From: Shigella phage vB_SboS_Gloob
DNA: 64,000 bases
Reading direction: 5' to 3' (one strand)
Sequence record: OL615011
In this document: positions 1 through 64,000 of the stretch, piece by piece
Layout: each line of letters begins with the position of its first letter
How positions within the stretch are numbered: position 1 is the stretch's first letter
Program-made: the position numbers and the translations under genes
The notes under the pieces: generated by a model
What the model was told of the DNA's origin: nothing
The model's input: only the letters and a program-made list of their open reading frames with translations
The model's database searches: none

Positions 1-753
1 ACAGTTTCTCAGACTTGGAGGTATGCACTTCATCCACCACGATGTCACCGAACTGGTGGAACCATTCTTTCGGCTGGTCTTGAATGCCCTGCCATGTACT
101 GATGACGATTGGTTTGCTGATTTCCTTTGTCGCGCCCTCAAAGATCAACTGAGTGTTGACAACGGGCTTCCAATCACTGCCGTGTGCGTACTCTTCAAAG
201 TTGTCGTACAGCTGAGTGACCAGGTGAATCGACGGCACCACGATAAGCGTCTTCAGAGGACTTTCGAGAGCTTCTCTGCGCTGCCTGTAGTACCGCGCCA
301 TGACATACAGAATAAAGGACTTACCAGCACTTGTAGCCAGTTCACAGACGCATCTGGTTTGACGCATAGCCTTGGCGATGGTGTCGTACTGATAGTCACG
401 GGTCTCAGCATCGATGTATTCGTGATTTTCGGTGCGGATCTTTGGATGGAGACTGTCGATGAAGTCATGGATTTCTTGATCTGGGATGTCCTGAATGTAC
501 TTCAGAGCCGGATCCAGTTCAATGGTGTATTTGTTGTTCTTGCAGAACTTGAACACCTCAAACAGTAGGCCGATATCAATCAGGCCGGATGACTTGGTGA
601 ATAAGCGAACAACCCCGTCCCATTTAGAGAAGGGGTTGGGAACGAAGTTCGGGTCTTCGAATTTGAAGTAGTCATTCAGCTCTTCCCTGATAGAAAGATC
701 TGCGATGCAACGCATGCGGACTTCGTTAACCTTAACAATCTGAATGTCTGCCA
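1..753 (-). CDS. uvsW: UvsW-like SF2 helicase, N-terminal ~250 aa; gene runs off the window edge
   Basis: Minus-strand ATG at 753 with GGGAG SD; translation MADIQIVKVNEV...LATSAGKS (Walker A)...TWQGIQDQPKEWFHQFGDIVVDEVH (DEVH box) matches remembered T4 UvsW; not in ORF track because it is open at the edge. Confidence 0.85.
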
Positions 754-775
754 TACAAAATCTCCCAAGATATAT

Positions 776-786
776 GGGGTATTTAG
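776..786 (-). promoter_or_regulatory. late promoter motif CTAAATACCCC (read on minus strand)
   Basis: Exact 11-mer about 25 nt upstream of the uvsW-like ATG; overlaps stop codon of upstream gene. Confidence 0.5.
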
Positions 787-1556
787 CGATCCGGCCAGAC
801 TCCGTTCTGTTCTTTATCCATGCGATGGTACAGACGAACACGCTCAAACATCTTTGTCAGGATGTCATCGCGGTTGAACTCTATGATGGTTGGCGTCAAC
901 GATGACTCGTTGGCAATCACATTGATGAGGCGGGTGATCTTGACACCGAACATCTGCTGGAACATAACAGAGTACAAGCACAGCTGGATACTGTAGTCCT
1001 CGATCATTCCCCGCGTCTTCATGGTGTTCGATGTCTTGAAGTCGATGATAGCAGGCTTACCCTCATAAACCCCGATAAGGTCCACTCGACCTGCGAGACC
1101 AAGCACCTCGCTATATAACGGGATCTCCTGAGCATAGATCTTTGTCATCTTGTTCAGATAGGGGAACAGCTGCTTGAACATGAACATGTATTCGCCAGCC
1201 GCTTCCAACACTTCTTTCATTGGGCGGTTCTTCAAATACAGTTCACATGCAAGGTGCAGCTTCTCCCCTCGGTCAGCGCAACGCATGGTCTCAAGGTCGG
1301 CGGCCTCTGCACCCAGCTTCTCCCTCCAAGCCTCAAGCCATTCATGATCACCAGTACGCCCCAGCATCGTCGTTACAGACGTCAGCTTGACACCAGTTGG
1401 TGACACATAATGACGACCGTTCTCCGTCGTCACACACTCCAGTTCCTTATGAGGAAGTTCGTACTGCTGGAATGTGTAATGACGATTTTCGAAGTCGTTC
1501 AGCTTGCGCAGGGCTTGGAGAGATGCCATCAGGAACCATCCATATATTTTCGCCAA
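783..1556 (-). CDS. PD-(D/E)xK-type nuclease-like protein (257 aa)
   Basis: ORF track; motif VDLIGVYEGKPAIIDFKTS resembles D...ExK nuclease core; no search performed. Confidence 0.4.
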   Translation of the reverse strand: MAKIYGWFLMASLQALRKLNDFENRHYTFQQYELPHKELECVTTENGRHYVSPTGVKLTSVTTMLGRTGDHEWLEAWREKLGAEAADLETMRCADRGEKLHLACELYLKNRPMKEVLEAAGEYMFMFKQLFPYLNKMTKIYAQEIPLYSEVLGLAGRVDLIGVYEGKPAIIDFKTSNTMKTRGMIEDYSIQLCLYSVMFQQMFGVKITRLINVIANESSLTPTIIEFNRDDILTKMFERVRLYHRMDKEQNGVWPDR

Positions 1557-1981
1557 TCAATGGCATTCTTCACTTCGTATCCCAGCTTGTTCAGGCGATC
1601 CAAACAAGTCTCGATGAACTTGACTTTTGCTTTCTGCTCTTGCAACAGAACAGACAGCTCTACATAGTCATCGTCGGCTTTGACCCATGTATCCAGGTCA
1701 GACTTCAGGGGGCGAACCTTCAGGGGGCGCTCTGCGTAGATGTTCGGGGGTAACTCCCCTGCATAGTAGCGGCGCAGATAGAGATCGATCTGGCGGAAGC
1801 GCCCGTTGAGGAATTCAAGATAACGCCCCTCACGCAGATAATGTCGTTGTACGGCCATCCAAGAGCGCCCGATTTTCAGTGAGATCTGGTCAAGGTTCAT
1901 GTCTTCTGGGTCCACTGTAATCAGCGGCTCCAGTTCGTTCATGATGTCCTCGGTTGCCATTGTCTGTAGTTGTTCTTTCAT
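1529..1981 (-). CDS. uvsY: UvsY-like recombination mediator (150 aa)
   Basis: ORF track; pattern YYAGE...VKADDDYVELSVLLQ...LGYEVKNAIDWR parallels remembered T4 UvsY (YYSGR...VLSADKDVLKVDTSLQ...RGFAIKHIQDMR). Confidence 0.55.
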   Translation of the reverse strand: MKEQLQTMATEDIMNELEPLITVDPEDMNLDQISLKIGRSWMAVQRHYLREGRYLEFLNGRFRQIDLYLRRYYAGELPPNIYAERPLKVRPLKSDLDTWVKADDDYVELSVLLQEQKAKVKFIETCLDRLNKLGYEVKNAIDWRKYMDGS

Positions 1982-2023
1982 AAAATATCCCAGCTTGTCA
2001 ATGTCATAGAATTATACCGTATT

Positions 2024-2524
2024 TCATGGATTAGAATCAATCACCTTCCCACCAGATAGTGGGACCAGCTGCTGGAACTTGAACGTCACTGTCGTCACCA
2101 GCTGAGGTACAGCCGCATCCACATCCACCAGTACGTTGTCCAGAGCAGTCGGACGGGCTTCCTCCAGCACGAGAGTGAGGCCAATCGGTCGGTTGAGGTT
2201 ATCCAGTAATTCAATGGTAATGTCCTTGGAGACAGCCAAATCCTTGCCGACGTTGCTGGTGATCCATTGGTGGATCTGTAACCACGATTTCCAGTCCTCG
2301 TCTATAACGAAAGTAAATACGACGGGATCATAGGTTAAACGTTCTGAAGGGATAGAAACCAGTACGTCGCCAGGAGACGGACCATCGATGCCTTCGGAGT
2401 ACACTCCTGGTATACTGAAGTCGTGGATGTTACGGGTTAGGAGTACAAGGTCTCCGATAGTCAGACGCCACTTATCGGACGCCGCGAAATTAGGGTTTTC
2501 GTTCTTGAATTGTACGTCGGACAT
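2024..2524 (-). CDS. hypothetical protein (166 aa)
   Basis: ORF track, ATG start, non-biased composition. Confidence 0.5.
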   Translation of the reverse strand: MSDVQFKNENPNFAASDKWRLTIGDLVLLTRNIHDFSIPGVYSEGIDGPSPGDVLVSIPSERLTYDPVVFTFVIDEDWKSWLQIHQWITSNVGKDLAVSKDITIELLDNLNRPIGLTLVLEEARPTALDNVLVDVDAAVPQLVTTVTFKFQQLVPLSGGKVIDSNP

Positions 2525-2562
2525 AATAGCACCTTTTGCTGTGGAGATATTTTGTGACCCTG

Positions 2563-3207
2563 ATGCGCGGGATCAGTAGATTGTTGTTGTTGGCATGCGC
2601 GATGCTCTTGCTTACGAGCTGTCGCATCTTTGTCACGCCAATAATTTCTGTTTCCGAACTCTGGAACCCAGAAGTACGCACCGTACCTGTGACGTTGTCG
2701 GCCAGTGTTCCTACTTGTAACAAGGGTATGCTGGACATCATCGTGCAAGAGTTCCAGACCTTCCAGAAGCTCGTGCCTTTGGGTTGCTTCGAGGAGAACA
2801 CGAGCACCCTCAAGCCATACTGGAAGACCACGATTCCCCTCCTGCGTCGTGGCGATGAAGGGAAGATTCCATACCTATCAGCAAGTATTTATTACTCTCA
2901 GAACAACAGCATCATCATCACTTTTAATCCATCATTCTACGCCAAGCTGAAGCAACACATGGTTGGGCGACTGAGTGAAACGTCGGATATAATCGTGACG
3001 TTCAAAATCATGAATGACTCAGACAAGCCAGTACGAATCGCAACTCAGGGTGTGTTCGTCAACAACGACGCAGTTGGGAATGAGATGAATATCTTTGAAG
3101 TTAACCCAGGGGGAACCATCTGGATTAGACTGAGTAATGTGGGTGTGAACTCCCTACTGTTGGATGGCATCGAACCAGTGGGAGTTCTTCCGGCGCGGGA
3201 GCGCTGA
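2563..3207 (+). CDS. putative lipoprotein (214 aa from ATG 2563; track ORF begins at TTG 2536)
   Basis: N-terminus MRGISRLLLLACAMLLLTSC has a signal peptide and lipobox-like LTSC; plus-strand ORF exactly fills the gap between two minus-strand genes. Confidence 0.45.
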   Translation: MRGISRLLLLACAMLLLTSCRIFVTPIISVSELWNPEVRTVPVTLSASVPTCNKGMLDIIVQEFQTFQKLVPLGCFEENTSTLKPYWKTTIPLLRRGDEGKIPYLSASIYYSQNNSIIITFNPSFYAKLKQHMVGRLSETSDIIVTFKIMNDSDKPVRIATQGVFVNNDAVGNEMNIFEVNPGGTIWIRLSNVGVNSLLLDGIEPVGVLPARER

Positions 3208-3209
3208 GA

Positions 3210-3938
3210 TTACTTCAGGGCGCTCTTCAGATTATCAGAACCTATGTTGTTGATAACGCCACCAGCGCACAGGTCTTTAGCCCACTCAGACAGTACATTG
3301 GCGAACGAGAAGTTCAGACACTTGCTGACCATGTCTTGGATGTGGGCTAACTCTGAGGCAATACCATTGGCGATATCCTGACCGATTTGCGCCACCTGAG
3401 CAATAGCATCGTTGATATATCCGGTAACTTCGGCGGCCAGCGCCTGGATCTTTGCTAGGCCAGCGCTTACGCCCTGCGCAACTAACTCAGCCAGTTCGGC
3501 CATCTTGGCAGTAACAGTGCTGAGAGCACCCTCCATAGCCCCGATCCACTGGCGCCCAAGAGTCTGTATGACGCCGAAGGCATTGTTGATCAGATCACAG
3601 TTGGTCGGCTCGCGCTCGATTGACTTCAGGCCAGATTTGTACGACACGGAAGTCCCGATGCGGGAATACGCTTCGTTCACAGTCTGATCACCATAGTTGT
3701 TCAGCGTGGTGAGGCTGGTGTCGGCAGAGGTGAACATCGTGTTCGTTTCATTGAGTTTGGCTGTGGTTAGACCGCCTGCCGTCAGAGCGCCCTGGATTTG
3801 CGTATTTCCGGTGTTTGCCAGTGCAGCTGTAGTCGCCTTGCCGCTGGTGATTAAACCCTGAGACGTGCTGCTGAGGGACGGGAGAGGATTGTTAAATGCG
3901 TTACCCTGCTCAAGGGCGTCATAGATCTGTGCGTTCAT
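3210..3938 (-). CDS. hypothetical late protein, Ala/Gly/Thr-rich (243 aa)
   Basis: ORF track; start taken at MNAQIYD because the upstream in-frame ATG lies inside the promoter palindrome. Confidence 0.5.
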   Translation of the reverse strand: MNAQIYDALEQGNAFNNPLPSLSSTSQGLITSGKATTAALANTGNTQIQGALTAGGLTTAKLNETNTMFTSADTSLTTLNNYGDQTVNEAYSRIGTSVSYKSGLKSIEREPTNCDLINNAFGVIQTLGRQWIGAMEGALSTVTAKMAELAELVAQGVSAGLAKIQALAAEVTGYINDAIAQVAQIGQDIANGIASELAHIQDMVSKCLNFSFANVLSEWAKDLCAGGVINNIGSDNLKSALK

Positions 3939-3961
3939 AGAAAATACCCCCATGGATGATG

Positions 3962-3972
3962 GGGGTATTTAG
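3962..3972 (-). promoter_or_regulatory. late promoter motif CTAAATACCCC inside a palindrome (AAATACCCCCAT / ATGGGGGTATTT)
   Basis: Exact motif 25-30 nt upstream of gene start 3938; inverted repeat spans about 3936-3972. Confidence 0.5.
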
Positions 3973-4185
3973 GGGATCATGGCAGTTTGTAAACGAAGTT
4001 GGACCAGAACTTGCGAGCGAACTTCTTGGCATAGACCTTCCAGTCGGCGTATTCGCCCTCCTTCAGGTCATTGTAGGTCTCGAACCCTACTGCTCCCAAG
4101 AAGTACGCCGTGAAGATATAGCAGAACAGATTGACGACAAACATGATGTATCTCCGCTGTGTGAACTCAAATTATTTATGGTATG

Positions 4186-4608
4186 TTATAAAAGGCGCTT
4201 GGTCTTCGGCTTGCCCATTAGAGTGATGTCCACAGGGAGGCCAGTTTTCTTGCAACGGTTGATCATATCCAGAGTGCCAGTAGACGAGCCGTCCCACATC
4301 GCAATCGGATACACTTCCAGCCTGGTCTGCCTGACGAGTTCCAATGCCTTGTCTAACATGTCCTGATTGCGTTTGTTACCCATCCCTTTCCCATACCTTT
4401 CATAATAGCTCGGAGGGATTGGCATAGGAGTGATATGAACATAATTGATTTCAGCCCAATCACGGCAAATCGTGTCGACACCCGTGGCCTCACCCTCGAT
4501 CAACGTATAGACTTCATGAGGATCGAGAAGTTCGTCCAGCTTGGCGAATACCTTATCCCGCTCGGTGATTGAGCGGGAACCTGTAACGAGTACGATATAC
4601 TTCTTCAT
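4186..4608 (-). CDS. SLOG/DprA-like Rossmann-fold protein (141 aa)
   Basis: Start MKKYIVLVTGSRS; glycine-rich loop after a beta-strand resembles DprA/LOG-like families; weak, by eye only. Confidence 0.35.
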   Translation of the reverse strand: MKKYIVLVTGSRSITERDKVFAKLDELLDPHEVYTLIEGEATGVDTICRDWAEINYVHITPMPIPPSYYERYGKGMGNKRNQDMLDKALELVRQTRLEVYPIAMWDGSSTGTLDMINRCKKTGLPVDITLMGKPKTKRLL

Positions 4609-4613
4609 AGAAC

Positions 4614-4958
4614 TCACAGCGCCCCAAGATTGCCGATGACATACAGGGAGCACAGAGGAGTGCCTGACGAACGGGGTTCGATTGTCATCCCGCTCAGGCG
4701 GATCAGTTCCAGTAAGCCGTCAGTGGTTTGATACGCGCGTGTCGAACCGTTCGGACGGTATAGCTCCAGCTCGGTTCGCCCTTCCTTTAATGCGTTACGA
4801 ATGCGAGTGAACACACTGTGGCCGCCGAACTTCTGCTTCAGAAGGTCCAGCTTGGTGACCAGACGGCGCGATTTGCGCGGCTTACGCTTGTTTGGCTTTT
4901 CTAATTTGACGATGTGGGGGATCTCCACACGGTTGGTCATTTTGGTATCGCATGCCAT
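4614..4958 (-). CDS. hypothetical basic protein (114 aa)
   Basis: ORF track; ATG with GAGGA SD. Confidence 0.45.
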   Translation of the reverse strand: MACDTKMTNRVEIPHIVKLEKPNKRKPRKSRRLVTKLDLLKQKFGGHSVFTRIRNALKEGRTELELYRPNGSTRAYQTTDGLLELIRLSGMTIEPRSSGTPLCSLYVIGNLGAL

Positions 4959-5027
4959 GGTAAAGTCCTCTATTTGTAGGGGATAGGGTATGCGCTTAAC
5001 ATACCCCGTTCAAAGGTTTAGAACAAA

Positions 5028-5336
5028 TCAAGAAAAATTGAACTTGTTGTCAACGAAGGTCAGGCGGGAGCATACTTCTTCAACTGCATCAACCATCATA
5101 AAATCTTTGAATGCTTCATGCAAGGCATTCAGGAAGGAAGCTGGGACTAAACCACAAGCCGGGTTGTCAAACAGAGCTGAAGCAACTACTGCGTTGTAAG
5201 TTGAATCAGGAGTAGCAGACTGGCACAACATCATGGCTTCAGCGTTCTTTACCGCATGGTATTTAAAGGTGTTAACCACAGTGGTTTTGTTGGATTTTGC
5301 CAGTTGAGCTTCGAATTGTTCTTTGGTGATTGTCAT
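5028..5336 (-). CDS. hypothetical protein (103 aa from MTITKEQFE)
   Basis: ORF track; internal ATG chosen because it sits downstream of the promoter-like hairpin. Confidence 0.45.
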   Translation of the reverse strand: MTITKEQFEAQLAKSNKTTVVNTFKYHAVKNAEAMMLCQSATPDSTYNAVVASALFDNPACGLVPASFLNALHEAFKDFMMVDAVEEVCSRLTFVDNKFNFS

Positions 5337-5385
5337 GATATAGTTCCTTCGCTTCAAGTTGGTATTGTGTTGCTTGTCCTTGAAG

Positions 5386-5415
5386 TATACGGGGTTTATT
5401 GAAGAAGTAAACCCC
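5386..5415 (-). promoter_or_regulatory. sigma70-like early promoter overlapping a 10-bp-stem hairpin
   Basis: Minus strand reads GTTTAC-N17-TATACT; hairpin ACGGGGTTTA..TAAACCCCGT encloses the spacer; plus-strand flank is T-rich. Confidence 0.4.
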
Positions 5416-5436
5416 GTTTATTGAATAAATTTAAAA

Positions 5437-5673
5437 TTATTTGAAGCGATCCGGAAGGGTGTCGTGAACCTCGGCGCTCAGCACCAGGTACTTGCCGTCT
5501 TTAGTGGGGAAGCAATAGTCTTTCTTGATGTGTCGCATGTGTTCAGCCGTGGCCGCCACGCAGTCTTCGGTCACATCAGTCTTCTCACCGACCCACATGC
5601 TGGTCTTGGTGTTCAGGGTGCCCTGGAAGATTGTCCCAGTGAGTGGGCTTGCGCCGATCTTTTTAATTCTCAT
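5437..5673 (-). CDS. hypothetical protein (about 78 aa)
   Basis: ORF track. Confidence 0.4.
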   Translation of the reverse strand: MRIKKIGASPLTGTIFQGTLNTKTSMWVGEKTDVTEDCVAATAEHMRHIKKDYCFPTKDGKYLVLSAEVHDTLPDRFK

Positions 5674-6047
5674 AATTTCTCCCAAGTCCAGGTTTGAGCT
5701 TTAGCCTTTCCGATGACAGGAATATCCCGGTGCATATTCCGGAATGACCCAGTCTGATAGAAACTGATCTTCACCCGTTCATGGTTGACGCTCTGAGCCC
5801 ACACATGATGGCCGTCTGGGTAAAATTCACGTTCGTTACCGCCGTCTTTGGCCACCCGAGTTACGACATAAGTGTCGATCAGATAATCGAATACCGTGTT
5901 AGAATCCGGGGTGGCTTCGCCCTGGCTTGTGGTCCAATCACCAACGCAATTTGAGTAAAGAAGATGATTCGGAACCTCAGTCAGGACAGTCATTCCTTCT
6001 TTGATTTCGAACACATCACCAACTTGAAGCAGGGGTAAATTGCTCAT
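5670..6047 (-). CDS. hypothetical protein (125 aa)
   Basis: ORF track. Confidence 0.45.
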   Translation of the reverse strand: MSNLPLLQVGDVFEIKEGMTVLTEVPNHLLYSNCVGDWTTSQGEATPDSNTVFDYLIDTYVVTRVAKDGGNEREFYPDGHHVWAQSVNHERVKISFYQTGSFRNMHRDIPVIGKAKAQTWTWEKL

Positions 6048-6055
6048 AACAGACC

Positions 6056-6493
6056 TCAGCTAATGCGGAACAGATGTGGATAACCACCAGGATGGCCCTG
6101 ACCCGTAACGAACACATCGAACTTAGATCCTTTGATCAGGCCGGGGAGATTACCAGAGTCCAGCAGTTCGCGGATCTGATCCATCGCCAGCATCCAGTTC
6201 TTAGCAGGTTCAGCTTCAGCCTCTCCACGATTGAGGACGAGTTCACCTTCAGAATAATACTTCCCGCTGTCTTTCATATAGTACAGCTTGATATGGATGT
6301 ACTGAGGGGACGGGACCAAACGCCAGCCATCGTCAATCAGATCCTGGCGATCATTATCCAGGGACTGGTAATCGATCTCACCAGACGCCAGACCATAGCT
6401 GCGCATGTAGCGGAACTTCTCAACACGGTCTTTTACGTCAGAGATGAAGAACTCCTTCGTGGCAGGACTGATGAAAATGTATTTCTCTTTTGA
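6056..6493 (-). CDS. hypothetical protein (146 aa from MSKEKYIF)
   Basis: ORF track. Confidence 0.45.
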   Translation of the reverse strand, partial: SKEKYIFISPATKEFFISDVKDRVEKFRYMRSYGLASGEIDYQSLDNDRQDLIDDGWRLVPSPQYIHIKLYYMKDSGKYYSEGELVLNRGEAEAEPAKNWMLAMDQIRELLDSGNLPGLIKGSKFDVFVTGQGHPGGYPHLFRIS

Positions 6494-6513
6494 CATGATA
6501 TAGATCCTTCCTT

Positions 6514-6738
6514 TCAAAGAATGATGTGTTCGTCGATATCGGACTGCGTTGCAATCTCCCAGCGGACGACATTTTCGGTTGTGATGAAATCACGGTTCAG
6601 GTGAGAGGCTGGCACATACACCATCGTGTCGACCATGAAGTAACGCTGCTCGTTGTTCCAGGAGTCAACATAAGCCTCAATAAGGCATACTTCGATCACT
6701 TCGCCTTTCGGCTTCTTCACAGTCTTTTTCAGGTACAT
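6514..6738 (-). CDS. hypothetical protein (about 74 aa)
   Basis: ORF track. Confidence 0.4.
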   Translation of the reverse strand: MYLKKTVKKPKGEVIEVCLIEAYVDSWNNEQRYFMVDTMVYVPASHLNRDFITTENVVRWEIATQSDIDEHIIL

Positions 6739-6798
6739 GGCACAGCCCTCGGATAGTAGACGGGGCAATAATACCTCTCGCCCCGTTATTGAAAACTG

Positions 6799-6999
6799 TT
6801 ATCCTTCTTGTTCTTCCCAACCCCATTCATCTTCCCAAGACTGGCGAGGGGTCTTGCCCGCTTCGTAATCATCACGCCAGGCGTCGGCGTCGGCGGCCGA
6901 ACCACCCTGACTTTTCGCGACTTTGCACAATACGTCGTGCCACTCACGGAAAGTGGAGTTGGCGACTGTGGTGTTTACAGAATCTTCTTTCAGGCTCAT
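6799..6999 (-). CDS. small acidic Trp-rich protein (about 67 aa)
   Basis: ORF track; C-terminus WEDEWGWEEQEG. Confidence 0.4.
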   Translation of the reverse strand: MSLKEDSVNTTVANSTFREWHDVLCKVAKSQGGSAADADAWRDDYEAGKTPRQSWEDEWGWEEQEG

Positions 7000-7058
7000 T
7001 GTGATTTCCTCGATTAATAGAGAGGGTATTATTACCCTCATGCAATCTTTGAAACTCT

Positions 7059-7391
7059 TTATCCAGCCAAAGTCATATTCTGGGAACCAACCCCATCTTC
7101 ACATTCTGGATGACATGAAGTGCCCAGTTTTTCATGGATTACATCCAGATGGGTAAAGATAGCGTCGATGATATCGTCTTGGTCAGACTGGACGTCAATC
7201 ACCAAGCCGACCAGACCAGGCGCGGCCATTTCTTTATCTTCACCTTTCTGAGCGGTTGGGTAATCACCGTCGAGTTGGATACGGATGTTTCTGATATTGG
7301 TGAGGAGGTTGCACAAACGCTCTTTATGAGAACGAGCATTGACCAAGATTTGGGACACGGATTGTGTTGGTGATACGAGGTTACTTGACAT
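7059..7391 (-). CDS. hypothetical protein (about 111 aa)
   Basis: ORF track; SD partly inside an 11-bp perfect inverted repeat at about 7397-7437. Confidence 0.4.
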   Translation of the reverse strand: MSSNLVSPTQSVSQILVNARSHKERLCNLLTNIRNIRIQLDGDYPTAQKGEDKEMAAPGLVGLVIDVQSDQDDIIDAIFTHLDVIHEKLGTSCHPECEDGVGSQNMTLAG

Positions 7392-7483
7392 GATTTGTAC
7401 TCCTGTTGTATGGTTGACTGTACAAGCATACAACAGGCAGGTGTATTGAACAACGCGGGTATTAAATCGACACGATAAAGGAA

Positions 7484-7723
7484 TTAACTCGGAATGTGCC
7501 TAGCGATCTTCTTGTTGATGTCGTCTAGCAGAATATTCATCGTATCTTTGTAGACCTCTACAGCCAATATCGATTTGGAATTCATGAATGAGCTGAAGAT
7601 ACCAGATTTCAAACGCCTCAACTCCTTTTCCGCTTCTTCAATCTGTCTCATGATGTATTTCTTCGCGCCCTGTAGCTCTATAGCACGGATGTCTATTTCT
7701 TTATCGTTCATGATGGCCTCCAA
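7484..7723 (-). CDS. hypothetical coiled-coil protein (79 aa)
   Basis: ORF track. Confidence 0.45.
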   Translation of the reverse strand: MEAIMNDKEIDIRAIELQGAKKYIMRQIEEAEKELRRLKSGIFSSFMNSKSILAVEVYKDTMNILLDDINKKIARHIPS

Positions 7724-7760
7724 TTAGTTTGGCACATCATATAGCGAATCCCCATAATGA

Positions 7761-7784
7761 AAAACCCCGCCGAAGCGGGGTTTT
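7761..7784 (-). terminator. rho-independent terminator after capsid gene
   Basis: Minus strand CCCCGC-TTCG-GCGGGG followed by UUUUUC. Confidence 0.7.
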
Positions 7785-7803
7785 GTAGGACCAGCCTGTT
7801 AGA

Positions 7804-9135
7804 TTAGAACAGACCTTTGATCAGACCTTTACGGAAGTAAGGGTTGCTGTCCTGAGCGATACCATCGGCAGTCACGTAAACCTGTGGGTCCTGGTTCGCT
7901 GGGATCTGTACGAATGGGTTCGCGCAGATGCCGTAACGAGTTTTGAACGCCATACGTGGGCTGAAGGTGGTTTCACCCTGGGTGCGGTACATTTCCAGCG
8001 GCACATACGGCGCGAAGAAGATACCAGCATCCAGCGCGGTTGCGCCTTTGTACGCCAGGGTGATGTATTCAGCAACCGCATACGGGTCGATGTATACACG
8101 CATACCGTTGGACAGTACACCAGCGAAGGTCTGGCCAGTTGGGTCGATCGCCAGCTTGGTGTTTTCCTGCAGCGCCGGAGCGTAATCCAGCATGCCGGAC
8201 ATTGCCAGAGCGGATGCTACGTTCGGAGAACACAGAACACGGTTGCCTTTACCACGACGGGTGTCAACACCGATGCCGTTCGCTTCAACTTCCAGCATGA
8301 AAGTCATGTACTTCCATTTTTCCAGCGCCCAACGACCGGAGATGTCGGTGGAGATGTCTACAACGCCGTTTGCGCCGAATTTTTTGAAGCGTACTGCACT
8401 GAAGTTCATGGTACGGATGAACTCACGGTTCATTTCCGCCTGAATTTCAGTTACCATCACGTCGGACAGGATGCTGTCAACGTCTTCGCCGTGGATCGCC
8501 ATCATGTCCTGGCGCAGTTCATGGCTGTAGTCAGCGTACAGGCCACGAGACTTCGCAGTCACGGTTGCTTTCTGAACGGTGATACCAACACGCGCCCATG
8601 GGTTGGTGGTGGTGCCCAGCAGTTCAGCGTCGGTGGTTGGCATGCCTTTACCGATGGTGGTCACGCCAGCGCCGGAACCTTCGATCTCGGCCTGAGTAAA
8701 GCCAGATGGATCGCCAGCCTGTACAGTACCGTCACCAGAGTAGCCGGAATCAGCTTCCTGCATGAACAGTTCTTTACGGGACTGTTGGGTGTTGGATGAG
8801 TCGCCGACGCCCTGGCGAGCACGCAGAGCAAAGATCTGACCGTCAGGACCAGACAGCGGCTGTACGCCGAAGAAGTCCATCGCGATGTTGATCGGAGCCA
8901 GACGTTTTGCCATGTCGATCAGGACTGGCTGCCATTTGCCCACAGAGTTGTTCACAGAACCAGGAGCGTCAGATTCGCCCAGGTTTTTGGCGTTCCACTC
9001 AGCCTGGTTTTGCAGCAGGCGGACAGCAACGTTTTCGGCAGAAAGCGGCTGGATACTTTCAGATTCTTTCTGAAGAACTGGCAGCCACTGCTCGCGCATT
9101 TGTTCGGTAACAAGTTTCTTAGCCATGATGGTCAT
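7804..9135 (-). CDS. major capsid protein, T4 gp23-like (443 aa)
   Basis: GVQPLSGPDGQIFALRA and C-terminus YFRKGLIKGLF parallel remembered T4 gp23; position after scaffold and protease genes. Confidence 0.9.
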   Translation of the reverse strand: MTIMAKKLVTEQMREQWLPVLQKESESIQPLSAENVAVRLLQNQAEWNAKNLGESDAPGSVNNSVGKWQPVLIDMAKRLAPINIAMDFFGVQPLSGPDGQIFALRARQGVGDSSNTQQSRKELFMQEADSGYSGDGTVQAGDPSGFTQAEIEGSGAGVTTIGKGMPTTDAELLGTTTNPWARVGITVQKATVTAKSRGLYADYSHELRQDMMAIHGEDVDSILSDVMVTEIQAEMNREFIRTMNFSAVRFKKFGANGVVDISTDISGRWALEKWKYMTFMLEVEANGIGVDTRRGKGNRVLCSPNVASALAMSGMLDYAPALQENTKLAIDPTGQTFAGVLSNGMRVYIDPYAVAEYITLAYKGATALDAGIFFAPYVPLEMYRTQGETTFSPRMAFKTRYGICANPFVQIPANQDPQVYVTADGIAQDSNPYFRKGLIKGLF

Positions 9136-9186
9136 TCCTTACATTGATATTCAGTTAAGTTGAAATTACTTAGTAGTTCAAAATCA

Positions 9187-9204
9187 AGCCCCCTTTCGAG
9201 GGCT
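9187..9204 (-). terminator. hairpin terminator after scaffold gene
   Basis: AGCCC..GGGCT stem followed by U-rich tract on minus strand. Confidence 0.45.
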
Positions 9205-9217
9205 GTGGCTGCTAAAA

Positions 9218-10090
9218 TTAGCCGTTGATGCCGAAGCGACGATTATAGTCGGCCAACTGACGCTTGATAGATTCTTTCAGCTCTTTGTCTGTTTCATCTT
9301 CATCGTCTTTGCCATCATCGTCGCCATCATCGCCTTCTTTCTTAGACTTTTTGCCTTCGTCGACTTTGTCTTTGTCGCCTTTGTTGTCGTCGTCACCGTC
9401 TTTGCCGCCGACTTTGTCCTGGAAGTCGTCATCGTCATCGCCTTCTTTCTTAGCAGACTTACCTTCTACCAGGTTGCGGAAGGTGTGTACGCGGGAAGCG
9501 AATTCGCTTTCGGTGGTGAACTGCACCGCTTCCAGCAGATTGACAACCGTTGCTTTCTTGGTGTCGACCATGCCTTCACAGATACGGGCGATCACAGAGT
9601 CGCGCAGAGTCGCATTCGCGGCTTCTTTGATTTGACGGTTTTCGCTTTCAGCAGCCGCAGCGCGTTGTTCTGCTTCGGTCAGGCGGGCAGTCAGCGCAGC
9701 GATCTGGCCGTTTTCGTCAGTCGCAAAGTTGATACCAGCTTCTTTCAGAACGCCAGTCAGGCCAGTCAGCAGGTTTTCAGCTGCTTCACGCTTGATCTGA
9801 GCATCGATTGCAGGAGCGTTGGTGTTAGCCCACTCTTCTACAACAGCGTTCAGGAAGCTGTCAACTTTGGTTGCGATCTCCATCAAGTGAGACTCTTTCA
9901 GCTGAGCAATCTCAGACTGATGAGCTTCAACCAGACGCAGGCGCTCGACGTTGGCAGCGTTTTCGGTTTCTTGAATAGCGGTCAGGCGAGCGGCTTCTAC
10001 TTTAGATTCCAGCAGGCCAGACACTTTATCCAGGAAGTCGGGGCTGAGGCCGTTAACGCCCTCAAACAGTTTTTGCAATTCAGGTTTCAT
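9218..10090 (-). CDS. prohead scaffolding protein, gp22-like (290 aa)
   Basis: Coiled-coil plus poly-acidic D/E/K low-complexity tail; located between protease and capsid genes as in T4. Confidence 0.65.
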   Translation of the reverse strand: MKPELQKLFEGVNGLSPDFLDKVSGLLESKVEAARLTAIQETENAANVERLRLVEAHQSEIAQLKESHLMEIATKVDSFLNAVVEEWANTNAPAIDAQIKREAAENLLTGLTGVLKEAGINFATDENGQIAALTARLTEAEQRAAAAESENRQIKEAANATLRDSVIARICEGMVDTKKATVVNLLEAVQFTTESEFASRVHTFRNLVEGKSAKKEGDDDDDFQDKVGGKDGDDDNKGDKDKVDEGKKSKKEGDDGDDDGKDDEDETDKELKESIKRQLADYNRRFGING

Positions 10091-10114
10091 GATTGTTTCC
10101 TTCTGAACGATTTT

Positions 10115-10124
10115 CAGTATTTAG
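10115..10124 (-). promoter_or_regulatory. late promoter motif variant CTAAATACTG
   Basis: About 25 nt upstream of scaffold ATG 10090. Confidence 0.45.
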
Positions 10125-10135
10125 TGAGGCTGAAT

Positions 10136-10804
10136 TCAGCCCAGATGTCTCAATGCGATATCGAGGCGGCGCAGGAAGTCGTCTTCGAACTGAATATTGG
10201 TTTTCACCAATGAATCGACCACTTGCCCTTTGATGTCTTTAGGAACCCAAATCCCCGAAGATTCATCAAGCTGCCATTCAACAGATTCGCTCACAGCCTT
10301 TACATAACAAACTTGTCCAGAAGGACGGTCGACTGCATCAACAGCAGTGAGCATAAAGCCAGGTTGAACGTCGTCATAACCGTTCACCGACTTGGTCTCA
10401 CCAAGGCCACGTGTAGACACGGCCAAGTTGAAGTCTGCTTCAGCCAGAGCACGAATGATCTGGCCTTTTGGTGTATTTAGCACACGCGCTCGACCGATTG
10501 CGTTTGTACCCTCCCAACGGAGGCTCTCGGTCTTCAGCGCAGCTTCAGCAATATCTGGGAAAGGGTAGTCGGGATGTTTGAGTTCACCGATTGCGCGACG
10601 ATCCTGAACATACTCTTTGTCATATGCTTCGACAGCTGGTATGCCCACTTTCTGGAGATCGTAGTTGCGTCCATTACGGTTCACCTGATTACACATCACG
10701 AATGGACCTTCGATGAACATAGCCTTACCCCCGGTGGAGGTCGTGCTTTCACCAATTTGGAGGTCTTTCCCTATCGCCGTGATCTCACGCAACAGTTTCA
10801 TCAT
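10136..10804 (-). CDS. prohead core protease, gp21-like (222 aa)
   Basis: GELKHP, GRARV, STRGLG, AVDAV parallel remembered T4 gp21 motifs; conserved position. Confidence 0.8.
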   Translation of the reverse strand: MMKLLREITAIGKDLQIGESTTSTGGKAMFIEGPFVMCNQVNRNGRNYDLQKVGIPAVEAYDKEYVQDRRAIGELKHPDYPFPDIAEAALKTESLRWEGTNAIGRARVLNTPKGQIIRALAEADFNLAVSTRGLGETKSVNGYDDVQPGFMLTAVDAVDRPSGQVCYVKAVSESVEWQLDESSGIWVPKDIKGQVVDSLVKTNIQFEDDFLRRLDIALRHLG

Positions 10805-10811
10805 TCGCTCC

Positions 10812-11117
10812 TTAACTCAGTCCCATCATTTTGCGGAACTTCATCGCTTTCTTCTTACGACGCTCAATCTTGCGACTGTAGCCCATACCCATGCGTTTCT
10901 TGGCTCGGATTGCCTTGCGGTTGCCCAGCTTGCGGGTACGGCGCTCACTGGCGACCATAACCTCACAACGAGAACCATCCGCAGACAGTTTGAAACCAGG
11001 AGCGCACTGCAGGCGACGGCGGCGTTTACCTTTTGCATTCACCTTGTCAATGACTTTCTGCTCGTCCATGCGGGAAGCCAGGAAATCAGCGAATGTTGCA
11101 ACTTCTTCGATTTCCAT
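10812..11117 (-). CDS. basic prohead core/internal protein candidate (gp68 position, 101 aa)
   Basis: Highly basic K/R-rich ORF between portal and protease. Confidence 0.4.
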   Translation of the reverse strand: MEIEEVATFADFLASRMDEQKVIDKVNAKGKRRRRLQCAPGFKLSADGSRCEVMVASERRTRKLGNRKAIRAKKRMGMGYSRKIERRKKKAMKFRKMMGLS

Positions 11118-11127
11118 GATGCTCTCC

Positions 11128-11301
11128 TTATTCGTCTTGCGCAGGAGACATGTCTTGACTCAGAGAGTTCATGACATATGCGGTGCCCTGTTGAACGAGT
11201 TCCTGGGCGCGAGCGGACAGTTCAGTTTGACATTCAGCAACAGCAGCATCGGTGTCACCAGCGATGATTGCTTTTACCAGATCGATAGCGGCCATGTTCA
11301 T
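11128..11301 (-). CDS. small prohead core protein candidate (gp67 position, about 58 aa)
   Basis: ATG at 11301 (MNMAAIDLVKAIIAG); position matches T4 gp67. Confidence 0.35.
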   Translation of the reverse strand: MNMAAIDLVKAIIAGDTDAAVAECQTELSARAQELVQQGTAYVMNSLSQDMSPAQDE

Positions 11302-11332
11302 ATCCTCTAAATGTTTTCTATACTTAGTCGAA

Positions 11333-13024
11333 TTATTCTTCACCACCAGGAGGGTTAGTCGCTGGGATGACGTTAGGTCTGAATTTCAGTGGGCTGACTT
11401 CACCGCCGCCGAAGCCGCCTGATTCATCTGCCTGCACTTCAGGATATTTGCCTTCTTTCTTCTCTTGCGCGATCTTCTCTTGCTGATCTTTGATGTCTTC
11501 GTCAGACATACGCAGCAGATTGCGCTGAGCAAAATCGATAGAGAACAGGGTGCCAATGTACGGTTCGATCTGACCAAGAGCAGACATGCGTTGTGCCAGG
11601 ATTTCGTTTTCCTGCTGCTCACGAATGAAGCTGTCAGATGTAAATTCGAACTTGACAAACGGCTTGATCTTTTCGTTCCAATCAGTCTGGTCAGTGATGT
11701 TCTTCAGGATCAGCTGGCGACGAAGAAGTTCAAGGAAGAATCCTGAATAACGACGGCGCAGGCCTGCGCAGAATTTGTTGAAGCGCAGTTCTTCCTGGGT
11801 GATTTCGGCAAGATTGGAACCACCGATGTTGATGGAACCTTCCTCTTGGAGGCGGCTCTTAGGGATCATCAGAGCCTCGTAGAGCTTCTCGCGGAAGTAT
11901 ACCACATGATCCATTTGACCCAGTTGATCGCCGCCACCTACGTTGGATATCTCCGTTGCGTTCTGCCCTTCGCGGCGCGGCAACCAGTAGTCTTCAGCGA
12001 TACCCATCAGATGGGTGTTGCCTGCTACTTTACCAGTGGTGCGATCATACGCCAGACGGTTCTTGAATTTACCCATCATCGCCTGCATATACTCTTCCGC
12101 AGACTTCTTACCCAGAGTACCCACGTCGAGATAGAACGCTCGCTTCTCTGGGGCACGCGTGATGGCGTAGATGACCGTCGCATCCTCAGTTGTAACGAGG
12201 TTGTTCAGGGGACGGATAGCAGGGTTCAACAAGCCTGGGATAACCCCATTGGCCAACGGATCTTCACCACTGTCGATGTAGACAACGCTTTCTTCATCAA
12301 ACACCAGTTCCTGCTGTGACGGCTGGAAGTTCTGAGACGTGCCCGATTGCCCAGTAAACTGATTGCGGTTGTAGTTCGGGTTGTAGTAGTATTGAAGTTT
12401 GACTTCTCCAATTACCTCGATACCGTCGCGAACTTCTTTCTTCACGATGTATACAGGGCGGATGCAGCGCGAATCCAGCATCACCAGTTTGGCAATACCA
12501 CCTTTCTTGTTCTTTGGATCTACGACAACATGGTATGCTTGACGACCTTCTACATACCAACGACGGATCTTTTGATATGCGGTGTTATTGAAGTCCATGA
12601 GTTCAAGAACTTCCTTGAAGGCATCATTGATCTTTTCTTTGATGGAGTCGTCGATGCCTTCAACCTTTTCCAGATTGATTGTGACAGGAGTCTCATCCTC
12701 TTCACAGGTGACGACGTCGTTCACGATAATATCGACAGCCTTACGGATCTCAGGTTGCTGAGCCATAGACTGATATTCTTCGACGACTTGTTTGACGCTG
12801 AGTAGTTCACTCTCAACGCCTACGAAATTGAATGTGTTGGCACCGCCCTGCAAGATGATAGAACCATCCTGAGCATCGTCCAGCGCAACAACAGCCGCTT
12901 TTGAAAGCAACTTCTCTTCTTGGTTCGTTACCAGTTTGTCGGTGTCTACCGGGGCTTCAATCTTCCCGCCAGTACCGAACAGACCGAAGAACCCGTTACC
13001 GAATGCACCATTACCGAATGCCAT
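11333..13024 (-). CDS. portal protein, gp20-like (563 aa)
   Basis: RRWYVEGR, VIYAITRAPEKRAFYLD, EDYWLPRREGQ parallel remembered T4 gp20 (RRWYVDSR, VIYRITRAPDRRVWYVD, EDYWLQRRDGK). Confidence 0.9.
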   Translation of the reverse strand: MAFGNGAFGNGFFGLFGTGGKIEAPVDTDKLVTNQEEKLLSKAAVVALDDAQDGSIILQGGANTFNFVGVESELLSVKQVVEEYQSMAQQPEIRKAVDIIVNDVVTCEEDETPVTINLEKVEGIDDSIKEKINDAFKEVLELMDFNNTAYQKIRRWYVEGRQAYHVVVDPKNKKGGIAKLVMLDSRCIRPVYIVKKEVRDGIEVIGEVKLQYYYNPNYNRNQFTGQSGTSQNFQPSQQELVFDEESVVYIDSGEDPLANGVIPGLLNPAIRPLNNLVTTEDATVIYAITRAPEKRAFYLDVGTLGKKSAEEYMQAMMGKFKNRLAYDRTTGKVAGNTHLMGIAEDYWLPRREGQNATEISNVGGGDQLGQMDHVVYFREKLYEALMIPKSRLQEEGSINIGGSNLAEITQEELRFNKFCAGLRRRYSGFFLELLRRQLILKNITDQTDWNEKIKPFVKFEFTSDSFIREQQENEILAQRMSALGQIEPYIGTLFSIDFAQRNLLRMSDEDIKDQQEKIAQEKKEGKYPEVQADESGGFGGGEVSPLKFRPNVIPATNPPGGEE

Positions 13025-13054
13025 GATTAAGTCCTCAACATTTTCTTGTAATTA

Positions 13055-13083
13055 GTGCTGGGGGAATAAGATTCCCCCAGCAC
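13055..13083 (-). terminator. 13-bp-stem hairpin between tail tube and portal genes
   Basis: GTGCTGGGGGAAT-AAG-ATTCCCCCAGCAC; likely partial terminator after tube gene. Confidence 0.5.
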
Positions 13084-13091
13084 TGAGGACA

Positions 13092-13625
13092 TTACAGAGA
13101 CTTATCAGAAATGGCCTGGAAGTAACGCAGATCGACAGTGAACTGAGTATATGAGTCCATTGCAGACATATCCAGTTCCAGCTGGCCGAGGTTCTGAGGC
13201 CAACCCCCCTGCAGAGTCCAGGTCTTAGTGACGTTGTCGTTCGCATCCAGTAACTCCATGATCACGTCACGGAAATAATCATCTGGATTCGCCGCCGCAC
13301 GGTTGCTGTTGCTTCCGTTAATGTACTGCTGCCAAACTTCAAAGGCGTTGTAAGCAGAGTTGTTCACGACGTTGATGAACGTAATAGGAAGCGCTTCGAA
13401 GCGACGATCACCAGGGAATGGAAGTTCACGACCACCCCAAGGCACAAGGATCTCACCCAGCTGGCCAGTAGGAGTGTTGGTTGTTACTGCCAACAGAGAC
13501 ACGTCGCGAATGGTATCCGCGCCAGCTACGAATGCTGGGAAGTTGACGGTCACACGCCAGCGGTGCTGACGTTGTACGCCGCCCCCACGTGACATGGCCG
13601 CGCGAAATTCATTAACTGTAGCCAT
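13092..13625 (-). CDS. tail tube protein, gp19-like (177 aa)
   Basis: Size and position immediately downstream of sheath gene. Confidence 0.75.
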   Translation of the reverse strand: MATVNEFRAAMSRGGGVQRQHRWRVTVNFPAFVAGADTIRDVSLLAVTTNTPTGQLGEILVPWGGRELPFPGDRRFEALPITFINVVNNSAYNAFEVWQQYINGSNSNRAAANPDDYFRDVIMELLDANDNVTKTWTLQGGWPQNLGQLELDMSAMDSYTQFTVDLRYFQAISDKSL

Positions 13626-13678
13626 TATAGATTCTCCAAAAAGAGTTACACAATTCTAATTAGTGCCTTCAATGAAAT

Positions 13679-13696
13679 TGCCCTCCGAAGAGGGCA
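13679..13696 (-). terminator. hairpin with CUUCGG loop (GCCCTCTTCGGAGGGC) between sheath and tube genes
   Basis: Perfect stem with tetraloop; same 16-mer recurs at 26471. Confidence 0.5.
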
Positions 13697-13703
13697 TGTT
13701 CCA

Positions 13704-15599
13704 TCAGGAAGCGGCTACGATGCCACCGCCAGTTTCGATCTCGCTGAACTCCATGTCCGGACGTACTGCAGCAAAGTCCAGATACACCCAGTTGATGGAG
13801 TATTCTGGTTTCAGCCAGATACCCGCAACCATCTGGTTCGCAGCGATGATGTCGGCGGTGTTGTTGTCGGCGTCGCACTTCACCTGACCATCGTAGATCG
13901 CACCCATGTTGGCCAGCTGGCGGATATACGGGCGTACAGCGTTGCTGAACAGGCTACGAGTGAATTCATCGTTGTTCTCACCAAGGTAGTATTTGGCGAT
14001 TGCAGCGATGTTCTGCTCGGCCATGATGAACAGGCCGCGAACGTTGATGCGGTCAAACGCAGACGGGCGAGTCAGACCAGTCTTGTCGCCGTACAACACG
14101 ATGCCTTCGTTGGAGAAGGTGACGATGCTGTTGATCTGGTTGCGATACAGCACAGCACGCTCATCAGAAGACGCAGACCACGCCATGCGGTTATAGTTGT
14201 TGTATTTGCCACGGTTGTGGAACGCAGGGGATTTGTAGATGCCCGCGATCTCAATGCTGCGTGCCCAAACACCCGCCGTACCACCACAAGCAGGGATCCA
14301 GCGCATCTTGTCGTTGTACTTGTCGTACACATACGCCCAGTTGTCGTCCATGAAGAAGTAGGAAGAGTCACGTACCAGGCTTTCACGCCAGGCCACAACA
14401 TCTTCCATCTCACGACCACGGTTGCCGACCACAACGTCACGCAGAGGAGACACGAAGGACACAGTGTCTTTGCGCTCGGTGGAGAGATCAATCAGCGTCT
14501 GTTGCTCAATGAGTTCTTCGCAGAATGCAAACACAGGCTTGGCGTCATACGCTTCGGCATTGTTCAGGGCTTCAATGGCCGCCACACGGTTGCCAGTGTA
14601 ATCGTCTACACCACCTTCGAGTTCAGTGACGCCAGCAGCCAGGGTAGTGGCGAAGGTGTACACCCAATTTGAGGTGTCGTTGATCACGTCTTTGAAGTAC
14701 GCATTGGAGCCATCGGATTTCTTAGAACCCTGAGTGGCCTGCATCAGTTCATATTTTTCGATAATAGAACCGGAAGCACCAACAGTGGTGGTCACTGCAG
14801 TCGCAGTCAGACCGTTCGCATCAGGAACGATAGCAGTCACAGCCTGAGGACCGATTGCTTTGTGAGTGACGGTGACGGTGTTGGACTTCACGACAACAGA
14901 AGAATACACGTCAGTCAGAGCCGTCAACGCAGTGCCGATTTTGGTCGCCAGGGTGGCCGGGGTGTCAGTATCAGTGTACGCCACGTCTTCGCCAGCAACA
15001 GAGATTGAGCCTGCACCAGTAGCCGTACCGGATACAGAGATACGATCAACCTGACCAACAGCGCCAGAAGAATCTGTGATGCGACCGACTTTGTCAACGA
15101 TGACGATGTGGTATTCGCCAGCCTGTGGAGCATAGGCGAAGTTGTTACGGAATTCCCAAGTCGGGAATCCAGCAGCATCACACACGTTGATCGCAACGTC
15201 GTTACCCAGGGAGCCAGCATAGCGGCCTGTCCAGGTAATAGACGCAGATGGGGACGCGGTTTCGAAGTCCAGTTTGTTACGGATAAGGATTGCAGTCTGA
15301 CCTTTGGTTACAGCGTTACGTGCCGCCGGACCGACCACACGGGTCACCCATGCAACAGAGCTGTAAGACAGGAAGTCAGCAATCACCAGGAAGTCGGTGG
15401 CAGTTGCATCGTTTGGCTTGAAGAATTTCTTCACCAGACCAGTTTCACCACCAGTGACCAACACAGGGAGTTCTGCTTCACCCCATTGGAATTTACCGAC
15501 GGTCGCACCCTGAACAACAACGGATGGAGACGTCTGAAGCGTGGCATCACGCTCAGTCCACTGTACGGACGGCGCAACGCTGAAGCTTTGAGTTGCCAT
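13704..15599 (-). CDS. tail sheath protein, gp18-like (631 aa from MATQSFSV)
   Basis: C-terminal FDRINVRGLF and EYSINWVYLDF parallel remembered T4 gp18; AAGGA SD before ATG 15599. Confidence 0.9.
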   Translation of the reverse strand: MATQSFSVAPSVQWTERDATLQTSPSVVVQGATVGKFQWGEAELPVLVTGGETGLVKKFFKPNDATATDFLVIADFLSYSSVAWVTRVVGPAARNAVTKGQTAILIRNKLDFETASPSASITWTGRYAGSLGNDVAINVCDAAGFPTWEFRNNFAYAPQAGEYHIVIVDKVGRITDSSGAVGQVDRISVSGTATGAGSISVAGEDVAYTDTDTPATLATKIGTALTALTDVYSSVVVKSNTVTVTHKAIGPQAVTAIVPDANGLTATAVTTTVGASGSIIEKYELMQATQGSKKSDGSNAYFKDVINDTSNWVYTFATTLAAGVTELEGGVDDYTGNRVAAIEALNNAEAYDAKPVFAFCEELIEQQTLIDLSTERKDTVSFVSPLRDVVVGNRGREMEDVVAWRESLVRDSSYFFMDDNWAYVYDKYNDKMRWIPACGGTAGVWARSIEIAGIYKSPAFHNRGKYNNYNRMAWSASSDERAVLYRNQINSIVTFSNEGIVLYGDKTGLTRPSAFDRINVRGLFIMAEQNIAAIAKYYLGENNDEFTRSLFSNAVRPYIRQLANMGAIYDGQVKCDADNNTADIIAANQMVAGIWLKPEYSINWVYLDFAAVRPDMEFSEIETGGGIVAAS

Positions 15600-15639
15600 A
15601 ATCTTATTCCTTCTCGGTAGAGTTTCGCTCAATTTGAAA

Positions 15640-15648
15640 GTTATTTAG
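15640..15648 (-). promoter_or_regulatory. late promoter motif variant CTAAATAAC
   Basis: About 40 nt upstream of sheath ATG. Confidence 0.4.
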
Positions 15649-15651
15649 TGA

Positions 15652-17862
15652 TCACCGTCTCAGCCATTCTTCCATGGACATGCCAGAGCGTTCGTCATAC
15701 ACCTGAACTCCACCAAACCCTGGGATACTCTCTATAGAGTGAGGATCTGGTGTTGAAAGCACACCCCCGAAAGGTAACATCTGAGATTCTTCCATCGCAG
15801 ATAATCTTCCTCTCATGTCCACAGAGATACTTGAGTTTGTGAGATCACTAAACCATTCTTGTTTCACCGCCCATGCATAGAGCACGAGAGGCATCACACA
15901 GTCATCATGACAACCATCATCGGCTTCATACCTTGTCCCAGTCCATACGAATGTACTGAGTTCATCTATCGTGTCCTGGTCATCAACCACCAGCATCTCA
16001 CGTTCGATAAGCGCCTTGAGGTTAGCACAACCATTCGAACGCACTTTCTTGTTCGTGTTGATGCCAGGCTCAGGGCGGCGACCACCAATTCGTTTGCCAG
16101 TACCCTTCGCATCTGTGGTAGTGAAGATGATCTCTGGGTATTCAATTTCCTGGTATAGAATTGTGATTACCTGGCCGCCCACGTCGTTGTTGGTTTCAAC
16201 CAGCATCGGACACGTGCCATATTTCTCGCCCATGTCGGCGATAGTGTATGCATACATCATTGGAGGTATCGTGTTGTTCCGATACTTGGCCGCAATCTTG
16301 TGAGGATAGTCTGTGATGTCCAAGATGGTAAGGACAGAGTAATCCCCCTCCACGCCTTTGCCTGTATCGGCGATACCCATGTAGATGCGCTTCGGATCGT
16401 AATCGTGATAGATCTTGGTGAACTCGTTCGGCTCCTGATAGAGTTTCGAGGTCATCTTGTCTAAGCACTTGGCCGGAATCAATGAACCGACGGAACCACG
16501 GAACTTGATACCGAATTCCTGATCGAAACGTGCATCGCCCAGCTTCGCCCTCTGTTTGGATTCCCAGTTCGGATCCTTGGTGTATGTTGGAACACGATAC
16601 CAAGGCACCTCTGTGAGTTTGAAGTCGTTGTACTGAGGGTGTTCTGGGTTCGCCTTGGTGACGATGTCGTAGAACAACCCGCGCTGGCCTTTCGGCGTAC
16701 TGGTCAAGATACAACGTGAAGTCTCTGCAGATGCAATCGCAGGGAATGTTGACTCCCAGAATTCAAAGTCATTTTCGATGAACGCCACTTCGTCCACATA
16801 CAGGAGCGATACAGATCGACCACGGATAGAGTCAGAAGATGTCGCATAAGCATAGATCTTCGATCCGTTTTCGAACTCGATGAGCGTGGAGCCGAACTTC
16901 TCACAACCCTGCTGGAGGAAGAATGGCAAATCCTGGTATGCCTTGCGGATACGGTCTAGGATTTCAATCGCCTGCTTCTCTTTGTTCGCCAGTACCGCGA
17001 TCTCTTTGTCAGAGTGGAACATCGCATACCAGAGCAGGAACGCTGCTACGACTGTCGTGTTGTGGCTGAGGAAGCCGTTGGTGTAGTAGCGCTGATCACT
17101 AGATTTCACCTGTAGGTCATACATGTGATGCATCTCACCAGTCTGCCATACCTCAACGACTTCTTCTAGACCTTCTTCGGTCATCAGCCGTGAACCAGCA
17201 ACCAGATCTTTAGCAAACACTTCCTTCATGTTCTGATTGAAGAACATGTGATCATCGGCCACGTTGATACGACGACCACTGGAAGTGATGACAACGTACT
17301 CTTGGTACAGCTTGGTCTTGTGCGCGGCGATGACAGGCACCCAGCCTTTGTCACAGCGAACAAAATAACGCTTGCCGAAGCGGCTGTCTACGAACTTATC
17401 GTGTTTGCCAAAGGCATTCAGTGGCTCGGCGTGATTTGGTCCCTCGAAGCGGCTGTGAAGCTCCTCGATGGTGACTTTAAACTCTTCTTGGCTGAACGTA
17501 TCGTAAACCTCGACGATGCTGTCACCCTTCACACACTTGCCAGACTGACGCGCCTGGACTACGGCGTTGAAGCGGTGATCCTGGAAGTCATGGAACAGCT
17601 GCTTCTGATAATCATGCATATCGAAGAGGATGAAGCCCTTATCGATGGTCGTGATCTTGTAGTAGTTGGCGGCGAAGTAATGAGCGTCCATCGCGCACTC
17701 AACGAACTCCGATTCTTGATCGTCGGTCAACATCAACTCTACACGAGGAGCACGCACAGACGGCTTGCGCATGAACGTCTGGTCCATACGCAATCTGACA
17801 TCATCAATCTTGAATCCCGTCTTTATCGGGGCATATTCAATATCACGCTTCTGATACGCCAT
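15652..17862 (-). CDS. terminase large subunit, gp17-like, interrupted by a mini-intein
   Basis: Walker A QARQSGK|C...HN|TTVVAAF; ATG at 17862 (track start 17871 is GTG). Confidence 0.9.
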   Translation of the reverse strand: MAYQKRDIEYAPIKTGFKIDDVRLRMDQTFMRKPSVRAPRVELMLTDDQESEFVECAMDAHYFAANYYKITTIDKGFILFDMHDYQKQLFHDFQDHRFNAVVQARQSGKCVKGDSIVEVYDTFSQEEFKVTIEELHSRFEGPNHAEPLNAFGKHDKFVDSRFGKRYFVRCDKGWVPVIAAHKTKLYQEYVVITSSGRRINVADDHMFFNQNMKEVFAKDLVAGSRLMTEEGLEEVVEVWQTGEMHHMYDLQVKSSDQRYYTNGFLSHNTTVVAAFLLWYAMFHSDKEIAVLANKEKQAIEILDRIRKAYQDLPFFLQQGCEKFGSTLIEFENGSKIYAYATSSDSIRGRSVSLLYVDEVAFIENDFEFWESTFPAIASAETSRCILTSTPKGQRGLFYDIVTKANPEHPQYNDFKLTEVPWYRVPTYTKDPNWESKQRAKLGDARFDQEFGIKFRGSVGSLIPAKCLDKMTSKLYQEPNEFTKIYHDYDPKRIYMGIADTGKGVEGDYSVLTILDITDYPHKIAAKYRNNTIPPMMYAYTIADMGEKYGTCPMLVETNNDVGGQVITILYQEIEYPEIIFTTTDAKGTGKRIGGRRPEPGINTNKKVRSNGCANLKALIEREMLVVDDQDTIDELSTFVWTGTRYEADDGCHDDCVMPLVLYAWAVKQEWFSDLTNSSISVDMRGRLSAMEESQMLPFGGVLSTPDPHSIESIPGFGGVQVYDERSGMSMEEWLRR
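17059..17535 (-). mobile_element. mini-intein (159 aa, Hint domain only) inside terminase P-loop
   Basis: Begins CVKGDSIVEV, block B TSSGRRINVADDHMFF, ends MYDLQV...GFLSHN followed by T; excision restores QARQSGKTT. Confidence 0.8.
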
Positions 17863-18544
17863 CGTCTTCACCTTCTTCCTTCGGCTCTGCCTGAACTTCG
17901 ATTACATCTTCTTCGGGATCAGGTCCTTTGGACGCAGCTTTCGCTGCAGTACGTTCTTCAGCACGTTTACGGGCGTCTTCGATGGTCTTCAGTAGATCAC
18001 GGGAAGACCTGGCCTGTTTGCCGACGTTGACCGTGGTTGTACCATCAGGGGACGTGGTGACCTCGACAGTTGTTTCGTCCCCAGGAGGTGGCTCTTTGTC
18101 GCCTGTAACGGCCTTGATGGTCTTCTGGTTCTCCATCAGGTCTTTGTTCAGACCGCGCATGAGTTCGCCCAACTCTTTGAAGACTGTGAACGCGCGGGGT
18201 GCTTCAGTCGTCGTCGCGAGTTTGGCCGCCTGTCCCATCATGAACATCGTGGCTTCCTGCATGGCATAAGTCGTGTCACGGATGCGTTTGTAGTCGGTGG
18301 TGGCGTCCGTGTCTTCGAAGTCTGGAACCTTAGACTCCTTGGACTTCAGCTCTTCTGGGTCCAGAGAAGGAGGGAACACCACAGGCTCATACCCTGCAGG
18401 CTTTTCACCCAACCATTCGCCTGTATCCGGATCATAATCTTTTCCAGCCACAGGCGAGGTCTTCTCCATGACTTCTTGAGCGACCTCATCCCGCGCTTGG
18501 ATAGCACCGAGGGTGGACAATAGGCGTTCTGACATAGCACTCAT
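17843..18544 (-). CDS. putative terminase small subunit (gp16 position, about 233 aa)
   Basis: Immediately upstream of and overlapping terminase large gene; acidic C-terminus; by position only. Confidence 0.45.
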   Translation of the reverse strand: MSAMSERLLSTLGAIQARDEVAQEVMEKTSPVAGKDYDPDTGEWLGEKPAGYEPVVFPPSLDPEELKSKESKVPDFEDTDATTDYKRIRDTTYAMQEATMFMMGQAAKLATTTEAPRAFTVFKELGELMRGLNKDLMENQKTIKAVTGDKEPPPGDETTVEVTTSPDGTTTVNVGKQARSSRDLLKTIEDARKRAEERTAAKAASKGPDPEEDVIEVQAEPKEEGEDDGVSEA

Positions 18545-18546
18545 AA

Positions 18547-19242
18547 TCAATCTCCAGGATGATGTACACCGTCTTTGTCAACACGGAACCATTCTGGTAG
18601 TTCCGTCCACGGCGTTTTCAAATCATTAGACATTTCGATAATTATCTCTTTGATCCCGTTAGGATCCCCGCCACCACCATTGTCCACCCAATAGTCGTAC
18701 CCATAGATGAAGCCGCTCAGCTGGAACATGAAGGAGCAGTCGACGTGTGGTGAATCAGAAGCATCCCCTTCCCAGTTATCGGACATCTGGTGGTTAATCA
18801 GTTGGATCTTGATCTTCTGGTCTTGCTGTAGTGTATCGTTGTCCTTGATGCCACAGTCTAGAGAGGGGGTGAATACCGAATAAACCTGCTCTAGCACCTG
18901 TAACATCTCAACCAATTTCTTGGTTCGGATATTGTACTCAAAATCGATAATCAGGGGAATTCGCTGCTTCGCCCCGGCTGTTGGCGTCGATTGTCGATTG
19001 TGGTACGTCTTCGTCACCTGTTTGTTGATCTCAAACTGACCAAAAGAGAAGGTCGCAAATGGGAGCATGTTGGATGGCACGTTCCTGTTGAGGTCATTGC
19101 GTCTCCCGATGGCCATGTGTAATGGGACTTCCATAAGGCCACGCTCTGTGTTCACCTTCAGATCAGACATAATGGTGGCAAACAGATTGATGTATTTCAT
19201 CAATGAATCATGGTAGAAGTAATTTTCAAATGGTCTGGCCAT
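18547..19242 (-). CDS. tail completion / sheath stabiliser candidate (gp15 position, 231 aa)
   Basis: Gene order gp13-gp14-gp15-gp16-gp17 as in T4. Confidence 0.45.
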   Translation of the reverse strand: MARPFENYFYHDSLMKYINLFATIMSDLKVNTERGLMEVPLHMAIGRRNDLNRNVPSNMLPFATFSFGQFEINKQVTKTYHNRQSTPTAGAKQRIPLIIDFEYNIRTKKLVEMLQVLEQVYSVFTPSLDCGIKDNDTLQQDQKIKIQLINHQMSDNWEGDASDSPHVDCSFMFQLSGFIYGYDYWVDNGGGGDPNGIKEIIIEMSNDLKTPWTELPEWFRVDKDGVHHPGD

Positions 19243-19244
19243 GA

Positions 19245-19895
19245 TTATTCTCCAAAGTCGATCTTCATCTTGTCTACTGCAAGCCCCTTCTCAAGCACAT
19301 CCGCCAAAGCATTGTCGGTCTGCAGAGAAGAATCCTTGTACACGTCCGGTTCGTTCTCTTCGTCCAAGATGGACAGACGTTTGTCGATATCGTCGATCTC
19401 CGGAACGCCTGTATCGAAGTTTTCGTTGCCGTACTGGAACAACGTGCACGGCAGAGAGAACGTATACCATTTGCCAAATTGCATGAAGTCTTCATCGTTG
19501 TTTGGGTTGTTGACCTTGAAGATCTTGTTCGCCAGGGGCAGGTAGATCAGGTCACCTTCCTGAGGTTGTTGTTCAATCCCAACACCGTTGCCTATCACCT
19601 CAGCAAAGCGACGGCGCGAGATAGAGAACGTCACCTCATCCTGTAGATTAATACCCCCGAACTTCTCCCACATCTGGGTGTTGAAGCCCTGGTAATCCTG
19701 CATGTAAACTTCGATGTCGAACGCTTGGTCGAATCGATGGTTTGCATCGTTGGTAACTGGGAATTTTTCAACGATGGAACGTGGTATATACTTGACGTCT
19801 ATCCCACGCAACTGAATCATTTCTTGCACCAAATCTTCAATCAGCTTCTGTGTGCCTTGGTGATTGGTGGCGTTGAAATATTTTGAAGTGGCCAT
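19245..19895 (-). CDS. neck protein candidate (gp14 position, 216 aa)
   Basis: Gene order; late promoter motif upstream. Confidence 0.45.
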   Translation of the reverse strand: MATSKYFNATNHQGTQKLIEDLVQEMIQLRGIDVKYIPRSIVEKFPVTNDANHRFDQAFDIEVYMQDYQGFNTQMWEKFGGINLQDEVTFSISRRRFAEVIGNGVGIEQQPQEGDLIYLPLANKIFKVNNPNNDEDFMQFGKWYTFSLPCTLFQYGNENFDTGVPEIDDIDKRLSILDEENEPDVYKDSSLQTDNALADVLEKGLAVDKMKIDFGE

Positions 19896-19914
19896 ATCGA
19901 TACCCTCAATTTTG

Positions 19915-19925
19915 AAGGTATTTAG
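19915..19925 (-). promoter_or_regulatory. late promoter motif CTAAATACCTT
   Basis: About 20 nt upstream of ATG 19895. Confidence 0.45.
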
Positions 19926-19954
19926 TCGAAGTTTATTCTTTTGAGGAATAACTC

Positions 19955-20167
19955 ATGCAAGTGGAAGACATCAAAGAAGTTCGCAGCGGTCGTCGCGTCC
20001 GAATCATCTGTGTGGACGCCAAGATTGGAGGCGGTGATTACGACATCGTCGGTCTGGTGAAGGAAGTGGATGGCACAGACTTCATTGAGTGGTGGAACTC
20101 CAACGACAAGACCGAAGACGGCCTGCTGCGTGGTAGTGGTAACGGAAACCTGGATTTGAAAATCTAA
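19955..20167 (+). CDS. small hypothetical protein on opposite strand within the neck module (70 aa)
   Basis: GAGGAA SD, ATG start, followed by a strong hairpin. Confidence 0.45.
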   Translation: MQVEDIKEVRSGRRVRIICVDAKIGGGDYDIVGLVKEVDGTDFIEWWNSNDKTEDGLLRGSGNGNLDLKI

Positions 20168-20170
20168 AAG

Positions 20171-20192
20171 AAGGGCGGGGGAACCCGCCTTT
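20171..20192. terminator. bidirectional hairpin terminator AAGGGCGGG-GGAA-CCCGCCTTT
   Basis: Perfect GC stem flanked by A-run and T-run between convergent genes. Confidence 0.65.
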
Positions 20193-20194
20193 CC

Positions 20195-20947
20195 TTATCC
20201 CATAAAGAAGTCAATCGGGTACTGCTGACCAGTACGCAGTTCTTCCTCTAAACGCTCGATCTCGCTTTCGGCTTCACTGAACATAGTATCGCCATCCAGC
20301 TCGATACCACCTGGGAGACGGATGCCTCTTGCCTTCTTGAGTACTTCAGCCCAGCGGCGCTTGACCAACGCAGTTGCATACGCCTTCAGCCACATGTCAT
20401 TCCATGCTTCTTCATTACCCTCTACCTCTGGGTCGATGTTCTGGAAACATTTGAACGCCAAAGCCTCGTCCTTTGTCAGGGCGAATTGTGGGTAGAGTTT
20501 ACGCTGGAATTTCTTGTACACGAAGGTGCGCTTCACGTTCAACACACTGGTGATGTCGGATAAACGCTGTTGCATTGAAACATAGTCGATCAAGCGGATG
20601 GAAACGAGGGCGGCCTTTGGCACCAACATGGCTTGGGCCATCTGCCATTGAGGAGTTGCCCAGTTACCGATCGATTCAATCGGAGGACCGACGATGACTT
20701 CAACCACGTCGTCGATGTCTTTGGGGAATTCGATGTAACCGTTGGCGATAGTTTCTTCAGTCACCTGGTGAACAAAGAATGCGTCCTGACTGCCATCACG
20801 ATGATACTCCCAAAACTTCTGTAGAGCGTCATCGACAGCGTCGGATACCTGTGATGGGTCGAGGTTGATCTGAATTACGGGTGCCCCCAATTTCTTGAGG
20901 ATGTAATTCATAAACCCCTTGCGGTCTCTGATAGAATTAACGGCCAT
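20195..20947 (-). CDS. neck protein, gp13-like (about 250 aa)
   Basis: ILKKLGAPVIQINLDPSQV parallels remembered T4 gp13 ILRRLGAPIINVELTPDQI. Confidence 0.6.
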   Translation of the reverse strand: MAVNSIRDRKGFMNYILKKLGAPVIQINLDPSQVSDAVDDALQKFWEYHRDGSQDAFFVHQVTEETIANGYIEFPKDIDDVVEVIVGPPIESIGNWATPQWQMAQAMLVPKAALVSIRLIDYVSMQQRLSDITSVLNVKRTFVYKKFQRKLYPQFALTKDEALAFKCFQNIDPEVEGNEEAWNDMWLKAYATALVKRRWAEVLKKARGIRLPGGIELDGDTMFSEAESEIERLEEELRTGQQYPIDFFMG

Positions 20948-21275
20948 TGACGTTCCCCTTACCACTCTGGAGGTCAGATACCGTAATCCGCAGAGTTCGC
21001 ACGTCGTCGGACAGACTGCTGCTATTGAGTTTTAATTCAGCAACGTTCTGCTTGACGTAGTTGACGTCTGTGTTTAATACAGCGATCTTCTCACTCATAT
21101 CGTTGACTTTGACAAGGATCTGGTCAACCTTGTTGGAATCCCGCTCAACCACATCAAGACGGTTTTCGAACTTACCCATCATCCAAACAACCGAGCCAAC
21201 AGAGACTATCGCCGCCGTCAGCACCCCGGTGAGGATCGCTTTCACATCGATCACAGTGTTAGTTTGAGTTGTCAT
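20937..21275 (-). CDS. membrane-anchored coiled-coil protein (112 aa from MTTQTNTV)
   Basis: N-terminal TM segment AILTGVLTAAIVSVGSVVWMM then heptad-like region; AGGAGG SD. Confidence 0.45.
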   Translation of the reverse strand: MTTQTNTVIDVKAILTGVLTAAIVSVGSVVWMMGKFENRLDVVERDSNKVDQILVKVNDMSEKIAVLNTDVNYVKQNVAELKLNSSSLSDDVRTLRITVSDLQSGKGNVNGR

Positions 21276-21507
21276 CTTGGCCTCCTGACGGGAGTTCAAT
21301 CCCGAGGTGTTCCGCCATGAGTTGTACCGTCGCTGTCAGTTGATCGATTTGCGCTGCCTGCGCTGCAATAGTTCTGTCCTTTTCTTCCTGATTTCGACGG
21401 GCGTTCAGAGCCGCTAAACCAGCAGCACTGTCTGTGCAGATGATAGCCCCAGGGCAAGAGCTACTTCTCATCATCGATGCATGCCCCTGTACTTTTACAC
21501 CACGCAT
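21259..21507 (-). CDS. hypothetical protein (82 aa)
   Basis: ORF track; GAGGAT SD. Confidence 0.4.
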   Translation of the reverse strand: MRGVKVQGHASMMRSSSCPGAIICTDSAAGLAALNARRNQEEKDRTIAAQAAQIDQLTATVQLMAEHLGIELPSGGQDDNSN

Positions 21508-21526
21508 GATAATATCCTCTGTTGAT

Positions 21527-21545
21527 GGGCGGGGTTTCCCCCGCC
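21527..21545 (-). terminator. hairpin GGCGGGG-UUUC-CCCCGCC after the giant gene
   Basis: Perfect stem immediately downstream of stop at 21559. Confidence 0.45.
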
Positions 21546-21558
21546 TTGGTATTACTAC

Positions 21559-24500
21559 TTATGCCAGAGCAATCAAACGGAAATCTTTGAATGATGGCGG
21601 CGCTGTACGGTTGCCTCTCACCAGCAGGCGGATCTTCAGGCCAACAAACGGATTGGTGCTGTCCACAGTCTTGTCATATTCGTATTCAAAGAATGTGGAA
21701 CCATCGTTGACCAGAGGGGATGTTGGAGTCACGGTTTCCCATGCCACGTCATCCATCTCCTGACCAGCGCGGAGCAGTTTCACCTGTACAGTCATTGAAG
21801 ACTGAGAAGGCAGCATCGCACCGAAGTATTGCTTCAGGGTGGTGCAAGGGTTATCGAAGCCGATATCCTTGGTCACATAACTGAACACGTCTTCAAACGG
21901 ATCCACCCCGTAGGTGTTGAAGATGATAGTGAAATCATCTCCATCGATCATCGGAGCCGTGTACACGTTGCTTTCGTTACGCGTCATTGTCGCCCGCACC
22001 TGGAAGTCACCCACTTGACGATAGATCCCTTCCGTCGGCAGCGGTACGTCCGTATCGGATTCGAACTCAGCCCAATCAGAGAATGAGTTGGAGGTCGCAT
22101 CGCGGTAACGGTATTCCAGTTTCAACACAGATCCTTCCAGCGCAGAGTTGGTGACACTTGCATAGAACATGTCCACCAAGTAGTTACCCAGGAACGACGC
22201 CTCTTCCCCGCCGATCTGGCCGTCAGAGTCCGCGTTGGAACTCAGCACGACTTTGAAGCTGGTGAATGAAGCATCAGTTACAGTGTGCTGGGTGTTCAGC
22301 TGCTCCGGTGTGAATCCACAGCCGCCAGTCAGACCAGACAGCGTCACACTCTCACCAGCAGTCAGGCCATGGCCTGGTGCGTACACGGTAACAGTGGAAG
22401 AACCGCTCACGCAGTTGACCATGTTCAAGCCCAGCGGACGGATCTTCGGACCGACCTTGGCATCGAAGGTCACGATGTTATCACCAGCACTGAAGTTGCA
22501 GCGATATACACGGAACTTCATATCGGCAGTCTGGTTTGGAGTCCAGGTCGTACCGTTTGAAGATGTGAAGAACACGCCAGTGTACGGCTGTTTGGCAATG
22601 AACTCGTTGGTCAGCAGGTTTTTCTTGCCCATCTCGGCGATGTACGCGTTGTAATCCTGGGTGTTGGCCAGTAGTACAATCGCGAATTCAGTCTGAGCCT
22701 GCAGATACACAGGGTAATCGAACTTGAACATCGTCGGCACAGAAGAGTCCGTGGAGATGGAGACTTCTGATGGGTTCAACGTCTTACGAGTGACCACAGT
22801 TGTCGCTGGAAGCCCGTTGCTCATTTCACGTATTTCCAGAGTGATCGGGATATCTCGTGACTTGGTGGAGAAGAACACTTCGATCCCTTCGATGTACTCA
22901 CCACCAATATTGGTAGCAACCATGAAGGATTGAGCAATCGGGTCTTTCCACTTCGCAACTTCAACCGTCTCCGTCTTGTTCTCTGTGGACTTGGTCGCAG
23001 TGTAACCCAGGACGCGAGTGTTGACATAGGTCTTTTGAATGCCCTGTTTCTTACCGAAGGATTTGTGAACCGCTTCAGCATTGGTCAGGGTATCATCAGC
23101 AGACTTGCTGTCAACAGGGCTGTCGGTCAGACGGAAGACGTTGTCGCCCGTGTTGAACTTAACAGTCTCGTTCTGAGGAACTGCGAACACGCCTTTGATG
23201 TTGCCGTTGGCGTCAGTATTCAACGCACCACCCAGGGAGCCGCCGTTGGGTGTACAGTACGCGCTAACATCACGTCCAGAGAAGAACGGATACACGCGAG
23301 TAAACGGACGCAGACCTGTGGCTTCGAAGTTGATGTTCGTTTTGCGCATGTATGGGATTACCTGCGTTTCAACGATCTGCTCGCCAGTCAGGGTAGTGGT
23401 CGTCTTGTCGGTGTACGTGTACGTGGTGACGTCACGGGTAGACACAGTCGTGCGGTAGCGGTAGCCCCACCATACGCCGCCTGCGCCATGCGGTTCCCAC
23501 ACACGCTCAGACACAGACACAGTACGCCATGTGCCATACACGGAACCTTCTTTGATCGCGCCGCGTGTGTTGATCGTTTCGTTGATTACACGTGGAGCAA
23601 CATAGTAGTTCTCGAACCAGTAGTCGGTGGTTGGGTTCAGTTTCAGGAAACCTTCCCAGTTGAACACCGCATATGGGTTCACGTTGATGGTCGTGGTCGC
23701 ATAATCCTGGCGCACAGAGATCTCACGGGTGTAGTTGCATACAACCATGCCATCCTGAACGTTGTTCCAGCCCACTGGCGTCAGGTCAACCGCATTCTGC
23801 TGAACGAACGGGCGTAGGCGACCATTGTCAGTGTCGATTGAACCTACCCAGTCAGCGGACAAATCGTCGATCAGACGGAAGTCTTTGAACGGGTCGGCAG
23901 CGATACCGTTTTTGAAGCGCGGGTTGCCAGTGATCGGGTCGAACACCTGCTGAGTCATAGCTGAAGATTCCAGCTGTGACAGTGAGGTGTAGTATTCAAC
24001 ATTGGAGATACGGGTCTCCAGTTTACCGATATCACGCATCGTGTAACGACGGTTGTCGATGGTACGAATCTGAATATCGTCGATGTTGGCCGTGTAAGGC
24101 GGGATCATCAATTCGTACAGACGCATGCCGTTGTCTGGGATCGCAGGCGAAGCCAGGTTGTTGGAACTCACACCACGCGCAACGTTAAACACGCCGTTGT
24201 CGGCCAGATACACGGCATCAATACGAGGCAGATAGTACTCCGCATCGAGGACGATGGCAGTGTTCGGGCGAACCATGTCCGTGTCGGACGCTCCGCTGGT
24301 GATCTTAGGACGGAAGTCCAGGCTGTCTGCCAGACCATACACAGTACCAGAACTGGATGAAACATAGTTCGGGATGTCTTGGTAGTCGATAGACGAATAG
24401 GAGTCCGCCGTAAAGAAGTCACCGGAGCTGTGGGCGAAATACTGATACACCACCGTGAACACGCCTGAGATGGCTCCAGTAGACGATACGAGGTTAGAAC

Positions 24501-26397
24501 GGTAGTACGCCGCATCGCGCTGGCCGCCGTCCAGAGTGAAGTTCGAGGTGACGTCAGCGCCATTTGCGTTCTTCACGCTGACCAGTTTGTAGCCGTCGTG
24601 ATTGTTCAGCTGTACGCTGGCCGCCGAAGTGAACGTTGCGGTCTCGGTGACTTCGGTCACAGTCTTTGTCTTGATCGTTGCTGTGGTACGCACCATCAGA
24701 GCCAACAGGTTGATGGATTGGTTGGCATAGCCAGCACCCAAAGAGATCTGGAGAGCAGAACCCACTGGTGTACCTGTCAGAGACAGTCCTGAAGAAATAT
24801 CGAACTGAGCTGCAGTGCCATCTGCCTTCGCCGCCGAATACAAAGAGAATTCAGGACTGAAGCTGTAGCCCAGAGGAGCAGAGATAGAGCCTGTGCCTGC
24901 CGCACTCAACGTGATCTTGTTTGACCGCAGGACGGTGTAGTTGATATCAATGGTTCCAGTAGGAGCCAAGGTCTTCACGCCGAATACAGGCAGAGGGAAG
25001 ATCAGGTCAATCGCCGAACTCTGGCTGAACTGATTAGACTCCAGTTCGCAAGAGAACATTGTTGTACCGCTTTCTTCATAAGCGACTTTGGTCACCGTGC
25101 CCATGTCCCCAGTCACGACCAGATCACGCATGTACAGACGGAATTCAGTACCGGAGCGCTCTGCTGAAATCAGCAGCGCCGTTGCCTGGGTCACGCTCGA
25201 AGCGTTCAGGAACTTGTAACGGATTGTGCGAGAGACAACCGGAACCCCTTTGGAGTTCTTGGACACCAGATAGTTGCCAGTCGCAACAGCCACAGGGTTG
25301 TTGTTCAGGGTATCAGTGTCACGGGCTTTATCAATGGTGACCAGCTCTTCGCCGAGGTTTTCGATACGACGGCCACGAACGTAGGAGATCCCTGGCTTCA
25401 TGACCGCCACGAATTTGCTTGCGTCACCACCTTCAGCCGGAGTGTACACGCCGCCGTTGTTGTTCTCTTTCAGATGTTCACGCAGGTCGATCTGATGCGT
25501 AGACACGTTGTAGTCACCATTGGTCTCATAGGTACGCTGAGCCATGGTGTCTTCGAGGATGTTGTACGTTGACTGGGTGACCATGGACTGAATGCGACCG
25601 TCTTTCACCTTCGCCAGTTCAACGAAGTCGGCCACTTCTTCATCATAACCGTAGCGAGACAACACGAGGTCGACGCGCAGGCGATGCGCGCCAGGCGCTT
25701 TAGAGTTCGGAGTACCCTGCGCATTGGAATACAGGCTTTCGTCTTCTGCTTCTGTAACAATGGTTTCTGTTACTTTGAATCCAACGCGGTGTGAAGTAGA
25801 GTTGGACGCGTTATCTACGATCAGAGTAGCTGGTTCAACATCTAGGAACATACCACGAACAAAATAAACACCCTTTGTCATGCGAGCAACAATCGAACCG
25901 CCAACAGTAGCAGCCACACCATAGCCGACGCGGATGAAGTTATCGTTCACGTCGTAGGTGTTGAAGTACAGGTTATCCCCAGCTTCGAAACCGTCTGAAC
26001 TACCACTCTCAGTCATCTCTAAGATGGCATACATTGTATCCGGCTCAGCCAGGTAACGTTCCAGAGACAGGACGCGTGCTTTCGCATTGTTGTCCTTGCC
26101 CAGAACATAGAGTTCGGAGATACCTTCCAGATCAGTGAACTCGCTACCACCAGCCAGAGTGAACTTCATGGACACTGCGGTGTTGGTGATTGTCAGACCG
26201 CCGGGAATAACCATAGATCCTTCTTTGAAAAGATGGTTGCCGATCTTTTCAAGCTGGTCTTGGAAGATAGTCTGAAGCTGGTTCAGTTCACGCGTCTGTA
26301 CTTTGATAGGAGCCGGACGGAACAGGATGCGTGAAAAACGCTTCTCTGGATTCCAGTCATCCCAGTACGGGCGGCGGTTGAGGTTCATTTCTTGCAT
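21559..26397 (-). CDS. giant virion structural protein (1612 aa), function unassigned
   Basis: ATG at 26397 (MQEMNLNRRPYWDDW); the 88-codon extension in the track overlaps the upstream tailspike 3' end and is rejected. Confidence 0.6.
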   Translation of the reverse strand: MQEMNLNRRPYWDDWNPEKRFSRILFRPAPIKVQTRELNQLQTIFQDQLEKIGNHLFKEGSMVIPGGLTITNTAVSMKFTLAGGSEFTDLEGISELYVLGKDNNAKARVLSLERYLAEPDTMYAILEMTESGSSDGFEAGDNLYFNTYDVNDNFIRVGYGVAATVGGSIVARMTKGVYFVRGMFLDVEPATLIVDNASNSTSHRVGFKVTETIVTEAEDESLYSNAQGTPNSKAPGAHRLRVDLVLSRYGYDEEVADFVELAKVKDGRIQSMVTQSTYNILEDTMAQRTYETNGDYNVSTHQIDLREHLKENNNGGVYTPAEGGDASKFVAVMKPGISYVRGRRIENLGEELVTIDKARDTDTLNNNPVAVATGNYLVSKNSKGVPVVSRTIRYKFLNASSVTQATALLISAERSGTEFRLYMRDLVVTGDMGTVTKVAYEESGTTMFSCELESNQFSQSSAIDLIFPLPVFGVKTLAPTGTIDINYTVLRSNKITLSAAGTGSISAPLGYSFSPEFSLYSAAKADGTAAQFDISSGLSLTGTPVGSALQISLGAGYANQSINLLALMVRTTATIKTKTVTEVTETATFTSAASVQLNNHDGYKLVSVKNANGADVTSNFTLDGGQRDAAYYRSNLVSSTGAISGVFTVVYQYFAHSSGDFFTADSYSSIDYQDIPNYVSSSSGTVYGLADSLDFRPKITSGASDTDMVRPNTAIVLDAEYYLPRIDAVYLADNGVFNVARGVSSNNLASPAIPDNGMRLYELMIPPYTANIDDIQIRTIDNRRYTMRDIGKLETRISNVEYYTSLSQLESSAMTQQVFDPITGNPRFKNGIAADPFKDFRLIDDLSADWVGSIDTDNGRLRPFVQQNAVDLTPVGWNNVQDGMVVCNYTREISVRQDYATTTINVNPYAVFNWEGFLKLNPTTDYWFENYYVAPRVINETINTRGAIKEGSVYGTWRTVSVSERVWEPHGAGGVWWGYRYRTTVSTRDVTTYTYTDKTTTTLTGEQIVETQVIPYMRKTNINFEATGLRPFTRVYPFFSGRDVSAYCTPNGGSLGGALNTDANGNIKGVFAVPQNETVKFNTGDNVFRLTDSPVDSKSADDTLTNAEAVHKSFGKKQGIQKTYVNTRVLGYTATKSTENKTETVEVAKWKDPIAQSFMVATNIGGEYIEGIEVFFSTKSRDIPITLEIREMSNGLPATTVVTRKTLNPSEVSISTDSSVPTMFKFDYPVYLQAQTEFAIVLLANTQDYNAYIAEMGKKNLLTNEFIAKQPYTGVFFTSSNGTTWTPNQTADMKFRVYRCNFSAGDNIVTFDAKVGPKIRPLGLNMVNCVSGSSTVTVYAPGHGLTAGESVTLSGLTGGCGFTPEQLNTQHTVTDASFTSFKVVLSSNADSDGQIGGEEASFLGNYLVDMFYASVTNSALEGSVLKLEYRYRDATSNSFSDWAEFESDTDVPLPTEGIYRQVGDFQVRATMTRNESNVYTAPMIDGDDFTIIFNTYGVDPFEDVFSYVTKDIGFDNPCTTLKQYFGAMLPSQSSMTVQVKLLRAGQEMDDVAWETVTPTSPLVNDGSTFFEYEYDKTVDSTNPFVGLKIRLLVRGNRTAPPSFKDFRLIALA

Positions 26398-26432
26398 TTT
26401 GATGCTCCATCGATAGGTGCCATTATAGACAT

Positions 26433-26443
26433 ATTTAGTATAC
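26433..26443 (-). promoter_or_regulatory. late promoter motif variant CTAAATATGTC
   Basis: About 35 nt upstream of giant-gene ATG. Confidence 0.4.
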
Positions 26444-26470
26444 AGCCAACCGAGGAATAGAAAGAAATAA

Positions 26471-26486
26471 GCCCTCCGAAGAGGGC
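26471..26486 (-). terminator. terminator GCCCTCTTCGGAGGGC plus U-tract after tailspike array
   Basis: Stem-tetraloop followed by UAUUUCUUUCU on minus strand. Confidence 0.65.
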
Positions 26487-26492
26487 TCTGAT

Positions 26493-28955
26493 TTAGTTGA
26501 CAGAATCCAGCATCGACAAACATTTCAGCTGAACTTGCACAACACTTTCGTTGGTCACGGCTGGAACAGTCAACCCAGATGCAGATATGCCGAAATTCGC
26601 TATGAAGCCTGTGGTCTGACTCCGCACGACATCTGTACCCGTGCCGCTCCCACCGTTGCAAGCAAACTGGGTCTGTTTCGAACCGAAAGCATCACCATTA
26701 CCACTTACACATAACTGCCAAACTCCGCGAGGAAGAGTTCCCGGTATTGTTATGGAAGCCGCCCCCGCAGGCCTGGTGAATTTAATATTTTCAAAGAAAA
26801 TAGTATCTTCAATTGTAGCCGTGTTTCGTGTTCCGAAACTCAGTGCCTGGTTTCCAACAAAACTGATGGATGTGCGACTGTCAAGAACAAAGCTAGACAA
26901 AAGCCCAGTCTGTGCTGTGACGTTACAGTCGACGATGTTGCCGTGTGCAGTGACCGCTTTCGGAATACCCTGAATTTTGTAACCAACAGTCCGGTAATTC
27001 AGAGAAAGGTTATTCAATTGTTTAACAGTATTCCCGATCATCTTGACTTTCTGGCCGCGATAAACCTGACCAGAAGTTGCCCCCGCATTAACGCAAATCC
27101 CCTCCGTTTTGTTATTAGAGGTATTGCATTTCATGACCACGGTATTATGGCTGATGTCTATATCGTTGTAAACAAAGTACGAGCTGTCCCCCGCACCAGT
27201 TGCTATGGAAACACCGTCGACAGAACGGAGTTCGCAATAGTTGTTTAGCACTTTCACGAAAGGTTCAGGATAAGTTGTGCTCGTGGGTTCACCCCCGCCC
27301 CCGACGTCGATAGACCTGGTATACTTCGCCCCAATCAATGGACCCGTGGTCTCACTGTCTGGAATGTCGCGAGAACGGACGTAGTTGTTTGCAATTATCA
27401 GGTTATACGGCTCATAATTTGGACTCCAGCCGACGCCACATTTGGCATAAATACCCACAACGCCGTGTTCTAAACATTGGTTTCCCGTGATGATCGCTTG
27501 TCCACCACCATGGAAATCAATACATTTTCTACGACAATTTTGGATCTGATTGTTGGTGACTGTAACGTTTCTGACTCGGCGGTTTCGGCCGTGTGTAATG
27601 CCATACCCAGGGTCATAACTGGCGTTGACCAAGTCATCACCGGATGGATGCCCGATATCATTAATGACGTTGGCGTCGTAGTTCAGGCGATAACCAGATA
27701 GCACATAAATGCCGCCACTGTAGCATTTACTGATAGTAGAATTGACCACCAAAATACCGTTCGGTACGTCTGAATCCACGGTGTAGTCGGCTGTCCCATA
27801 AGCAACAGCGGCGTTCCTGATACCGATACCAACCCCAGCAAAGTTGAATCCGGTTATATGACAGTTATTAATCAAAATGCCACGACATGCTCTCTGCACT
27901 TTAATCCCACACGCCCAGCTTCCGATGTAACCACCAAGGAAAGTGCCCCAAGTGCTCCTCCAACCCGCAATTTGGGTGCCTGCGGAGTCGTAGGAAGGGA
28001 ACTGCCCAGATACACCAGAATAAGCACCACTAGTGTAAGCAGAACTGTCAACTGAATTGTTGGGTCCTGTGATTTGAGCTGAATCATACCCAAAGCCAGT
28101 TTCACCTTTCTCTGCATACCCGGTGGTTGGGTCTATCGCTGGGAAAATGCTGGGTCCGGTTATCGTCAGTTGCACAGTAACGTTTTCACAATTAACTAAT
28201 GATAAAGCGTCAAGTCCGTGTGTATTGACTTTAATCGAACCATTGAATACCTTTATCCCTTTCTTGTTCACGAGCGCTAAACAAGGGCTGAAGTTTCTTG
28301 TTCCATCAGAAAAGTCAGATTCACCGGGATATTTGTTAGCCAACGCAGGATTTTTGGACACGAGGTAATTTCCTCCACCCAAATTCAAATCCCCAGAAAC
28401 TGATTCAAAGAAAGCTTGGAGGGCTAACGTGTCGTCCGTGCTACCATCACCGATAGCACCGAAGTCTTTTGGAGTCAAAATTCTTTTGGCTGGGTTAGAT
28501 TGTAAAACCCAGGTAGAAGAAGAAATGCCTCCTGTGTTAGAGACTGTGTCGTTCGCCGATACCGTCTTCGGCAGAGAACCCGCCCAACGATACAATTCCT
28601 TCCCGTCACTCACCAATTCGTTCTTGACGCGGATAGTGAATCCAGACGTAAAGTTTTCGACCAGAGTAACGAACTCCCCACGTATTACAGCCAAAGCACC
28701 CAGGTCGACAGTGCCCGTATTGTGTACAAGAATGCCGTCTGTCAGGCTGGTGATGGTAGCGCCAGCAGGCAGGTTAGAAGGTAGTGCATAGGAGCGCTGA
28801 GTGACCTTATCGTAGATTACCTTGTAACCAGTCAGGGTGGAACCTGGTTTAGCATACAGAACTTCGGACTTCTTGCATCCAAACTTGCGAGCAATGGAGT
28901 CCTTGTTTGTCTCTTTGGAGACAGAGCCTTTCGGCTGTGAAAATTGCGGATTCAT
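26493..28955 (-). CDS. tailspike protein (about 820 aa), beta-helix depolymerase-like
   Basis: Start MNPQFSQPKGS with AGGAG SD; N-terminal WAGSLPKTV docking motif; Asn/Gly-rich repeats typical of right-handed beta-helix. Confidence 0.7.
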   Translation of the reverse strand: MNPQFSQPKGSVSKETNKDSIARKFGCKKSEVLYAKPGSTLTGYKVIYDKVTQRSYALPSNLPAGATITSLTDGILVHNTGTVDLGALAVIRGEFVTLVENFTSGFTIRVKNELVSDGKELYRWAGSLPKTVSANDTVSNTGGISSSTWVLQSNPAKRILTPKDFGAIGDGSTDDTLALQAFFESVSGDLNLGGGNYLVSKNPALANKYPGESDFSDGTRNFSPCLALVNKKGIKVFNGSIKVNTHGLDALSLVNCENVTVQLTITGPSIFPAIDPTTGYAEKGETGFGYDSAQITGPNNSVDSSAYTSGAYSGVSGQFPSYDSAGTQIAGWRSTWGTFLGGYIGSWACGIKVQRACRGILINNCHITGFNFAGVGIGIRNAAVAYGTADYTVDSDVPNGILVVNSTISKCYSGGIYVLSGYRLNYDANVINDIGHPSGDDLVNASYDPGYGITHGRNRRVRNVTVTNNQIQNCRRKCIDFHGGGQAIITGNQCLEHGVVGIYAKCGVGWSPNYEPYNLIIANNYVRSRDIPDSETTGPLIGAKYTRSIDVGGGGEPTSTTYPEPFVKVLNNYCELRSVDGVSIATGAGDSSYFVYNDIDISHNTVVMKCNTSNNKTEGICVNAGATSGQVYRGQKVKMIGNTVKQLNNLSLNYRTVGYKIQGIPKAVTAHGNIVDCNVTAQTGLLSSFVLDSRTSISFVGNQALSFGTRNTATIEDTIFFENIKFTRPAGAASITIPGTLPRGVWQLCVSGNGDAFGSKQTQFACNGGSGTGTDVVRSQTTGFIANFGISASGLTVPAVTNESVVQVQLKCLSMLDSVN

Positions 28956-28988
28956 AACGAATCTCCTGTTGTTATTCTCAATGGAAAG

Positions 28989-29011
28989 CCCCACTTAGTT
29001 AATAAGTGGGG
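28989..29011 (-). terminator. hairpin CCCCACTTA-GTTAA-TAAGTGGGG between tailspike genes
   Basis: 9-bp perfect stem downstream of stop at 29034. Confidence 0.45.
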
Positions 29012-29033
29012 AAAGGAAAGGTGTAAAATTAAT

Positions 29034-31241
29034 TTAAGAAGATGCAGACCATTGTGGCATGCTGAGTGTCCACTTACCAATTGACGTCCAATAAGTAGCA
29101 GTAAATGTAGCAGTCTTAGTTGTGGCAGTATTCGCACCCGTAACATCAACAGGAACACCTGCAAAACTCAAAGATGCAATGTTACTACCACGAACCAACA
29201 TATTAATTTTTTGCCCGTTATACGGTGTTCCAGACACTGTGATATTCAAACCGGAAGTCACATTTAGATAATATAATGCGTATCCCTGTCGGACATCTAT
29301 AGGAAGTGTTCCAGCTGTATATTGTGCAAAGGATTGTGTACCACGGTCTACAGCCAAGCCGTCTGTGTTACCTATTGGGATAACGGTTCCGCCAGGGAAT
29401 GCCCTAGCCCTTGGAATATAGGCGTAACATTGGCTTGCCCCAGAGAAATCAAACCAACGGGTTCTCAGTCCATTATTAGGAGCATGGATCACAGCCCCAA
29501 CACAACCACGACCTCGATACATACAGTCACCGATGGAATGACTATGATTTATACCGGCACAATAAAAGTCCCGGCTTCCTCCGCTTAGGTTGATATCAGC
29601 AATATCATTACGCTCAAAGTACATTCCGTAGACGTTTGTTCCGTCTGCGCTGTCGTAAAGTCCAAACTGACTGGTGTTCTGGCTAAATCCACCTGTAATG
29701 CACACGGCAGATGTGGAAAAGGTATTCACGTAATCGACATCAGTGCTTCCGTCAGTGCTGTTAAAAACTACGATGCCATAATCGCACTTGTTAGCAGGGT
29801 CGCCAGAGTATCCTCGATGGTCTTTAATCGTAATAGCATTCGGGCCATTAAGGACAAACAGACGTTTACCACCTATTCCACCGTTCAAAACCTCAGAGTT
29901 AGATATAATAACCCCATAACTCATAAACTCGATTCTAATTCCGGTGTTTCCTGTTCCTAGCCCCATATCAATCCAAGGGTCGAAAACACCAGTGTTGTTT
30001 CTGGCGCTGTATAAATGCAAGCCGATACAGTTGTTAAACCCAGAAAGGTCAATACGTATATCGTGAGTCTTACAGTTTCGAATAAAGGCGCTATTAACGT
30101 CTAATGAAGAAGCTCGTGCTACAGTGACTCCATCCGCCCCAGCTTTAATTTTTGCATTGGGATGGAAAAATACTTGGGTGTTCTGACCGAATTTAATGGT
30201 TTCTGCTGCCGTTGATACGGTGTAGTCTCCTGCATTGAAATAAATCCCACCACCAGCGGCCAAAATTGTGTTGATTTCCGCGTTGGTCATCGTCGGATAG
30301 ATGTTTTTCAACGGGAAAACGCCGGTTTTAACGGCATAATCATCGAAAATAGTACCACCATACCCGCTGCCAATTAATTTAGTTCCTATATCAGAAGCCA
30401 ATTGGTCACGTAAAGAATTTTGGTCTACTCGTACCCAAGCATCAACATCAATACCACCAGTGGTAACTGGAGTAGATCCGGCTACCACAGTTTTAGGCAG
30501 CGTGCCTGCCCAACGATACAATTTACCTTCTGCCTTATATCCGACAGACTGAGAAGCCGTAATAACAGTAGCACCAGCTTCAAACGTGCCTACCATAGGC
30601 AAACCAGATTCGGCAGCTAATCGACTCAGGATAGGATCGAGAGCACCACTGAAATTACCAGAGGCTTGTTTAAGTGTATTAATCTCCTCTTGCACCGTCT
30701 GCCCAGAAGACGTACCAATCAGACTTGCTCCTCCATCGGAAGAGAGCGCCAGGTAATTTTGTTTGATGGACATCTCGGCCACGACCCAAACCCCAGCCGC
30801 TGGTGAACCTGTAAGGAAACTCACAACTCCTGTTGTGCTATTGTAGGTGTAGTCAACCCCAGGAACCTGGAACTTACCATCGATATACAGGGTCTGCACA
30901 CCATATGTGGTGAAGTCGGGTGTGAACGTTGTTTCGTTGCCAACGGCCTGGAACTTGTAGATTCGGATCCCGTTTTCATAATCTTCTGGGGACAGGATCT
31001 TGTCAAACAGACAGTACACAACGTCTTCTGGTTCAAGAGATCGACCGAGGTTGACAGTGTTACCATCGATTTCATAATTGTCGACAGGAACCTGGACGCC
31101 GCCGTTGATGGTGATGAAGCCCGTAACAGGATAGAACGGGAGGGAGATAAACGTCTCTCCGCCCGTTGCGGTATAAGTGTATGGAATCTGGTGCGGGGCT
31201 GTTACAACCGCTCCAAAGATACTCTCGACGTTTCTGGTCAT
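29034..31241 (-). CDS. tailspike protein with extended N-terminal attachment domain (about 735 aa)
   Basis: Start MTRNVESIFG; WAGTLPKTV motif at about residue 250; beta-helix-like repeats. Confidence 0.7.
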   Translation of the reverse strand: MTRNVESIFGAVVTAPHQIPYTYTATGGETFISLPFYPVTGFITINGGVQVPVDNYEIDGNTVNLGRSLEPEDVVYCLFDKILSPEDYENGIRIYKFQAVGNETTFTPDFTTYGVQTLYIDGKFQVPGVDYTYNSTTGVVSFLTGSPAAGVWVVAEMSIKQNYLALSSDGGASLIGTSSGQTVQEEINTLKQASGNFSGALDPILSRLAAESGLPMVGTFEAGATVITASQSVGYKAEGKLYRWAGTLPKTVVAGSTPVTTGGIDVDAWVRVDQNSLRDQLASDIGTKLIGSGYGGTIFDDYAVKTGVFPLKNIYPTMTNAEINTILAAGGGIYFNAGDYTVSTAAETIKFGQNTQVFFHPNAKIKAGADGVTVARASSLDVNSAFIRNCKTHDIRIDLSGFNNCIGLHLYSARNNTGVFDPWIDMGLGTGNTGIRIEFMSYGVIISNSEVLNGGIGGKRLFVLNGPNAITIKDHRGYSGDPANKCDYGIVVFNSTDGSTDVDYVNTFSTSAVCITGGFSQNTSQFGLYDSADGTNVYGMYFERNDIADINLSGGSRDFYCAGINHSHSIGDCMYRGRGCVGAVIHAPNNGLRTRWFDFSGASQCYAYIPRARAFPGGTVIPIGNTDGLAVDRGTQSFAQYTAGTLPIDVRQGYALYYLNVTSGLNITVSGTPYNGQKINMLVRGSNIASLSFAGVPVDVTGANTATTKTATFTATYWTSIGKWTLSMPQWSASS

Positions 31242-31247
31242 TTGAAG

Positions 31248-31288
31248 ATACCCCATAGAGGATTTGCCAATATGGGGTATTTAGTGAA
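31248..31288 (-). repeat. 41-nt module ATACCCCATAGAGGATTTGCCAATATGGGGTATTTAGTGAA, copy 1 (late promoter plus leader palindrome)
   Basis: Identical to 33467-33507; contains CTAAATACCCC on minus strand and inverted repeat ATACCCCATA / TATGGGGTAT. Confidence 0.75.
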
Positions 31289-31440
31289 TGGATAAGGAGT
31301 CGCAGGACTCCCACTTGTTTTATATGATTACGAATTTACCCAGGCTGATATCGTTAATCAGCGTAGCCACTATGTTTGCCAGTTGGGTGGTTGTTAACGT
31401 GTTCACATGACCACGCAATTGCTGGCTACAACAATGATTG

Positions 31441-33462
31441 TTAGCTTAGATTTAGACTAAACCCACCATTTGACTTGCTTATCATACCACGAACAGTTTT
31501 GTTGCCTCCACCGCTGTATTCGTCATATTGCATTTTGACATTTACAGCGATGTTGGCGTCAATTGAATCCCATCCAGCAAAGTTCAGGAACACATTTCCG
31601 CTAGTGTCTACTGATATTGTTGGCGTGGCGGCTGTTCCTTTTGTGAACGTACTTTGCACTGAACCTTCCATTGTGCTTGCTGCTGGAGTTGTGCCCATCA
31701 CCAATGTTCCCTGCAATCGCCCATGCCATGCGCTAGAAACACCTGAAACCGGGGAGTTGGCTACAACATCAACCGTCCACAAACTTACGTTTCGGTACGT
31801 ACTCACAGTGCCAATTTTAAAATTCCTGGAATCTCCAGCGGCTTTAATGAACAGCATTGAACCCGTAGCGCATTTACTTGAATCAGGCGCTGCACCTACA
31901 GATGCAAAATCAGAGAATGTGCAATTATCAAATTTTACTTTGCTATAATCGGTAGCTGTTAACTTAGCTTCTGGCGCATTAACATTTTCGAATTTAACTC
32001 CGCCATAGTTCGCCACTGCGCCTGTAAGCTGATTGGTATTGACATATACATCACCACCATTCAGCTTTCGGACCACCAGGTCACGACAGATAAATCCGTT
32101 AATAGAATCTCCCGACGTCCAGTTGTCGTTGGTGTTGAAGTTAAAGAACCATGCATGGTTACCAGAGTCTCCGCCGCCAAGTTCTATGCGTCCGGTGATC
32201 ACAATATTTGAATAACCATATCCACGCGGGTTATTATCTGCTACAGACTCGTCAATCAGCTTTGTTGCGCCAATAACACTTCCCCAATTCCCCCCGACGA
32301 CATCATAATTGATGGTTATGTTACGCATCAGTCCGGCAATCATCGTCTCTGTTATGGTGCTGTCCCAACCCCAATCCAGCCATATTGGTGCTACGCGGTA
32401 CGGAAGCGTGTAACGCCCTGTGCTACGATATTTGTAATTGACTGTAAGATTAGATATTTGATTATCCATGTTACCGTTATAGAAATACATTTTGATTGGC
32501 GTACCCTGTTGAGTATCAATGGCATCAACAGTTATCTGGCCACCACCACAATTGTTCGTCAGAAAGAAATCACGACGGCAACCATTATTAACTGTATGGA
32601 TGTCAACTACACCAACATTACCAAGGAGATGTGGATAGCGAGTGTCATTGTTCACACTGCGAGCAAAAAGATTTTTTACATTAGTACATTCGTAGCCCTG
32701 ATAGCACTTGTTAGTCTTGCCAATAAATGTGAAATTATTGCATCCATTCAGGCGCAGCGGGGTTAGTCCGCGTTTGTCATCACCGACATACTCAAGGGTG
32801 GAAGAAGCATCCACTTCAAACACCAGATTGGTGATATTCGTCAGGTCGAACACGCGCGTCAGGTCAAATGCACCGGAGTAAAGCAGGGTGTCCCTGATAA
32901 CCAGTCCGCGAATTTCAAGGCAGTCCATATTACTTAAAGTAAAGATGGTACTAAGACCGCCACTACCAGGACCAAAGTTCACAACCTGGTCAAAAATAAT
33001 TTCAACACTTTTTAGGTTGTTAGACGTGATGTAAGACTGTAAAGATTGCAGTGTACCGAATCGGGAGAAGTAAAGGACACGTTTGTTTACAACCGAATCA
33101 AGAGCATCTTTTACTGTAGATGATTCGTATCCGACAAGACTTGCCTTTTCACCCGTCAGCAGTTCAGAACCCAGCGTTTTGCTTTCAACGCTAACCCATG
33201 CTGAAGATGATACACCACCAGTTGATTGTGGTGTTGAGTTTTTGTCTACAGTCTTGGGCAAAGACCCACCCCAGGTATAACACTGGGCACCATTGATGTG
33301 CCACACGGCGTCGGTTGCGGTCGTTACAGTAGCACCGTCTTCAAAACTACCTTCGACCAAATTAAGACCCGATTCCAACAAAGCCCGCCGCCACAATTCG
33401 CGCGGGTTTTTGTTGATTTCTTTGGCTGTTGAACCTTTCGGCTGATTGAATTGCGGATTCAT
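31441..33462 (-). CDS. tailspike protein (about 673 aa)
   Basis: Start MNPQFNQPKGS; WGGSLPKTV motif; beta-helix-like. Confidence 0.7.
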   Translation of the reverse strand: MNPQFNQPKGSTAKEINKNPRELWRRALLESGLNLVEGSFEDGATVTTATDAVWHINGAQCYTWGGSLPKTVDKNSTPQSTGGVSSSAWVSVESKTLGSELLTGEKASLVGYESSTVKDALDSVVNKRVLYFSRFGTLQSLQSYITSNNLKSVEIIFDQVVNFGPGSGGLSTIFTLSNMDCLEIRGLVIRDTLLYSGAFDLTRVFDLTNITNLVFEVDASSTLEYVGDDKRGLTPLRLNGCNNFTFIGKTNKCYQGYECTNVKNLFARSVNNDTRYPHLLGNVGVVDIHTVNNGCRRDFFLTNNCGGGQITVDAIDTQQGTPIKMYFYNGNMDNQISNLTVNYKYRSTGRYTLPYRVAPIWLDWGWDSTITETMIAGLMRNITINYDVVGGNWGSVIGATKLIDESVADNNPRGYGYSNIVITGRIELGGGDSGNHAWFFNFNTNDNWTSGDSINGFICRDLVVRKLNGGDVYVNTNQLTGAVANYGGVKFENVNAPEAKLTATDYSKVKFDNCTFSDFASVGAAPDSSKCATGSMLFIKAAGDSRNFKIGTVSTYRNVSLWTVDVVANSPVSGVSSAWHGRLQGTLVMGTTPAASTMEGSVQSTFTKGTAATPTISVDTSGNVFLNFAGWDSIDANIAVNVKMQYDEYSGGGNKTVRGMISKSNGGFSLNLS

Positions 33463-33466
33463 GATA

Positions 33467-33507
33467 ATACCCCATAGAGGATTTGCCAATATGGGGTATT
33501 TAGTGAA
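33467..33507 (-). repeat. 41-nt promoter/leader module, copy 2
   Basis: Identical to 31248-31288. Confidence 0.75.
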
Positions 33508-33518
33508 ACATTTTACCG

Positions 33519-36500
33519 CTACACGTATACAATGCGCATTATTGCGTTCGTTCCGGCCTCAACAATTGATGTGACAGAACCAATTTTTACGCCAGTCGAA
33601 TCAGTAATTCTTACTACCCCGTCCACATTGTCAATCTTTGAATTAACAGTCTGGTTAATCTGTATGGCATTCACTTTGTTTGAGGATATTTCGCTTGCAA
33701 CCAGAGTACCAGTGGTCATGACTATACCCACAGAAGAACTTCCCTGGTTTAATACAGCGTCACGGATAATGGCTTTGGTGACATTTCCACCAAACTGAAT
33801 ATCTGCAGACGTAGTTGATGCCTGATTAATACGTTTTACACCAGATATTGTGATCAAAGATATTACACCTGAAGTGATGTCCAAGGAAATAGCACCTTTG
33901 TTCGTGGCTGGACTGGACAAGGAAATATCAGACAAGTGAACAACGCCAATGGTATTCCCAGCCCTTTGTTGAAAACGAATACCGCCGCTGTATCCTTGTC
34001 CGTATATCCCATTTATATGGGCATACGGAACGTTACCCAGCGCGTCGCGAATCGCAACTACATATTCAGCACCTTCGGACCATATATTTGTTGCGTTAAC
34101 TTGTCCTGAGTTTATCAACAAACCCGCACCGATCCCCGCCAATGTGTCAGAACCTGTGCGCTCTGTATTCAAGAACAGATTGCTAACATGGTTTAGGCCA
34201 TACGCACAATCAACTCCATTCGATATGCGTCCGCGTCCTGTGATCGATTCCGCCCACCCATTTTCACCATATAAACTAACGATAGAATACATGGCCGTGT
34301 CTGTGGTATCGCAAACTGCGTTAACAATCTTAACTGAAACATCATTGGCTTGAATTTTAACAGCACGTTTACGAACGTTGTAACAATCAATGTCTTCGAC
34401 GCGAATATTCTTTGCGCTCAACATCGTCGAGGTCGAGTCATATATCTGTACAACGACCCCATCACAATCTTCAAATGGAGCCAATTCGCGAACACGTATT
34501 GATTTGATCAAACCACTGGAAACTGTGGATTGCGTCGGCGCAGGATCGAGTGCTGTTCCGACGATAATGCCACGACATGGGCCATCCGCATCCCCTTGTG
34601 AGCCGTTCGCAACTGAAGTCAGGTTACGAATAGTCACATCATAAACCAAAAAATCTGTGATACCATTAGCATCGACAAATATCCCGTTGGCATTGGTTGC
34701 TCCTGTGCTGTCAAATACTTCAACAGAAACAACTCGAGGTCTAGAAGATCCCGTTTTAAGGTGAACGGCGCGGCGAATTGCTTTGTTATTACAATTCACC
34801 TTTACGTCCCGTAGAGTTGTAGAATTTACGGTTACAAACGAACCAGTATCACCCAATGCTACAACTTCACCATTGAATAATTTCTTGACAATATTCAAGC
34901 TAGAAACAGGAACGGCATATCCGTTCAAATCAACATCGAGTCCAAATTCCATGATGGCTTCGATGGATTCTTTTGCATCAGCAAGTCCCGTGGTATACAC
35001 ACCAGGCCAGCGCAGCTTACCACCATTGGGTAATAATTTGTACGAATTGGAATTGTAAGTCAGATACAAATGAGAACTCTGAACTGAAAATCCTTCAGAA
35101 AGACCCGTCACCGAAGTATCCAAGACGTAAACTTCGCCAGAAATGATTATGGTTTCAAACGCTTCGGTATCCATTTCTTGCCCAGCGTGAACCCCGCCAC
35201 CAATATAGTTGATCCCTACACTGGAACCCAAGAGACTAGACAAATGGTCTGCAGAGCCCAAGTATGGTATCAAAGTCACAACGACGTCACCAGGAGCATA
35301 CGTCAGGGTGCTACCGCTGACAGACACGATAGAAGCGCCCGTTGGAATGCCCGCAGGTAAACCCCAAATCTTCTGAGCAACTACATCGTAAATGATCGTC
35401 TTGCCGCCCAATTTGGTCACAGTATCCGAAGTCATGATCACCTGGGAAAGAGGGACATTGGTTGCCCGCGCCACTTCGTTTGGTGTGCGGTCAATCTGAT
35501 TGTACAGTGTTGGATCACCATTAATGACGACAACAACCTCATCACCAGCTTCGAGTTCGTCGGCCAGCGTGATGATCTTCGTAACAGAGTCATAAGTGAA
35601 GCCCAGGCCTTTCTGCTGGCGGGATCCATCGATAAAGATCTCAGAAACATCTTCGGCATCCACGTCCAACTCAATCTCAGTTTCACCACCCACAGCTGAT
35701 CCACTATTGTAGATCCAAGTGATAACCGTACCACCACCCGCACCGCCGGAGCCATTGCCCAACTGGATCGGGACGTATTGGATGACCTGCAGCTCGGAAC
35801 CTGATGGGATTGATGGACTGAAGTCGACATTGAAACCATTGAGGGAATACTTTGACTCTAGCAGGCGCTTCCCGTCAACATACACATCAACAATGGACGG
35901 CTGTGTGGTGAGAGTTACCTGAGCTGTGTCTGATGCAACTGTCTCAGTGAAGATGGTACGACTGTAAACGCGCCCCTGACCAAGACCGACGCCAGCAGTC
36001 ACAATCCAACCACGCGCGTCTCCAGACCAGGTAAAGGTCGCAGACACGCTATCGGTGGAGAGAGTCATAGGCTCTACAGAGCCGTACATTGGGCGACCAT
36101 TTGGGTCAATGGTCAGAGGATACAGGGAGAACTTTCCATACAAGTCACAGACTGTAACAGAATCACCAATGCGCGTAGGGGAAGGAAACACCACCGTAGA
36201 GACGCCCGTGGAGTTGTCTACCAGATAGCCTCGCCCTTCAGTGAGCGTTGCCGTAGAGGCATGCGGAAGGGCTTCCCAGCGAATACCACCGCCACCCAGC
36301 GGCATCCATCCACCATTTTCGTAGAAGCCCTCAAATTCGTCGGAGTCGGCATTGTAGCGAACAGAAGACGGGAGACCTGCGCTGGCATTACCCTCGGGTA
36401 AAGTCAGGACAGCATCTGGTCCATGCTCAATCGTACCCGTGTTGAGGATACCAGCCAAAGTAGACTGCTCTTCAGCCACCAGACCGAGAGGGAAAACAGG

Positions 36501-36521
36501 CTGTGTTGGTTTATTAGCCAT
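33519..36521 (-). CDS. large tailspike / branch-anchor protein (about 1000 aa)
   Basis: Start MANKPTQPVF; long N-terminal region then beta-helix-like C-terminal part; first gene of the array. Confidence 0.65.
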   Translation of the reverse strand: MANKPTQPVFPLGLVAEEQSTLAGILNTGTIEHGPDAVLTLPEGNASAGLPSSVRYNADSDEFEGFYENGGWMPLGGGGIRWEALPHASTATLTEGRGYLVDNSTGVSTVVFPSPTRIGDSVTVCDLYGKFSLYPLTIDPNGRPMYGSVEPMTLSTDSVSATFTWSGDARGWIVTAGVGLGQGRVYSRTIFTETVASDTAQVTLTTQPSIVDVYVDGKRLLESKYSLNGFNVDFSPSIPSGSELQVIQYVPIQLGNGSGGAGGGTVITWIYNSGSAVGGETEIELDVDAEDVSEIFIDGSRQQKGLGFTYDSVTKIITLADELEAGDEVVVVINGDPTLYNQIDRTPNEVARATNVPLSQVIMTSDTVTKLGGKTIIYDVVAQKIWGLPAGIPTGASIVSVSGSTLTYAPGDVVVTLIPYLGSADHLSSLLGSSVGINYIGGGVHAGQEMDTEAFETIIISGEVYVLDTSVTGLSEGFSVQSSHLYLTYNSNSYKLLPNGGKLRWPGVYTTGLADAKESIEAIMEFGLDVDLNGYAVPVSSLNIVKKLFNGEVVALGDTGSFVTVNSTTLRDVKVNCNNKAIRRAVHLKTGSSRPRVVSVEVFDSTGATNANGIFVDANGITDFLVYDVTIRNLTSVANGSQGDADGPCRGIIVGTALDPAPTQSTVSSGLIKSIRVRELAPFEDCDGVVVQIYDSTSTMLSAKNIRVEDIDCYNVRKRAVKIQANDVSVKIVNAVCDTTDTAMYSIVSLYGENGWAESITGRGRISNGVDCAYGLNHVSNLFLNTERTGSDTLAGIGAGLLINSGQVNATNIWSEGAEYVVAIRDALGNVPYAHINGIYGQGYSGGIRFQQRAGNTIGVVHLSDISLSSPATNKGAISLDITSGVISLITISGVKRINQASTTSADIQFGGNVTKAIIRDAVLNQGSSSVGIVMTTGTLVASEISSNKVNAIQINQTVNSKIDNVDGVVRITDSTGVKIGSVTSIVEAGTNAIMRIVYV

Positions 36522-36554
36522 TTCAAATACCCCTAAATGTGTTCGTTTCATCTA

Positions 36555-36565
36555 GGGGTATTTAG
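36555..36565 (-). promoter_or_regulatory. late promoter motif CTAAATACCCC with downstream palindrome
   Basis: Exact motif about 30 nt upstream of ATG 36521. Confidence 0.5.
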
Positions 36566-36573
36566 TTTTCACT

Positions 36574-37785
36574 TTAGAAAGAAGCGACTAGATTGTAGTC
36601 AACGGAGCAAGCAGTCGTCGTGTTCGCATTTGTTATCGTCAAACGAAGTTTTGAAGACACTACAGAACCCGCGAATGTCACCGTACCGGAAGTGGACTTC
36701 TGAATCAACAACTCCGACTTGATAGTCCCGTCACGAGTGATCGTCACTCGATACGTATCCACGACGTTGCCCGTACCCCATTGCGCGCTAATCAACACCT
36801 GGCAAAGGTTCACCAAGTCGAAGTCAGGCAATGCCGAGTTACCAGAAGCAGAGATAGTGATACTGCTTAGGTTGGTCTTCCCGATCTTTACACGGGCGGC
36901 AATGTCGGCGTCCAGGCTCGTCATTTTGGCGTTGTAGGTCGATGTGTTGACCTTTCCAGACAACGTGGTATTGATCGTGCCGATATCACTCTGAATGCCG
37001 CTGATGGAACTGTCCAACGCCGCCATCTTCGTGTTATACGTACTGACGTTCACTTTGTTGTTCGTCAGATCCAGTATACTGGTGTCCAGGCTAGACATCT
37101 TGGAGTTGTAAGTCGACGTGTTGACCTTCGCAGCCAGAGTGGTGTTGACAGTGTTGAACTGAGACTGGATATCCAACATATCGGCATCATATTCAACAAC
37201 CTTCAGATACGCGTTGAAACGCGTATCATTGAAGATAGAAGTCACAAACGCAGATGTGTCGTACTTGACAGTGTCGGTTCCACTCACCAGTAACATGGTA
37301 GTTGGCACACCAGTACCAGAGTAAGTGGTCAGATTTGTGCCATCGAAAGTGAGTTTGTTGTAGCCGCCAGATAACAACTCGATTTTCAGACCAGAGTTAA
37401 CCCCGGCAGTGTCTTCACTCACGCCGTGCTTGCGCAGCATAGACAGATTGACGCCATCAGTGGAATCAACTGGCTCATCTGCGATGGTAAGTTTCTTCCC
37501 CGTAGGGATACTGACACCAGCATTGGCTCGGATTTCTGCGGCAAAAGTCTTCCGCCCGTTGATAGTTTGTTCCCCGCCGTCGGTGCGAATCACCTTATTA
37601 TCCAACGTGTCGTAGATGTTATCCACAGAACGCTTCAGTTCATACGTCAAACGAGCAGACGGTGGAAACAGAGGATCGTTCACCGCAAAGTCGTCGATGA
37701 CATCGTTCTTGCTTACTTTATCGTCAACAGAAGAAAGGATTTCATCAATCTGCTGACCTGTGTATTGACTCAGAAAATCGGCCAT
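36574..37785 (-). CDS. tail fibre-like protein with internal tandem repeats (403 aa)
   Basis: AAGGAG SD; three about 25-aa repeats (KVNTSTYNSKMSSLD, KVNVSTYNTKMAALD, KVNTSTYNAKMTSLD). Confidence 0.55.
   Translation of the reverse strand: MADFLSQYTGQQIDEILSSVDDKVSKNDVIDDFAVNDPLFPPSARLTYELKRSVDNIYDTLDNKVIRTDGGEQTINGRKTFAAEIRANAGVSIPTGKKLTIADEPVDSTDGVNLSMLRKHGVSEDTAGVNSGLKIELLSGGYNKLTFDGTNLTTYSGTGVPTTMLLVSGTDTVKYDTSAFVTSIFNDTRFNAYLKVVEYDADMLDIQSQFNTVNTTLAAKVNTSTYNSKMSSLDTSILDLTNNKVNVSTYNTKMAALDSSISGIQSDIGTINTTLSGKVNTSTYNAKMTSLDADIAARVKIGKTNLSSITISASGNSALPDFDLVNLCQVLISAQWGTGNVVDTYRVTITRDGTIKSELLIQKSTSGTVTFAGSVVSSKLRLTITNANTTTACSVDYNLVASF
36880..37200 (-). repeat. about 75-nt imperfect tandem repeats inside the fibre gene
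   Basis: Repeated GTTGACCTT / GTCGA(C/T)GTG units encoding the repeated peptide. Confidence 0.5.
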
Positions 37786-37787
37786 TT

Positions 37788-38642
37788 TTAACTCCTTGAA
37801 CTTTCCAGGAATACAGTAAACCCAGCAGGATGGAAATGCTGACGGAAGACGCGCTCAAACACACCTTCAAAATCAGATACGTCGCCAGGAACTCTTATCA
37901 CATACGTGAATTCATCATAGTAGTAATCGTCACGCATTCCTGTCGCGCCGTCACATTCAAAGTTATCGTCCAGACCACCAATTTCTTCCTTGGGATAGTA
38001 CACACTCACAGGGCAACCAAAATAAATCCAGAAAAACAATTCAATCGCTTTCTTCGTCCCACGAATGCGATAAATGTGTTTAAGCAACTTCAACCAGCGG
38101 ACATGGTCCAGCGTTCGACGTTTGGTTCCCTCGACATACACAGAGAGCGTGTCTCCGTCTGAAGTCACCAAACTGTCCGAACCAACTGGCACAAACTTCC
38201 CGAACTCCAGGAAGGTCTTATCAACCGTTCTCTGGAATCCAAAATCAGCATACCAATCGTCGATGCGTTCGTTCTTGTCTTCCATTGAGATTAATGGCCG
38301 ACCGTCTACATCCAGCAAATTTTCGAAGTCTAGCGCCATCATGTTCTCAAACGTGCGCGTCAGGAACTTGTCTTCCAAGAAGTCCTTGGCCTCGGTCCCT
38401 GGTGTCTTGCGCTTCTTGATGTCAATCAGCTGCTCAATAGGAGATTGATCCGTATTTGGGTTCACCCAACCATCAGTGTCTGCCAGATACGCCAAGATCT
38501 CCTCTTCGGTGAATCCCTGCTGGCGATACAGCCAGTTGAAGAACGTGTCCATGAACTCGATGAACACTGGGAATTCATTCTGGTAGAACAATGGGGTTTC
38601 ATATTTCACCCCATTGTGTCCGTTATTGAGATCTTTGGACAT
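37788..38642 (-). CDS. baseplate-associated protein candidate (284 aa)
   Basis: Position between gp6-like gene and fibre gene; by position only. Confidence 0.35.
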   Translation of the reverse strand: MSKDLNNGHNGVKYETPLFYQNEFPVFIEFMDTFFNWLYRQQGFTEEEILAYLADTDGWVNPNTDQSPIEQLIDIKKRKTPGTEAKDFLEDKFLTRTFENMMALDFENLLDVDGRPLISMEDKNERIDDWYADFGFQRTVDKTFLEFGKFVPVGSDSLVTSDGDTLSVYVEGTKRRTLDHVRWLKLLKHIYRIRGTKKAIELFFWIYFGCPVSVYYPKEEIGGLDDNFECDGATGMRDDYYYDEFTYVIRVPGDVSDFEGVFERVFRQHFHPAGFTVFLESSRS

Positions 38643-40404
38643 AACGCACCTCCGGCTCCACAGTTACAGCACCGATGCGAAGCACCTGGTTCTGTGTGGC
38701 CTGAATGTTCTGGTCAAGACCGTCTGGAGACACGATGATAGTCACTCCCTCGGTGTTGTAGTTGGATACTGTGATGCGCTGGAGTTCAACAACGCCATTC
38801 ACATAATCAACCGTTCCAACAGCTTGTACCAGATATTCCTTGGTCGTGTCTGCTGTACTCACCTTGTAGATATTCAGGACACCGCTGACATCGCGCATGT
38901 AGTAAGTGAAGTCGACCTCGGCCGGAAGCGGCTTAAACCCACTGATACGCACAGAACCAGATGCAATTGAGCGTCCATAATCGAACGTGAAGCTGTCCAG
39001 TACCCCATAGTCTGGCTTGAAGTGGCGCTTGTACTTCACGGAAGCGATGTTTGACGCTATCGATCTGTCCATGTCGGTGATGGCCGACTGCAACTGCTCT
39101 TTATCGAACAGTTCGTCGAATCCTTCCAGGTTCCCCAAGCCCCAGTTGACAACACCGTTCTTTACGACTGTCTTCAACTGCTCTTCGGTGTAGGCTGTGG
39201 AAGTCGGATCCCAGAACACGCGGGTGGTGACATCAACATAAGTCAGTTCGGCGTCGACAATCTTGGGTGTGATCGTACCCACATTGTACTTGTCCAAAGT
39301 CGCCACGATATCTGCCTTCTCAGCGTCCGACAGCGTCTCACCAACAGAAGGTACTACAGCAATGTAAACGTATCCAGAGTCGGGCGGAGATAGCGTGTCT
39401 CCGCCATATGCTTTGGCGCGGGAGACGTTGGAGAACAGACGCTCGGTCAACACAGCATAATCGACTTCGGCTACCGCCGCACCCTCAGCCTGATAAGCCA
39501 GCGGAGCAAGGCGCTTGATGTCCTCAATGCTCTCTGGGTCTGTACCGCCAGAAGAACGTTCTGACACCAGTTCAACATCTACAAGGTTGAAGCCCCCGAT
39601 GGAAGACGCAGAGGACAAGGCAGTGATGTCATTGCCGTCTGCACCAGAGGTCTCCAGATACTGAAGGTACACGACGTTCCCGTCTTCTACTCGTTTACAG
39701 ATATACCCATCACCGAATTCAAACGTGTACATCCCGTCTAACCCCAGCTCAACGAAGTAGAGTTGTGCATACTGGCTCAAATCGAACGGGCTGACATATC
39801 GTGAGAAGGTAGACCGCACGTCGGAGGTCTCAGATTCCTGTACCTGCACCACCATGTGGTTGATGTCCACGGAAGAAGATGGGATCACATAGGTAGAGAT
39901 CGCGCTGCCTTCCACGTCATAGGACTTGTACAGCCAGTTGCCCTGCACGAGTTTGATGTTCTCGAACTTGTAAGAGCCGTCTACAAGAGAGGCGCTCACA
40001 GGTTGGTCAACCGTGAAGTTGTAGGATTTGCCATCCTTCGCCCCAATGAACATCGCCCGGCGATCCATTACAATCGTGTCTGGAGCCGTGCTGGCGTCAT
40101 ATGGAGTGACTGTGACGTTTGCGTACAGGAACGCCGCCTGGTAGTTGTGAGGGGTGTAAGACAAGAACCCCGCCGCCAGACCGACATTAGAACGCTGTTG
40201 AGCAGAGTGAAGATGGCTTTCGCCATTCAGCATGTTCTGCATGAACCCGATAGAGTTGGCATCCGAGGCCAAGATACGCACGATTGCACTGAGACCAGAA
40301 CCTTCAAAGTCATAATCCTTGAAAGTTGGATCAGCTTTCATGCGCTTCTTGATAAGATACTCGAAAGCCCTGACATCGAGTGAAGGAACTGTTTGTGTGG
40401 CCAT
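38623..40404 (-). CDS. baseplate wedge protein, gp6-like candidate (about 593 aa)
   Basis: Start MATQTVPSL at ATG 40404; size and position; no search. Confidence 0.45.
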   Translation of the reverse strand: MATQTVPSLDVRAFEYLIKKRMKADPTFKDYDFEGSGLSAIVRILASDANSIGFMQNMLNGESHLHSAQQRSNVGLAAGFLSYTPHNYQAAFLYANVTVTPYDASTAPDTIVMDRRAMFIGAKDGKSYNFTVDQPVSASLVDGSYKFENIKLVQGNWLYKSYDVEGSAISTYVIPSSSVDINHMVVQVQESETSDVRSTFSRYVSPFDLSQYAQLYFVELGLDGMYTFEFGDGYICKRVEDGNVVYLQYLETSGADGNDITALSSASSIGGFNLVDVELVSERSSGGTDPESIEDIKRLAPLAYQAEGAAVAEVDYAVLTERLFSNVSRAKAYGGDTLSPPDSGYVYIAVVPSVGETLSDAEKADIVATLDKYNVGTITPKIVDAELTYVDVTTRVFWDPTSTAYTEEQLKTVVKNGVVNWGLGNLEGFDELFDKEQLQSAITDMDRSIASNIASVKYKRHFKPDYGVLDSFTFDYGRSIASGSVRISGFKPLPAEVDFTYYMRDVSGVLNIYKVSTADTTKEYLVQAVGTVDYVNGVVELQRITVSNYNTEGVTIIVSPDGLDQNIQATQNQVLRIGAVTVEPEVRYVQRSQ

Positions 40405-40442
40405 GTTTATCTCCATCACCTGAACTTGAATATGGTGTTGAA

Positions 40443-40451
40443 GATATTTAG
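40443..40451 (-). promoter_or_regulatory. late promoter motif variant CTAAATATC
   Basis: About 40 nt upstream of ATG 40404. Confidence 0.35.
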
Positions 40452-40753
40452 CGGGATGGGATTGAATCTTCCTCGCGCGTTATTTTATTATACTATCACT
40501 CGCTCCACTGCGTTCCGCTCGGATAACACCGCCTTGACAGGCAGTCCCATTCCACAGCCATGGAGGCTGCTTTTCGTTGTTCGTTAACACTCACAACTCA
40601 AAGGGCACCACAGTAAGATACAGTCTCTGAGTGGTGTAGAAAAGTAGTTTTTGCCTATTAATAAACCACGCTCCTATTTGTTGGCCTTTAATTCAATAAC
40701 ACTTCCACCAATATAATAGTCCGGTCAATCAACCGTATATTAAGGAACCTCTC

Positions 40754-41326
40754 ATGCACATCAACACTGCTATCACGAAACACATCATTCCTTTGTTAGA
40801 GAAATATGAAGGGAAGAAATCAAAGGATATTTCGTTTGAAGATATATCCGCCGAAGTGAAGCGCTTGACACGTAAAGAAGTCAATTTCCGCCGTGTCCCC
40901 CCATCTGCAGTAGATCGGGCAAAGTCAGATTTGAACACGGCTTCCACTTTCTCCTTTAATATCGATGCCACGGCGACATTGGTATCCGAATTAACGCAGT
41001 CGTCACAAGCCCGTCGCGATCGCTTCCGCCATTTATGTGTGGCCAACGACTACCCCAGCACCCGTGTCGGCATCAAGCTTGAAGCAATCCGCTCCGAGGT
41101 GTGCTTCACAGTGAACTACATCCTGGAGCCTGAAACCAGCAACATTTATTTCGCAGCCATCATCGGCTTCTATGGTACATCCATTAATGGTTGGGCTGAG
41201 CGCGTTGAATTAAAAGAGACTCTGAACAAACACAGCATCCCGTCCACCCATTATATGTCGCTGGCCGCCGCTCGCGAATATGTGTATCTGCTCGAGCGTG
41301 ATGTGAAGTTAAAAGTGGTAAAATAA
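40754..41326 (+). CDS. hypothetical protein (190 aa)
   Basis: ORF track; AAGGA SD. Confidence 0.5.
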   Translation: MHINTAITKHIIPLLEKYEGKKSKDISFEDISAEVKRLTRKEVNFRRVPPSAVDRAKSDLNTASTFSFNIDATATLVSELTQSSQARRDRFRHLCVANDYPSTRVGIKLEAIRSEVCFTVNYILEPETSNIYFAAIIGFYGTSINGWAERVELKETLNKHSIPSTHYMSLAAAREYVYLLERDVKLKVVK

Positions 41327-41383
41327 CGCTTTATTCAATACAGAATTGCAGTAAAGTTAGTTGCATGGAAGGGAGGGAACACT

Positions 41384-41530
41384 ATGTTTTACATGATGTT
41401 GCTCCTCATCCTCCTGATCGGGATTACCTTTACTCTCCTGGGTCTACCCGATCAGTCCGGTAAACAGTCGCCCACTTCGGTGCATCCGGTTTTGAGTGAA
41501 GGTTCGTCCGCACTGCTGTGGGTAGTGTAA
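41384..41530 (+). CDS. small hydrophobic peptide (48 aa)
   Basis: Strong SD GGAAGGGAGGG; MFYMMLLLILLIGITFTLLGL is a single TM helix; too short for the ORF track. Confidence 0.4.
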   Translation: MFYMMLLLILLIGITFTLLGLPDQSGKQSPTSVHPVLSEGSSALLWVV

Positions 41531-43413
41531 CTCAAAGAGGAGAGGACTTTTCAAATTAGCTGGGCTGCGGTAAAGTATTAAACGTGAGGCGAACAGCGCA
41601 TTGAGTTAGGCATCTAAAGCCGACCTCACTAATCCCAGTCTCAGGGGCATGCGTGAATAGAGGCGTGACATCCACCTTGCATGGTGTTAGTGGACGCACT
41701 GACCGTCGGAGAACGAAACTCCCTGTTGTAGCGTGATTAGCTCAGAAATAGAGAGCACCCCGTTGGCAAGTCGACACCAACACATAGGGGAGGTCGGGGG
41801 CGCTAATCTCCATCACGCCGACAACATTATGAGTCTTCACAGAGGGTTCATAATGTTGCGTCAAAGGGCAACACAAAGGTTCCTGTTGGTTGAATTAACT
41901 TGATTCATAGTTCCTGCTGATCTTCCCGGATTCGAAGGAGCACCAACAGGCGAGGCCGGATGCGTAAGTTCCGGCAAATCGATGGCGAGGTGGTGCATTG
42001 GTGACACGGGGTAGCGCCCAGAAGTGTGGTTCGATTCCACACCCTCGCCAACAAATTAAAGGGTTTTCAATAACGGGTTGTAGAGTATAGTTAACCCACT
42101 GAACGAAAAGCTGTTTGGGCATTAGACAAACACTTCGATGTGAACCCAGGACATGGCGTCTTGTGCTCAAACAGGTTTTCGTTCTCGTTGCTTGCGGCTT
42201 TGCGGGTTTTAAGAAACAGACCACAAAGATAAATGCAAATGATAACGCTTATCTGGCAGTAGCTTAACAGCTAAAACACCAGTGAGGTCTTCCGACTCCT
42301 CATAACGAAATTCGGCGCACTAAAATAGGCGGGAGGGTGTGATTAATAAGCTCCCGCCGACATCTGAGAGGGCACTTGATCGAGGTCGGTATCCGCTATA
42401 CGGGATGCTGTAAAATGAATCCACGGAGTGTCCTCCCAGATGTGACTCACAGCACATCAGTTTGCAGTTATGCAAGCTTCAATAAGTTAAAACACGCCTC
42501 AGGCGTTCTGGGATGAAGCCCTGAAAAGTGGAATCCCCAGGGCTGGCAATCCCTGTTAAAGAAGTAGCCGTGTGGGGGTCAGCCCCCCACAACGCAAAGT
42601 AGAGTCCTCTGGACATTGAACTTAACCCAAGGGTTGATTCACATGGTGAACGTTCCCGGCGGCGATAGTACAAGATGAGGGGTCATTGAAGTTCAGAGAA
42701 CTCTACTTTGCGGCAGGTACTGCAAAACAGTGATCATCCTGACAAGTGTGATCACTCTACGATACAAACTGAGTTCGGGCTATCAACCCATACCGTTCTG
42801 GCGGGTCACAAAATACCAGAGAACAAGTTTGCTATCGGCCAGCCTCGTTTGGTCTGAACGTTAGAGGACAAGTGCTGAAGTGTGACGAAGACACTGAAGT
42901 GCGGGTTGTTTAGTGAATCCTGCTAAGCGCAAGGGTTGAGTGGCAAGAACCACCTGAGGATAAGTCAACGCCATTATTCGCCATGATAATGGCATCGGGA
43001 GGCACCCGACACTAAACCGTTTGGCCTGGCGAAAGCAGGCAAGTATCTGGGGTCGATCACCTTATCCTCACCCAGATGCGGGTTGCAGCCTGGCTGCAAC
43101 TCTGATGGCTCTCAATATTCCATAATGTATATCGGTTGTGGATGACAGGTAAATGAGCGGAAAGGCGAGAGCCATCAGAGTTGTGACCAACCCGATCTTG
43201 CAAGCCCGTATCCCTGTATGGTCAAGACTTGCAAGTGGAAAGCCCTGGAAAAATAAACGCCTGTTGTGAGGCCACGGTGCAAGCCAATGACCAACAGAAG
43301 CGCATGCCGTGAGGCGCACAAAGAGGCCTGCATGAACTGATCATGCACAAACGGGATAAAGGGTTGACAGTCCTTGGTTGGTTGCACAATAATGTGTATT
43401 AGGAGCAACATCA
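41531..43413. other. ORF-free, hairpin-dense region; candidate structured ncRNA(s) or cis-acting DNA element
   Basis: No credible ORF on either strand; long perfect inverted repeats and reiterated GGGTTG motif (see findings). Confidence 0.5.
41949..42050 (+). other. tRNA-like element with canonical T-arm and acceptor 3' half but aberrant 5' half
   Basis: TGTGG-TTCGATT-CCACA then CCTCGCC pairing with upstream GGCGAGG; body does not fit a standard cloverleaf. Confidence 0.25.
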
Positions 43414-43635
43414 ATGAGTTATTTTGTATGTGTCTGTGATGTTGAATATTTTGATAAATTTGCTAGGGAATCTTTCTATTCTTTCTTACCGATCCAATCG
43501 TTTAAAACTGAATCGGAAGCAAATAAATCAATGGAACTAATGAGACCTCTTTACAGGAAGGAACTTGCTATTTTGCAGGATTCTGACCTAATAATCATGG
43601 GTAATAGGATCACAAGATCGGTGCCCAAGATATAA
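43414..43635 (+). CDS. hypothetical protein (73 aa) abutting tRNA-Met
   Basis: AGGAG SD; stop 6 nt before tRNA. Confidence 0.45.
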   Translation: MSYFVCVCDVEYFDKFARESFYSFLPIQSFKTESEANKSMELMRPLYRKELAILQDSDLIIMGNRITRSVPKI

Positions 43636-43641
43636 AATTTC

Positions 43642-43717
<76 letters not shown>

Positions 43718-44126
43718 TATTAAGGGGCGATAGTTTAAGGGATAGCTGTCCGGACAGCGAATCCTCATAGAGAACGGCTGGGCGGCCAAACCCAGCAGGT
43801 GAGGTGAAAAGCCTCAGACCCCGCCAAATTTGTGTTGAAGAGACGTTGGGTCAGAACCAACTCGCCCGAAAGGGGGATCGTATAGCGGTAATTATGCTTC
43901 GACACAACAGCATTATGGGGAGCACCGATGAGATGAGGGTTCGGGCGAGTTAAGCGACGGCCGATTAAGTCCTGTACTCTGTTCAAGGTGGTCTTAACCT
44001 CCCCACCAAATATTGTTGGACTGCCAGCAAGCTCCGGTCTACGGCAGGCGTGATGGGATCGCGGAATTCAAATACCGCCTTGGGAGCACCTAAATAAACC
44101 AGTTGTTCAATAAACAGTTGGTGAGT

Positions 44127-44327
44127 ATGATGAAAACGTTCGGTGATTTTATTGCTGAGTGGGATGGCCTCGCTACCGACAACAAAGAGATTGTCGAGTT
44201 TGTTGAAAAGCGAGGTGACAAGTGGGTTGTCCTTGACCACACCAAGACGAAGGTTCTTGGTACACATGACACCAAAGCTGACGCTGATGCCCAATTAAGG
44301 GCGATTGAAGCGAACAAGCACGGATAA
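44127..44327 (+). CDS. hypothetical protein (about 66 aa) abutting tRNA-Asn
   Basis: ORF track (track start is TTG at 44103; ATG at 44127). Confidence 0.4.
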   Translation: MMKTFGDFIAEWDGLATDNKEIVEFVEKRGDKWVVLDHTKTKVLGTHDTKADADAQLRAIEANKHG

Positions 44328-44328
44328 A

Positions 44329-44404
44329 GACGATGTAGTTCAGTCGGTAGAACGGTGGACTGTTAATCCATATGTCACAGGTTCAAGTCCTGTCATCGTC
44401 GCCA
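44329..44404 (+). tRNA. tRNA-Asn (anticodon GTT)
   Basis: GACGATG acceptor, D-arm GTTC-AGTCGGTA-GAAC, anticodon loop CTGTTAA, T-arm ACAGG-TTCAAGT-CCTGT, CCA encoded. Confidence 0.8.
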
Positions 44405-44661
44405 GACAATGGGTGTGAACGAAAGTGAATAGGCACGAAGTACGCGACCGACAAGCTCCAAGCCTCTGTCCAATAGCCGAACGGAATCTGAAGACGACGA
44501 TAGTAACGCCCACCAAATTCAGAGTGTAGAGGCTACAGTAGTGCGCACCTCACGGGTTGCTACACCGGACACTCTGATACAAATCTGCCGCTGCGTGGAT
44601 TAGCTGAGGAAGGATGGCCGATGTCCTCGAGCGTGGCCCAGCACGCAGCGGTAGACCAAAT

Positions 44662-44745
44662 GTGAGTGTGGCAGAGCGGTCGAATGCAGGAGACTGTAAA
44701 TCTCCCCGTAACAGCGCGGTGGTTCGAATCCATCCACTCACACCA
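44662..44745 (+). tRNA. tRNA-Tyr (anticodon GTA), long variable arm
   Basis: Acceptor GTGAGTG/CACTCAC, anticodon stem GGAGA/TCTCC with loop CTGTAAA, T-loop TTCGAAT, CCA encoded. Confidence 0.7.
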
Positions 44746-44886
44746 AACACAGTAAGCGTTGCAGCCACGCTGTGTATCTGGCCAGAAGGCACTGGTCGCC
44801 AGTTAACCAATCGGCGCTGAGAAGCGCGGGGAGTTGGGCTACGGCAGATCAAATGCTCAATCGGGTGTGAAGCCCGTCTAAATTTC

Positions 44887-44970
44887 GCGGGAGCCATAGG
44901 GGTTGGACAGTAGCCGACTGATCATCGGCGACGATCACTGGACAGGTTCGAATCCTGATCTCCCGCTCCA
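44887..44970 (+). tRNA. probable tRNA-Ile (anticodon GAT) with atypical T-stem and long variable region
   Basis: Acceptor GCGGGAG/CTCCCGC, anticodon stem GCCGA/TCGGC with loop CTGATCA, T-loop TTCGAAT; geometry imperfect by eye. Confidence 0.4.
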
Positions 44971-44974
44971 AATT

Positions 44975-45063
44975 GGAAGGTTGCCCGAGAGGTTTAAGAG
45001 ACTCGACTGCTAATCGAGTGGGGCTTTTAGCCCCCGAAGGTTCGAATCCTTCACCTTCCGCCA
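44975..45063 (+). tRNA. tRNA-Ser (anticodon GCT), long variable arm
   Basis: Acceptor GGAAGGT/ACCTTCC, anticodon stem CTCGA/TCGAG with loop CTGCTAA, variable arm TGGGGCTTTTAGCCCCC, T-arm GAAGG-TTCGAAT-CCTTC, CCA encoded. Confidence 0.75.
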
Positions 45064-45158
45064 AATTTGCGATCATCGCGGAAATCCCAGACGCGAGTGG
45101 AGGCCAGGGTGAAGACTGGCACAGTTCATCGACGGCAAAGATGGCTGTCTCCTGGAAT

Positions 45159-45224
45159 TGGGTGGCCTGAATGGTAGGGAAAGCGAGCCAAGCGTCGTGG
45201 GTTCAATTCCCACTCACCCAGCCC
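45159..45224 (+). other. truncated tRNA-like element (about 62 nt)
   Basis: T-arm GTGGG-TTCAATT-CCCAC and acceptor TGGGTGG/TCACCCA but only about 31 nt where D and anticodon arms should be. Confidence 0.25.
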
Positions 45225-45474
45225 CAGATGGAATGGGTCCATCATCGCAAATCATATTTTGGGCGTGACTTCCTGAAGAGTTAGAAGATGTGCATGTCGA
45301 CTCTCTCGTAATCAGGTGTTTAGGAAGTTAAGAAAATCGGAGCGAGGATGGTGAAATGCAAATAGCTTTCTCTACGCTTACGACTTCGGGTTCGATTCCC
45401 GACGCGCTCTCCCATAGGGCAGTACCAGTGCAAAGTGTGTAGTCTTTTCAACCCATCCCCATCGATGTGGCATA

Positions 45475-45503
45475 GCCAGGTAAGGAAACCTGGCTTTCTT
45501 TTG
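45475..45503 (+). terminator. rho-independent terminator ending the tRNA region
   Basis: GCCAGGT-AAGGAA-ACCTGGC followed by TTTCTTTTG. Confidence 0.7.
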
Positions 45504-45508
45504 TCCGG

Positions 45509-45516
45509 TATAAATA
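45509..45516 (+). promoter_or_regulatory. T4-type late promoter box TATAAATA
   Basis: Exact T4 late consensus about 28 nt upstream of ATG 45544. Confidence 0.4.
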
Positions 45517-45543
45517 GATCTGAACTTGTACAGGAGGTGTATC

Positions 45544-45780
45544 ATGGCAACAGCCAAGTTTACTCTGGATGCAAGTACATGGACGCAAGTCTCAGATGGC
45601 ACATCATTGAAAACAATACAAGTGACTCAAGGTTCTGTGTATTTGTGCGATAACCCAACCACGCCGAGTGCTTCCTCTCCGGCTCATACTCTCTATCAAG
45701 GTAATATCGTTGTGCTCACCCCGCCGACTGTTGGGTGGGTTAAGAGCGCGTCTTCTGCTTCCTCTGTTATCGTGTCCTAG
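45544..45780 (+). CDS. hypothetical protein (78 aa)
   Basis: AGGAGG SD; ATG. Confidence 0.5.
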   Translation: MATAKFTLDASTWTQVSDGTSLKTIQVTQGSVYLCDNPTTPSASSPAHTLYQGNIVVLTPPTVGWVKSASSASSVIVS

Positions 45781-45788
45781 GAGGAGCC

Positions 45789-46307
45789 ATGGCCATTCTA
45801 CCTTCTCCTTACCTGGGCAATATGCTCCAGACGCACCGCATCAAAGTTGAAGTGAGGTTCTCTGGCCTCACAGCGGCTTTGCCTGCTGGAGCGACTGGTG
45901 TTGATCTCTTAACGTTGTTGGACGGCAAAACACCGCATCCTTCGTCTGTGACTGGGTTAGCCCCTTTCTTCAAATTGTCCGACCATAAGTTCCATGCATT
46001 TCCGGTCGATTCTATCTTGCCTGTCAAGGTGAACATCATCGGAACATGGTCCGGGTCGACCTCCAACCGAACAATGTTGCTGGACTTTGTCGGCTCAACA
46101 GGCAACCAGATATCCAAGAGTCGAGATTCCAGCGTACCACCCCCAGACGTTCTCTCCTTCATCACGTTCTTCAGTGTTGACAAGGCGGGGAACCTCGCGA
46201 CCAACGGGGCGCAGATGAAGCTGTATTCTTATGGTGGCGACTTCACCGTTAATGAGATCGTTCTGATCGCAGAGCAGGTGGTTCCTCTCTACATGAATAT
46301 CATCTAA
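45789..46307 (+). CDS. hypothetical protein (172 aa)
   Basis: GGAGGAG SD; ATG. Confidence 0.5.
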   Translation: MAILPSPYLGNMLQTHRIKVEVRFSGLTAALPAGATGVDLLTLLDGKTPHPSSVTGLAPFFKLSDHKFHAFPVDSILPVKVNIIGTWSGSTSNRTMLLDFVGSTGNQISKSRDSSVPPPDVLSFITFFSVDKAGNLATNGAQMKLYSYGGDFTVNEIVLIAEQVVPLYMNII

Positions 46308-46324
46308 TTTGTTCAACAACTAAT

Positions 46325-46354
46325 AGGGGTTTAAAATTTAACCGTTAAACCCCT
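46325..46354 (+). terminator. hairpin GGGGTTTAA...TTAAACCCC
   Basis: Perfect 9-bp stem after stop at 46307. Confidence 0.5.
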
Positions 46355-46377
46355 ATCATTGATTTGAGGATACACCA

Positions 46378-47076
46378 ATGCGTAATGTTTCTATCTGGGA
46401 AAATACTGAAGAATGGGAATTGCAGTCCACCCCAACTATAATCCGTATGTTCCAATACAAAGGCAACAAGCGTACTCTGAACGAGTTCTTGTCGCCGAAT
46501 TATATCCATCGCGGCTCCCAGCTCGCTCCGCGTGATCTCAACCAGCCTGGCGAATGCACGCCCTTTGATCTCGACGTGAAGGGGCAGGTTGTTCTTATGG
46601 GTTACTCTAGTATTACCGCCGCCGAAGAGGGCGACGGTCAGCCGTTCAAAGTATTCTATACGCGTGAACAGGCAATCCATTGGCTGGTCAAAAACTTCTT
46701 CTATTTCTATGGTGATGAAAGCGCAACCCGCCGTTGTCGTAAAGCCGTTTCTATGGACTTCGACGCAGAGAATCGGAAGTACCAGGCCATGGCTCGCGAG
46801 TACGAAAAGAATCTCGTCAAGCCTGTCACTGTGGTTGACAACAAATACGTCGCTGAATCCCCGCGTCATACAGTGAATATCGTTCCGGCTACGAAGGACG
46901 CCTCATTGGGCGAGATTGAAGAAAGCCTGAATCGAAAATATGTAGAGCCACCTGTGGCTCCTACCCCTCCGGCCAGTCGTGTTCTGAATGATCAGGGTGC
47001 TCCGGTAAAACAAAAGGTCAAGAAGCCGACTTTCATGGAAAACATGATGAAGTTCCTTCGTCTGTTCAAGAAGTAA
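46378..47076 (+). CDS. hypothetical protein (232 aa)
   Basis: ORF track. Confidence 0.5.
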   Translation: MRNVSIWENTEEWELQSTPTIIRMFQYKGNKRTLNEFLSPNYIHRGSQLAPRDLNQPGECTPFDLDVKGQVVLMGYSSITAAEEGDGQPFKVFYTREQAIHWLVKNFFYFYGDESATRRCRKAVSMDFDAENRKYQAMAREYEKNLVKPVTVVDNKYVAESPRHTVNIVPATKDASLGEIEESLNRKYVEPPVAPTPPASRVLNDQGAPVKQKVKKPTFMENMMKFLRLFKK

Positions 47077-47145
47077 GCCGAGATTCTCCTTTTCTATACT
47101 CCTGTAGATACGCTATGATAAGCCAATGTCTACAGGAGAAATAGA

Positions 47146-48444
47146 ATGAACGACAAAACTCAGAAACTTATAGATATCACCAAACAGGCGATAGAAGAAA
47201 ACGCCAGCCCTTTTATCTTTGCTCCATATACCCCGGATGCCCTTATGGGCGACCGCAAAACTATCTTCAATGCTCTCTCGCTTGACCGCAATGTCATCCA
47301 CTGGGAAGACTATCTCTACAAGCACACCCCGTGCGAACTCGTTGCCAACCCCGAAACCAATCAGCAGGTCTGGTTCAAGCGTGAAGATTACTTTGCACCG
47401 CTGTCCAATTACGCAAATGGTCAGCAGGGCATCAATGGCAGTAAGTTGCGCCAGGCCATCTGGCTGATGGTTGAGCACCTGAAGGCCGGAGGTTCCCCTG
47501 ACATCATCCACGGCACTGTCGTTGGTAGTCCGCAATCCCCTATGGCGACGGCAGTCTCTCGGCACTTCGGCGGCAAGACAACCACTGTACTCGGCGCGAC
47601 CAAACCAACCACTTGCATGAACCATGGCATGGTTGAGATGAGCGCCTGGTTCGGCAGTGAGTTCAACTTCGTCGGCTCCGGCTACAACAGCACGATCCAG
47701 CCGCGCTGTAAGAAGCTCATCGAGCAGGTGAATCCAAAGGCGTACTACCTGGAATATGGTATTACCCTGGACCACACAGTGCATTCCCCCGAGCGCATCG
47801 CAGGATTCCATATGCTGGGCGGCGAGCAGGTTGCTAACATCCCGGACCATATCACCGACCTGATCATCCCGGCTGGCTCATGCAACTCATGTACGAGTAT
47901 CCTGACCGGACTGGCGATGCATCCGAAGCCTAATCTGAAGCGTGTGTATCTGATCGGCATCGGTCCGAACCGCCTGGACTTCATTGAGAGCCGCCTGCGC
48001 ATCATCGGCAAACAGGCCAATCTACCGCATATCACAGACTTCACCCGCCGTTATCACGACAACCCAGACTATGTCCACGGCAAGAAGGAGCTTCAGCATG
48101 CCTCTAAGAGCGTTTCGCTGGCTGGCCTCCTAAGTGGTATCAGGCAGAAGGGAGAGCCAGAGGTCGTGCTTCCTCGTTTTGAGGTACACCATTGGGATCT
48201 CCACACCACCAATTGGGTTCGTTACAATGACCTGATGGATTATCAGTGGGGTGATATCGAATTGCACCCGCGTTATGAAGGCAAGGTCATGACCTGGGTC
48301 CAGCAACACAAGCCCGAGTTGCTCAATGAGAACACTCTGTTCTGGATTGTGGGCAGCAAGCCGTACATCGAGCCAATGAAGGCCGCATGCCCTGAGCTGG
48401 CTATCCCAGATGAAGTGAACGTCAACACCTTCACTCCTTCCTGA
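47146..48444 (+). CDS. PLP-dependent fold-type-II enzyme candidate (432 aa)
   Basis: GINGSKLRQAIWLM resembles the GGNKxRKLE lysine loop of the ACC deaminase / D-cysteine desulfhydrase family; by eye. Confidence 0.45.
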   Translation: MNDKTQKLIDITKQAIEENASPFIFAPYTPDALMGDRKTIFNALSLDRNVIHWEDYLYKHTPCELVANPETNQQVWFKREDYFAPLSNYANGQQGINGSKLRQAIWLMVEHLKAGGSPDIIHGTVVGSPQSPMATAVSRHFGGKTTTVLGATKPTTCMNHGMVEMSAWFGSEFNFVGSGYNSTIQPRCKKLIEQVNPKAYYLEYGITLDHTVHSPERIAGFHMLGGEQVANIPDHITDLIIPAGSCNSCTSILTGLAMHPKPNLKRVYLIGIGPNRLDFIESRLRIIGKQANLPHITDFTRRYHDNPDYVHGKKELQHASKSVSLAGLLSGIRQKGEPEVVLPRFEVHHWDLHTTNWVRYNDLMDYQWGDIELHPRYEGKVMTWVQQHKPELLNENTLFWIVGSKPYIEPMKAACPELAIPDEVNVNTFTPS

Positions 48445-48450
48445 TCCCTC

Positions 48451-48461
48451 CTAAATACCCC
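48451..48461 (+). promoter_or_regulatory. late promoter CTAAATACCCC with leader palindrome (ATACCCCA / TGGGGTAT)
   Basis: Exact motif about 22 nt upstream of ATG 48484. Confidence 0.5.
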
Positions 48462-48483
48462 ATACAATCCGTGTGGGGTATCT

Positions 48484-48942
48484 ATGAAAACCTTCCTGCA
48501 ATACCTACAAGAATCAGAACATCCTGTTTTCGGCAACCTGTTGTTGTATCATGGGTCTAATTGTGAATTCGATGAGTTCGACTTCAAGCGCTTCGGTCAG
48601 ACAGACTGCGGTACGCTCGGTCCTGGCTTCTATCTGACTGGGTTAGAAGAAGAGGCGCAGCGTTATGCAGACAACGCTGTCCGATATCGACAGGAAGGGG
48701 AACCCCACGTGATGAGTTTCCGTGTTCGCCTCAACAACCCTATTGTGCTGGATTCCAACAATGCCTCAGCCTGGGAAGACCGGATGAGGGAACTTGGCAT
48801 AGAACCAGGAAAGGTTCACGACAATGCAAAAGAGTTGATGGCTCAGGGCTATGACTCCGTCATCATTATTGATCCGGCGGCTCTGCCTATGGTGAGGGAA
48901 GTTGTTGTGTACAAACCAGGCCTGGCAGTGCGGGAAGCCTAA
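48484..48942 (+). CDS. late-expressed hypothetical protein (152 aa)
   Basis: ORF track; contains LLLYHGSN; function unassigned. Confidence 0.5.
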   Translation: MKTFLQYLQESEHPVFGNLLLYHGSNCEFDEFDFKRFGQTDCGTLGPGFYLTGLEEEAQRYADNAVRYRQEGEPHVMSFRVRLNNPIVLDSNNASAWEDRMRELGIEPGKVHDNAKELMAQGYDSVIIIDPAALPMVREVVVYKPGLAVREA

Positions 48943-48949
48943 ATACCCC
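48939..48949 (+). promoter_or_regulatory. late promoter CTAAATACCCC
   Basis: Exact motif about 28 nt upstream of ATG 48978. Confidence 0.5.
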
Positions 48950-48977
48950 ATATGGCTAACCCACTGAGGAACCCAAC

Positions 48978-49436
48978 ATGCCAACCTCCAAATTGTTTGA
49001 ATCAGAATACACCAATGACATCCCCGTATGGACTGGTGTTCAAGACGGTATCACGATTGAGCTGTTTGATCGTGAAGAGACGGGCGCGGAAGAGATCTAT
49101 GCAGGCGTTGAAGGCACTGATGTTGTTCGCGCCGCCGTAGCCCTTGCCACCTTCCTTGAAGATGCACCGATTGATGGTGTGCCGTTCGAGGCGCACGTAG
49201 ATCCCGAGGATCCAACGTCTATCATTATTACAGTGAATGGGGTGCCATACACTTCGTACAGTATCGAGACGGACGAAGAGGGCAGCGGAGCGCTGTATAT
49301 TGCCACTGACCTGCAGCTGGAAGACGATGAGATGGATTATCTGATTCAGAATGGGGTACTGCCGCCGTTCACCGATGAAGACCTGGACACAGAACTGGCC
49401 GCCGTCGGTGATGATGACGACTTCTGGGAAGAATAA
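48978..49436 (+). CDS. late-expressed strongly acidic protein (152 aa)
   Basis: D+E about 25 percent, almost no K/R; GAGGAA SD. Confidence 0.5.
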   Translation: MPTSKLFESEYTNDIPVWTGVQDGITIELFDREETGAEEIYAGVEGTDVVRAAVALATFLEDAPIDGVPFEAHVDPEDPTSIIITVNGVPYTSYSIETDEEGSGALYIATDLQLEDDEMDYLIQNGVLPPFTDEDLDTELAAVGDDDDFWEE

Positions 49437-49437
49437 C

Positions 49438-49464
49438 AAAAGGGGCGTTAAGCCCCTTTCTTTT
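49438..49464. terminator. bidirectional terminator AAAGGGGCG-TTAA-GCCCCTTTCTTTT
   Basis: Between convergent genes. Confidence 0.65.
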
Positions 49465-49837
49465 AAATCTCGCCCGTGTGGGCTGTGAATCTCATGGTAA
49501 CGATTTCGGTTCGCTCATCCTTTCGGAATTCGAATTTCAGACCTTCCCGGAGCATCCTTTCTTCCAGCAACTTCTTGAACTTTTTCATTTCGTGCTCTGA
49601 CGGATAATGAGAACATCTGTAAGCCTGGTGGAATGCCGTGAACATATTGTCAAAGGTGTGCCCACAAACGACGTATGCCATATCGTCAATTTCAACGCCT
49701 CGTGACGCCTCGAGCATAAGGTTTTTCTTCACTTCCTTGACAAAGATGTCGACAGCCTTTTCAACTTTGCTCATAGCATTCCAGGCCTGAGCCTGGGTTA
49801 TGGTTGCTTGCAGTTCCTGCGCGAAATTGTTCATCAT
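49463..49837 (-). CDS. hypothetical protein (124 aa)
   Basis: ORF track. Confidence 0.45.
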   Translation of the reverse strand: MMNNFAQELQATITQAQAWNAMSKVEKAVDIFVKEVKKNLMLEASRGVEIDDMAYVVCGHTFDNMFTAFHQAYRCSHYPSEHEMKKFKKLLEERMLREGLKFEFRKDERTEIVTMRFTAHTGEI

Positions 49838-50400
49838 TTCACCTTCCGAGTTGGATATTGGTTAAAGAGTTTACCCAGCTTCGACACGTTGATGATAGTC
49901 TGGGTCTTCCAGCGCTGGATCCCTTCCGGAGTAGTCACGGTCAGAATTGAATGCCCCCAAATATGGGAACCGTCCAGCACAGCCGCGCTGTGGCCGCCAA
50001 TCTTGTCTTCCAGTTTGCAGATGAAAGACTCATACTGATGTGCAGCGTTGCGACGGGCTTCCTTGATGAACAGACGTTGGCGCTCTGGATCGGCCTTGAC
50101 GATGTTCGGTGCACCTGGCCGATAAGAGCGGGTTGGTGGGTTATTGTCGGCAGTCAGGCTCATATACAAAGACTGCTTTGCCTTCATCCGATGGTAATCG
50201 TGATGCCCCATTCGGATGCCGACAGTTGACGGCCAAGGAGCACACTTCTGAAGATCCCAGCCATTGGCGGCCAGGTCGTCCATCACGTTCTTGATGATTT
50301 TGTTCGCGTACTGCTCGGCAGCTTCTTCGGCCTGCGACAGCAGAGGCTCAACAGCGATACGGACAGGAGTTTTGGGCATAGCCATGATATAGTCCTTCAT
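49834..50400 (-). CDS. hypothetical protein (188 aa)
   Basis: ORF track; start ATG overlaps stop of upstream small ORF (ATGA). Confidence 0.45.
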   Translation of the reverse strand: MKDYIMAMPKTPVRIAVEPLLSQAEEAAEQYANKIIKNVMDDLAANGWDLQKCAPWPSTVGIRMGHHDYHRMKAKQSLYMSLTADNNPPTRSYRPGAPNIVKADPERQRLFIKEARRNAAHQYESFICKLEDKIGGHSAAVLDGSHIWGHSILTVTTPEGIQRWKTQTIINVSKLGKLFNQYPTRKVK

Positions 50401-50561
50401 TCAGATACTTCAAATGCTAACAGGGTCACCATAGACATCATGGCACGAGTGAGTTCTTCTTTGACATCAGCGGAGAATGGGTACTCGCGGAGGAGTTTGG
50501 CCAATTCTTCCAATTTCGCGCCCACCTTCCGGTGCTCTGATTCGGTATATTCGATTGCCAT
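50397..50561 (-). CDS. small hypothetical protein (54 aa, MAIEYTESEH...)
   Basis: AAGGA SD; translationally coupled to downstream gene; too short for the ORF track. Confidence 0.35.
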   Translation of the reverse strand: MAIEYTESEHRKVGAKLEELAKLLREYPFSADVKEELTRAMMSMVTLLAFEVSE

Positions 50562-50583
50562 GATATAGTCCTTCAGTTCAAAG

Positions 50584-50606
50584 TAAGCCCCCGCAGGGGC
50601 TTCATC
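50584..50606 (-). terminator. hairpin GCCCC-UGCG-GGGGC
   Basis: Downstream of stop at 50610. Confidence 0.45.
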
Positions 50607-50609
50607 ATA

Positions 50610-51137
50610 TTAAAGACGGGAATCCAGCCAGGCGTTCTTTTCGTTCTGCCACTCCCAGGCCGCCTGGCCGCCTGCCATGATCACTTCCAAGGAAGGAGTA
50701 TTGTCATCTTCACCGCCATGAAGATCAGGGTCGAAGCCGTCATCTTCAGGATCGTCTTCGCATTCATTCTGATAAGCGGAATATTCGATATAATGGGCTT
50801 CGGCTTCGCAATCCATGTCGCCCAGAGCAGCCTCAAGAGTCATTTTACCTTCTGCGATCAGTTCGGCAGTCGCGTCGTCCAGGCCTGCGTCTTTCGCTTC
50901 AACGAAGAGTTCGTGACGTTTCTGGAAGAGGAAGAAGTTCATGGCATCAACGTATGAGTCAAATTTCTGTTTCAACTCTTGGCGGACGCCTTTCATGATA
51001 AGATGATACACCACCATGTAACGGCCAGCAGAAAGTTTGTCGCCGTCTGCCGCGCCGAAGAAGTTACCGAAGACGTGACCTTCACCTGCGTCAGACAGAA
51101 CTGTGTTTTTGTTTGCGGTTTCTGCTAAAATTTTCAT
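50610..51137 (-). CDS. hypothetical protein with acidic C-terminus (about 176 aa from MKILAET)
   Basis: ORF track; internal ATG chosen because early-promoter-like element lies just upstream. Confidence 0.45.
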   Translation of the reverse strand: MKILAETANKNTVLSDAGEGHVFGNFFGAADGDKLSAGRYMVVYHLIMKGVRQELKQKFDSYVDAMNFFLFQKRHELFVEAKDAGLDDATAELIAEGKMTLEAALGDMDCEAEAHYIEYSAYQNECEDDPEDDGFDPDLHGGEDDNTPSLEVIMAGGQAAWEWQNEKNAWLDSRL

Positions 51138-51232
51138 GATGTATTTCCTTCTCTTCAGATTGTTGTTTGTTCGTACTACAATTAGAAGTATACGCCAGTT
51201 ATTGAAGAAGTAAACTTTATTCAATAAATATT

Positions 51233-51445
51233 TTAATAAATTTTGAACTCTGCTCCCTTGTACGTTGCCGACCCTCGTTCTATGAGACCGTCTGGGACAA
51301 TCACCTTTGTCGGCCAACCACCATCTGGAGCCTTAACAGTCAGGCGTGTCTTGTGATCACCCAGCTGTGTCTGTTCATAGATCCTTCCGCGCACTATCGT
51401 CGCCCCGCCTTGGGTGACGAGCAATCTCTTGTTTACCACTTTCAT
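51233..51445 (-). CDS. hypothetical protein (70 aa)
   Basis: ORF track. Confidence 0.4.
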   Translation of the reverse strand: MKVVNKRLLVTQGGATIVRGRIYEQTQLGDHKTRLTVKAPDGGWPTKVIVPDGLIERGSATYKGAEFKIY

Positions 51446-51463
51446 TCCCTAAACACCAAAAGA

Positions 51464-51483
51464 AAGGGGAGTTTCCTCCCCTT
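51464..51483 (-). terminator. terminator AAGGGGAG-GAAAC-CTCCCCTT plus U-run
   Basis: Immediately after stop at 51488. Confidence 0.6.
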
Positions 51484-51487
51484 GAAC

Positions 51488-52060
51488 TTATTTCTTCAGA
51501 TCAGGCCACGCACCAGAGGTCGCAGTAGACCCAGCTGGGGGAGCAGACTCAAGATCGGGAGCACCCGACTGAGTAACAACAGTGGGATCTTTCTGTACGA
51601 CCCGGACCCCAAACTGCTTGAGAGCATCCACAGCCTGGGCTTTTCGCCCGTTGCTTTTGTAGTGGTTGTAGCCTTTGATACCGAATGATGCACTAATTGC
51701 TGTCAATAATGAATAGGTATACCATTCAGGTGCGGTATCGAGCGCCTGGAGGCCACCGATTACTGCTTTGATGAAATCCCCTTTATGATACTCACCAGGG
51801 AACAAAATCAGTTCCACAACCGGAGCAGTCATGACGAGGATAGCGGGTACGGCTAACACGATAGTCCAGAATTCGTCTTTCCAAGATCCGCCGACTTCGG
51901 TGATCTTAGACAGCTCCCAATCTGAGGAGGACTTGATGGCCTCCAGCTTGACGTCGTGTTTGGCTTGAACAACTTCCCGCTTATATTGAATCAAATCAGT
52001 CCCGAGGTTCCAGAGTTGCTTGAGCGCCCCTGGGATCATACCAACGAGGGGGATTGCCAT
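51488..52060 (-). CDS. membrane protein (about 191 aa)
   Basis: AAGGAG SD; hydrophobic segment FWTIVLAVPAILVMTAPVV. Confidence 0.45.
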   Translation of the reverse strand: MAIPLVGMIPGALKQLWNLGTDLIQYKREVVQAKHDVKLEAIKSSSDWELSKITEVGGSWKDEFWTIVLAVPAILVMTAPVVELILFPGEYHKGDFIKAVIGGLQALDTAPEWYTYSLLTAISASFGIKGYNHYKSNGRKAQAVDALKQFGVRVVQKDPTVVTQSGAPDLESAPPAGSTATSGAWPDLKK

Positions 52061-52139
52061 AATAAACTCCTTGGTCAATGAATGGCTCTATGGTTAAATA
52101 TGCCCACGTGCTAACGGCACGGATAACCTGGAGAATTAC

Positions 52140-55139
52140 ATGACCGTTTTCTATACGAACGTTGCCCGTCGGGGCAATGACCTGTTGATTCGAATCGCAG
52201 ATGACATGGGTAATCGCCGTCTGTTGAAAAAGAAATTCGAACCCACTCTCTATTTACCCACGGCTGATTATTCAAATGTTGAAAAGGTCGGCTTGCTCAA
52301 TGAACCCCTGGTGGCCAAGCAGTTCCCTGACATGCGCACTGCTGACAACTACCTTGAAGAGTACAAGGAAGTCCAGGGCGCGGCCATCTATGGACAGACG
52401 GATTATGCATACCAGTTCATCGCCCACAGTTTCCCCGGGAAGATCGAACCGGATTACTCCAACATCCATATCGCCAACCTCGATATCGAAGTGTTCACCG
52501 CCGGGTGGAAAGACGGGGAGATGACCAAGGGTCCATTTCCTCATCCGACTATTGAGCAGCAGACGTTCAAAGGTAGCGAGGCACGCATCCGCCGCTTCCA
52601 TCAGCAGGTACTGGCCAACCATGACTTCATCCGTGAGCACTTTCCCAGTTCCTTTATCAGCAACAACGTGACCGACCAGTTCCCTATCATTGATAGCAAT
52701 GGCAAGATCACCCAGGACATGAATGCAGCGTTCCCTATCACGCTCATCCAGCTTCAGGACATGGCGACCAATAAGTTCATGGTGTGGGGTATGCCGTGCG
52801 CGAAGGATCGTGCGAAGTTCAGATACGATCCAGAAGACGCGGAGATCGGTGGACTTGAGGTGGAGTACAAGGAGTTTGTCACCGAGCAGGATCTGCTGCG
52901 ATCTTTCCTTGACTTCTGGTCACAGCGTCAGTTTGATGGCTGGACAGGCTGGAACATCGAGACGTTTGATAGCCCGTACCTTGTTGAGCGCATGAACCAG
53001 GTTCTGGGCGAAGCCGAAACATCTCGCCTCAGCCCGTGGGGAATCATCAAGAAGCGCACCATCCGCGATAAGAAGGGTGACATCACGACATATCAGTTCG
53101 TGGGCTGCCCTATGCTTGACTACATGCAGATCTACAAGAAGCACACGTACACCACGCGTGAGCGGTACTCTCTTGATTGGATTGCGTATTGTGAGCTGGG
53201 TGAGAAGAAGATGGACTACAGTGAGAGCAAGTCGCTCTTTGACCTGTACTTCAACGACTATGCCAAACACACCCGATATGGTATCAAGGACGTCAAGCTG
53301 GTATGGCGTCTTGAGCAGAAGCTGCGTTTGCTTCAGCTGATGTTCGTCCTTGCGTACCGCACCAAGTCCAACTATGAAGACGGCCTGGGTACAGTGGCTC
53401 CGTGGCTGGCCATGTGCTACTATCGTCTGTATGAGAAGGGGATAGTGCCTAAGATCCAGCGTGTATACGATGGTCCGACCGATTTTGAGGGCGCATACGT
53501 CATGGAGGTGACACCAGGAATCTACTTCTGGGTCTTCTCTGAGGACTTGAACTCCCTCTACCCTCACATCATCCAGCAATACAACCTCGGTCCTGAGACT
53601 ATCGTTGGCGACAAACACCAGCGCCGTGAGATCATTGAGGCTATGTGTGAAGAGCTGGCTGCTCAGATGAATAACATGGCAACGCCGATGCACAAACGTC
53701 GGTTGATGAAAGCCCTTCACGACAAACTGTTGCGTGCGATTGACGAACGCCTGCAGGTTGTTGATGAACTGGTTGCCCTGGGTGAGTTCCACTTTGAGAC
53801 CCTGCGCCGCTACAACGTGTCCTTCACGCCGAACGTTCAGTTCTTCAGCAACGAGAAGATGTCGTTCCTGTCTGAAATCATGCGTGGTATCTACAGCGAC
53901 CGTAAAGTAGAGAAAGCCAAGGGTCTGAAGTATGAGCAGTGGGCTGGCTGGTGTAAAGAGATGGCGAAGGGTGACTTCCATCTTGAATCTGCGATGAAGT
54001 CGCGCTTCTATGATCCAGAGTGGTATGAAGAGCACAAGAACATTGATCTTGATGCACTGACCGAAGTGATGAAGAAGTGGGAAGATCTGGGGGTTGCCCA
54101 AGATACTCTTCAGCAAGGTCTGAAGATCTTGATGAACGCAGGTTATGGTGCGATCTCAAACGTCTGGTTCAAAGAGTACTTCAACCTCAACATCGCCGAA
54201 GCCATCACAACGTCCGGTCAGCTGATCAACAAGTGGAACAAGCGCTACACCGATGACTATCTGAACAAGCTGTGCGGCACGACAGGCCAGGACTTCGTCA
54301 TCGCGGGTGATACTGACTCCAACTACATCTGCATTGAGCGTCTTGTCAAGCAGTTGTGGCCTGATGTTACTGACCATCATGCTATGGTTGATAATATCGA
54401 CCAATGGATCAAGGACAACTACCAGCCGAAGACCAATGAGTGGGCACAGCTTCTGTGTAACACCATGAACGGATTTGAACAGCGCATGGTGTGGGAGCGT
54501 GAAGTAATTGCATCAGCTGCCGTCTGGCGAGCCAAGAAGATGTATGCCATGGCCGTGTACGACAGTGAGGGTATCAAGTACGAGAAGCCGAAGATCAAGT
54601 TCAAAGGTCTGGAAGCCCGTAAGTCCACCACGCCGGAATGGTGTCGTGAGCGTCTTGTTAAGTGCTATGAGAAGATCCTGCTCGGCACCGAAGAGGAAGT
54701 ACAGACGCTCATCTCCCAGTACAAAGAGGAGTACATGAAGCTCTCTGTAGACGATATCGCCAAGGCATCCGGTGTGTCCGACATAGAGAAGTGTGTGGCC
54801 GCCGACGGCTCGTTCATCTCTGGTGCTCACTATGCTGCCAAGGCATGTGTGGGTTACAACCGCATGGTAGAGAAGAACGAAGACCTCGGCCTGCCGATGA
54901 TTGAGTCGGGTGATAAGGTCAACATGGTACTGCTGAAGAATGGCAACCCGTTTGGCCAGAATTACTTCGCATATCCTGAGTTCTTCCCCGAGGAACTGGG
55001 TATGGGTAAATGGGTGGATTACCATACAGCCTTTGAGAAGTCCTTCATCGACCCTATTCAGTCCATCCTTGACGTGGTCGGCTGGTCACACAAGCGTCGT
55101 GTGAACCTTCTTGCCATGATGCAAAAGAAGAAAGGTTGA
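52140..55139 (+). CDS. DNA polymerase, family B, T4 gp43-like (999 aa)
   Basis: Exo I NLDIEVF, motif A DLNSLYPHII, motif C IAGDTDS. Confidence 0.95.
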   Translation: MTVFYTNVARRGNDLLIRIADDMGNRRLLKKKFEPTLYLPTADYSNVEKVGLLNEPLVAKQFPDMRTADNYLEEYKEVQGAAIYGQTDYAYQFIAHSFPGKIEPDYSNIHIANLDIEVFTAGWKDGEMTKGPFPHPTIEQQTFKGSEARIRRFHQQVLANHDFIREHFPSSFISNNVTDQFPIIDSNGKITQDMNAAFPITLIQLQDMATNKFMVWGMPCAKDRAKFRYDPEDAEIGGLEVEYKEFVTEQDLLRSFLDFWSQRQFDGWTGWNIETFDSPYLVERMNQVLGEAETSRLSPWGIIKKRTIRDKKGDITTYQFVGCPMLDYMQIYKKHTYTTRERYSLDWIAYCELGEKKMDYSESKSLFDLYFNDYAKHTRYGIKDVKLVWRLEQKLRLLQLMFVLAYRTKSNYEDGLGTVAPWLAMCYYRLYEKGIVPKIQRVYDGPTDFEGAYVMEVTPGIYFWVFSEDLNSLYPHIIQQYNLGPETIVGDKHQRREIIEAMCEELAAQMNNMATPMHKRRLMKALHDKLLRAIDERLQVVDELVALGEFHFETLRRYNVSFTPNVQFFSNEKMSFLSEIMRGIYSDRKVEKAKGLKYEQWAGWCKEMAKGDFHLESAMKSRFYDPEWYEEHKNIDLDALTEVMKKWEDLGVAQDTLQQGLKILMNAGYGAISNVWFKEYFNLNIAEAITTSGQLINKWNKRYTDDYLNKLCGTTGQDFVIAGDTDSNYICIERLVKQLWPDVTDHHAMVDNIDQWIKDNYQPKTNEWAQLLCNTMNGFEQRMVWEREVIASAAVWRAKKMYAMAVYDSEGIKYEKPKIKFKGLEARKSTTPEWCRERLVKCYEKILLGTEEEVQTLISQYKEEYMKLSVDDIAKASGVSDIEKCVAADGSFISGAHYAAKACVGYNRMVEKNEDLGLPMIESGDKVNMVLLKNGNPFGQNYFAYPEFFPEELGMGKWVDYHTAFEKSFIDPIQSILDVVGWSHKRRVNLLAMMQKKKG

Positions 55140-55173
55140 TTCAATAAACCAAAGGGGGATATAATTCCCCCTG
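55136..55173 (+). promoter_or_regulatory. sigma70-like promoter TTGATT-N18-TATAAT with the -10 hexamer in the loop of hairpin AAGGGGGA..TCCCCCT
   Basis: Overlaps polymerase stop codon; also plausible as polymerase terminator. Confidence 0.4.
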
Positions 55174-55201
55174 TTAACCCTTTGACAAACAGGTGATTGA
55201 A

Positions 55202-55543
55202 ATGAAACTCAATAAGATTCTTCTGGTGTGTGCTCTGGCTTTCTCTACCACCGCATGCTCTACCCTTGTGGACGTTGCGTCTACTGTAGACCTTGACGCG
55301 CCGACGTTCACCAATGAGCAGGCCGTGTCTAAGATGGAAGATACCATCAAGGCTCATGCCGCTCTTGACAACACCACTCCTGGTCCATTACAGACCGTCT
55401 GCAACTATGACGATTCCATCCAGGAAGACGAAACCTACCACTGCACCACCCACGTGAAGCAGGCTTCCGTCGTTCTGTATGCGGATTGTACCGAAGAACA
55501 GTGCGTTGCTACGGGCTACGACAAAGTTGAGGAAGACAAATGA
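55202..55543 (+). CDS. putative lipoprotein (about 113 aa)
   Basis: MKLNKILLVCALAFSTTACS has a signal peptide and lipobox-like motif. Confidence 0.5.
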   Translation: MKLNKILLVCALAFSTTACSTLVDVASTVDLDAPTFTNEQAVSKMEDTIKAHAALDNTTPGPLQTVCNYDDSIQEDETYHCTTHVKQASVVLYADCTEEQCVATGYDKVEEDK

Positions 55544-56319
55544 ACAACCTGGTCTGTCTCTATGATATGAAATCAAAGGTCGGTGGTCTGTATCGCGTCC
55601 TCGTGGATGTTGACCTGACGCTGGTCGACAGCCTCTCCCCTTGGGTGCAGTGGTTCAACGAAGAGAACATCGCTGCCGCTGCTATTGCTACGGGGGAACA
55701 TAAGTCATATCAGTTCCAGCCGATCACCAAAGAGTGCTATATGGCTCATGCTGGCGACCTGGCTATTCTGATGCGAGAACGTGCACATCCGGCGTGGTTG
55801 ATACGCCGCGTGTACCTCGCTGGGCAATGGATGTATGCTCCTACAGGGCGTGATCCTATGGATTGGTGGCGTCGCCCTGACCTGTACGCCAAGATGAACC
55901 CGCTTCCAGGTGCTTACGAGTTCCTGGTGAATCTGAAGAAGATTCTGCTCGAAGACTTTGACAATGTTGAATTCATCGCAGTGTCCAAGTGTGAGCCGGA
56001 ACACGAGCGCAGCAAGCGCCAGTTTGTCTATGACAAGTTCCCTGGTATCTTCAACGGATTTGTCAGTACTGACGAAAAGCATCTGCTGGCAGGCGATGTC
56101 CTGATTGATGACAATCCGAAGTATGTTGAGCCGTGCGGCCTGAACAACATCTTCGTCATCTTTGTTCCTCAGGGCAATTATGAAAAACTGGATCTTTCGA
56201 ATTCGGAAGATATGCTTTATATTAAACCAGTAGAAGGCCAGAACCACTTCGACTTCCTGAATCACAATATTGTTGAAGTGGTGAACCGCTTGATTGGTCA
56301 TTATCAATACGTCCGATAG
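55540..56319 (+). CDS. HAD-superfamily hydrolase, 5'(3')-deoxyribonucleotidase-like (259 aa)
   Basis: Motif I VLVDVDLTLVD (DxDxT). Confidence 0.55.
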   Translation: MNNLVCLYDMKSKVGGLYRVLVDVDLTLVDSLSPWVQWFNEENIAAAAIATGEHKSYQFQPITKECYMAHAGDLAILMRERAHPAWLIRRVYLAGQWMYAPTGRDPMDWWRRPDLYAKMNPLPGAYEFLVNLKKILLEDFDNVEFIAVSKCEPEHERSKRQFVYDKFPGIFNGFVSTDEKHLLAGDVLIDDNPKYVEPCGLNNIFVIFVPQGNYEKLDLSNSEDMLYIKPVEGQNHFDFLNHNIVEVVNRLIGHYQYVR

Positions 56320-56328
56320 GAGGACATC

Positions 56329-56634
56329 GTGCAAGAACAATCCAAGTTTGGGGAAACCCCAGACAAGCGTTCCGGTGATAGCGATATGGATGGCGTGATT
56401 ATCCATGTCAACAACTTTATTCGCCAGCAGGAGACTCCGACTCCTATCGGCGCAGCCAAGGCTCTTCATGACGTACTGGTGGAGATCGGTCAGCGCTCTG
56501 AAGCGGATGAAATCTTCTATAACTTCGACGACCAGTATAAAGTGAAGTTTGAAGAGAATGGCCGCCCACAGGTTGCTGTATTCTGGGCACCATGGATGGG
56601 CGGCGTGAGCTGGCGTATTGAGGATATTGCATAA
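56329..56634 (+). CDS. hypothetical protein (101 aa, GTG start)
   Basis: AGGAGG SD 7 nt upstream of GTG. Confidence 0.4.
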   Translation: MQEQSKFGETPDKRSGDSDMDGVIIHVNNFIRQQETPTPIGAAKALHDVLVEIGQRSEADEIFYNFDDQYKVKFEENGRPQVAVFWAPWMGGVSWRIEDIA

Positions 56635-57551
56635 TGGCTAAAATAATTGTAGTGAAAGGAACCAGTGCTACGGGCAAGGGTACGAGAGTGGTTCAGTTCA
56701 TCGAATGGCTCCGTACGAAGCTGGAGCCTACCGAACTAACCTACACTATCGGCGACAAGACGCGTCCGTTTGGGCTGAAGTTTGAAGAGATGAAGTTAAT
56801 CTTCGTCGGCCAGTACACTGTGTCCAACAAATCTGGCCTGGCCTCCTGGACTTCCATGGATGCTATCCACGCGGCCACAGGCTCCGGCGATATCGCTCGT
56901 GACCTGGTCAAAGGCTGGCTGGCCCAGGGTTACACCCTGGTGTGTGAGGGCGAACCTCTGATGCTGTCGGATAAATGGCGTCCTGAATGGATGTTCAAGA
57001 ACTATCCGATTGAATCACTGTCACTGCTGTACTTTGCATACCCTGACCGCTATCAGTACGATGCCCGCATCCGTGGTCGCTCTGGTAAAGAAGCAGGGGA
57101 CTCCGGCTGGTCGCGCAACGAATCTTACTCCAAGGAGTTTGAGAAGTCGAAGGCCGAAATGCTGGCGCTGGGCTTTACTGTGGCTGTTGATGATTTCAGC
57201 GGACAGGATATCCTGTATAAAGCACCAGAGGCCAACACCCAGGAGTTCACGACCAAACAGCAGTCCGAGTTGGCGGTGCTCCCATACGACGCCCCGCTGT
57301 GGGTTGTGGGTATTGCGATTTGTCATCAGATACGCTCTGAACTGCGCGATGTTGACATGCATACCAAAGACTTCTACGCCTACTGCGAAACCAATCCGAT
57401 GACCCGTGAGGTCGGTGGCCGGGATCCTTTGGCGCACAGAGTCCCTGAGAAGCCGCAGAAGGCATCCAAAACTAAAACCAAGGCGAGCGCCCAGCCAGAA
57501 GCACCGAAGGCAGCGTCGCGCTCTCTCCTTGACCTGATGAAGAAGGGGTGA
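56634..57551 (+). CDS. P-loop kinase, candidate 5-hydroxymethyluracil DNA kinase (305 aa)
   Basis: Walker A VVKGTSATGKGT; association with polymerase and PLP-enzyme genes. Confidence 0.45.
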   Translation: MAKIIVVKGTSATGKGTRVVQFIEWLRTKLEPTELTYTIGDKTRPFGLKFEEMKLIFVGQYTVSNKSGLASWTSMDAIHAATGSGDIARDLVKGWLAQGYTLVCEGEPLMLSDKWRPEWMFKNYPIESLSLLYFAYPDRYQYDARIRGRSGKEAGDSGWSRNESYSKEFEKSKAEMLALGFTVAVDDFSGQDILYKAPEANTQEFTTKQQSELAVLPYDAPLWVVGIAICHQIRSELRDVDMHTKDFYAYCETNPMTREVGGRDPLAHRVPEKPQKASKTKTKASAQPEAPKAASRSLLDLMKKG

Positions 57552-57553
57552 TC

Positions 57554-57751
57554 ATGAAACGGTTGTCTAATTATCTGTTATTCGTCGGTCTGGTTATGGC
57601 AGCCGTTTCAATGTGCGCTGCCCTAGCCTATCATTTCACCCCTCTGGACTTAACAACCTCAGAGAAGTTGAACGTGACTGTGATGTACTGTATTGGCGCG
57701 GTGATGTCTATCGGCGCTGCTGGTTACAAAATATTCAAGGAACCAAAATGA
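57554..57751 (+). CDS. small membrane protein (about 65 aa, two predicted TM segments)
   Basis: ORF track; ATG at 57554. Confidence 0.4.
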   Translation: MKRLSNYLLFVGLVMAAVSMCAALAYHFTPLDLTTSEKLNVTVMYCIGAVMSIGAAGYKIFKEPK

Positions 57752-58104
57752 AAATTCAAATCCCTCGCGATGCTGTGGCTGTCGCAATTGACTACACCGG
57801 AAACGCCAAGCACATTACTGCTGTGCGCCTGATTCCTGAAAAGAACTGCGTGATCCCTCAGTTCCAGCTGAATGCCAACCCGTCGTCTAAAGACTTCGGT
57901 CAGTGGCTGCAAGCGGCTCCGTTCCGTACCCAGACGAATGCCCAGATGTTCATCTCGGGTAAGACTCACACTGCAGCCCGTCTGTGGTTCGTGACCGCTG
58001 ACCGTCGCTTTATCGATATGTGGGAACGCCCGATGGGGTTCGTGAAACCAGAAGACATTCAGCTGGCTCCTGAAGAGGAAGCGAAAGATGACGCATCTAT
58101 CTAA
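57748..58104 (+). CDS. hypothetical protein (118 aa)
   Basis: AAGGAA SD; ATG 57748 inside longer track ORF. Confidence 0.45.
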   Translation: MKIQIPRDAVAVAIDYTGNAKHITAVRLIPEKNCVIPQFQLNANPSSKDFGQWLQAAPFRTQTNAQMFISGKTHTAARLWFVTADRRFIDMWERPMGFVKPEDIQLAPEEEAKDDASI

Positions 58105-59314
58105 AATGCCGACGGGATATACACCCCCGGCTGAATGGAAGTACCCGATTGACCTGGCTGTTGACTATCGCAAGCCGGAGAATCGCATGTACCTGCTCAA
58201 GGCTTGGGTGGAGGCGCTGTCCTACACCGAAGAGCACAACCAGCAGATGCGTCTGATGGATTATGCGATCGAAGTCACAGAAGGCATCACGCAGATTGAG
58301 AAGATCGAGCGCAAAATCTGGATGTCGTTCCTTTGGGGCTGCTGTTACAACGCCATCGGACCGTGGACAATCTACAGTGAGTTCCCTGTACCTCCTCAGT
58401 CCAAAGAAGAGATGCAGCGCTTCTCTGATTGGTACAACCTGAACTTTGAACGCATGCGCTTCGATACCGATTGCCGTTACCGCAAGTCCAAGATGATCCC
58501 GTGTGTTCAGTCCTACATTGATTGGCTGGCTGGGCGCTCCCAGATGGATGCTTTCCGCCCGATGTTAGAATTGGATATTCCTGTACACCAATTCACGAAT
58601 TTGTGGGATACGGCGATGTCCTGGAAATACTTCGGCCGCCTGAGCGCCTGGAACTTCCTGGAAGCCCTGAACATGGTGTTTGGCAACATGTGGGAGATTG
58701 ACGTCCCTGGCTTCATGCTGCGTGACCGTGATGGTAGTGAATCCAACCGCAACGGTGCGGCGTTCTTGTCCAACCGTGACGACTGGGTGACTAAGCACGG
58801 GAAGAAAAAGATCAACGGCTGTCCTATCACGGATGAAGAGTGTGACATCCTTGAGGCCGACCTTGAGCAGGCGTTCCAGGATTGTGTGGCCGAGTTCGGG
58901 CATCTGACGTTCATCAATCGCCTGAACTTTGAGACCTCCGGTGCATGCTGGCTGAAGAAGTTCTTCCGTGAAAAGAACACCCGTTACATTGGTTGGGATG
59001 CCGAGCGTACCTGGGATGAGATCGACTACATGGAACGCATCTGGCCGGAGTACTCCTGCGCAGCGCTCTGGGAAGCCCGTTCACTCTGGCTACCAGATAC
59101 CCTGTTGTGCGAAAAGGCTCCTCCAGGGCACGTTCCAGGCGTCCAGAAGTGGAAGATGCCTGTGTTCTTTGAGACTGGCGTTCCTCTACATATCTGGCAT
59201 CTGCAAAAGGGTACGCGCTGGGAGCCTGGCCAGGTGTATCGAGAATTGGGTAAACCGAAGATTGATAAACCGAAGTCCAACAGCGTCAACCTCATGGCAC
59301 TCTTGAAACGCTGA
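58088..59314 (+). CDS. hypothetical enzyme-sized protein (408 aa), candidate DNA base-modification transferase
   Basis: Size and neighbourhood only; no motif recognised. Confidence 0.3.
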   Translation: MTHLSKMPTGYTPPAEWKYPIDLAVDYRKPENRMYLLKAWVEALSYTEEHNQQMRLMDYAIEVTEGITQIEKIERKIWMSFLWGCCYNAIGPWTIYSEFPVPPQSKEEMQRFSDWYNLNFERMRFDTDCRYRKSKMIPCVQSYIDWLAGRSQMDAFRPMLELDIPVHQFTNLWDTAMSWKYFGRLSAWNFLEALNMVFGNMWEIDVPGFMLRDRDGSESNRNGAAFLSNRDDWVTKHGKKKINGCPITDEECDILEADLEQAFQDCVAEFGHLTFINRLNFETSGACWLKKFFREKNTRYIGWDAERTWDEIDYMERIWPEYSCAALWEARSLWLPDTLLCEKAPPGHVPGVQKWKMPVFFETGVPLHIWHLQKGTRWEPGQVYRELGKPKIDKPKSNSVNLMALLKR

Positions 59315-59350
59315 TATAAATATCCTCGCCTATAAAGTGAGGATATTATC

Positions 59351-59518
59351 ATGTTACAAGATCTGTTGGTCTACGCACTTCCGGGTGTGGTTGTTGGATT
59401 CATCGCAGGTGCTCTGGTCTTCCGTAAACACGCGCAAGACGGTGAAGTGATTGTTCAAAAGGGTAAAGACATCCTGGAACAAATCGAAGCCAAACTGGAA
59501 GAGCTGAAGAAAAAGTAA
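59351..59518 (+). CDS. small membrane protein (55 aa)
   Basis: GTGAGGA SD; TM segment LVYALPGVVVGFIAGALVF; too short for the ORF track. Confidence 0.4.
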   Translation: MLQDLLVYALPGVVVGFIAGALVFRKHAQDGEVIVQKGKDILEQIEAKLEELKKK

Positions 59519-59545
59519 TCTGACTGCGATTGCGTTCTTCAATAA

Positions 59546-59585
59546 AGGGGAATGGGTTATTATTAGCCCGTTCCCCTTTCTTTTT
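59546..59585 (+). terminator. terminator GGGGAATGGG-TTATTATTA-GCCCGTTCCCC plus T-run; -10-like TATTAT in loop
   Basis: Preceded by GTTCTTCAATAAA; same architecture at 62342. Confidence 0.6.
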
Positions 59586-59600
59586 GCAAGGAAATACATC

Positions 59601-59813
59601 ATGGCAATGCAACGAATTGAAGATATGTCCCTACTGGATATGGAAGCGACTTTTGGTGATTACTTTGAGTCCACTCCGAAACAAAAAGACCCTCTGGTTG
59701 GCCGTCTGGTGGTTTCTGAAGCGTTCGCACAGAAAGTTCGCGAAGGTCTTCCACCTGAATATGGGTGCTTCCGTAATGGCGCTTCCGTTATCGTCATGGG
59801 TGAATCTAAATGA
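59601..59813 (+). CDS. hypothetical protein (70 aa)
   Basis: ORF track. Confidence 0.45.
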   Translation: MAMQRIEDMSLLDMEATFGDYFESTPKQKDPLVGRLVVSEAFAQKVREGLPPEYGCFRNGASVIVMGESK

Positions 59814-60196
59814 CACAGTCCGAATACAAACAGTACCTGTACGATCTGTTCATGAAAGAAACGGATGGTACACTCCACCCTAAGAAAGCCACTATCGTCG
59901 TGCTGTATTCACAAGGTGCCCTGTCATTCTCCTATCTTTTCAAAGAATTGGATCTGATGGGCATTGAATATAAAAAGCACATTACGCCAGAACGCACTCT
60001 GAAGCGCGCAACCGCTCACTGCGTCCACTCGGTGGCGACTATCATGTTCCGCCATCATATTACATTCGATGAAGCGCTGGACCCACAGTATCACGAAGAA
60101 CGCTGGGGACTGCTGTTGCATAACGGTGCCAAGCCTGAGCACAAAGATCAACTCCTTGGGATGACCAAGGCGCAACTCGTGGATGGTGTGTTATGA
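59810..60196 (+). CDS. hypothetical protein (128 aa)
   Basis: ORF track. Confidence 0.45.
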   Translation: MTQSEYKQYLYDLFMKETDGTLHPKKATIVVLYSQGALSFSYLFKELDLMGIEYKKHITPERTLKRATAHCVHSVATIMFRHHITFDEALDPQYHEERWGLLLHNGAKPEHKDQLLGMTKAQLVDGVL

Positions 60197-61308
60197 TCTA
60201 TCTCCTGTTTGGTGTGCCATTGATATTGGCCATCCTGTTTGTGGTCTACCACCGCAAGACCCATGAGCCGAAAGAGACTCTGATTGCGACGGCGATTGTG
60301 GTGGTGCTGTCCTGTCTGATTCAGGTCGGGGCTTATGCTGCGTTCTCCCTCGGCAGTTCAGGGGACGTTGAGATCCTGAACGGTTACGTCACTGGCAAAG
60401 AGCGCAATAAGGTGAGCTGCGAGCACTCGTATCAGTGCAACTGCTATTACACCACATCATGCTCCGGCTCCGGTAGCAGCAAGTCCTGCACCCGTACCCG
60501 TCATTGTAGTACCTGCTATGAGCATTCGTATGACGTGGACTGGGATGTGTTGACGACTGTTGGTAATCTGACGATTGACCGCATTGACCGCCGTGGTCTT
60601 GGCCAGCCGCCGCGCTGGGCGCAGGTTCAGATTGGTGAGCCAGCCGCCCGTGAGCACTCCTACATGAACTATGTGCTGGGCAACAAGGACTCTCTGTTCT
60701 CCCGCTCAGACCAGCAGTTTGCTGAGCGCTTCAAAGACAAGATTCCCAAGTACCCTGAGGTCTATGACTACTATCGTGTCACTCGTGTCCTGAACGTGTC
60801 CGGCCTGACTTTGCCAACCACATACTGGAACGACTACCTGAATGATGTTCTGAAGAAGCTGGGCGCAGCCAAGCAGGTGAACATCGTCTGGGTTGTCACA
60901 TCCGGCCAGCCAGTTGAATATTTCCAGGGCTTGGTCTATGCATGGGATGGCGGTAAAAAGAACGACGTTATCGTCGTGACCGACATCAGCAAAGATCTGA
61001 AGATCAATTGGGGTAAGAGCACTTCGTTCGCTGATGGTATGCACAACCGTGAACTTCACTCCCGCAACGGTATGGACCTGACTGGGCATGATATGGGTAT
61101 CGGCGTCATGACAGACGTTGTTGCCAACATCACCAAAGGCTACAACCGCGTTGAGATGAAGGAAATGGAGTACCTGAAGTGGCGGGAACTCAAGACCTGG
61201 GAAGTTGTGGTTGTTGTTCTGCTGGGCTGCTTGCCGTTCACCGCAATTTTCATATTGCAGCGAATGGAGTACAATGGTGGCCGTCGTCGTTATCCGTTTA
61301 AATTTTAA
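60193..61308 (+). CDS. Cys-rich integral membrane protein (371 aa)
   Basis: N- and C-terminal TM segments; 12 Cys within about 40 residues (CEHSYQCNCYYTTSCSGSGSSKSCTRTRHCSTCYEH). Confidence 0.5.
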   Translation: MIYLLFGVPLILAILFVVYHRKTHEPKETLIATAIVVVLSCLIQVGAYAAFSLGSSGDVEILNGYVTGKERNKVSCEHSYQCNCYYTTSCSGSGSSKSCTRTRHCSTCYEHSYDVDWDVLTTVGNLTIDRIDRRGLGQPPRWAQVQIGEPAAREHSYMNYVLGNKDSLFSRSDQQFAERFKDKIPKYPEVYDYYRVTRVLNVSGLTLPTTYWNDYLNDVLKKLGAAKQVNIVWVVTSGQPVEYFQGLVYAWDGGKKNDVIVVTDISKDLKINWGKSTSFADGMHNRELHSRNGMDLTGHDMGIGVMTDVVANITKGYNRVEMKEMEYLKWRELKTWEVVVVVLLGCLPFTAIFILQRMEYNGGRRRYPFKF

Positions 61309-61326
61309 TCAAAAGAGGAAGTAAGA

Positions 61327-61896
61327 ATGTCTCAATCTAAGGGTATTTCAACAGGATGGATCGTTGGTTTGGTTGTTCTGGCACTGGTGGTGGTCGGCTT
61401 CGGCACCGTGATCAGCTACTTCAACGACTTCAACCGCACTGAGCAGCAGGTCAAGAAGTTCAACAAAGACTCTGAGAACTATCTGAGCAACTACACGCTC
61501 AAGGTTCAGGAGACGGCGCAGATTCCTGACATGTACAAAGACGGCCTGAAGGAAGTGATCAAAGGCACGTTCGAAGGTCGTTATGGTGCCGATGGTTCCA
61601 AGGCGGTGATGCAGTGGATCCAGGAACAGAACATCCAGTTTGATTCAAGCCTGTACAAAGAGATTCAGGTGGTGATCAGTTCTGGCCGTGACGAGTTCCG
61701 TATCAGCCAGACCAAGAAGCTGGATATTTGCGCAATGTACGAAACCAAGCTGGCTCAGTTCCCTGGTTCGTTGATTGCTGGCATGTTCGGCTACCCGCGC
61801 ATCGATCTTGACAAGACCTGTCAGGTGGTGAGCGATACCCGTACCCAGGCTGCGTTTGACGCTGGGGTTCAGAAACCGATCAACTTCAAAGGCTGA
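61327..61896 (+). CDS. LemA-family protein (189 aa)
   Basis: N-terminal TM; FPGSLIAGMFGYPRID matches the LemA C-terminal signature as I remember it. Confidence 0.55.
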   Translation: MSQSKGISTGWIVGLVVLALVVVGFGTVISYFNDFNRTEQQVKKFNKDSENYLSNYTLKVQETAQIPDMYKDGLKEVIKGTFEGRYGADGSKAVMQWIQEQNIQFDSSLYKEIQVVISSGRDEFRISQTKKLDICAMYETKLAQFPGSLIAGMFGYPRIDLDKTCQVVSDTRTQAAFDAGVQKPINFKG

Positions 61897-61900
61897 TATC

Positions 61901-62326
61901 ATGAGCGTGAAACTCACTGAATCACTGACGCTGGACCAGCAGCAGGCGCTGTTAGACGAAGTGGTGATCTCTGCTGTCAAACAGGGGATCATCCGTGACG
62001 ACACACTGATCAACCGCCCGGAGATGATTCATCATCTGGCGGTGTGCCTGGGTGAGGCCAGCAACCCTCGCAAGAAGATCCGTATGTTCAAGGGCGGCGT
62101 GATCTATCCAAACGGGCGTTTCGGTTTCATTGAACCAGTGCTGAAGACCGACGGCACCCCAAACAATAATGGTGGTCATATCAAGACCTCTGTTCCAGTA
62201 ACGCCGTATACTGAAGGGGTCGATCAGCTGTCTTGGTTCGAGACAATCAACACCATCTATATCATGGCACCTGACGGAGAGCCTGTTCAGGATTTGCGAG
62301 GCGTCAAAGTAGAATCTGAAGACTAA
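61901..62326 (+). CDS. hypothetical protein (142 aa)
   Basis: ATG 61901 inside longer track ORF. Confidence 0.4.
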   Translation: MSVKLTESLTLDQQQALLDEVVISAVKQGIIRDDTLINRPEMIHHLAVCLGEASNPRKKIRMFKGGVIYPNGRFGFIEPVLKTDGTPNNNGGHIKTSVPVTPYTEGVDQLSWFETINTIYIMAPDGEPVQDLRGVKVESED

Positions 62327-62341
62327 TCGTTCTTCAATAAA

Positions 62342-62375
62342 AGGGGATAGGGTATTATTGCTCTATCCCCTTTTT
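62342..62375 (+). terminator. terminator GGGGATAGGG-TATTATTG-CTCTATCCCC plus TTTTT
   Basis: Preceded by GTTCTTCAATAAAA. Confidence 0.6.
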
Positions 62376-62388
62376 CGTGGACAGGAAC

Positions 62389-62754
62389 ATGACAGACAAG
62401 CCAAGAAAGATCGCGATTATTGGAGCCGGACTGGGATCTCGGTTGATCAAAGTTCTACTGGAAGAGAAGCTGCCAGGAGTTGAGGTTGTGCACATCACTC
62501 CCGATGATATCCCGAAGCGTCGAAGTGAATCGGGTGAACGCATGATCATCTGTGACGATCTACAGCAGATGCCAGACACCAAGGAATTGATCGCCAAGCT
62601 GAAACGACTGGATGAAAGAGAATTACCAGCCGAGGCCAGCATGCGTGAATTTTACGCCGACCGCCGCTATCAAGAACCCACACGCCTGCGTGGAGCCGCT
62701 GCTCACAAACGTCAGGCCACTAAAATGAAGAACAAACGCCGGAGCAAACGCTGA
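62389..62754 (+). CDS. hypothetical basic protein (about 121 aa)
   Basis: ATG at 62389 (track start is GTG 62377). Confidence 0.4.
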   Translation: MTDKPRKIAIIGAGLGSRLIKVLLEEKLPGVEVVHITPDDIPKRRSESGERMIICDDLQQMPDTKELIAKLKRLDERELPAEASMREFYADRRYQEPTRLRGAAAHKRQATKMKNKRRSKR

Positions 62755-63191
62755 TGACTACCAAACCAACTTATGAAGAACTGGCGCAGACCGTTCTGAC
62801 CTTCGACAGCACCCTGAAGAATCTGTACAAGGTGCTGGGAAATAACCCGACTTCGGAGTCAGGCAACACAGTCAATCTTCTGTTACTGCTGAACCCTCTG
62901 TGGGATATTGATGCCACTGTTGCTGCCCTGAAGGAACCCACACCAGAGCCAGCCCCTGTATCCACGGGCATTCAGAATTATCTGGAGAACTTTGATGAGT
63001 ACTCCTTCACCGACCTGCTCCTGCGTGATATGATCAACGCAGAACGCCGTCGCCAGGAAAAGAACTGTCCTGTGGTCCAGTCTGATGAAGAAATCGAGCA
63101 GAGCGTTCGCGAAGGGCTGGAGGCTTCTATTGGCCTGGCTGTGATGATTGTTCAGGCGCTGTCCTATGCTGCCAAGGGGGAAACGAAATGA
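62754..63191 (+). CDS. hypothetical protein (145 aa)
   Basis: ORF track; TGATG stop-start overlap. Confidence 0.45.
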   Translation: MTTKPTYEELAQTVLTFDSTLKNLYKVLGNNPTSESGNTVNLLLLLNPLWDIDATVAALKEPTPEPAPVSTGIQNYLENFDEYSFTDLLLRDMINAERRRQEKNCPVVQSDEEIEQSVREGLEASIGLAVMIVQALSYAAKGETK

Positions 63192-63391
63192 AGCCGAAGA
63201 TGTCTTCAGTTGTTGTGGCTGCGGCTCTGGCGTTGTCGGAGAGCGTTCAGGTTGCCAAATACCGTGGTGATTTCTGGGATGAAAGTCGCTACGTCAACAG
63301 TGGTCCTGGCACCGCCGGACATGGTCGCCCGTCTGTAACCCGCAAGAAGAAGGCGAAGACCAATGGAAAGAACAAGCGCAAACGTAAGTGA
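63188..63391 (+). CDS. small basic protein (67 aa)
   Basis: ORF track. Confidence 0.4.
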   Translation: MKPKMSSVVVAAALALSESVQVAKYRGDFWDESRYVNSGPGTAGHGRPSVTRKKKAKTNGKNKRKRK

Positions 63392-63546
63392 GGAGCGCCT
63401 GAAGGATTTGTCCGTTGGCAATCCCAAGTTAGCCAGATCATGGGTGATGTTTGAAGAAGGTAAGATGATGGCCGACGAGATCATCTTCCTTCGAGCAGAG
63501 GTCGCTCGATTAAGTAAAACCGAACCCAAAAAGTAGAGGATATGTT

Positions 63547-63894
63547 ATGAGTTCTATTGAACAGCTGATCACCCCACAGTATGTGTACTCCAACATCGTT
63601 GAGCACCTGCGCTCACAGTTGAACGTGGGAACCCTGAGCAGCACTGACCTGAAAGATCTACAGATCACTGAAGTTGAAGTGGCCGCGTTCGGTAGCCGTT
63701 ATCACTTCAATGTGGACTACACGCGTGTAGAAGAGCAGCAGTCCTCTATCATCGCACTGGCCACTCCGGTCAACCCTCGCAAAGAGCCTGTGTCAGTCAC
63801 CCGCACGGTCGTGGGTTATCTTGAGGAAACTCTTGAGCCTGGGGCAACCCGACCGACATTCAACTTCCAGGCACGATTTGCCACCGAAGATTGA
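63547..63894 (+). CDS. hypothetical protein (115 aa)
   Basis: ORF track. Confidence 0.45.
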   Translation: MSSIEQLITPQYVYSNIVEHLRSQLNVGTLSSTDLKDLQITEVEVAAFGSRYHFNVDYTRVEEQQSSIIALATPVNPRKEPVSVTRTVVGYLEETLEPGATRPTFNFQARFATED

Positions 63895-63901
63895 TCTGAA
63901 C

Positions 63902-63925
63902 AAAGCCCTCAGCCGAGGGCTTTTT
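63902..63925 (+). terminator. terminator AAAGCCCTC-AGCC-GAGGGCTTTTT
   Basis: Perfect stem plus T-run after stop. Confidence 0.7.
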
Positions 63926-64000
63926 CAATTGAAGCCCACCACAGTATCATACCCACTCAAACAATATGTTTCCCTTTGACATTGATAGGATTTCTATACT

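Follow-up and report, generated by a model that had tools for sequence, protein, structure and literature searches.

Conserved structured RNA motifs between the tRNA genes of an Ackermannviridae phage as candidate processed small RNAs

Introduction

Bacteriophage T4 carries two RNAs in its tRNA cluster, rnaC (species 1) and rnaD (species 2), whose roles are unknown (PMC3014915). Small structured RNAs also lie directly 3' of tRNA genes in Caudoviricetes in the form of HDV-like theta ribozymes, for which a role at the tRNA 3' end has been proposed (PMC10879173). In permuted tmRNAs the intervening segment is removed by tRNA-processing enzymes, and in one genome this segment holds a tRNA (PMC11915505).

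Our study reports on the tRNA cluster of Shigella phage vB_SboS_Gloob (record OL615011), where the window is the whole stretch of 64,000 nucleotides that was analysed. A first-pass annotation had noted three perfect inverted repeats in the tRNA spacers and put them forward as candidate small stable RNAs, possibly analogous to those of T4. All three are present, by direct reading and by an inverted-repeat scan, and are here called E1, E2 and E3; the latter two prove to be parts of conserved motifs resembling the T4 RNAs in kind. A further point of reference is the HIV-1 dimerisation initiation site, in which a hairpin loop presents a self-complementary sequence of 6-10 nt whose symmetry is kept as the sequence changes.

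Results

A single transcription unit of tRNAs and RNA modules

The window has its affinity with the Ackermannviridae, close to Shigella phage Ag3, with matches to Ag3 and EspM4VN. A signal scan places the tRNA cluster in one plus-strand unit, running from a promoter at 43364-43393 to a terminator at 45474-45495; the same promoter stands upstream of the M5 module in phages S118 and CRW-SP2. The unit is laid out as follows.

43364-43393, plus strand: sigma-70-like promoter (TTGACA, 18 nt, AATAAT; 11 of 12 matches), heading the unit
43642-43717, plus strand: tRNA-Met (CAT)
43724-43826, plus strand: module U1, a four-way-junction RNA with GGGG/CCCC closure and GCCA end
43830-43907, plus strand: module M5, a conserved cloverleaf with outer stem UUGUGUUGAAG/CUUCGACACAA, holding the E1 5' arm
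43859-43870, plus strand: E1 5' arm AACTCGCCCGAA, covering M5 hairpin 1 on its 3' strand, M5 hairpin 2 on its 5' strand, and part of the tetraloop
43916-44009, plus strand: module X6, with GGGGAGC/CUCCCC closure, then ACCA, holding the E1 3' arm
43940-43951, plus strand: E1 3' arm TTCGGGCGAGTT, inside X6
44329-44404, plus strand: tRNA-Asn (GTT)
44410-44515, plus strand: module U4, with GGGUGUG/(U)AACGCCC closure and ACCA end
44520-44576, plus strand: E2 motif, 57 nt
44584-44658, plus strand: E3 motif, a 72-nt hairpin plus CCA
44662-44745, plus strand: tRNA-Tyr (GTA), starting 3 nt past the E3 CCA
45474-45495, plus strand: hairpin resembling an intrinsic terminator, with a U-run after it, at the end of the unit

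The units are punctuated by a common sequence. Between 43786 and 45066 the plus strand holds eight CCAAAY sites, compared with about 0.7 expected from the plus-strand density across the window, and seven of these sites coincide with the 3' end of either a tRNA or a module; U1, X6 and U4 all end in CCAAAU. Conservation is 88-100% for U1 across Ackermannviridae genera and 79-100% for U4 across the Ackermannviridae. The cluster also contains a tRNA-like gene at 44887-44970 that ARAGORN missed, and T-arm-bearing units at 45159-45222 and 45340-45410.

None of the three repeats is called as a tRNA by ARAGORN or by the Rfam tRNA model RF00005 (E up to 10), and searches at Rfam gathering thresholds and then at E up to 10 assigned them to no family, returning only chance-level microRNA and plastid matches. 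The Rfam models for hammerhead, twister, twister-sister, pistol, hatchet and hairpin ribozymes had no match over 43300-45600 at E up to 10. A reading of the stems as terminators was rejected because no U-run follows them: the tails are AAGCGAC (E1), AUACAAA (E2) and CCAAAU (E3), and the terminator scan finds none there.

Comparison separates two of the repeats from the third

The repeats differ in how far they exceed chance. The E1 arms pair perfectly over 12 bp and lie 69 nt apart; the pairing stands as first described, with the 3' arm ending at 43951, about 5 nt beyond the 43946 originally given. About 0.4 perfect 12-mers within ~100 nt would be expected per window, and the four repeats of at least 12 nt with arms more than 40 nt apart that the scan lists all fall within 42.5-44.7 kb. 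The E2 arms (CAGAGTGT, 44520-44527, and ACACTCTG, 44569-44576) form 8 bp; this repeat is not significant on its own sequence, because some 58 repeats of 8 bp within 60 nt are expected in 64 kb (64000 x 60 / 4^8). The E3 arms (CCGCTGCGTG, 44588-44597, and CACGCAGCGG, 44642-44651) form 10 bp, which the inverted-repeat scan extends to 14 bp (44584-44597 with 44642-44655). What decides the matter for E2 and E3 is comparative evidence, and for E1 the same kind of evidence is negative.

Two conserved local hairpins within M5 share the 5' arm of E1. For the 3' arm not even the closest relatives have a homolog, and the pairing is missing from both the minimum-energy and the centroid fold of 43830-44012. 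The proposal that E1 is the stem of an enclosing small RNA is therefore not supported: it is a lineage-specific, one-off complementarity between two separate tRNA-like cassettes, M5 and X6. M5 comprises the hairpins GUUGG-GUCAGAA-CCAAC and UCGCCC-GAAA-GGGGGA, the second GNRA-capped, plus a D-arm-like segment, and looks like a circularly permuted tRNA. When it is rejoined at the anticodon position and the capped stem is opened, ARAGORN calls a tRNA in three of four homologs at 90% of its default threshold, none at the default itself; calls arise only with cut points around the GNRA hairpin, and none of 200 shuffles is called. For X6 none of the searches yielded a homolog, and its fold does not outdo those of shuffled sequences (z = -0.70).

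E2 and E3, which share strand and transcription unit with the tRNA genes on either side of them, show compensatory changes in every helix across three phage families. Their covariance models (R1 and R2) score 88.3 bits on the plus strand versus 7.5 on the minus strand for E3, and 78.5 versus 12.6 for E2. The many G-U pairs in the closing stem of E3 and these strand-specific scores indicate that the folding molecule is the plus-strand RNA, and the compensation in every helix, together with conservation across three families, shows purifying selection on the fold. On this comparative evidence E2 and E3 are real RNA motifs. As candidates for spacer-encoded small RNAs these two elements are thus supported: they are conserved and covary among related phages, are co-transcribed with tRNAs and take the place that rnaC and rnaD have in T4. 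E1, whose pairing is not conserved, is not supported in this way.

E2 is a compact RNA with a palindromic loop

The E2 fold is built from three helices and their loops.

44520-44527 with 44569-44576, plus strand: P1, the 8-bp closing stem
44529-44532 with 44548-44551, plus strand: P2, a 4-bp arm in D-arm position
44533-44547, plus strand: L2, in which G44532 and the first loop bases read GCUACA, with GUAG at 44538-44541
44541-44548, plus strand: palindrome GUGCGCAC, covering the end of L2 plus the first base of the P2 3' strand
44553-44555 with 44565-44567, plus strand: P3, a 3-bp arm
44556-44564, plus strand: L3, with CUAC at 44560-44563

In the comparative alignment 97.6% of 165 cells are paired and seven pairs have changed on both sides; none of 500 shuffles is as good, slid controls collapse, and RNAalifold independently gives the same structure. 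The single-sequence fold is no better than shuffles (z = -0.68). A first, loose search pattern returned mostly coding-sequence noise and a tightened pattern was used thereafter; in the MAFFT alignment the boundaries of the T5-like copies were shifted by one base to bring their closing stems into register. The loop sequences GCUACAGUAG and GCUACA are invariant, and the closing stem is free to vary in sequence between phages. The two loops could pair with each other through GUAG:CUAC, the bases of which never vary among the sequences reached with search patterns that partly fixed them. Relaxed patterns, intended for covariation in this loop-loop pairing and in the E3 pseudoknot described below, gave no real variants: two loci were chance matches and no new E3 loci appeared. 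From its modelled architecture E2 is best explained as a tRNA-like RNA without an anticodon arm. It encodes no CCA of its own and is followed by the tail AUACAAA.

The E2 loop always carries a palindrome of 8-10 nt whose sequence differs between lineages. About ten occur at the same loop position: GUGCGCAC, GGUGCACC, GUGAUCAC, GGGAUCCC, GUGCGCGCAC, GGUAUACC, GUUCGAAC, GGGUACCC, GGUGCGCACC and UGAUCA. As in kissing elements, an apical loop of E2 presents a self-complementary sequence whose symmetry is kept through sequence change, and this constancy of symmetry under a varying sequence points to homodimers of the E2 RNA. The palindrome duplexes have calculated energies of -9 to -20 kcal/mol, and cofolding favours the dimer by 8.3 kcal/mol (-44.3 versus -36.0 for two monomers). 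Most likely, these models suggest, two E2 molecules would be joined by loop-loop pairing via the 8-nt self-complementary sequence.

E2 is found in about 357 sequenced phage records, among Ackermannviridae, T5-like and N4-like phages, and in environmental contigs. It usually starts 3-5 nt past the CCA of a tRNA, which may be tRNA-Lys, tRNA-Ile or tRNA-Tyr depending on the phage; here it starts 4 nt past the CCA of U4. In Taipeivirus E3 is directly 3' of U4 and E2 follows about 120 nt further on. One copy is set within the intervening sequence of a phage permuted tmRNA, directly past its CCA. Other copies have no tRNA nearby and sit beside terminase or portal genes, so that the link to tRNAs is frequent and not obligatory. 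In one contig the E2 core is inserted in a complete tRNA-like scaffold, which marks the core as a separate functional unit.

E3 combines an invariant core with a variable stem

E3 is a longer hairpin with the following parts.

44584-44597 with 44642-44655, plus strand: P1, the closing stem
44598-44602, plus strand: junction J1/2, GAUUA
44603-44610 with 44624-44628 and 44630-44632, plus strand: P2, with G44629 bulged
44611-44623, plus strand: L2, a 13-nt loop with GGCCG at 44616-44620
44633-44641, plus strand: junction J2/1, GUGGCCCAG, with UGGCC at 44634-44638 as candidate pseudoknot partner
44656-44658, plus strand: 3' CCA

All of its 230 alignment cells are paired, with 13 pairs changed on both sides and none of 500 shuffles as good, and RNAalifold independently gives the same P1 and P2. 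P1 contains many G-U pairs. A core of 44 nt, made up of the GAUUA junction, the bulged helix, the 13-nt loop and the GUGGCCCAG junction, is nearly invariant, and the closing stem of 14-18 bp is entirely different between lineages. Modelling suggests that GGCC(G) in the loop can form a pseudoknot with (U)GGCC in the junction; these bases never vary among the sequences reached, the search patterns having partly fixed them. The 3' end reads GGUAGA-CCA-AAU (CCAAAU at 44656-44661).

E3 occurs in about 260 phage records, in the Ackermannviridae and the N4-like Gamaleyavirus, and also in environmental contigs. The copies of N4-like phages and of one environmental contig lack the CCA, which means that a logic of RNase P and CCA is not universal for this element. 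Fourteen pattern matches in bacterial genomes scored at most 20 bits with the E3 model, within chance expectation for the pattern, and were discarded; so was a second, degenerate copy in a tmRNA-like region at 42111-42174 (4.6 bits, not significant).

Neither motif carries an RNA annotation in any of the 357 (E2) and 260 (E3) phage records. A literature search by keyword and sequence string, with the 10,006 unnamed candidates of PMC10690425 lying outside the sequence comparison, found no description of them and yielded no expression or end-mapping data for any phage concerned. The presence and order of the two cassettes vary between related phages.

Discussion

Our data suggest a model in which the tRNA cluster is an array of independent RNA cassettes, from which E2 and E3 are released as stable small RNAs by tRNA-processing enzymes; we consider this reading the most likely one, and somewhat more probable than not. 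All cassettes would be transcribed as one plus-strand precursor and fold independently, each starting a few nucleotides past the CCA(AAU) of the preceding unit and being closed by an acceptor-like terminal stem. We propose that every cassette is freed by the tRNA-maturation enzymes of the host and becomes a discrete and stable small RNA, in the manner of tRNAs and T4 rnaC and rnaD: RNase P would cut at the 5' side of the closing stem, and RNase E and exonucleases would act in the A/U-rich linker past the CCA. The conserved cores of E2 and E3 imply a job of their own beyond spacing tRNAs, such as the binding of a protein or RNA.

What that job might be is the subject of a bolder and tentative extension, which we regard as possible and no stronger than that. 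E2 may represent a new class of self-dimerising, tRNA-shaped small RNA and E3 a second new class, both loaded onto host tRNA maturation so as to act in trans, with a spread that takes in three or more families of virulent phages as well as the tmRNA genes of marine phages. The active part would be the conserved core, not the tRNA-like scaffold. Such RNAs could titrate or redirect a host factor recognising either the elbow or the acceptor end of tRNA, for which RNase P, a tRNA-cleaving defence nuclease and SmpB/tmRNA are candidates, or could build a multimeric RNA assembly like that of phi29 pRNA.

E2 and E3 might instead act only in cis, self-folding so that neighbouring tRNAs do not mispair and offering sites for RNase P and RNase E; the excised pieces would be degraded without function and a short 3' trailer would be left on the upstream tRNA. 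This would account for a start 3-5 nt past a CCA, for the E2 copy in the excised intervening sequence of a permuted tmRNA, for the free variation of the closing stems and for the differences in presence and order among related phages. A spacer, however, has no need of a nearly invariant 44-nt core in E3 or of the invariant GCUACAGUAG and GCUACA loops in E2, nor of a palindrome preserved through about ten sequence changes in three phage families, and some E2 copies have no tRNA to serve. We therefore judge a purely cis-acting role unlikely.

The reading of E2 or E3 as an HDV-like, theta or other modelled ribozyme was discarded on helix topology and on the lack of model matches. Were E2 or E3 a new self-cleaving ribozyme that removes the 3' trailer left on the upstream tRNA, the job proposed for the HDV-like theta ribozymes of gut phages, it would share their position directly 3' of phage tRNAs (PMC10879173). 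This reading would also agree with the small size, the highly conserved unpaired nucleotides and the putative tertiary pairings of both motifs, and, as some ribozymes act as dimers, a dimer-forming palindrome would be compatible with it. We think such an activity improbable, since no Rfam ribozyme family matches at E up to 10, both elements pair their 5' strand with their 3' end in a topology that is not HDV-like, and host enzymes already have good substrates in tRNAs that encode CCA and continue into an A/U-rich linker.

The repeats could also be remnants of decayed tRNA genes, their acceptor-like stems kept by inertia and serving no present function. The cluster is indeed rich in tRNA-like pieces (44887-44970, M5 and the T-arm units at 45159-45222 and 45340-45410), X6 is confined to this phage with a fold indistinguishable from shuffles, and one contig places the E2 core in a complete tRNA-like scaffold. 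Decay fits X6 and the E1 pairing only; the helices of E2 and E3, all compensated and conserved in three families, bear the mark of purifying selection, and as a general account we give decay little chance. Least probable is an action as DNA, for example through hairpins or palindromes that serve in replication, recombination, packaging or recognition by nucleases: the loop palindromes of E2 are also 6-8 bp DNA palindromes, two E2 copies adjoin terminase or portal genes and the modules shuffle between genomes, but the freely used G-U pairs become A-C mismatches on the other strand, the model scores are strongly strand-specific, the elements belong to the tRNA transcription unit and are read from the same strand as the tRNAs, and a protein operator would retain its sequence and not symmetry alone.

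The usual annotation of phage tRNA clusters consists of tRNAs and empty spacers. In some 350 sequenced phages the spacers contain two or more RNA motifs that lack annotation, are clearly under selection and are shared by horizontal exchange among unrelated phage families; several of the carriers (Kuttervirus, T5-like and N4-like phages) are used in therapy and biocontrol. At 57 and 72 nt, E2 and E3 are concrete small targets for biochemistry; the palindrome symmetry of E2, held through about ten sequence changes, makes a strong and easily tested prediction of a homodimer, which would be unusual for a small phage RNA. If E2 and E3 do interfere with tRNA-directed enzymes or defences of the host, they would represent a novel type of counter-measure by phages; should they merely assist processing, they would exemplify how phages punctuate polycistronic tRNA precursors.

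Comparison with known systems

The closest parallel is with T4 rnaC and rnaD, which like E2 and E3 lie inside the tRNA cluster of a virulent coliphage, on the tRNA strand and with CCAAAU punctuation, and are non-coding and partly tRNA-like, rnaC having a T arm and acceptor end. The suggested analogy holds for kind, position and punctuation and does not extend to sequence: the E2 and E3 models match nothing in the T4 tRNA region, and there is no homology of sequence or structure. Besides being shorter, E2 and E3 are found in three other phage families and bring motifs not seen in T4, namely the palindromic loop of E2 and the core of E3. As judged from these comparisons the resemblance is of kind only, and it gives the 50-year-old puzzle of T4 species 1 and 2 a wider comparative footing.

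E2 and E3 differ from theta ribozymes in having no nested double pseudoknot and no match to HDV-family models, and in their hosts, which are Enterobacteria in contrast to the gut Bacteroidota or Bacillota of theta-ribozyme phages. With tRNAs and the tRNA-like domain of tmRNA they share a terminal acceptor-like stem, and E3, U1, U4 and X6 end in NCCA. The arms of E2 take D and T positions, with loops predicted to pair as in the tRNA elbow, and the copy in a tmRNA intervening sequence occupies the place held by a tRNA in the permuted tmRNA of another genome. Unlike tRNA, E2 and E3 lack an anticodon arm and the T-loop consensus and are matched by no tRNA model, and the putative elbow of E2 would be formed by Watson-Crick pairing. 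Set beside the HIV-1 dimerisation initiation site, E2 belongs to an entirely different context, being a small RNA of a phage and not the genome of a virus, carries extra invariant loop bases and has a predicted dimer; GUGCAC and GCGC-type cores are found in both.

Inverted repeats within a phage tRNA cluster

Sequence comparison places the region with Ackermannviridae phages. Over 44405-44661 it is 100% identical to Shigella phage Ag3, and its matches to Enterobacter phage EspM4VN and to phages of Kuttervirus, Taipeivirus and Limestonevirus are at 80-98%. ARAGORN and Rfam both place four tRNA genes here, all on the plus strand. A promoter and a terminator-like hairpin bracket the cluster, and the stretch between them is therefore plausibly a single plus-strand precursor. 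In the relatives' records the spacer features carry no annotation apart from occasional short "hypothetical proteins".

Features of the tRNA cluster
43364-43393: near-consensus promoter, one border of the cluster
43642-43717, plus strand: tRNA-Met (ARAGORN/Rfam)
43830-43907: M5, first domain of the E1 segment, a conserved cloverleaf
43859-43870 with 43940-43951: inverted repeat E1, 12 bp, perfect
43916-44009: X6, second domain of the E1 segment, 3' end ACCA
44329-44404, plus strand: tRNA-Asn (ARAGORN/Rfam)
44520-44527 with 44569-44576: inverted repeat E2, 8 bp
44588-44597 with 44642-44651: inverted repeat E3, 10 bp, or 14 bp when lengthened to 44584-44597 with 44642-44655
44584-44655 plus CCA: E3 as a whole element
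44662-44745, plus strand: tRNA-Tyr (ARAGORN/Rfam)
44746-44886 (U7), 45064-45225 (U9) and 45226-45412 (U10): spacer modules conserved across Ackermannviridae genera
44975-45063, plus strand: tRNA-Ser (ARAGORN/Rfam)
45474-45495: terminator-like hairpin, other border of the cluster

The three inverted repeats claimed in the first-pass annotation are all found in the sequence. By our arithmetic, chance alone would supply dozens of 8-bp repeats at the E2 spacing per 64 kb and about 0.4 perfect 12-mer repeats. Among those listed, four inverted repeats are at least 12 nt long with arms more than 40 nt apart, and all fall within 42.5-44.7 kb. The motif CCAAAY occurs eight times on the plus strand of 43786-45066, about eleven-fold over its plus-strand density in the window, and seven of these eight occurrences stand at tRNA or spacer-module 3' ends.

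E2 carries a conserved core on a changing scaffold

The Asn-Tyr spacer, used as query, gave unexpected matches in T5-like (Demerecviridae) and N4-like (Schitoviridae) phages; the E2 match begins directly after tRNA-Lys in chee158 and directly after tRNA-Ile in Erwinia phage Ea9-2, on the tRNA strand in each. BLAST with a T5-like copy finds E2 in 357 phage records, and pattern scans over viral and metagenome contigs added environmental lineages. The element usually starts 3-5 nt past a tRNA CCA, the preceding tRNA being Lys, Ile or Tyr depending on the phage. In one contig (L011) a permuted tmRNA gene, encoded in two pieces, has an intervening sequence that consists almost wholly of E2; the element lies directly behind the CCA of the acceptor piece, and against both Rfam tmRNA models it shows up as inserted sequence. 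Such intervening sequences are excised by tRNA-processing enzymes, and one of them holds an intact tRNA (PMC11915505). E2 is also present at two loci with no predicted tRNA nearby. In the first, an environmental phage contig (L160), it lies in a 1.8-kb gap (8142-9983, no ORF of at least 90 aa) between the large terminase and a P22-like portal gene, and its extended scaffold includes a T-arm-like hairpin, GCCG-UUAGAAU-CGGC; in the second (L189) it sits just upstream of a 141-aa ORF and the large terminase.

From its 5' end, E2 consists of helix P1 (8 bp), an unpaired A, P2 (4 bp, 15-nt loop), an unpaired A, P3 (3 bp, 9-nt loop), an unpaired G and the 3' strand of P1. Across 11 distinct sequences 97.6% of alignment cells are paired and 7 of the 15 pairs are altered on both sides; none of 500 shuffles does as well, and the signal is lost when the partners are slid. 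Unguided RNAalifold returns exactly the same structure, and the model scores 78.5 bits on the plus strand versus 12.6 on the minus strand. In more distant members P2, P3 and the two loops are retained on an altered scaffold: some have additional arms in the P1-P2 or the P3-P1 interval (L026/L160, L063/L189, L065, L118, L162, L188), and closing stems reach 14-17 bp (L165 and L188). In the L199 locus an otherwise complete tRNA-like scaffold (about 1240-1340, minus strand; GCGGGGU acceptor, D arm, T arm GCAGGUUCAAGUCCUGC) carries the core in place of its anticodon and variable region, a naturally occurring equivalent of the "tRNA scaffold" employed for RNA expression in the laboratory. Because P2, P3 and the loops persist while the scaffold changes, the conserved unit of E2 is this core, namely GCUACAGUAG plus a palindrome in loop 2 and NNGCUACA in loop 3.

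Every credible member has a self-complementary sequence of 8-10 nt immediately 3' of GUA, with the exception of one of 6 nt that is offset by one. By lineage, the palindromes are GUGCGCAC, GGUGCACC, GUGAUCAC, GGGAUCCC, GUGCGCGCAC, GGUAUACC, GUUCGAAC, GGGUACCC, GGUGCGCACC and UGAUCA. Since a palindrome in a lone hairpin loop cannot pair with itself, yet the symmetry survives many sequence changes, the best explanation is that two E2 molecules pair with each other. The palindrome duplexes are predicted at -9 to -20 kcal/mol, and cofolding two molecules in a nested structure gains 8.3 kcal/mol over two separate monomers. In addition, loop 2 has a GUAG complementary to a CUAC in loop 3; these bases show no variation in the retrieved sequences, so their pairing, which would join both arms in the manner of a tRNA elbow, is put forward as a proposal.

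E3 is a second covarying element

The E3 core matches an unannotated region of the N4-like phage G17, and pattern scans recovered Taipeivirus copies, two environmental lineages and several G7C/G17-like phages; pattern matches in bacterial genomes were rejected as chance. BLAST finds the element in 260 phage records. P1 measures 14-18 bp and differs wholly in sequence from lineage to lineage; it is followed by GAUUA, P2 with a 13-nt loop, and GUGGCCCAG. P2 pairs GCU + GAGGA with UCCUC + AGC and has a bulge of 1-4 nt. Over ten distinct sequences all 230 of 230 alignment cells are paired and 13 pairs are altered on both sides, which none of 500 shuffles matches; RNAalifold gives the same P1 and P2. 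The frequent G-U pairs and the strand bias of the model scores (88.3 bits plus, 7.5 minus) fix the strand as plus. Loop GGCCG and 3' junction UGGCC are compatible at five of five pairs in all sequences and essentially invariant except for one C-to-U change that retains a G-U pair; they can pair as a candidate pseudoknot.

Ackermannviridae copies are flanked as CCAAA, stem...stem, CCAAAU, and so resemble a helix plus a 3' CCA; N4-like copies are without CCA. In Taipeivirus, the folded spacer module U4 is followed directly by E3 and, about 120 nt downstream, by E2, and E2 and E3 are therefore independent cassettes.

E1 is a complementarity between two cassettes

Conservation of the E1 spacer segment is limited to its first 70 nt or so, in 15 phage records; its 3' half (43911-44012) is unmatched in the phage collection and in every fetched locus, and is absent from the closest relatives. 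Folding 43830-44012 as a whole yields two separate domains, M5 and X6, and neither the minimum-energy nor the centroid structure contains the E1 pairing. The outer stem of M5 shows compensatory substitutions between Agtrevirus/Taipeivirus and Kuttervirus copies; its GNRA-capped hairpin holds most of the E1 5' arm and has one compensatory pair, and in CRW-SP2 the module ends in ACCAAAU. The parts of M5 are suggestive of a tRNA with a capped acceptor end and its opening in the anticodon loop: un-permuted in silico, three of four homologs are called as tRNA by ARAGORN at 90% of its threshold and none at the default, only with cuts around the GNRA hairpin and never in shuffles. The X6 fold is not better than shuffles.

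With its 3' half unmatched, its pairing missing from the folds and its arms in separate cassettes, E1 is a lineage-specific complementarity, which may be accidental or regulatory, and not a conserved stem. Its earlier reading as an RNA-closing stem is not supported. The covariation check suggested in the first-pass annotation supports E2 and E3 as candidate small RNAs, whose helices covary and are conserved across lineages, but not E1.

Other RNA-like features near the cluster

The approximately 1.9 kb upstream of the cluster contains no real ORFs. A tRNA-like domain at 41985-42051 (GGCGAGG...GUGUGGUUCGAUUCCACACCCUCGCCAACA) is without an anticodon arm; about 180 nt downstream, at 42234-42266, GCAAAUGAUAACGCUUAUCUGGCAGUAGCUUAA comes after AUAAAU and reads ANDNAYLAVA*, resembling a tmRNA tag frame. 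A homologous frame in G17, ANEEAYLMVA*, lies about 55 nt past the E3 copy of that phage (about 712-745 of locus L005). Neither ARAGORN nor Rfam at gathering threshold calls a tmRNA in this stretch, and 42136-42267 gives a sub-threshold permuted-tmRNA match (23.4 bits, E = 0.028); domain and frame may together be an unrecognised phage tmRNA-like gene. Also sub-threshold is a match to the Salmonella sRNA family STnc100 at 42908-43017 (38.6 bits, gathering score 47, E = 2e-6), and 41731-41819 weakly matches the tRNA model (24.2 bits, 19-nt insertion in the anticodon loop). Two further long-range inverted repeats in ORF-free sequence, a perfect one of 17 bp (43097-43113 with 43167-43183) and one of 22 nt at 91% (42593-42614 with 42691-42712), probably close more structured RNA modules.

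Inside the cluster, 44887-44970 holds a tRNA-like gene not called by ARAGORN, with acceptor GCGGGAG/CUCCCGC, a CCA end, a T arm with GGUUCGAAUCC and loop CUGAUCA (anticodon GAU); it scores just 21 bits against Rfam tRNA-Sec. Shigella phage MK-13 has a tRNA-Ile annotated somewhere within the corresponding cluster. At their ends U9 and U10 have a T arm plus an acceptor-like 3' strand (GGGUUCAAUUCCCAC..., UCGGGUUCGAUUCCCGA-CGCGCUC-U-CCCA), and both modules are far longer than tRNAs. A small ORF at 44103-44327 (65-74 aa), conserved among relatives, is annotated in Ag3 as similar to Aeromonas phage Aeh1 p176 and has no Pfam match. Short hairpins (AAATACCCC...GGGGTATTT or TAAACCCC...GGGGTTTA) recur across the window, at 3942-3970, 5386-5420, 33466-33500, 36525-36563, 46323-46356 and 62339-62374, and may be a phage-specific family of terminators or regulatory stem-loops.

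Proposed processing and known systems

The elements fold, are under selection to do so, are strand-specific, lie among transcription signals, shuffle in the manner of cassettes and sit behind CCA ends. We propose that RNase P would cut the precursor at the base of every acceptor-like stem and that RNase E plus exonucleases would cut the A/U-rich linker following CCA, freeing E2, E3 and their neighbors as stable small RNAs. These cuts are modeled on tRNA maturation in E. coli and on the processing of T4 tRNAs, rnaC and rnaD. A separate function for these RNAs is argued for by their conserved cores, the palindrome of E2 and the differing scaffolds. We rank below this a role confined to processing in cis, a new self-cleaving ribozyme, tRNA debris and an element acting at the DNA level.

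No description of either motif was found in Rfam 15 or the searchable literature; large screens (e.g. PMC10690425) list unnamed candidates that could include them. The suggestion that these RNAs are analogues of the two stable RNAs of T4 stands as to location: rnaC and rnaD, whose function in T4 is unknown, occupy the same kind of place, and T4 has the same CCAAAU punctuation around its own tRNA-Arg, rnaD and rnaC. It does not extend to homology, and the E2 and E3 models find no match in the T4 tRNA region. Theta ribozymes share the place but have another fold; together with these and the T4 RNAs, the systems nearest to E2 and E3 are tRNA-like RNAs handled by tRNA enzymes.

Follow-up and report, generated by a model that had tools for sequence, protein, structure and literature searches.

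A probable T4-type late promoter after the tRNA region of a ViI-like Shigella phage, and its coexistence with CTAAATA-type boxes

The Ackermannviridae are 'ViI-like' relatives of T4, and late transcription in the T4 family requires gp55, gp33 and gp45. The motif CTAAATAcCcc was reportedly first described in the proposal of the genus 'Viunalikevirus'. It is listed as a regulatory motif for EspM4VN, a ViI-like phage (PMC7283392). In T4, 32 of 50 late sites match the consensus perfectly, and the commonest variant is A at position -13, found in 9 of the 50 (PMC2988020). The same gp55 enzyme also works at sites that deviate from the consensus at a single position (PMC2988020). In the case of Aeromonas phage Aeh1, the late consensus has a/gC instead of TA at -13 and -12 (PMC2988020). 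Late promoters are also part of a translational gate at the T4 genes e, soc, 49 and I-TevI. The early read-through RNA of these genes hides the ribosome-binding site (RBS), and translation takes place from the late transcript, whose start lies within the 5' arm (PMC3014915). In CBA120, ViI and AG3, genes for gp55, gp33 and gp45 are present, and MotA and AsiA are absent; a T4-type middle mode is therefore unlikely in the family (PMC3184105). Adriaenssens et al. (2012; PMC3296691) predicted 33 late promoters in Dickeya phage LIMEstone1 from their resemblance to the -10 box of T4.

The DNA analysed here, which we call the window, is a stretch of 64,000 nucleotides. A 6.5-kb stretch around the box under study showed 96-97% identity to Shigella phages MK-13 and Ag3 and to Salmonella phage P46FS4 (Agtrevirus). 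The identity to Dickeya Limestonevirus phages was about 90% over the same stretch, and the Kuttervirus and Taipeivirus matches were more distant. By sequence comparison, the window is from an Ackermannviridae (ViI-like) phage near MK-13 and Ag3. The box TATAAATA occupies 45509-45516 (+), embedded in GGTATAAATAG at 45507-45517, and is an exact match to the T4 late-promoter consensus. Its orthologs showed the consensus or a single deviation from it (AATAAATA). By the T4 rule, the box would cover -13 to -6 of a predicted gp55-type late promoter. The predicted late transcription start is then the sixth nucleotide after the box, 45522 (+), according to the T4 geometry in which the box is numbered from -13 (PMC2988020). 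The ATG at 45544-45546 follows the box after 27 nt, in agreement with the sequence-only reading, which had put the distance at about 28 nt. The Shine-Dalgarno (SD) sequence AGGAGG is located at 45532-45537. The base before TAAATA, at 45510, is A and not C, and the tail is GATC and not cCcc, so the site does not have the ViI-like CTAAATAcCcc form. Hereafter, boxes with A or C before TAAATA are called A-type and C-type, respectively. The 6 nt after the box, GATCTG, had 50% G+C, and the averages were 44% for A-type and 52% for C-type boxes.

The box begins 13 nt after the end of a terminator stem-loop. This intrinsic terminator (45474-45503, +) was identified by scan, fold and covariation and consists of a stem-loop at 45474-45495 followed by TTTCTTTT. 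The stem contains 8 bp, 5 of which are G-C pairs, and the T-rich tail in the scan was TTTCTTTTG. When 10 relatives from four genera were compared, 100% of the stem cells were paired with two compensatory pairs, against 19-54% in slid controls. These results indicated that the terminator was real, and the earlier observation of a T4 late-promoter consensus box directly after a tRNA-region terminator was confirmed. The tRNA cluster at 43642-45063 (+) contains tRNA-Met(cat), -Asn(gtt), -Tyr(gta) and -Ser(gct), together with a low-scoring tRNA-Ile(gat)-like sequence at 44887-44970. tRNA-Ser, which ends at 45063, is the last confident tRNA, and the terminator follows about 410 nt further on. The name 'tRNA-region terminator' was still a fair label, because the interval contains degenerate tRNA-like sequence. 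A sigma-70-like promoter (TTGACA, 18 nt, AATAAT; 11/12, by consensus match only) is located at 43364-43393 (+), upstream of a 73-aa ORF and the tRNA cluster. It is probably the start of an early unit that is closed by the terminator at 45474-45495.

When 42000-46000 was scanned with Rfam, only the four tRNAs were above threshold, and no match was found at the box. The tRNA-Ile(gat) sequence at 44887-44970 was detected only with relaxed ARAGORN settings, and it gave a weak Rfam tRNA-Sec match. T-arm-like motifs, GGTTCGAATCC and GGGTTCAATTCCC, were found between tRNA-Ser and the terminator in two stretches at about 45150-45215 and 45380-45412 (+). These tRNA-like stretches, additional to the four confident tRNAs, probably represent decayed tRNA genes. 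A degenerate tRNA has also been described at the end of the tRNA cluster of CBA120 (PMC3184105). Upstream of the cluster, the non-coding stretch 42908-43017 (+) gave a sub-threshold match to STnc100 (38.6 bits, gathering cutoff 47, E=5e-6). STnc100 is a gammaproteobacterial sRNA.

The frequency of the box was determined in the window. TATAAATA occurred twice in 64 kb with 0.67 expected, and at least two copies were obtained in 16 of 100 shuffles. The raw over-representation within the window was not significant, so placement and conservation were used instead. A promoter zone was defined as 24-56 nt upstream of an SD and ATG that open a same-strand ORF of at least 50 aa, which covers 3.1% of positions. 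Both copies of TATAAATA in the window were located in this zone, as were 5 of 7 in LIMEstone1, 2 of 2 in the syntenic Vi01 region and the single copy in the syntenic KWBSE43-6 region. A similar trend was observed for ATAAATA (3 of 6 in the window, p=6e-4; 6 of 14 in LIMEstone1, p=6e-6) and CTAAATA (12 of 14 in the window; 14 of 20 in LIMEstone1). The placement of the boxes is non-random. The motif search upstream of genes proposed in the sequence-only reading thus gave a divided answer, random frequency by count and non-random placement (2 of 2 in the 3.1% zone). In the case of CTAAATACCCC, seven exact copies and one copy with one mismatch were found in the window with 0.6 expected, which was matched by none of 100 shuffles.

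One of the CTAAATACCCC boxes precedes a gene at 48484-48942 (+), and its 152-aa product contains an ART-PolyVal ADP-ribosyltransferase domain (PF18760, 46.6 bits, cutoff 31.2). The LIMEstone1 ortholog, ORF173, is a virion protein by mass spectrometry. The 152-aa protein could be a packaged, Alt-like ADP-ribosyltransferase. The family has been reported to be without Alt and ModA homologs (PMC3184105).

Conservation of the box was examined at the orthologous site. [T/A]ATAAATA was found in about 20 relatives of four genera, and the flanks varied. The site reads TATAAATA in Agtrevirus, Limestonevirus and Taipeivirus and AATAAATA in Kuttervirus. In UViG_3300045988, the flanks were changed from GG/GATC to AT/CACC and the box was kept. 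The box was also kept in Taipeivirus, in which 5 nt are inserted and the spacer is unrelated. The two copies against 0.67 expected, with as many in 16 of 100 shuffles, would suit a chance AT-rich 8-mer without function. However, the positional enrichment and the conservation across four genera with changing flanks made such a coincidence hardly credible. In Salmonella phage bering (NC_049502.1, positions 415-430 of the extracted piece), a natural 10-nt deletion (ATAAATAGAT) removed the box, and the terminator, the SD and both downstream genes stayed. This meant that the box was dispensable for a viable isolate, or that the record contained an error. The bering deletion is a natural, ready-made way to ask whether expression requires the box.

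The genes behind the box were compared with those of LIMEstone1. The product of the ORF at 45544-45780 (+) is a conserved protein of 78 aa and unknown function (phrog_4772; ortholog of LIMEstone1 ORF168). This ORF is followed at 45789-46307 (+) by a gene for a 172-aa protein (phrog_1030; ortholog of LIMEstone1 ORF169) with an Sf6-type tail-needle-knob domain (PF16532, Phage_tail_NK, 98.5 bits, cutoff 27). ORF169 is annotated as a 'confirmed structural protein' by mass spectrometry. A stem-loop, TAGGGGTTTAA...TTAAACCCCTA, was found in the sequence 3' of the knob gene at 46324-46357 (+), where the LIMEstone1 ortholog is annotated as a terminator. It was absent from the terminator scan list because of its weak T tail. 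The stem-loop is the probable end of a two-gene late unit. The gene content and the downstream stem-loop give the unit the appearance of a short two-gene late operon.

A host sigma-70 promoter was considered, with the box as its -10 element and with early or constitutive expression. TATAAA within the box matches TATAAT at 5 of 6 positions. However, there was no acceptable -35 hexamer at 16-18 nt (the sequence 17 nt upstream is AAACCT) and no TG extension, and the downstream product is a virion protein. Position -35 of the predicted promoter falls in the T-tract and stem of the terminator. In addition, a scan for -35/-10 hexamers with 16-18 nt spacing and at least 9/12 matches did not call a promoter at the box. 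We therefore regard expression from a sigma-70 promoter as very unlikely.

The late-transcription machinery was searched for in relatives. In LIMEstone1, we found a gp55-like sigma (phrog_234, 175.7 bits), gp33 (PF16805, 65.9 bits, cutoff 25) and the gp45 clamp (phrog_223, 221 bits). The gp55-like protein was identified only by PHROGs, with no meaningful match among PDB chains and none in Pfam. A tblastn search of 150 kb of the 152-kb LIMEstone1 genome gave no second gp55-like sigma. Because the gp55, gp33 and gp45 genes lie outside the window, we infer their presence in this phage from the relatives.

RNA folding was examined at the boxes. In 7-8 of 15 gene-proximal boxes of the window, the last three nucleotides of the box (ATA) and at least the next five formed the 5' arm of a hairpin, and the 3' arm covered the RBS. 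The TAAATA elements of the hairpin-bearing boxes start at 3971, 19924, 31283, 33502, 36564 and 40450 (-) and at 48452 and 59317 (+). The arms were ATACCCCAT...ATGGGGTAT at 31283, 33502 and 48452, ATACCCCTAGATG...CATTTAGGGGTAT at 36564, and ATATCCTCGC...GTGAGGATAT at the other TATAAATA box (59317). The energies of the RBS hairpins were -9.6 to -17.3 kcal/mol, and equally stable shuffles were obtained at most once in 300 per site and not at all at most sites. Removal of the first 9 nt, as expected if transcription started 6 nt after the box as in T4, left -0.4 to -3.4 kcal/mol. Leaders in the window had a median of -11.0 kcal/mol with a box and -4.8 kcal/mol without a box (p=0.009); the difference was weaker in LIMEstone1 (p=0.09). 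This anti-SD hairpin architecture was found with both A-type and C-type boxes.

At the 45509 site, the repeat was imperfect in the window. The 5' arm ATAGATCT at 45514-45521 (+) and the 3' arm AGGTGTAT at 45535-45542 (+), which overlaps the SD, form an inverted repeat with one central G.G mismatch in the window, LIMEstone1 and P46FS4. It was absent from the minimum-energy fold. The fold of the window's own leader gave only a 5-bp hairpin with the SD exposed in the loop, no better than shuffles. In the case of Kuttervirus, ATAGATCT and AGGTCTAT were fully paired at -6.8 kcal/mol. In UViG_3300045988, ATACACCT and AGGTGTAT paired perfectly through a compensatory G-to-C change (-8.6 kcal/mol). The arms of the Taipeivirus site were AATACC and GGTATT. 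On the alignment, 90.5% of the cells of the arms paired, compared with 34-64% in slid controls.

These pairings bear on the possibility that the box is not a promoter. ATAAATA and the next 5 nt might owe their conservation mainly to a role as the 5' arm of an RBS hairpin, or as another RNA or DNA element, and the genes might be expressed by read-through of a leaky terminator. The last three nucleotides of the box and the next five do pair with the SD region in Kuttervirus, and they do so perfectly in UViG_3300045988 after the compensatory change; phage bering keeps the genes without the box. However, the pairing involves only the ATA of the box, yet the whole of [T/A]ATAAATA is conserved. The pairing in the window is imperfect and was not predicted by folding, the placement statistics of the motif hold genome-wide, and a strong terminator lies directly upstream. 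For these reasons, such a non-promoter role of the box seems quite unlikely.

The hairpins also bear on the C-type motif. The 'cCcc' of CTAAATAcCcc pairs as CCCC with a GGGG SD, which suggests that it serves, at least in part, as an anti-SD arm and does not reflect promoter specificity. With 'cCcc' read as an anti-SD arm, the gap between the two 'classes' of boxes would be narrowed further. We tentatively propose a wider view, which we consider possible without favouring it strongly. All boxes would belong to one gp55 class, and the difference in the tails (CCCC versus GATCT or TCCTC) would be the anti-Shine-Dalgarno arm of a genome-wide translational gate. Read-through RNA from upstream would be folded and silent, and transcripts started at late boxes would lack the arm and be translated. 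The trick of the T4 lysozyme gene would thus be generalised to a large share of Ackermannviridae late genes.

The two types of boxes were compared at -13 and -12. Among the gene-proximal TAAATA boxes of the window and LIMEstone1, T at -13 was found in none of 26 C-type boxes and in 7 of 9 A-type boxes. LIMEstone1 alone gave a similar result (0 of 14 and 5 of 6, respectively; Fisher p ~4e-4, calculated by hand). The two bases were coupled, and the family therefore has two 8-mers, [A/C/G]CTAAATA and TATAAATA, with no degenerate continuum between them. A-type boxes were the minority, with 3 of the 16 gene-proximal boxes in the window. Since Aeh1 has a/gC at -13 and -12, the majority motif of the window corresponds to the Aeh1 flavour and the box at 45509 to the T4 flavour. 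A CCCC tail was found on none of the A-type boxes of the window and LIMEstone1. The box-to-ATG spacing was 24-35 nt for A-type and 23-42 nt for C-type boxes, and the ranges overlapped. No switch between C and A was observed at orthologous promoter sites, for which 15 sites in four genera were compared; the only changes were a switch from C to T at site 3971 and the loss of site 4178 in KWBSE43-6.

The TATAAATA and AATAAATA boxes could accordingly be read as a promoter subclass distinct from [A/C/G]CTAAATA in strength, timing or co-factor. The bimodal dinucleotide at -13 and -12, the stability of the box type at the 15 orthologous sites of the four genera and the restriction of the CCCC tail to other boxes are in its favour. 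However, the orthologous flanks are also highly conserved, so the stability of the type may reflect low divergence only. Genes for virion proteins follow both types, the ATG spacing overlaps, and the anti-SD hairpin architecture occurs with both. A single gp55 homolog was detected in LIMEstone1; T4 gp55 uses single-deviation variants, and Aeh1 has a/gC at -13 and -12 (PMC2988020). Taken together, we consider a distinct subclass unlikely. The sequence-only reading had noted that a T4-type box coexists with the other motif class of the window. This was borne out, as the CTAAATA(CCCC) sites were enriched and two sequence flavours were found. Its further suggestion of two late or middle promoter classes, or of a differently timed transcript, was not supported. 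The downstream virion genes were of the same kind, the spacing overlapped, the hairpin architecture was shared, one gp55 homolog was detected in 150 kb of LIMEstone1, and MotA and AsiA are absent from the family (PMC3184105).

The other A-type boxes of the window were TATAAATA at 59315 (+) and CATAAATA at 4179 (-). Each precedes a conserved 55-aa ORF, located at 59351-59518 (+) and 3980-4144 (-) and assigned to phrog_3879 and phrog_4845. In LIMEstone1, the ortholog of ORF 59351-59518 is annotated with a transmembrane domain, and it lies near the Vi01 region marked 'host lysis protein'. The small product of ORF 59351-59518 may act in lysis timing and be gated by the hairpin.

The box at 45509 is probably a T4-type late promoter of the same gp55-dependent class as the [A/C/G]CTAAATA sites, in which two sequence flavours are present and would not be separately timed. 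From the observed sequence, placement and conservation of the box, the gene content and the late-transcription genes of relatives, we infer that it acts as a promoter, where and when transcription starts, and that it shares a sigma with the other sites. After the onset of phage DNA replication, host RNA polymerase core with a phage gp55-like sigma would recognise TATAAATA at 45509-45516, assisted by a gp33-like co-activator and the gp45 sliding clamp. Transcription would start about 6 nt downstream of the box, near 45522. The product would be a short mRNA of two genes, one for the 78-aa protein and one for the virion protein with the tail-needle-knob domain, and its 3' end would lie at the stem-loop at about 46324-46357. 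The upstream terminator would insulate this late unit from the transcript of the tRNA cluster.

The LIMEstone1 annotation was compared with these results. The orthologous TAAATA of LIMEstone1 (NC_019925, 130827-130832) is annotated as 'minus_10_signal, putative late promoter'. When all 33 annotated LIMEstone1 sites were extracted, 6 were TATAAATA, 1 was CATAAATA and about 14 were CTAAATA. Four properly placed TATAAATA sites of LIMEstone1 precede virion proteins confirmed by mass spectrometry, namely the gp26 hub, ORF081, ORF093 and ORF169. The mix of box types meant that the coexistence is family-wide and is already in the public annotation, as a prediction. The feature is thus already known at the annotation level. 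In the literature search, no transcriptome, map of transcript 5' ends or timing data were found for Ackermannviridae or Kuttervirus.

One site annotated as a late promoter in LIMEstone1, GTTAAATA before the DNA polymerase gene (52095), was not counted because its TAAATA was not conserved in Vi01 or KWBSE43-6. The leader (52095-52142, +) of this gene, which encodes a 999-aa DNA polymerase, contains a short hairpin, CGTGC-UAACG-GCACG. The hairpin is located just 5' of the SD and is kept in all four genera. It is reminiscent of the translational operator of T4 gene 43.

As a discovery, the box is minor, since a T4-consensus late promoter is expected in a T4-related phage and the orthologous LIMEstone1 site was annotated already. 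In the case of annotation, late promoters of ViI-like phages should be searched with both [T/A]ATAAATA and [A/C/G]CTAAATA, because about half of the gene-proximal boxes escape a search with CTAAATAcCcc alone. The family is also a convenient natural system for studying how a gp55-type sigma reads -13 and -12, because the T4 and Aeh1 flavours are present in one genome.

Compared with known systems, the LIMEstone1 site shows the same sequence as the window all the way from the T-tract of the terminator to the end of the ATG, and the genes behind it (ORF168 and ORF169) are shared. However, LIMEstone1 is another phage species with another host, and its annotation is a prediction from similarity to T4. 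The ViI-like CTAAATAcCcc sites have the TAAATA core in common with the box, lie 23-42 nt before the starts of virion genes and often carry the same RBS hairpin. In contrast, the box has A for C at -12 and T for A, C or G at -13, and the CCCC tail is absent. Aeh1 indicates that gp55 homologs of other T4-related lineages use CTAAATA-type boxes, like the majority motif of the window; the box at 45509 is of the T4 flavour, unlike the Aeh1 flavour. In the T4 gates of e, soc, 49 and I-TevI, the late promoter is located in the 5' arm of an SD-sequestering hairpin, and the same layout was found at 7-8 boxes of the window. The Kuttervirus and UViG_3300045988 copies of the 45509 site also share it, and the 5' arm would be lost from transcripts that start 6 nt after the box. 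However, the window's copy at 45509 is mismatched and not predicted to fold, and the repeat could act in RNA or DNA.

The box was also compared with the T4 late promoters themselves. In T4, TATAAATA is the dominant form, whereas it is in the minority here (3 of 16 gene-proximal boxes of the window), and the AT-rich segment that follows the T4 box is replaced by GATCTG, which is not markedly AT-rich. For the site described here, promoter activity, start and clamp dependence are predicted. However, the 8 bp are the same, both lack a -35 element, and both lie upstream of a gene for a virion protein. The Kuttervirus ortholog, AATAAATA, is the commonest natural variant of T4 (PMC2988020). In addition, homologs of gp55, gp33 and gp45 of the T4 late system are also present in the relatives of this phage.

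What the first reader, a model, noticed from the sequence alone, without database searches (positions are those of the whole stretch)
47146..59314. Probable thymidine-hypermodification module around the DNA polymerase
A fold-type-II PLP-enzyme-like protein (47146-48444), an HAD-family deoxyribonucleotidase-like protein (55540-56319), a P-loop kinase (56634-57551) and a 408-aa enzyme-sized unknown (58088-59314) flank a family-B polymerase. ViI-like phages have been reported to hypermodify thymidine via 5-hydroxymethyl-dU in DNA, a DNA kinase, a transferase and PLP enzymes; this gene set fits that scheme, but the exact chemistry cannot be read from sequence.
Basis: partly seen in the sequence, partly recalled or inferred. 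Interest (0 to 1): 0.6.

Follow-up and report, generated by a model that had tools for sequence, protein, structure and literature searches.

The report
ViI-type thymidine hypermodification gene set
This stretch of a ViI-like (Agtrevirus) phage genome carries close copies of the three enzymes that phage ViI uses to turn 5-hydroxymethyl-uracil in its DNA into an aminoethoxy-methyl-uracil, so it is a real DNA-modification module that has already been described and predicted for this phage group.

Summary
All five ORFs are at the stated coordinates. The window is an Agtrevirus (Ackermannviridae) genome, 96.5% identical over this stretch to Salmonella phage SKML-39.

Three of the four flagged proteins are orthologues of biochemically characterised ViI enzymes:
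- 47146-48444 is the PLP-dependent O-serinyl-thymidine decarboxylase gp226 (90% identity).
- 56634-57551 is the 5-hmdU DNA kinase gp243 (84% identity; Pfam HMUD2, 526 bits).
- The 408-aa "unknown" at 58088-59314 is the serine:DNA transferase gp247 (90% identity; Pfam ADDT, 210 bits).

The catalytic residues are present: PLP Lys100, transferase Cys287/Glu282 and the kinase P-loop.

The HAD/NT5C-like protein (55540-56319) has intact phosphatase motifs. It sits in a conserved, tightly packed gene string with the kinase and transferase, but its role is only inferred.

The dUMP hydroxymethyltransferase, kinase 1 and the gp160 paralogue lie outside the window. Lee et al. 2018 list SKML-39 and AG3 and predict 5-NeOmdU for them. 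Verdict: real, interpretation supported, already known, low interest.

The parts
47146..48444 (+). PLP-dependent (fold type II) decarboxylase, orthologue of ViI gp226. Converts O-serinyl-thymidine in DNA to 5-NeOmdU. The Schiff-base lysine is Lys100.
   Evidence: 90% identity to ViI gp226. Pfam PALP E 1.7e-7. AF2 model pLDDT 87; Foldseek best hits are D-cysteine desulfhydrase/ACC deaminase. K100 is invariant in 36 homologues and equals ViI K92 (PMC8989533). RBS before the ATG.
49439..49459 (.). Bidirectional terminator-like hairpin. It closes the PLP/ART/acidic-protein + strand unit and the convergent - strand unit.
   Evidence: 8-9 bp G+C-rich stem with T runs on both strands.
52140..55139 (+). 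Family-B replicative DNA polymerase, intact at 999 aa. Presumed to incorporate 5-hmdUTP.
   Evidence: Pfam DNA_pol_B and DNA_pol_B_exo1. Syntenic with ViI polA, orf00236. Use of 5-hmdUTP is inferred from the SP10/PhiW-14 precedent cited in PMC5889632.
55136..55165 (+). Best sigma-70-like promoter match in the region (TTGATT-18-TATAAT). It lies in the gap between the polymerase gene and the next gene.
   Evidence: 10 of 12 matches. The total number of promoter-like hits in the region is not above chance, so this is only a candidate.
55193..55543 (+). DUF7292 small protein (ViI orf00237 orthologue), first gene of the string. Function unknown.
   Evidence: Pfam PF23964, 179 bits. Holds the same position after the polymerase gene in distant Ackermannviridae.
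55540..56319 (+). HAD-superfamily NT5C-like phosphatase (ViI orf00239 orthologue). Candidate (d)NMP nucleotidase; pathway role inferred only.
   Evidence: Pfam NT5C 34.9 bits, cutoff 24.8. 79% identity to ViI orf239. Weak PDB match to the 5'(3')-deoxyribonucleotidase 3bwv, with DxDxT (D23, D25, T27) and LIDDNP (D190, D191) aligned. This subfamily is confined to Ackermannviridae.
56329..56634 (+). DUF7254 small protein (ViI orf00240 orthologue). Its stop codon overlaps the kinase start codon. Function unknown.
   Evidence: Pfam PF23912, 181 bits. Only 20 clusters, all at least 58% identical. The three contigs whose context was read (L001, L026, L027) are Ackermannviridae-type, and the gene sits in the conserved string there.
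56634..57551 (+). 5-hydroxymethyl-dU DNA kinase, clade 2 (ViI gp243 orthologue). Uses ATP to convert 5-hmdU in DNA to 5-phosphomethyl-dU. P-loop G9-T17 (GTSATGKGT).
   Evidence: Pfam HMUD2 525.9 bits, full length. 84% identity to ViI gp243. gp243 activity on 5-hmdU DNA was shown in PMC8989533.
57548..57751 (+). 67-aa conserved small protein (ViI orf00244 orthologue). Function unknown.
   Evidence: phrog_4514. 4-nt overlap with the kinase stop codon.
57748..58104 (+). About 118-aa conserved small protein (ViI orf00245 orthologue). Function unknown. The listed GTG ORF 57613-58104 is probably too long.
   Evidence: The phrog_4163 match starts at residue 46 of the 163-aa ORF. The homologues are annotated at 351-381 nt in ViI, RPN242 and SKML-39.
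58088..59314 (+). Amino acid:DNA transferase (aGPT-Pplase clade 2 / ADDT), ViI gp247 orthologue, predicted to be serine-specific. Converts 5-PmdU to 5-O-serinyl-thymidine. Catalytic Cys287 with Glu282.
   Evidence: Pfam ADDT 210 bits. 90% identity to ViI gp247. C287 is invariant in a 6-sequence alignment with M6 gp51, PaMx11 gp46 and two distant homologues and corresponds to PaMx11 gp46 Cys247 (PMC11472151).
59544..59579 (+). Strong terminator-like hairpin (16-bp stem plus T run) downstream of the transferase gene. Likely end of the transcription unit.

Best explanation
This is the post-replicative half of the ViI-type thymidine hypermodification pathway in an Agtrevirus genome.

1. Enzymes encoded outside the window make 5-hmdUTP. 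They include a ThyA-like dUMP hydroxymethyltransferase. This step is inferred.
2. The family-B polymerase (52140-55139) incorporates 5-hmdU into new phage DNA. This step is inferred.
3. The clade-2 5-hmdU DNA kinase (56634-57551) transfers the gamma-phosphate of ATP to the hydroxymethyl group, giving 5-phosphomethyl-dU. This was shown for the ViI orthologue.
4. The amino acid:DNA transferase (58088-59314) probably attacks C6 with Cys287, expels phosphate to form an exocyclic methylene, and adds the side-chain hydroxyl of free L-serine to give O-serinyl-thymidine. The activity and the requirement for the Cys and Glu were shown for ViI gp247.
5. The fold-type-II PLP enzyme (47146-48444, Lys100) decarboxylates the serine adduct to 5-(2-aminoethoxy)methyl-dU. 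This was shown for ViI gp226.

The expected result is replacement of roughly 15-40% of thymidines. That would make the DNA resistant to many restriction endonucleases.

The HAD/NT5C-like phosphatase (55540-56319) most likely trims the pyrimidine dNMP pool, for example by hydrolysing dTMP, so that 5-hmdU rather than T is incorporated. That role is inference only.
For: - Orthology and identical gene order with ViI: 90%, 84% and 90% identity for gp226, gp243 and gp247, and 79% for orf239.
- Curated family matches: HMUD2 526 bits and ADDT 210 bits.
- Catalytic residues are kept. K100 is invariant in 36 homologues. C287, K290, N297 and Y300 are invariant across ViI-, M6- and PaMx11-type transferases. 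The P-loop is GTSATGKGT.
- The PLP enzyme has fold type II.
- The biochemistry of the ViI proteins is in PMC5889632 and PMC8989533. The mechanism of a related transferase is in PMC11472151.
- The rest of the pathway is present in the genus type phage AG3: the thyA-like gene, kinase 1 and gp160 are 78%, 88% and 84% identical to ViI.
- The block PolB-DUF7292-HAD-DUF7254-HMUD2-(small ORFs)-ADDT is kept even in the most divergent family members.
- PLP and ADDT genes are adjacent in unrelated large phage contigs.
- PMC5889632 lists SKML-39 (96.5% identical to this window) and AG3 and predicts 5-NeOmdU for them. 5-NeOmdU was measured in CBA120, CBA6, the Vibrio phage 1.255.O (PMC5889632) and a Taipeivirus (bioRxiv 10.64898/2026.05.19.726188).
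Against: - No nucleoside analysis of an Agtrevirus virion was found in the papers searched, so the product is inferred from orthology.
- The window lacks the dUMP hydroxymethyltransferase, kinase 1 and gp160. Completeness of the pathway in this particular genome therefore cannot be shown from the window.
- The determinants of serine specificity in the transferase are unknown. The 10% sequence difference could in principle alter the donor.
- The role of the HAD has no experimental or independent comparative support. Its subfamily occurs only within Ackermannviridae, and NT5C-type enzymes are not specific to base modification.
Confidence: 0.9

Rival explanations
1. The same enzyme classes are present but the end product differs. 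The transferase of this phage might use a donor other than serine (glycine, threonine or a polyamine), or the PLP enzyme might perform a reaction other than decarboxylation. The DNA would then carry a modification different from 5-NeOmdU.
For: Members of the ADDT family use different donors: serine for ViI gp247, glycine for M6 gp51 and PaMx11 gp46, and putrescine for PhiW-14 gp109 (PMC8989533). Specificity determinants are not known, and no Agtrevirus DNA analysis was found.
Against: Both enzymes are 90% identical to the ViI proteins over their full length, with no indels in the catalytic regions. More distant Ackermannviridae and a Vibrio relative still make the identical 301-Da nucleoside (PMC5889632; bioRxiv 10.64898/2026.05.19.726188).
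Confidence: 0.05
2. The HAD/NT5C-like protein and the small DUF genes are not part of the modification pathway. On this reading they are general nucleotide-salvage or replication-accessory genes that merely share a transcription unit with the kinase and transferase.
For: Five ViI proteins (gp67, gp160, gp226, gp243, gp247) were sufficient to make 5-NeOmdU on 5-hmdU DNA in lysates, without orf239, orf237, orf240, orf244 or orf245 (PMC5889632). The terms 'nucleotidase' or 'deoxyribonucleotidase' do not occur in the main text of the two pathway papers. The HAD and DUF7254 families are confined to Ackermannviridae, so co-occurrence gives no independent signal.
Against: Tight packing with overlapping stop and start codons from 55193 to 59314. 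The order DUF7292-HAD-DUF7254-HMUD2-ADDT is conserved down to about 43% protein identity. M6 and PaMx11 place a differently folded (HD-domain) putative hydrolase directly after their ThyA-like gene, which suggests an analogous need for pool control. From my own knowledge, hmU-containing Bacillus phages induce a dTMP nucleotidase.
Confidence: 0.45
3. The proteins are ordinary metabolic enzymes, as public annotations say: 'threonine dehydratase/ammonia-lyase' for the PLP protein and 'guanylate kinase' for the P-loop protein. On this reading they are unrelated to DNA modification.
For: RefSeq and UniRef names for the homologues. PHROG label 'guanylate kinase'.
Against: No NCBIfam metabolic family matches either protein. 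The kinase matches HMUD2 over its full length at 526 bits. The PLP protein is only about 14% identical to its nearest solved folds but 90% identical to an enzyme shown to decarboxylate O-SerT in DNA (PMC8989533). The names are automatic transfers.
Confidence: 0.02

Closest known systems
Salmonella phage ViI (Kuttervirus) 5-NeOmdU pathway: gp243 and gp67 (5-HMUDK), gp247 (serine:DNA transferase), gp226 (PLP decarboxylase)
   Same: Same three enzymes at 84-90% identity. The gene order is the same, including the polymerase, orf237, orf239, orf240, orf244 and orf245. The catalytic Lys, Cys, Glu and P-loop are the same.
   Different: Different genus and subfamily (Agtrevirus, Aglimvirinae rather than Kuttervirus, Cvivirinae). 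The N-terminal 25-35 residues of the PLP enzyme are unrelated. The product has not been measured for this genus.
Salmonella phage SKML-39 and Shigella phage AG3 (Agtrevirus), listed as 5-HMUDK-encoding ViI-like phages in PMC5889632
   Same: 96.5% and 95.8% nucleotide identity over 47.0-59.5 kb, with the same genes.
   Different: SKML-39 lacks the ART-PolyVal gene found here at 48484-48942. It also has an extra small membrane-protein gene before the transferase.
Pseudomonas phage M6 (5-NedU) and PaMx11 (5-AcNmdU) clusters: gp54/gp49 kinase, gp51/gp46 glycine:DNA transferase, gp52 PLP decarboxylase
   Same: Same logic: a kinase, then a Cys-dependent transferase, then tailoring. The PLP enzyme and transferase are homologous (25% and about 20-27% identity).
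   Different: The donor is glycine, attached through an N-C bond. Tailoring needs a radical SAM isomerase (M6) or an FAD lyase plus an acetyltransferase (PaMx11). The kinase belongs to clade 1. The transferase is about 290 aa, against 408 aa here.
Delftia phage PhiW-14 (alpha-putrescinyl-T) and Bacillus phage SP10 (alpha-glutamyl-T)
   Same: Post-replicative modification of 5-hmdU in DNA through a phosphorylated intermediate. SP10 also carries a clade-2 kinase (PMC5889632, Table 3).
   Different: Different donors and end products. No PLP decarboxylation step.

Membership tests
5-hmdU DNA kinase clade 2 (Pfam PF18747 HMUD2; ViI gp243 type) | Full-length match to the family profile above the curated cutoff | tested here: met
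   525.9 bits against a cutoff of 25. Residues 1-304 match profile positions 1-298 of 298.
5-hmdU DNA kinase clade 2 (Pfam PF18747 HMUD2; ViI gp243 type) | P-loop (Walker A) nucleotide-binding motif | tested here: met
   G9-T-S-A-T-G-K15-G-T17. It differs from active ViI gp243 only by Gly to Ala at position 12.
5-hmdU DNA kinase clade 2 (Pfam PF18747 HMUD2; ViI gp243 type) | ATP-dependent phosphorylation of 5-hmdU within DNA | not testable with these tools
   Shown for the 84%-identical ViI gp243 (PMC8989533). Here it is inferred from orthology.
Amino acid:DNA transferase (Pfam PF18724 ADDT; aGPT-Pplase clade 2) | Match to the family profile above the curated cutoff | tested here: met
   210.2 bits against a cutoff of 26.2. 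Residues 49-296 match profile positions 2-231 of 232.
Amino acid:DNA transferase (Pfam PF18724 ADDT; aGPT-Pplase clade 2) | Essential active-site cysteine with a neighbouring glutamate | tested here: met
   C287 is invariant across six sequences including M6 gp51 and PaMx11 gp46 and aligns with PaMx11 Cys247 (PMC11472151). E282 lies five residues upstream (the F-E-T motif). Both are identical in ViI gp247. The exact register of the Glu relative to PaMx11 is uncertain by two columns.
Amino acid:DNA transferase (Pfam PF18724 ADDT; aGPT-Pplase clade 2) | Use of L-serine (O-linkage) as donor | not testable with these tools
   Shown for the 90%-identical ViI gp247 (PMC8989533). Specificity determinants are unknown.
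gp226/gp52-type PLP-dependent nucleobase-adduct decarboxylase (fold type II) | Tryptophan-synthase-beta-like (fold type II) PLP fold | tested here: met
   AF2 model pLDDT 87.4, pTM 0.85. Foldseek top hits are D-cysteine desulfhydrase, ACC deaminase and TrpB, E 2e-11 to 1e-7.
gp226/gp52-type PLP-dependent nucleobase-adduct decarboxylase (fold type II) | Schiff-base lysine | tested here: met
   K100 in G-S-K-L-R is invariant in 36 homologues and in M6 gp52. It corresponds to ViI K92, which PMC8989533 proposes as the aldimine lysine.
gp226/gp52-type PLP-dependent nucleobase-adduct decarboxylase (fold type II) | Pfam PALP (PF00291) match above the gathering score | tested here: not met
   31.4 bits against a cutoff of 35 (E 1.7e-7). 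The protein is a divergent member of the superfamily. This does not bear on orthology with gp226 (90% identity).
gp226/gp52-type PLP-dependent nucleobase-adduct decarboxylase (fold type II) | Decarboxylation of O-SerT in DNA | not testable with these tools
   Shown for ViI gp226 (PMC8989533).
HAD superfamily, NT5C 5'(3')-deoxyribonucleotidase family (PF06941) | Profile match above the cutoff and the four HAD motifs | tested here: met
   34.9 bits against a cutoff of 24.8. Motif I is D23-V-D25-L-T27. The Lys in E-R-S-K-R aligns with the Lys of 3bwv. Motif IV is L-I-D190-D191-N-P. The protein has an insertion between motif I and the core that is about 40 aa longer than in 3bwv.
HAD superfamily, NT5C 5'(3')-deoxyribonucleotidase family (PF06941) | dNMP phosphatase activity and its substrate preference (dTMP?) | not testable with these tools
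   No experimental data were found for any Ackermannviridae orthologue.
Complete ViI-type 5-NeOmdU system | ThyA-like dUMP hydroxymethyltransferase, kinase 1 (gp67) and the gp160 paralogue are present | tested here: inconclusive
   No match in the 64-kb window (tblastn, best E 0.31). By synteny the window covers only the equivalent of ViI 93.7-157 kb. The genus relative AG3 has all three at 78-88% identity to ViI.
Complete ViI-type 5-NeOmdU system | 5-NeOmdU is present in virion DNA | not testable with these tools
   Needs LC-MS.

The most novel reading that the evidence does not exclude
One or more of the uncharacterised genes packed into the same string as the kinase and transferase supplies a still-missing activity of the pathway. 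The candidates are DUF7292 (55193-55543), the insertion-bearing HAD (55540-56319), DUF7254 (56329-56634), and the orf244 and orf245 homologues (57548-58104). The missing activity could be the unexplained conversion of the remaining 5-hmdU to thymidine, or the choice of which roughly 15-40% of sites are hypermodified.
Probability: 0.12. Interest if true: 0.5.

Novelty: already known. Interest (0 to 1): 0.12.

Why it matters
The result matters mainly for annotation. Public records for this region still label the genes 'guanylate kinase', 'threonine dehydratase/ammonia-lyase' or 'hypothetical protein'. These should read 5-hmdU DNA kinase, O-serinyl-thymidine decarboxylase and serine:DNA transferase.

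There are also practical consequences. DNA of this phage should resist many restriction enzymes, and its modified thymidines may affect sequencing and cloning. This is relevant when Agtrevirus phages are used for biocontrol or therapy.

The finding does not open a new question. The only open points are the role of the HAD and small DUF genes, and how the unmodified thymidines arise.

Tried and rejected
- tblastn of ViI gp67, the ThyA-like orf66 and gp160 against the window found nothing (best E 0.31). These parts of the pathway are outside the window.
- Sequence searches of the PDB with the PLP enzyme, kinase and transferase gave no hits. Only the HAD gave weak NT5C hits.
- NCBIfam gave no hit for any of ten proteins in the region. 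PHROGs gave only 'unknown function' or misleading labels.
- A 4-sequence MAFFT alignment placed the conserved cysteine at C341, after an 80-residue gap. BLASTP against PaMx11 gp46 was not significant. Adding two intermediate homologues moved the invariant cysteine to C287, which lies within the region matched by the Pfam ADDT profile. I adopted C287. All three candidate cysteines are conserved with ViI in any case.
- I tried to test by co-occurrence outside the family whether DUF7254 and the HAD belong to the pathway. Both are confined to Ackermannviridae-like sequences, so the test carries no information.
- A viral-contig scan with the kinase returned only close relatives.
- The supplement of PMC8989533, which holds the mutated residue numbers, and the EcoSal review (PMC11163837) are not held.
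- A scripted blastn against SKML-39 was not possible because that locus was not exported to the sandbox. Protein comparisons were used instead.
- I considered and rejected the 'guanylate kinase' and 'threonine dehydratase' readings; see the rival explanations.

Full report
**What is there**

The window is a 64-kb piece of an Ackermannviridae genome of the genus Agtrevirus. Over 47.0-59.5 kb, megablast finds 283 phage records. The best is Salmonella phage SKML-39 (96.5% identity, 96% coverage), followed by Shigella phages MK-13 and AG3.

Pfam assigns them as follows:
- 47146-48444: PALP (E 1.7e-7, 31.4 bits, slightly under the gathering score).
- 52140-55139: family-B DNA polymerase with its exonuclease domain.
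- 55540-56319: NT5C.
- 56634-57551: HMUD2, '5-hmdU DNA kinase 2' (525.9 bits, full length).
- 58088-59314: ADDT, 'amino acid:DNA transferase' (210.2 bits).

The "408-aa enzyme-sized unknown" has a precise identity.

**Orthology with the characterised system**

I fetched the Salmonella phage ViI (Vi01) record. The same genes occur there in the same order.

| Window gene | ViI orthologue | Identity |
|---|---|---|
| PLP protein | gp226 | 90% |
| Kinase | gp243 | 84% |
| Transferase | gp247 | 90% |
| HAD protein | orf00239 | 79% |

Lee et al. showed that ViI DNA contains 5-(2-aminoethoxy)methyl-dU (5-NeOmdU) in place of about 40% of T. They also showed that lysates with gp67, gp160, gp226, gp243 and gp247 make it from 5-hmdU DNA (PMC5889632). 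They later showed three things with purified proteins (PMC8989533):
- gp243 and gp67 phosphorylate 5-hmdU in DNA.
- gp247 transfers L-serine through its hydroxyl group to give O-serinyl-T, and needs a conserved Cys and Glu.
- gp226 decarboxylates O-SerT to 5-NeOmdU.

**Catalytic residues**

- The proposed aldimine lysine of gp226 (K92) is K100 here. It is invariant in a 36-sequence alignment that reaches down to about 42% identity and in M6 gp52.
- For the transferase, a first 4-sequence alignment put the conserved cysteine at C341, after a long gap. Adding two intermediate homologues from metagenomic phage contigs put the invariant Cys at C287, with K290, N297 and Y300 also invariant. C287 aligns with Cys247 of PaMx11 gp46, the nucleophile proposed from its crystal structure (PMC11472151). 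E282 lies five residues upstream.
- The kinase P-loop is G9-TSATGKG-T17.
- The HAD protein has DxDxT (D23, D25, T27), the motif III Lys and the DD motif (D190, D191). These align with the deoxyribonucleotidase 3bwv.

**Fold of the PLP enzyme**

No solved structure is detectable by sequence. I therefore modelled the protein from the 36-sequence alignment (mean pLDDT 87.4, pTM 0.85). Foldseek against the PDB returns D-cysteine desulfhydrase, ACC deaminase and its homologue 1j0a, then tryptophan synthase beta and serine/threonine dehydratases, at 12-16% identity.

It agrees with the threading result reported for gp226 in PMC8989533. A decarboxylase in this fold class is unusual, but it has already been documented for gp226 and M6 gp52.

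**Organisation**

From 55193 to 59314, seven ORFs are packed with overlapping or nearly abutting stop and start codons: DUF7292, HAD, DUF7254, kinase, two small ORFs and the transferase. The best sigma-70-like match in the region (10 of 12) lies in the gap after the polymerase gene, at 55136-55165. A strong hairpin plus T run lies at 59544-59579. The total promoter-like count in the region is no better than chance, so the promoter is only a candidate.

The PLP gene heads a separate + strand unit with an ART-PolyVal gene and an acidic protein. That unit ends at a bidirectional terminator-like hairpin at 49439-49459.

The block PolB-DUF7292-HAD-DUF7254-HMUD2-(small ORFs)-ADDT is preserved in the most divergent family members I could find, where the HAD is only 43-46% identical: Erwinia phage Bue1 and a metagenomic contig. 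Outside the family, PLP homologues at 43-47% identity sit immediately upstream of an ADDT gene in unrelated large phage contigs. This independently supports the functional coupling of those two enzymes.

**What is missing from the window**

ViI gp67 (kinase 1), the ThyA-like dUMP hydroxymethyltransferase and gp160 have no match in the window. By synteny the window corresponds to ViI 93.7-157 kb, whereas those genes lie at 37-39 kb and 87-89 kb. The genus type phage AG3 has all three at 88%, 78% and 84% identity to ViI. The pathway is therefore very probably complete in this genome, but the window cannot show it.

**The HAD protein**

The motifs indicate an active phosphatase of the NT5C family. 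However, neither pathway paper mentions it. It was not needed for reconstitution from 5-hmdU DNA (PMC5889632). Its insertion-bearing subfamily, like DUF7254, is confined to Ackermannviridae, so co-occurrence gives no independent evidence.

A role in draining dTMP so that 5-hmdU is incorporated is plausible. From my own knowledge, hmU-containing Bacillus phages induce such an enzyme. In addition, M6 and PaMx11 place an HD-domain hydrolase next to their ThyA-like gene. This remains inference.

**Novelty**

Lee et al. 2018 list SKML-39 and PhiSboM-AG3 in their table of ViI-like phages that encode 5-HMUDK. They state that, given similarity and synteny, these phages likely contain 5-NeOmdU (PMC5889632, read). 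A 2024 review states that the modification genes are conserved across the family (PMC11721090). A 2026 preprint confirmed 5-NeOmdU by HPLC-MS in a Taipeivirus. I found no nucleoside analysis of an Agtrevirus.

The finding is therefore a correct recognition of an already described system. Interest is low.

The only residual novelty is the chance that the co-transcribed HAD and small DUF genes supply unknown steps, namely formation of the unmodified thymidines or site selection. I rate that at about 0.12.

Noticed in passing
window 48484-48942 (+): A 152-aa ART-PolyVal ADP-ribosyltransferase-like protein (PF18760, 46.6 bits) lies directly after the PLP decarboxylase gene. ViI has it (63% identity), but the closest relative SKML-39 does not, so it is a variable gene within the genus.
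   Followed up: partly
window 48978-49436 (+): A 152-aa, extremely acidic protein ending in DDDDFWEE. It is 100% identical in SKML-39 and matches no family with a known function. It might be a DNA mimic or a protein-interaction tail.
   Followed up: no
L023 8631-12817 (ENA metagenome scaffold, 171 kb, T4-like context): A Tet_JBP dioxygenase gene is followed directly by a PLP homologue (43% identical to the window protein), an ADDT transferase and a Ploopntkinase3 kinase. This looks like the same kinase/transferase/PLP triad coupled to oxidation of 5-methylpyrimidine, possibly a cytosine-based hypermodification.
   Followed up: no
L025 10001-15213 (NCBI GCA_964402715.1, 183-kb contig): A PLP homologue and an ADDT transferase are followed by an unknown 258-aa protein and a 713-aa family-2 glycosyltransferase. 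This suggests further tailoring of an amino-acid adduct, possibly by glycosylation.
   Followed up: no
window 52140-55139 and 56634: The polymerase gene is intact here (999 aa). Several relatives (RPN242, PC3/PH4, ZQ1, A221) have it annotated as two CDSs; in RPN242 two unnamed ORFs lie in the gap, and PC3/PH4 and ZQ1 list a homing endonuclease in the region. RPN242 also has a SegD-type homing endonuclease between DUF7254 and the kinase, which is absent here.
   Followed up: partly
window 43642-45063 (+): A cluster of four tRNA genes: Met-CAT, Asn-GTT, Tyr-GTA and Ser-GCT. It lies in the gene-poor stretch upstream of the PLP unit.
   Followed up: no
window 26493-36551 (-): Four consecutive large ORFs (833, 740, 682 and 1010 aa) lie where ViI has its tail-spike cluster. 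They presumably determine host range. They were not analysed.
   Followed up: no
public records of relatives: There are systematic misannotations. Kinase 2 is labelled 'guanylate kinase', kinase 1 'terminase small subunit', the PLP decarboxylase 'threonine dehydratase/ammonia lyase', and the dUMP hydroxymethyltransferase 'thymidylate synthase'.
   Followed up: partly
window 47146-47250: The first 25-35 residues of the PLP enzyme are unrelated between this phage and ViI, while the rest is 90% identical. The AF2 model gives this N-terminal segment low confidence (pLDDT 50-63).
   Followed up: no
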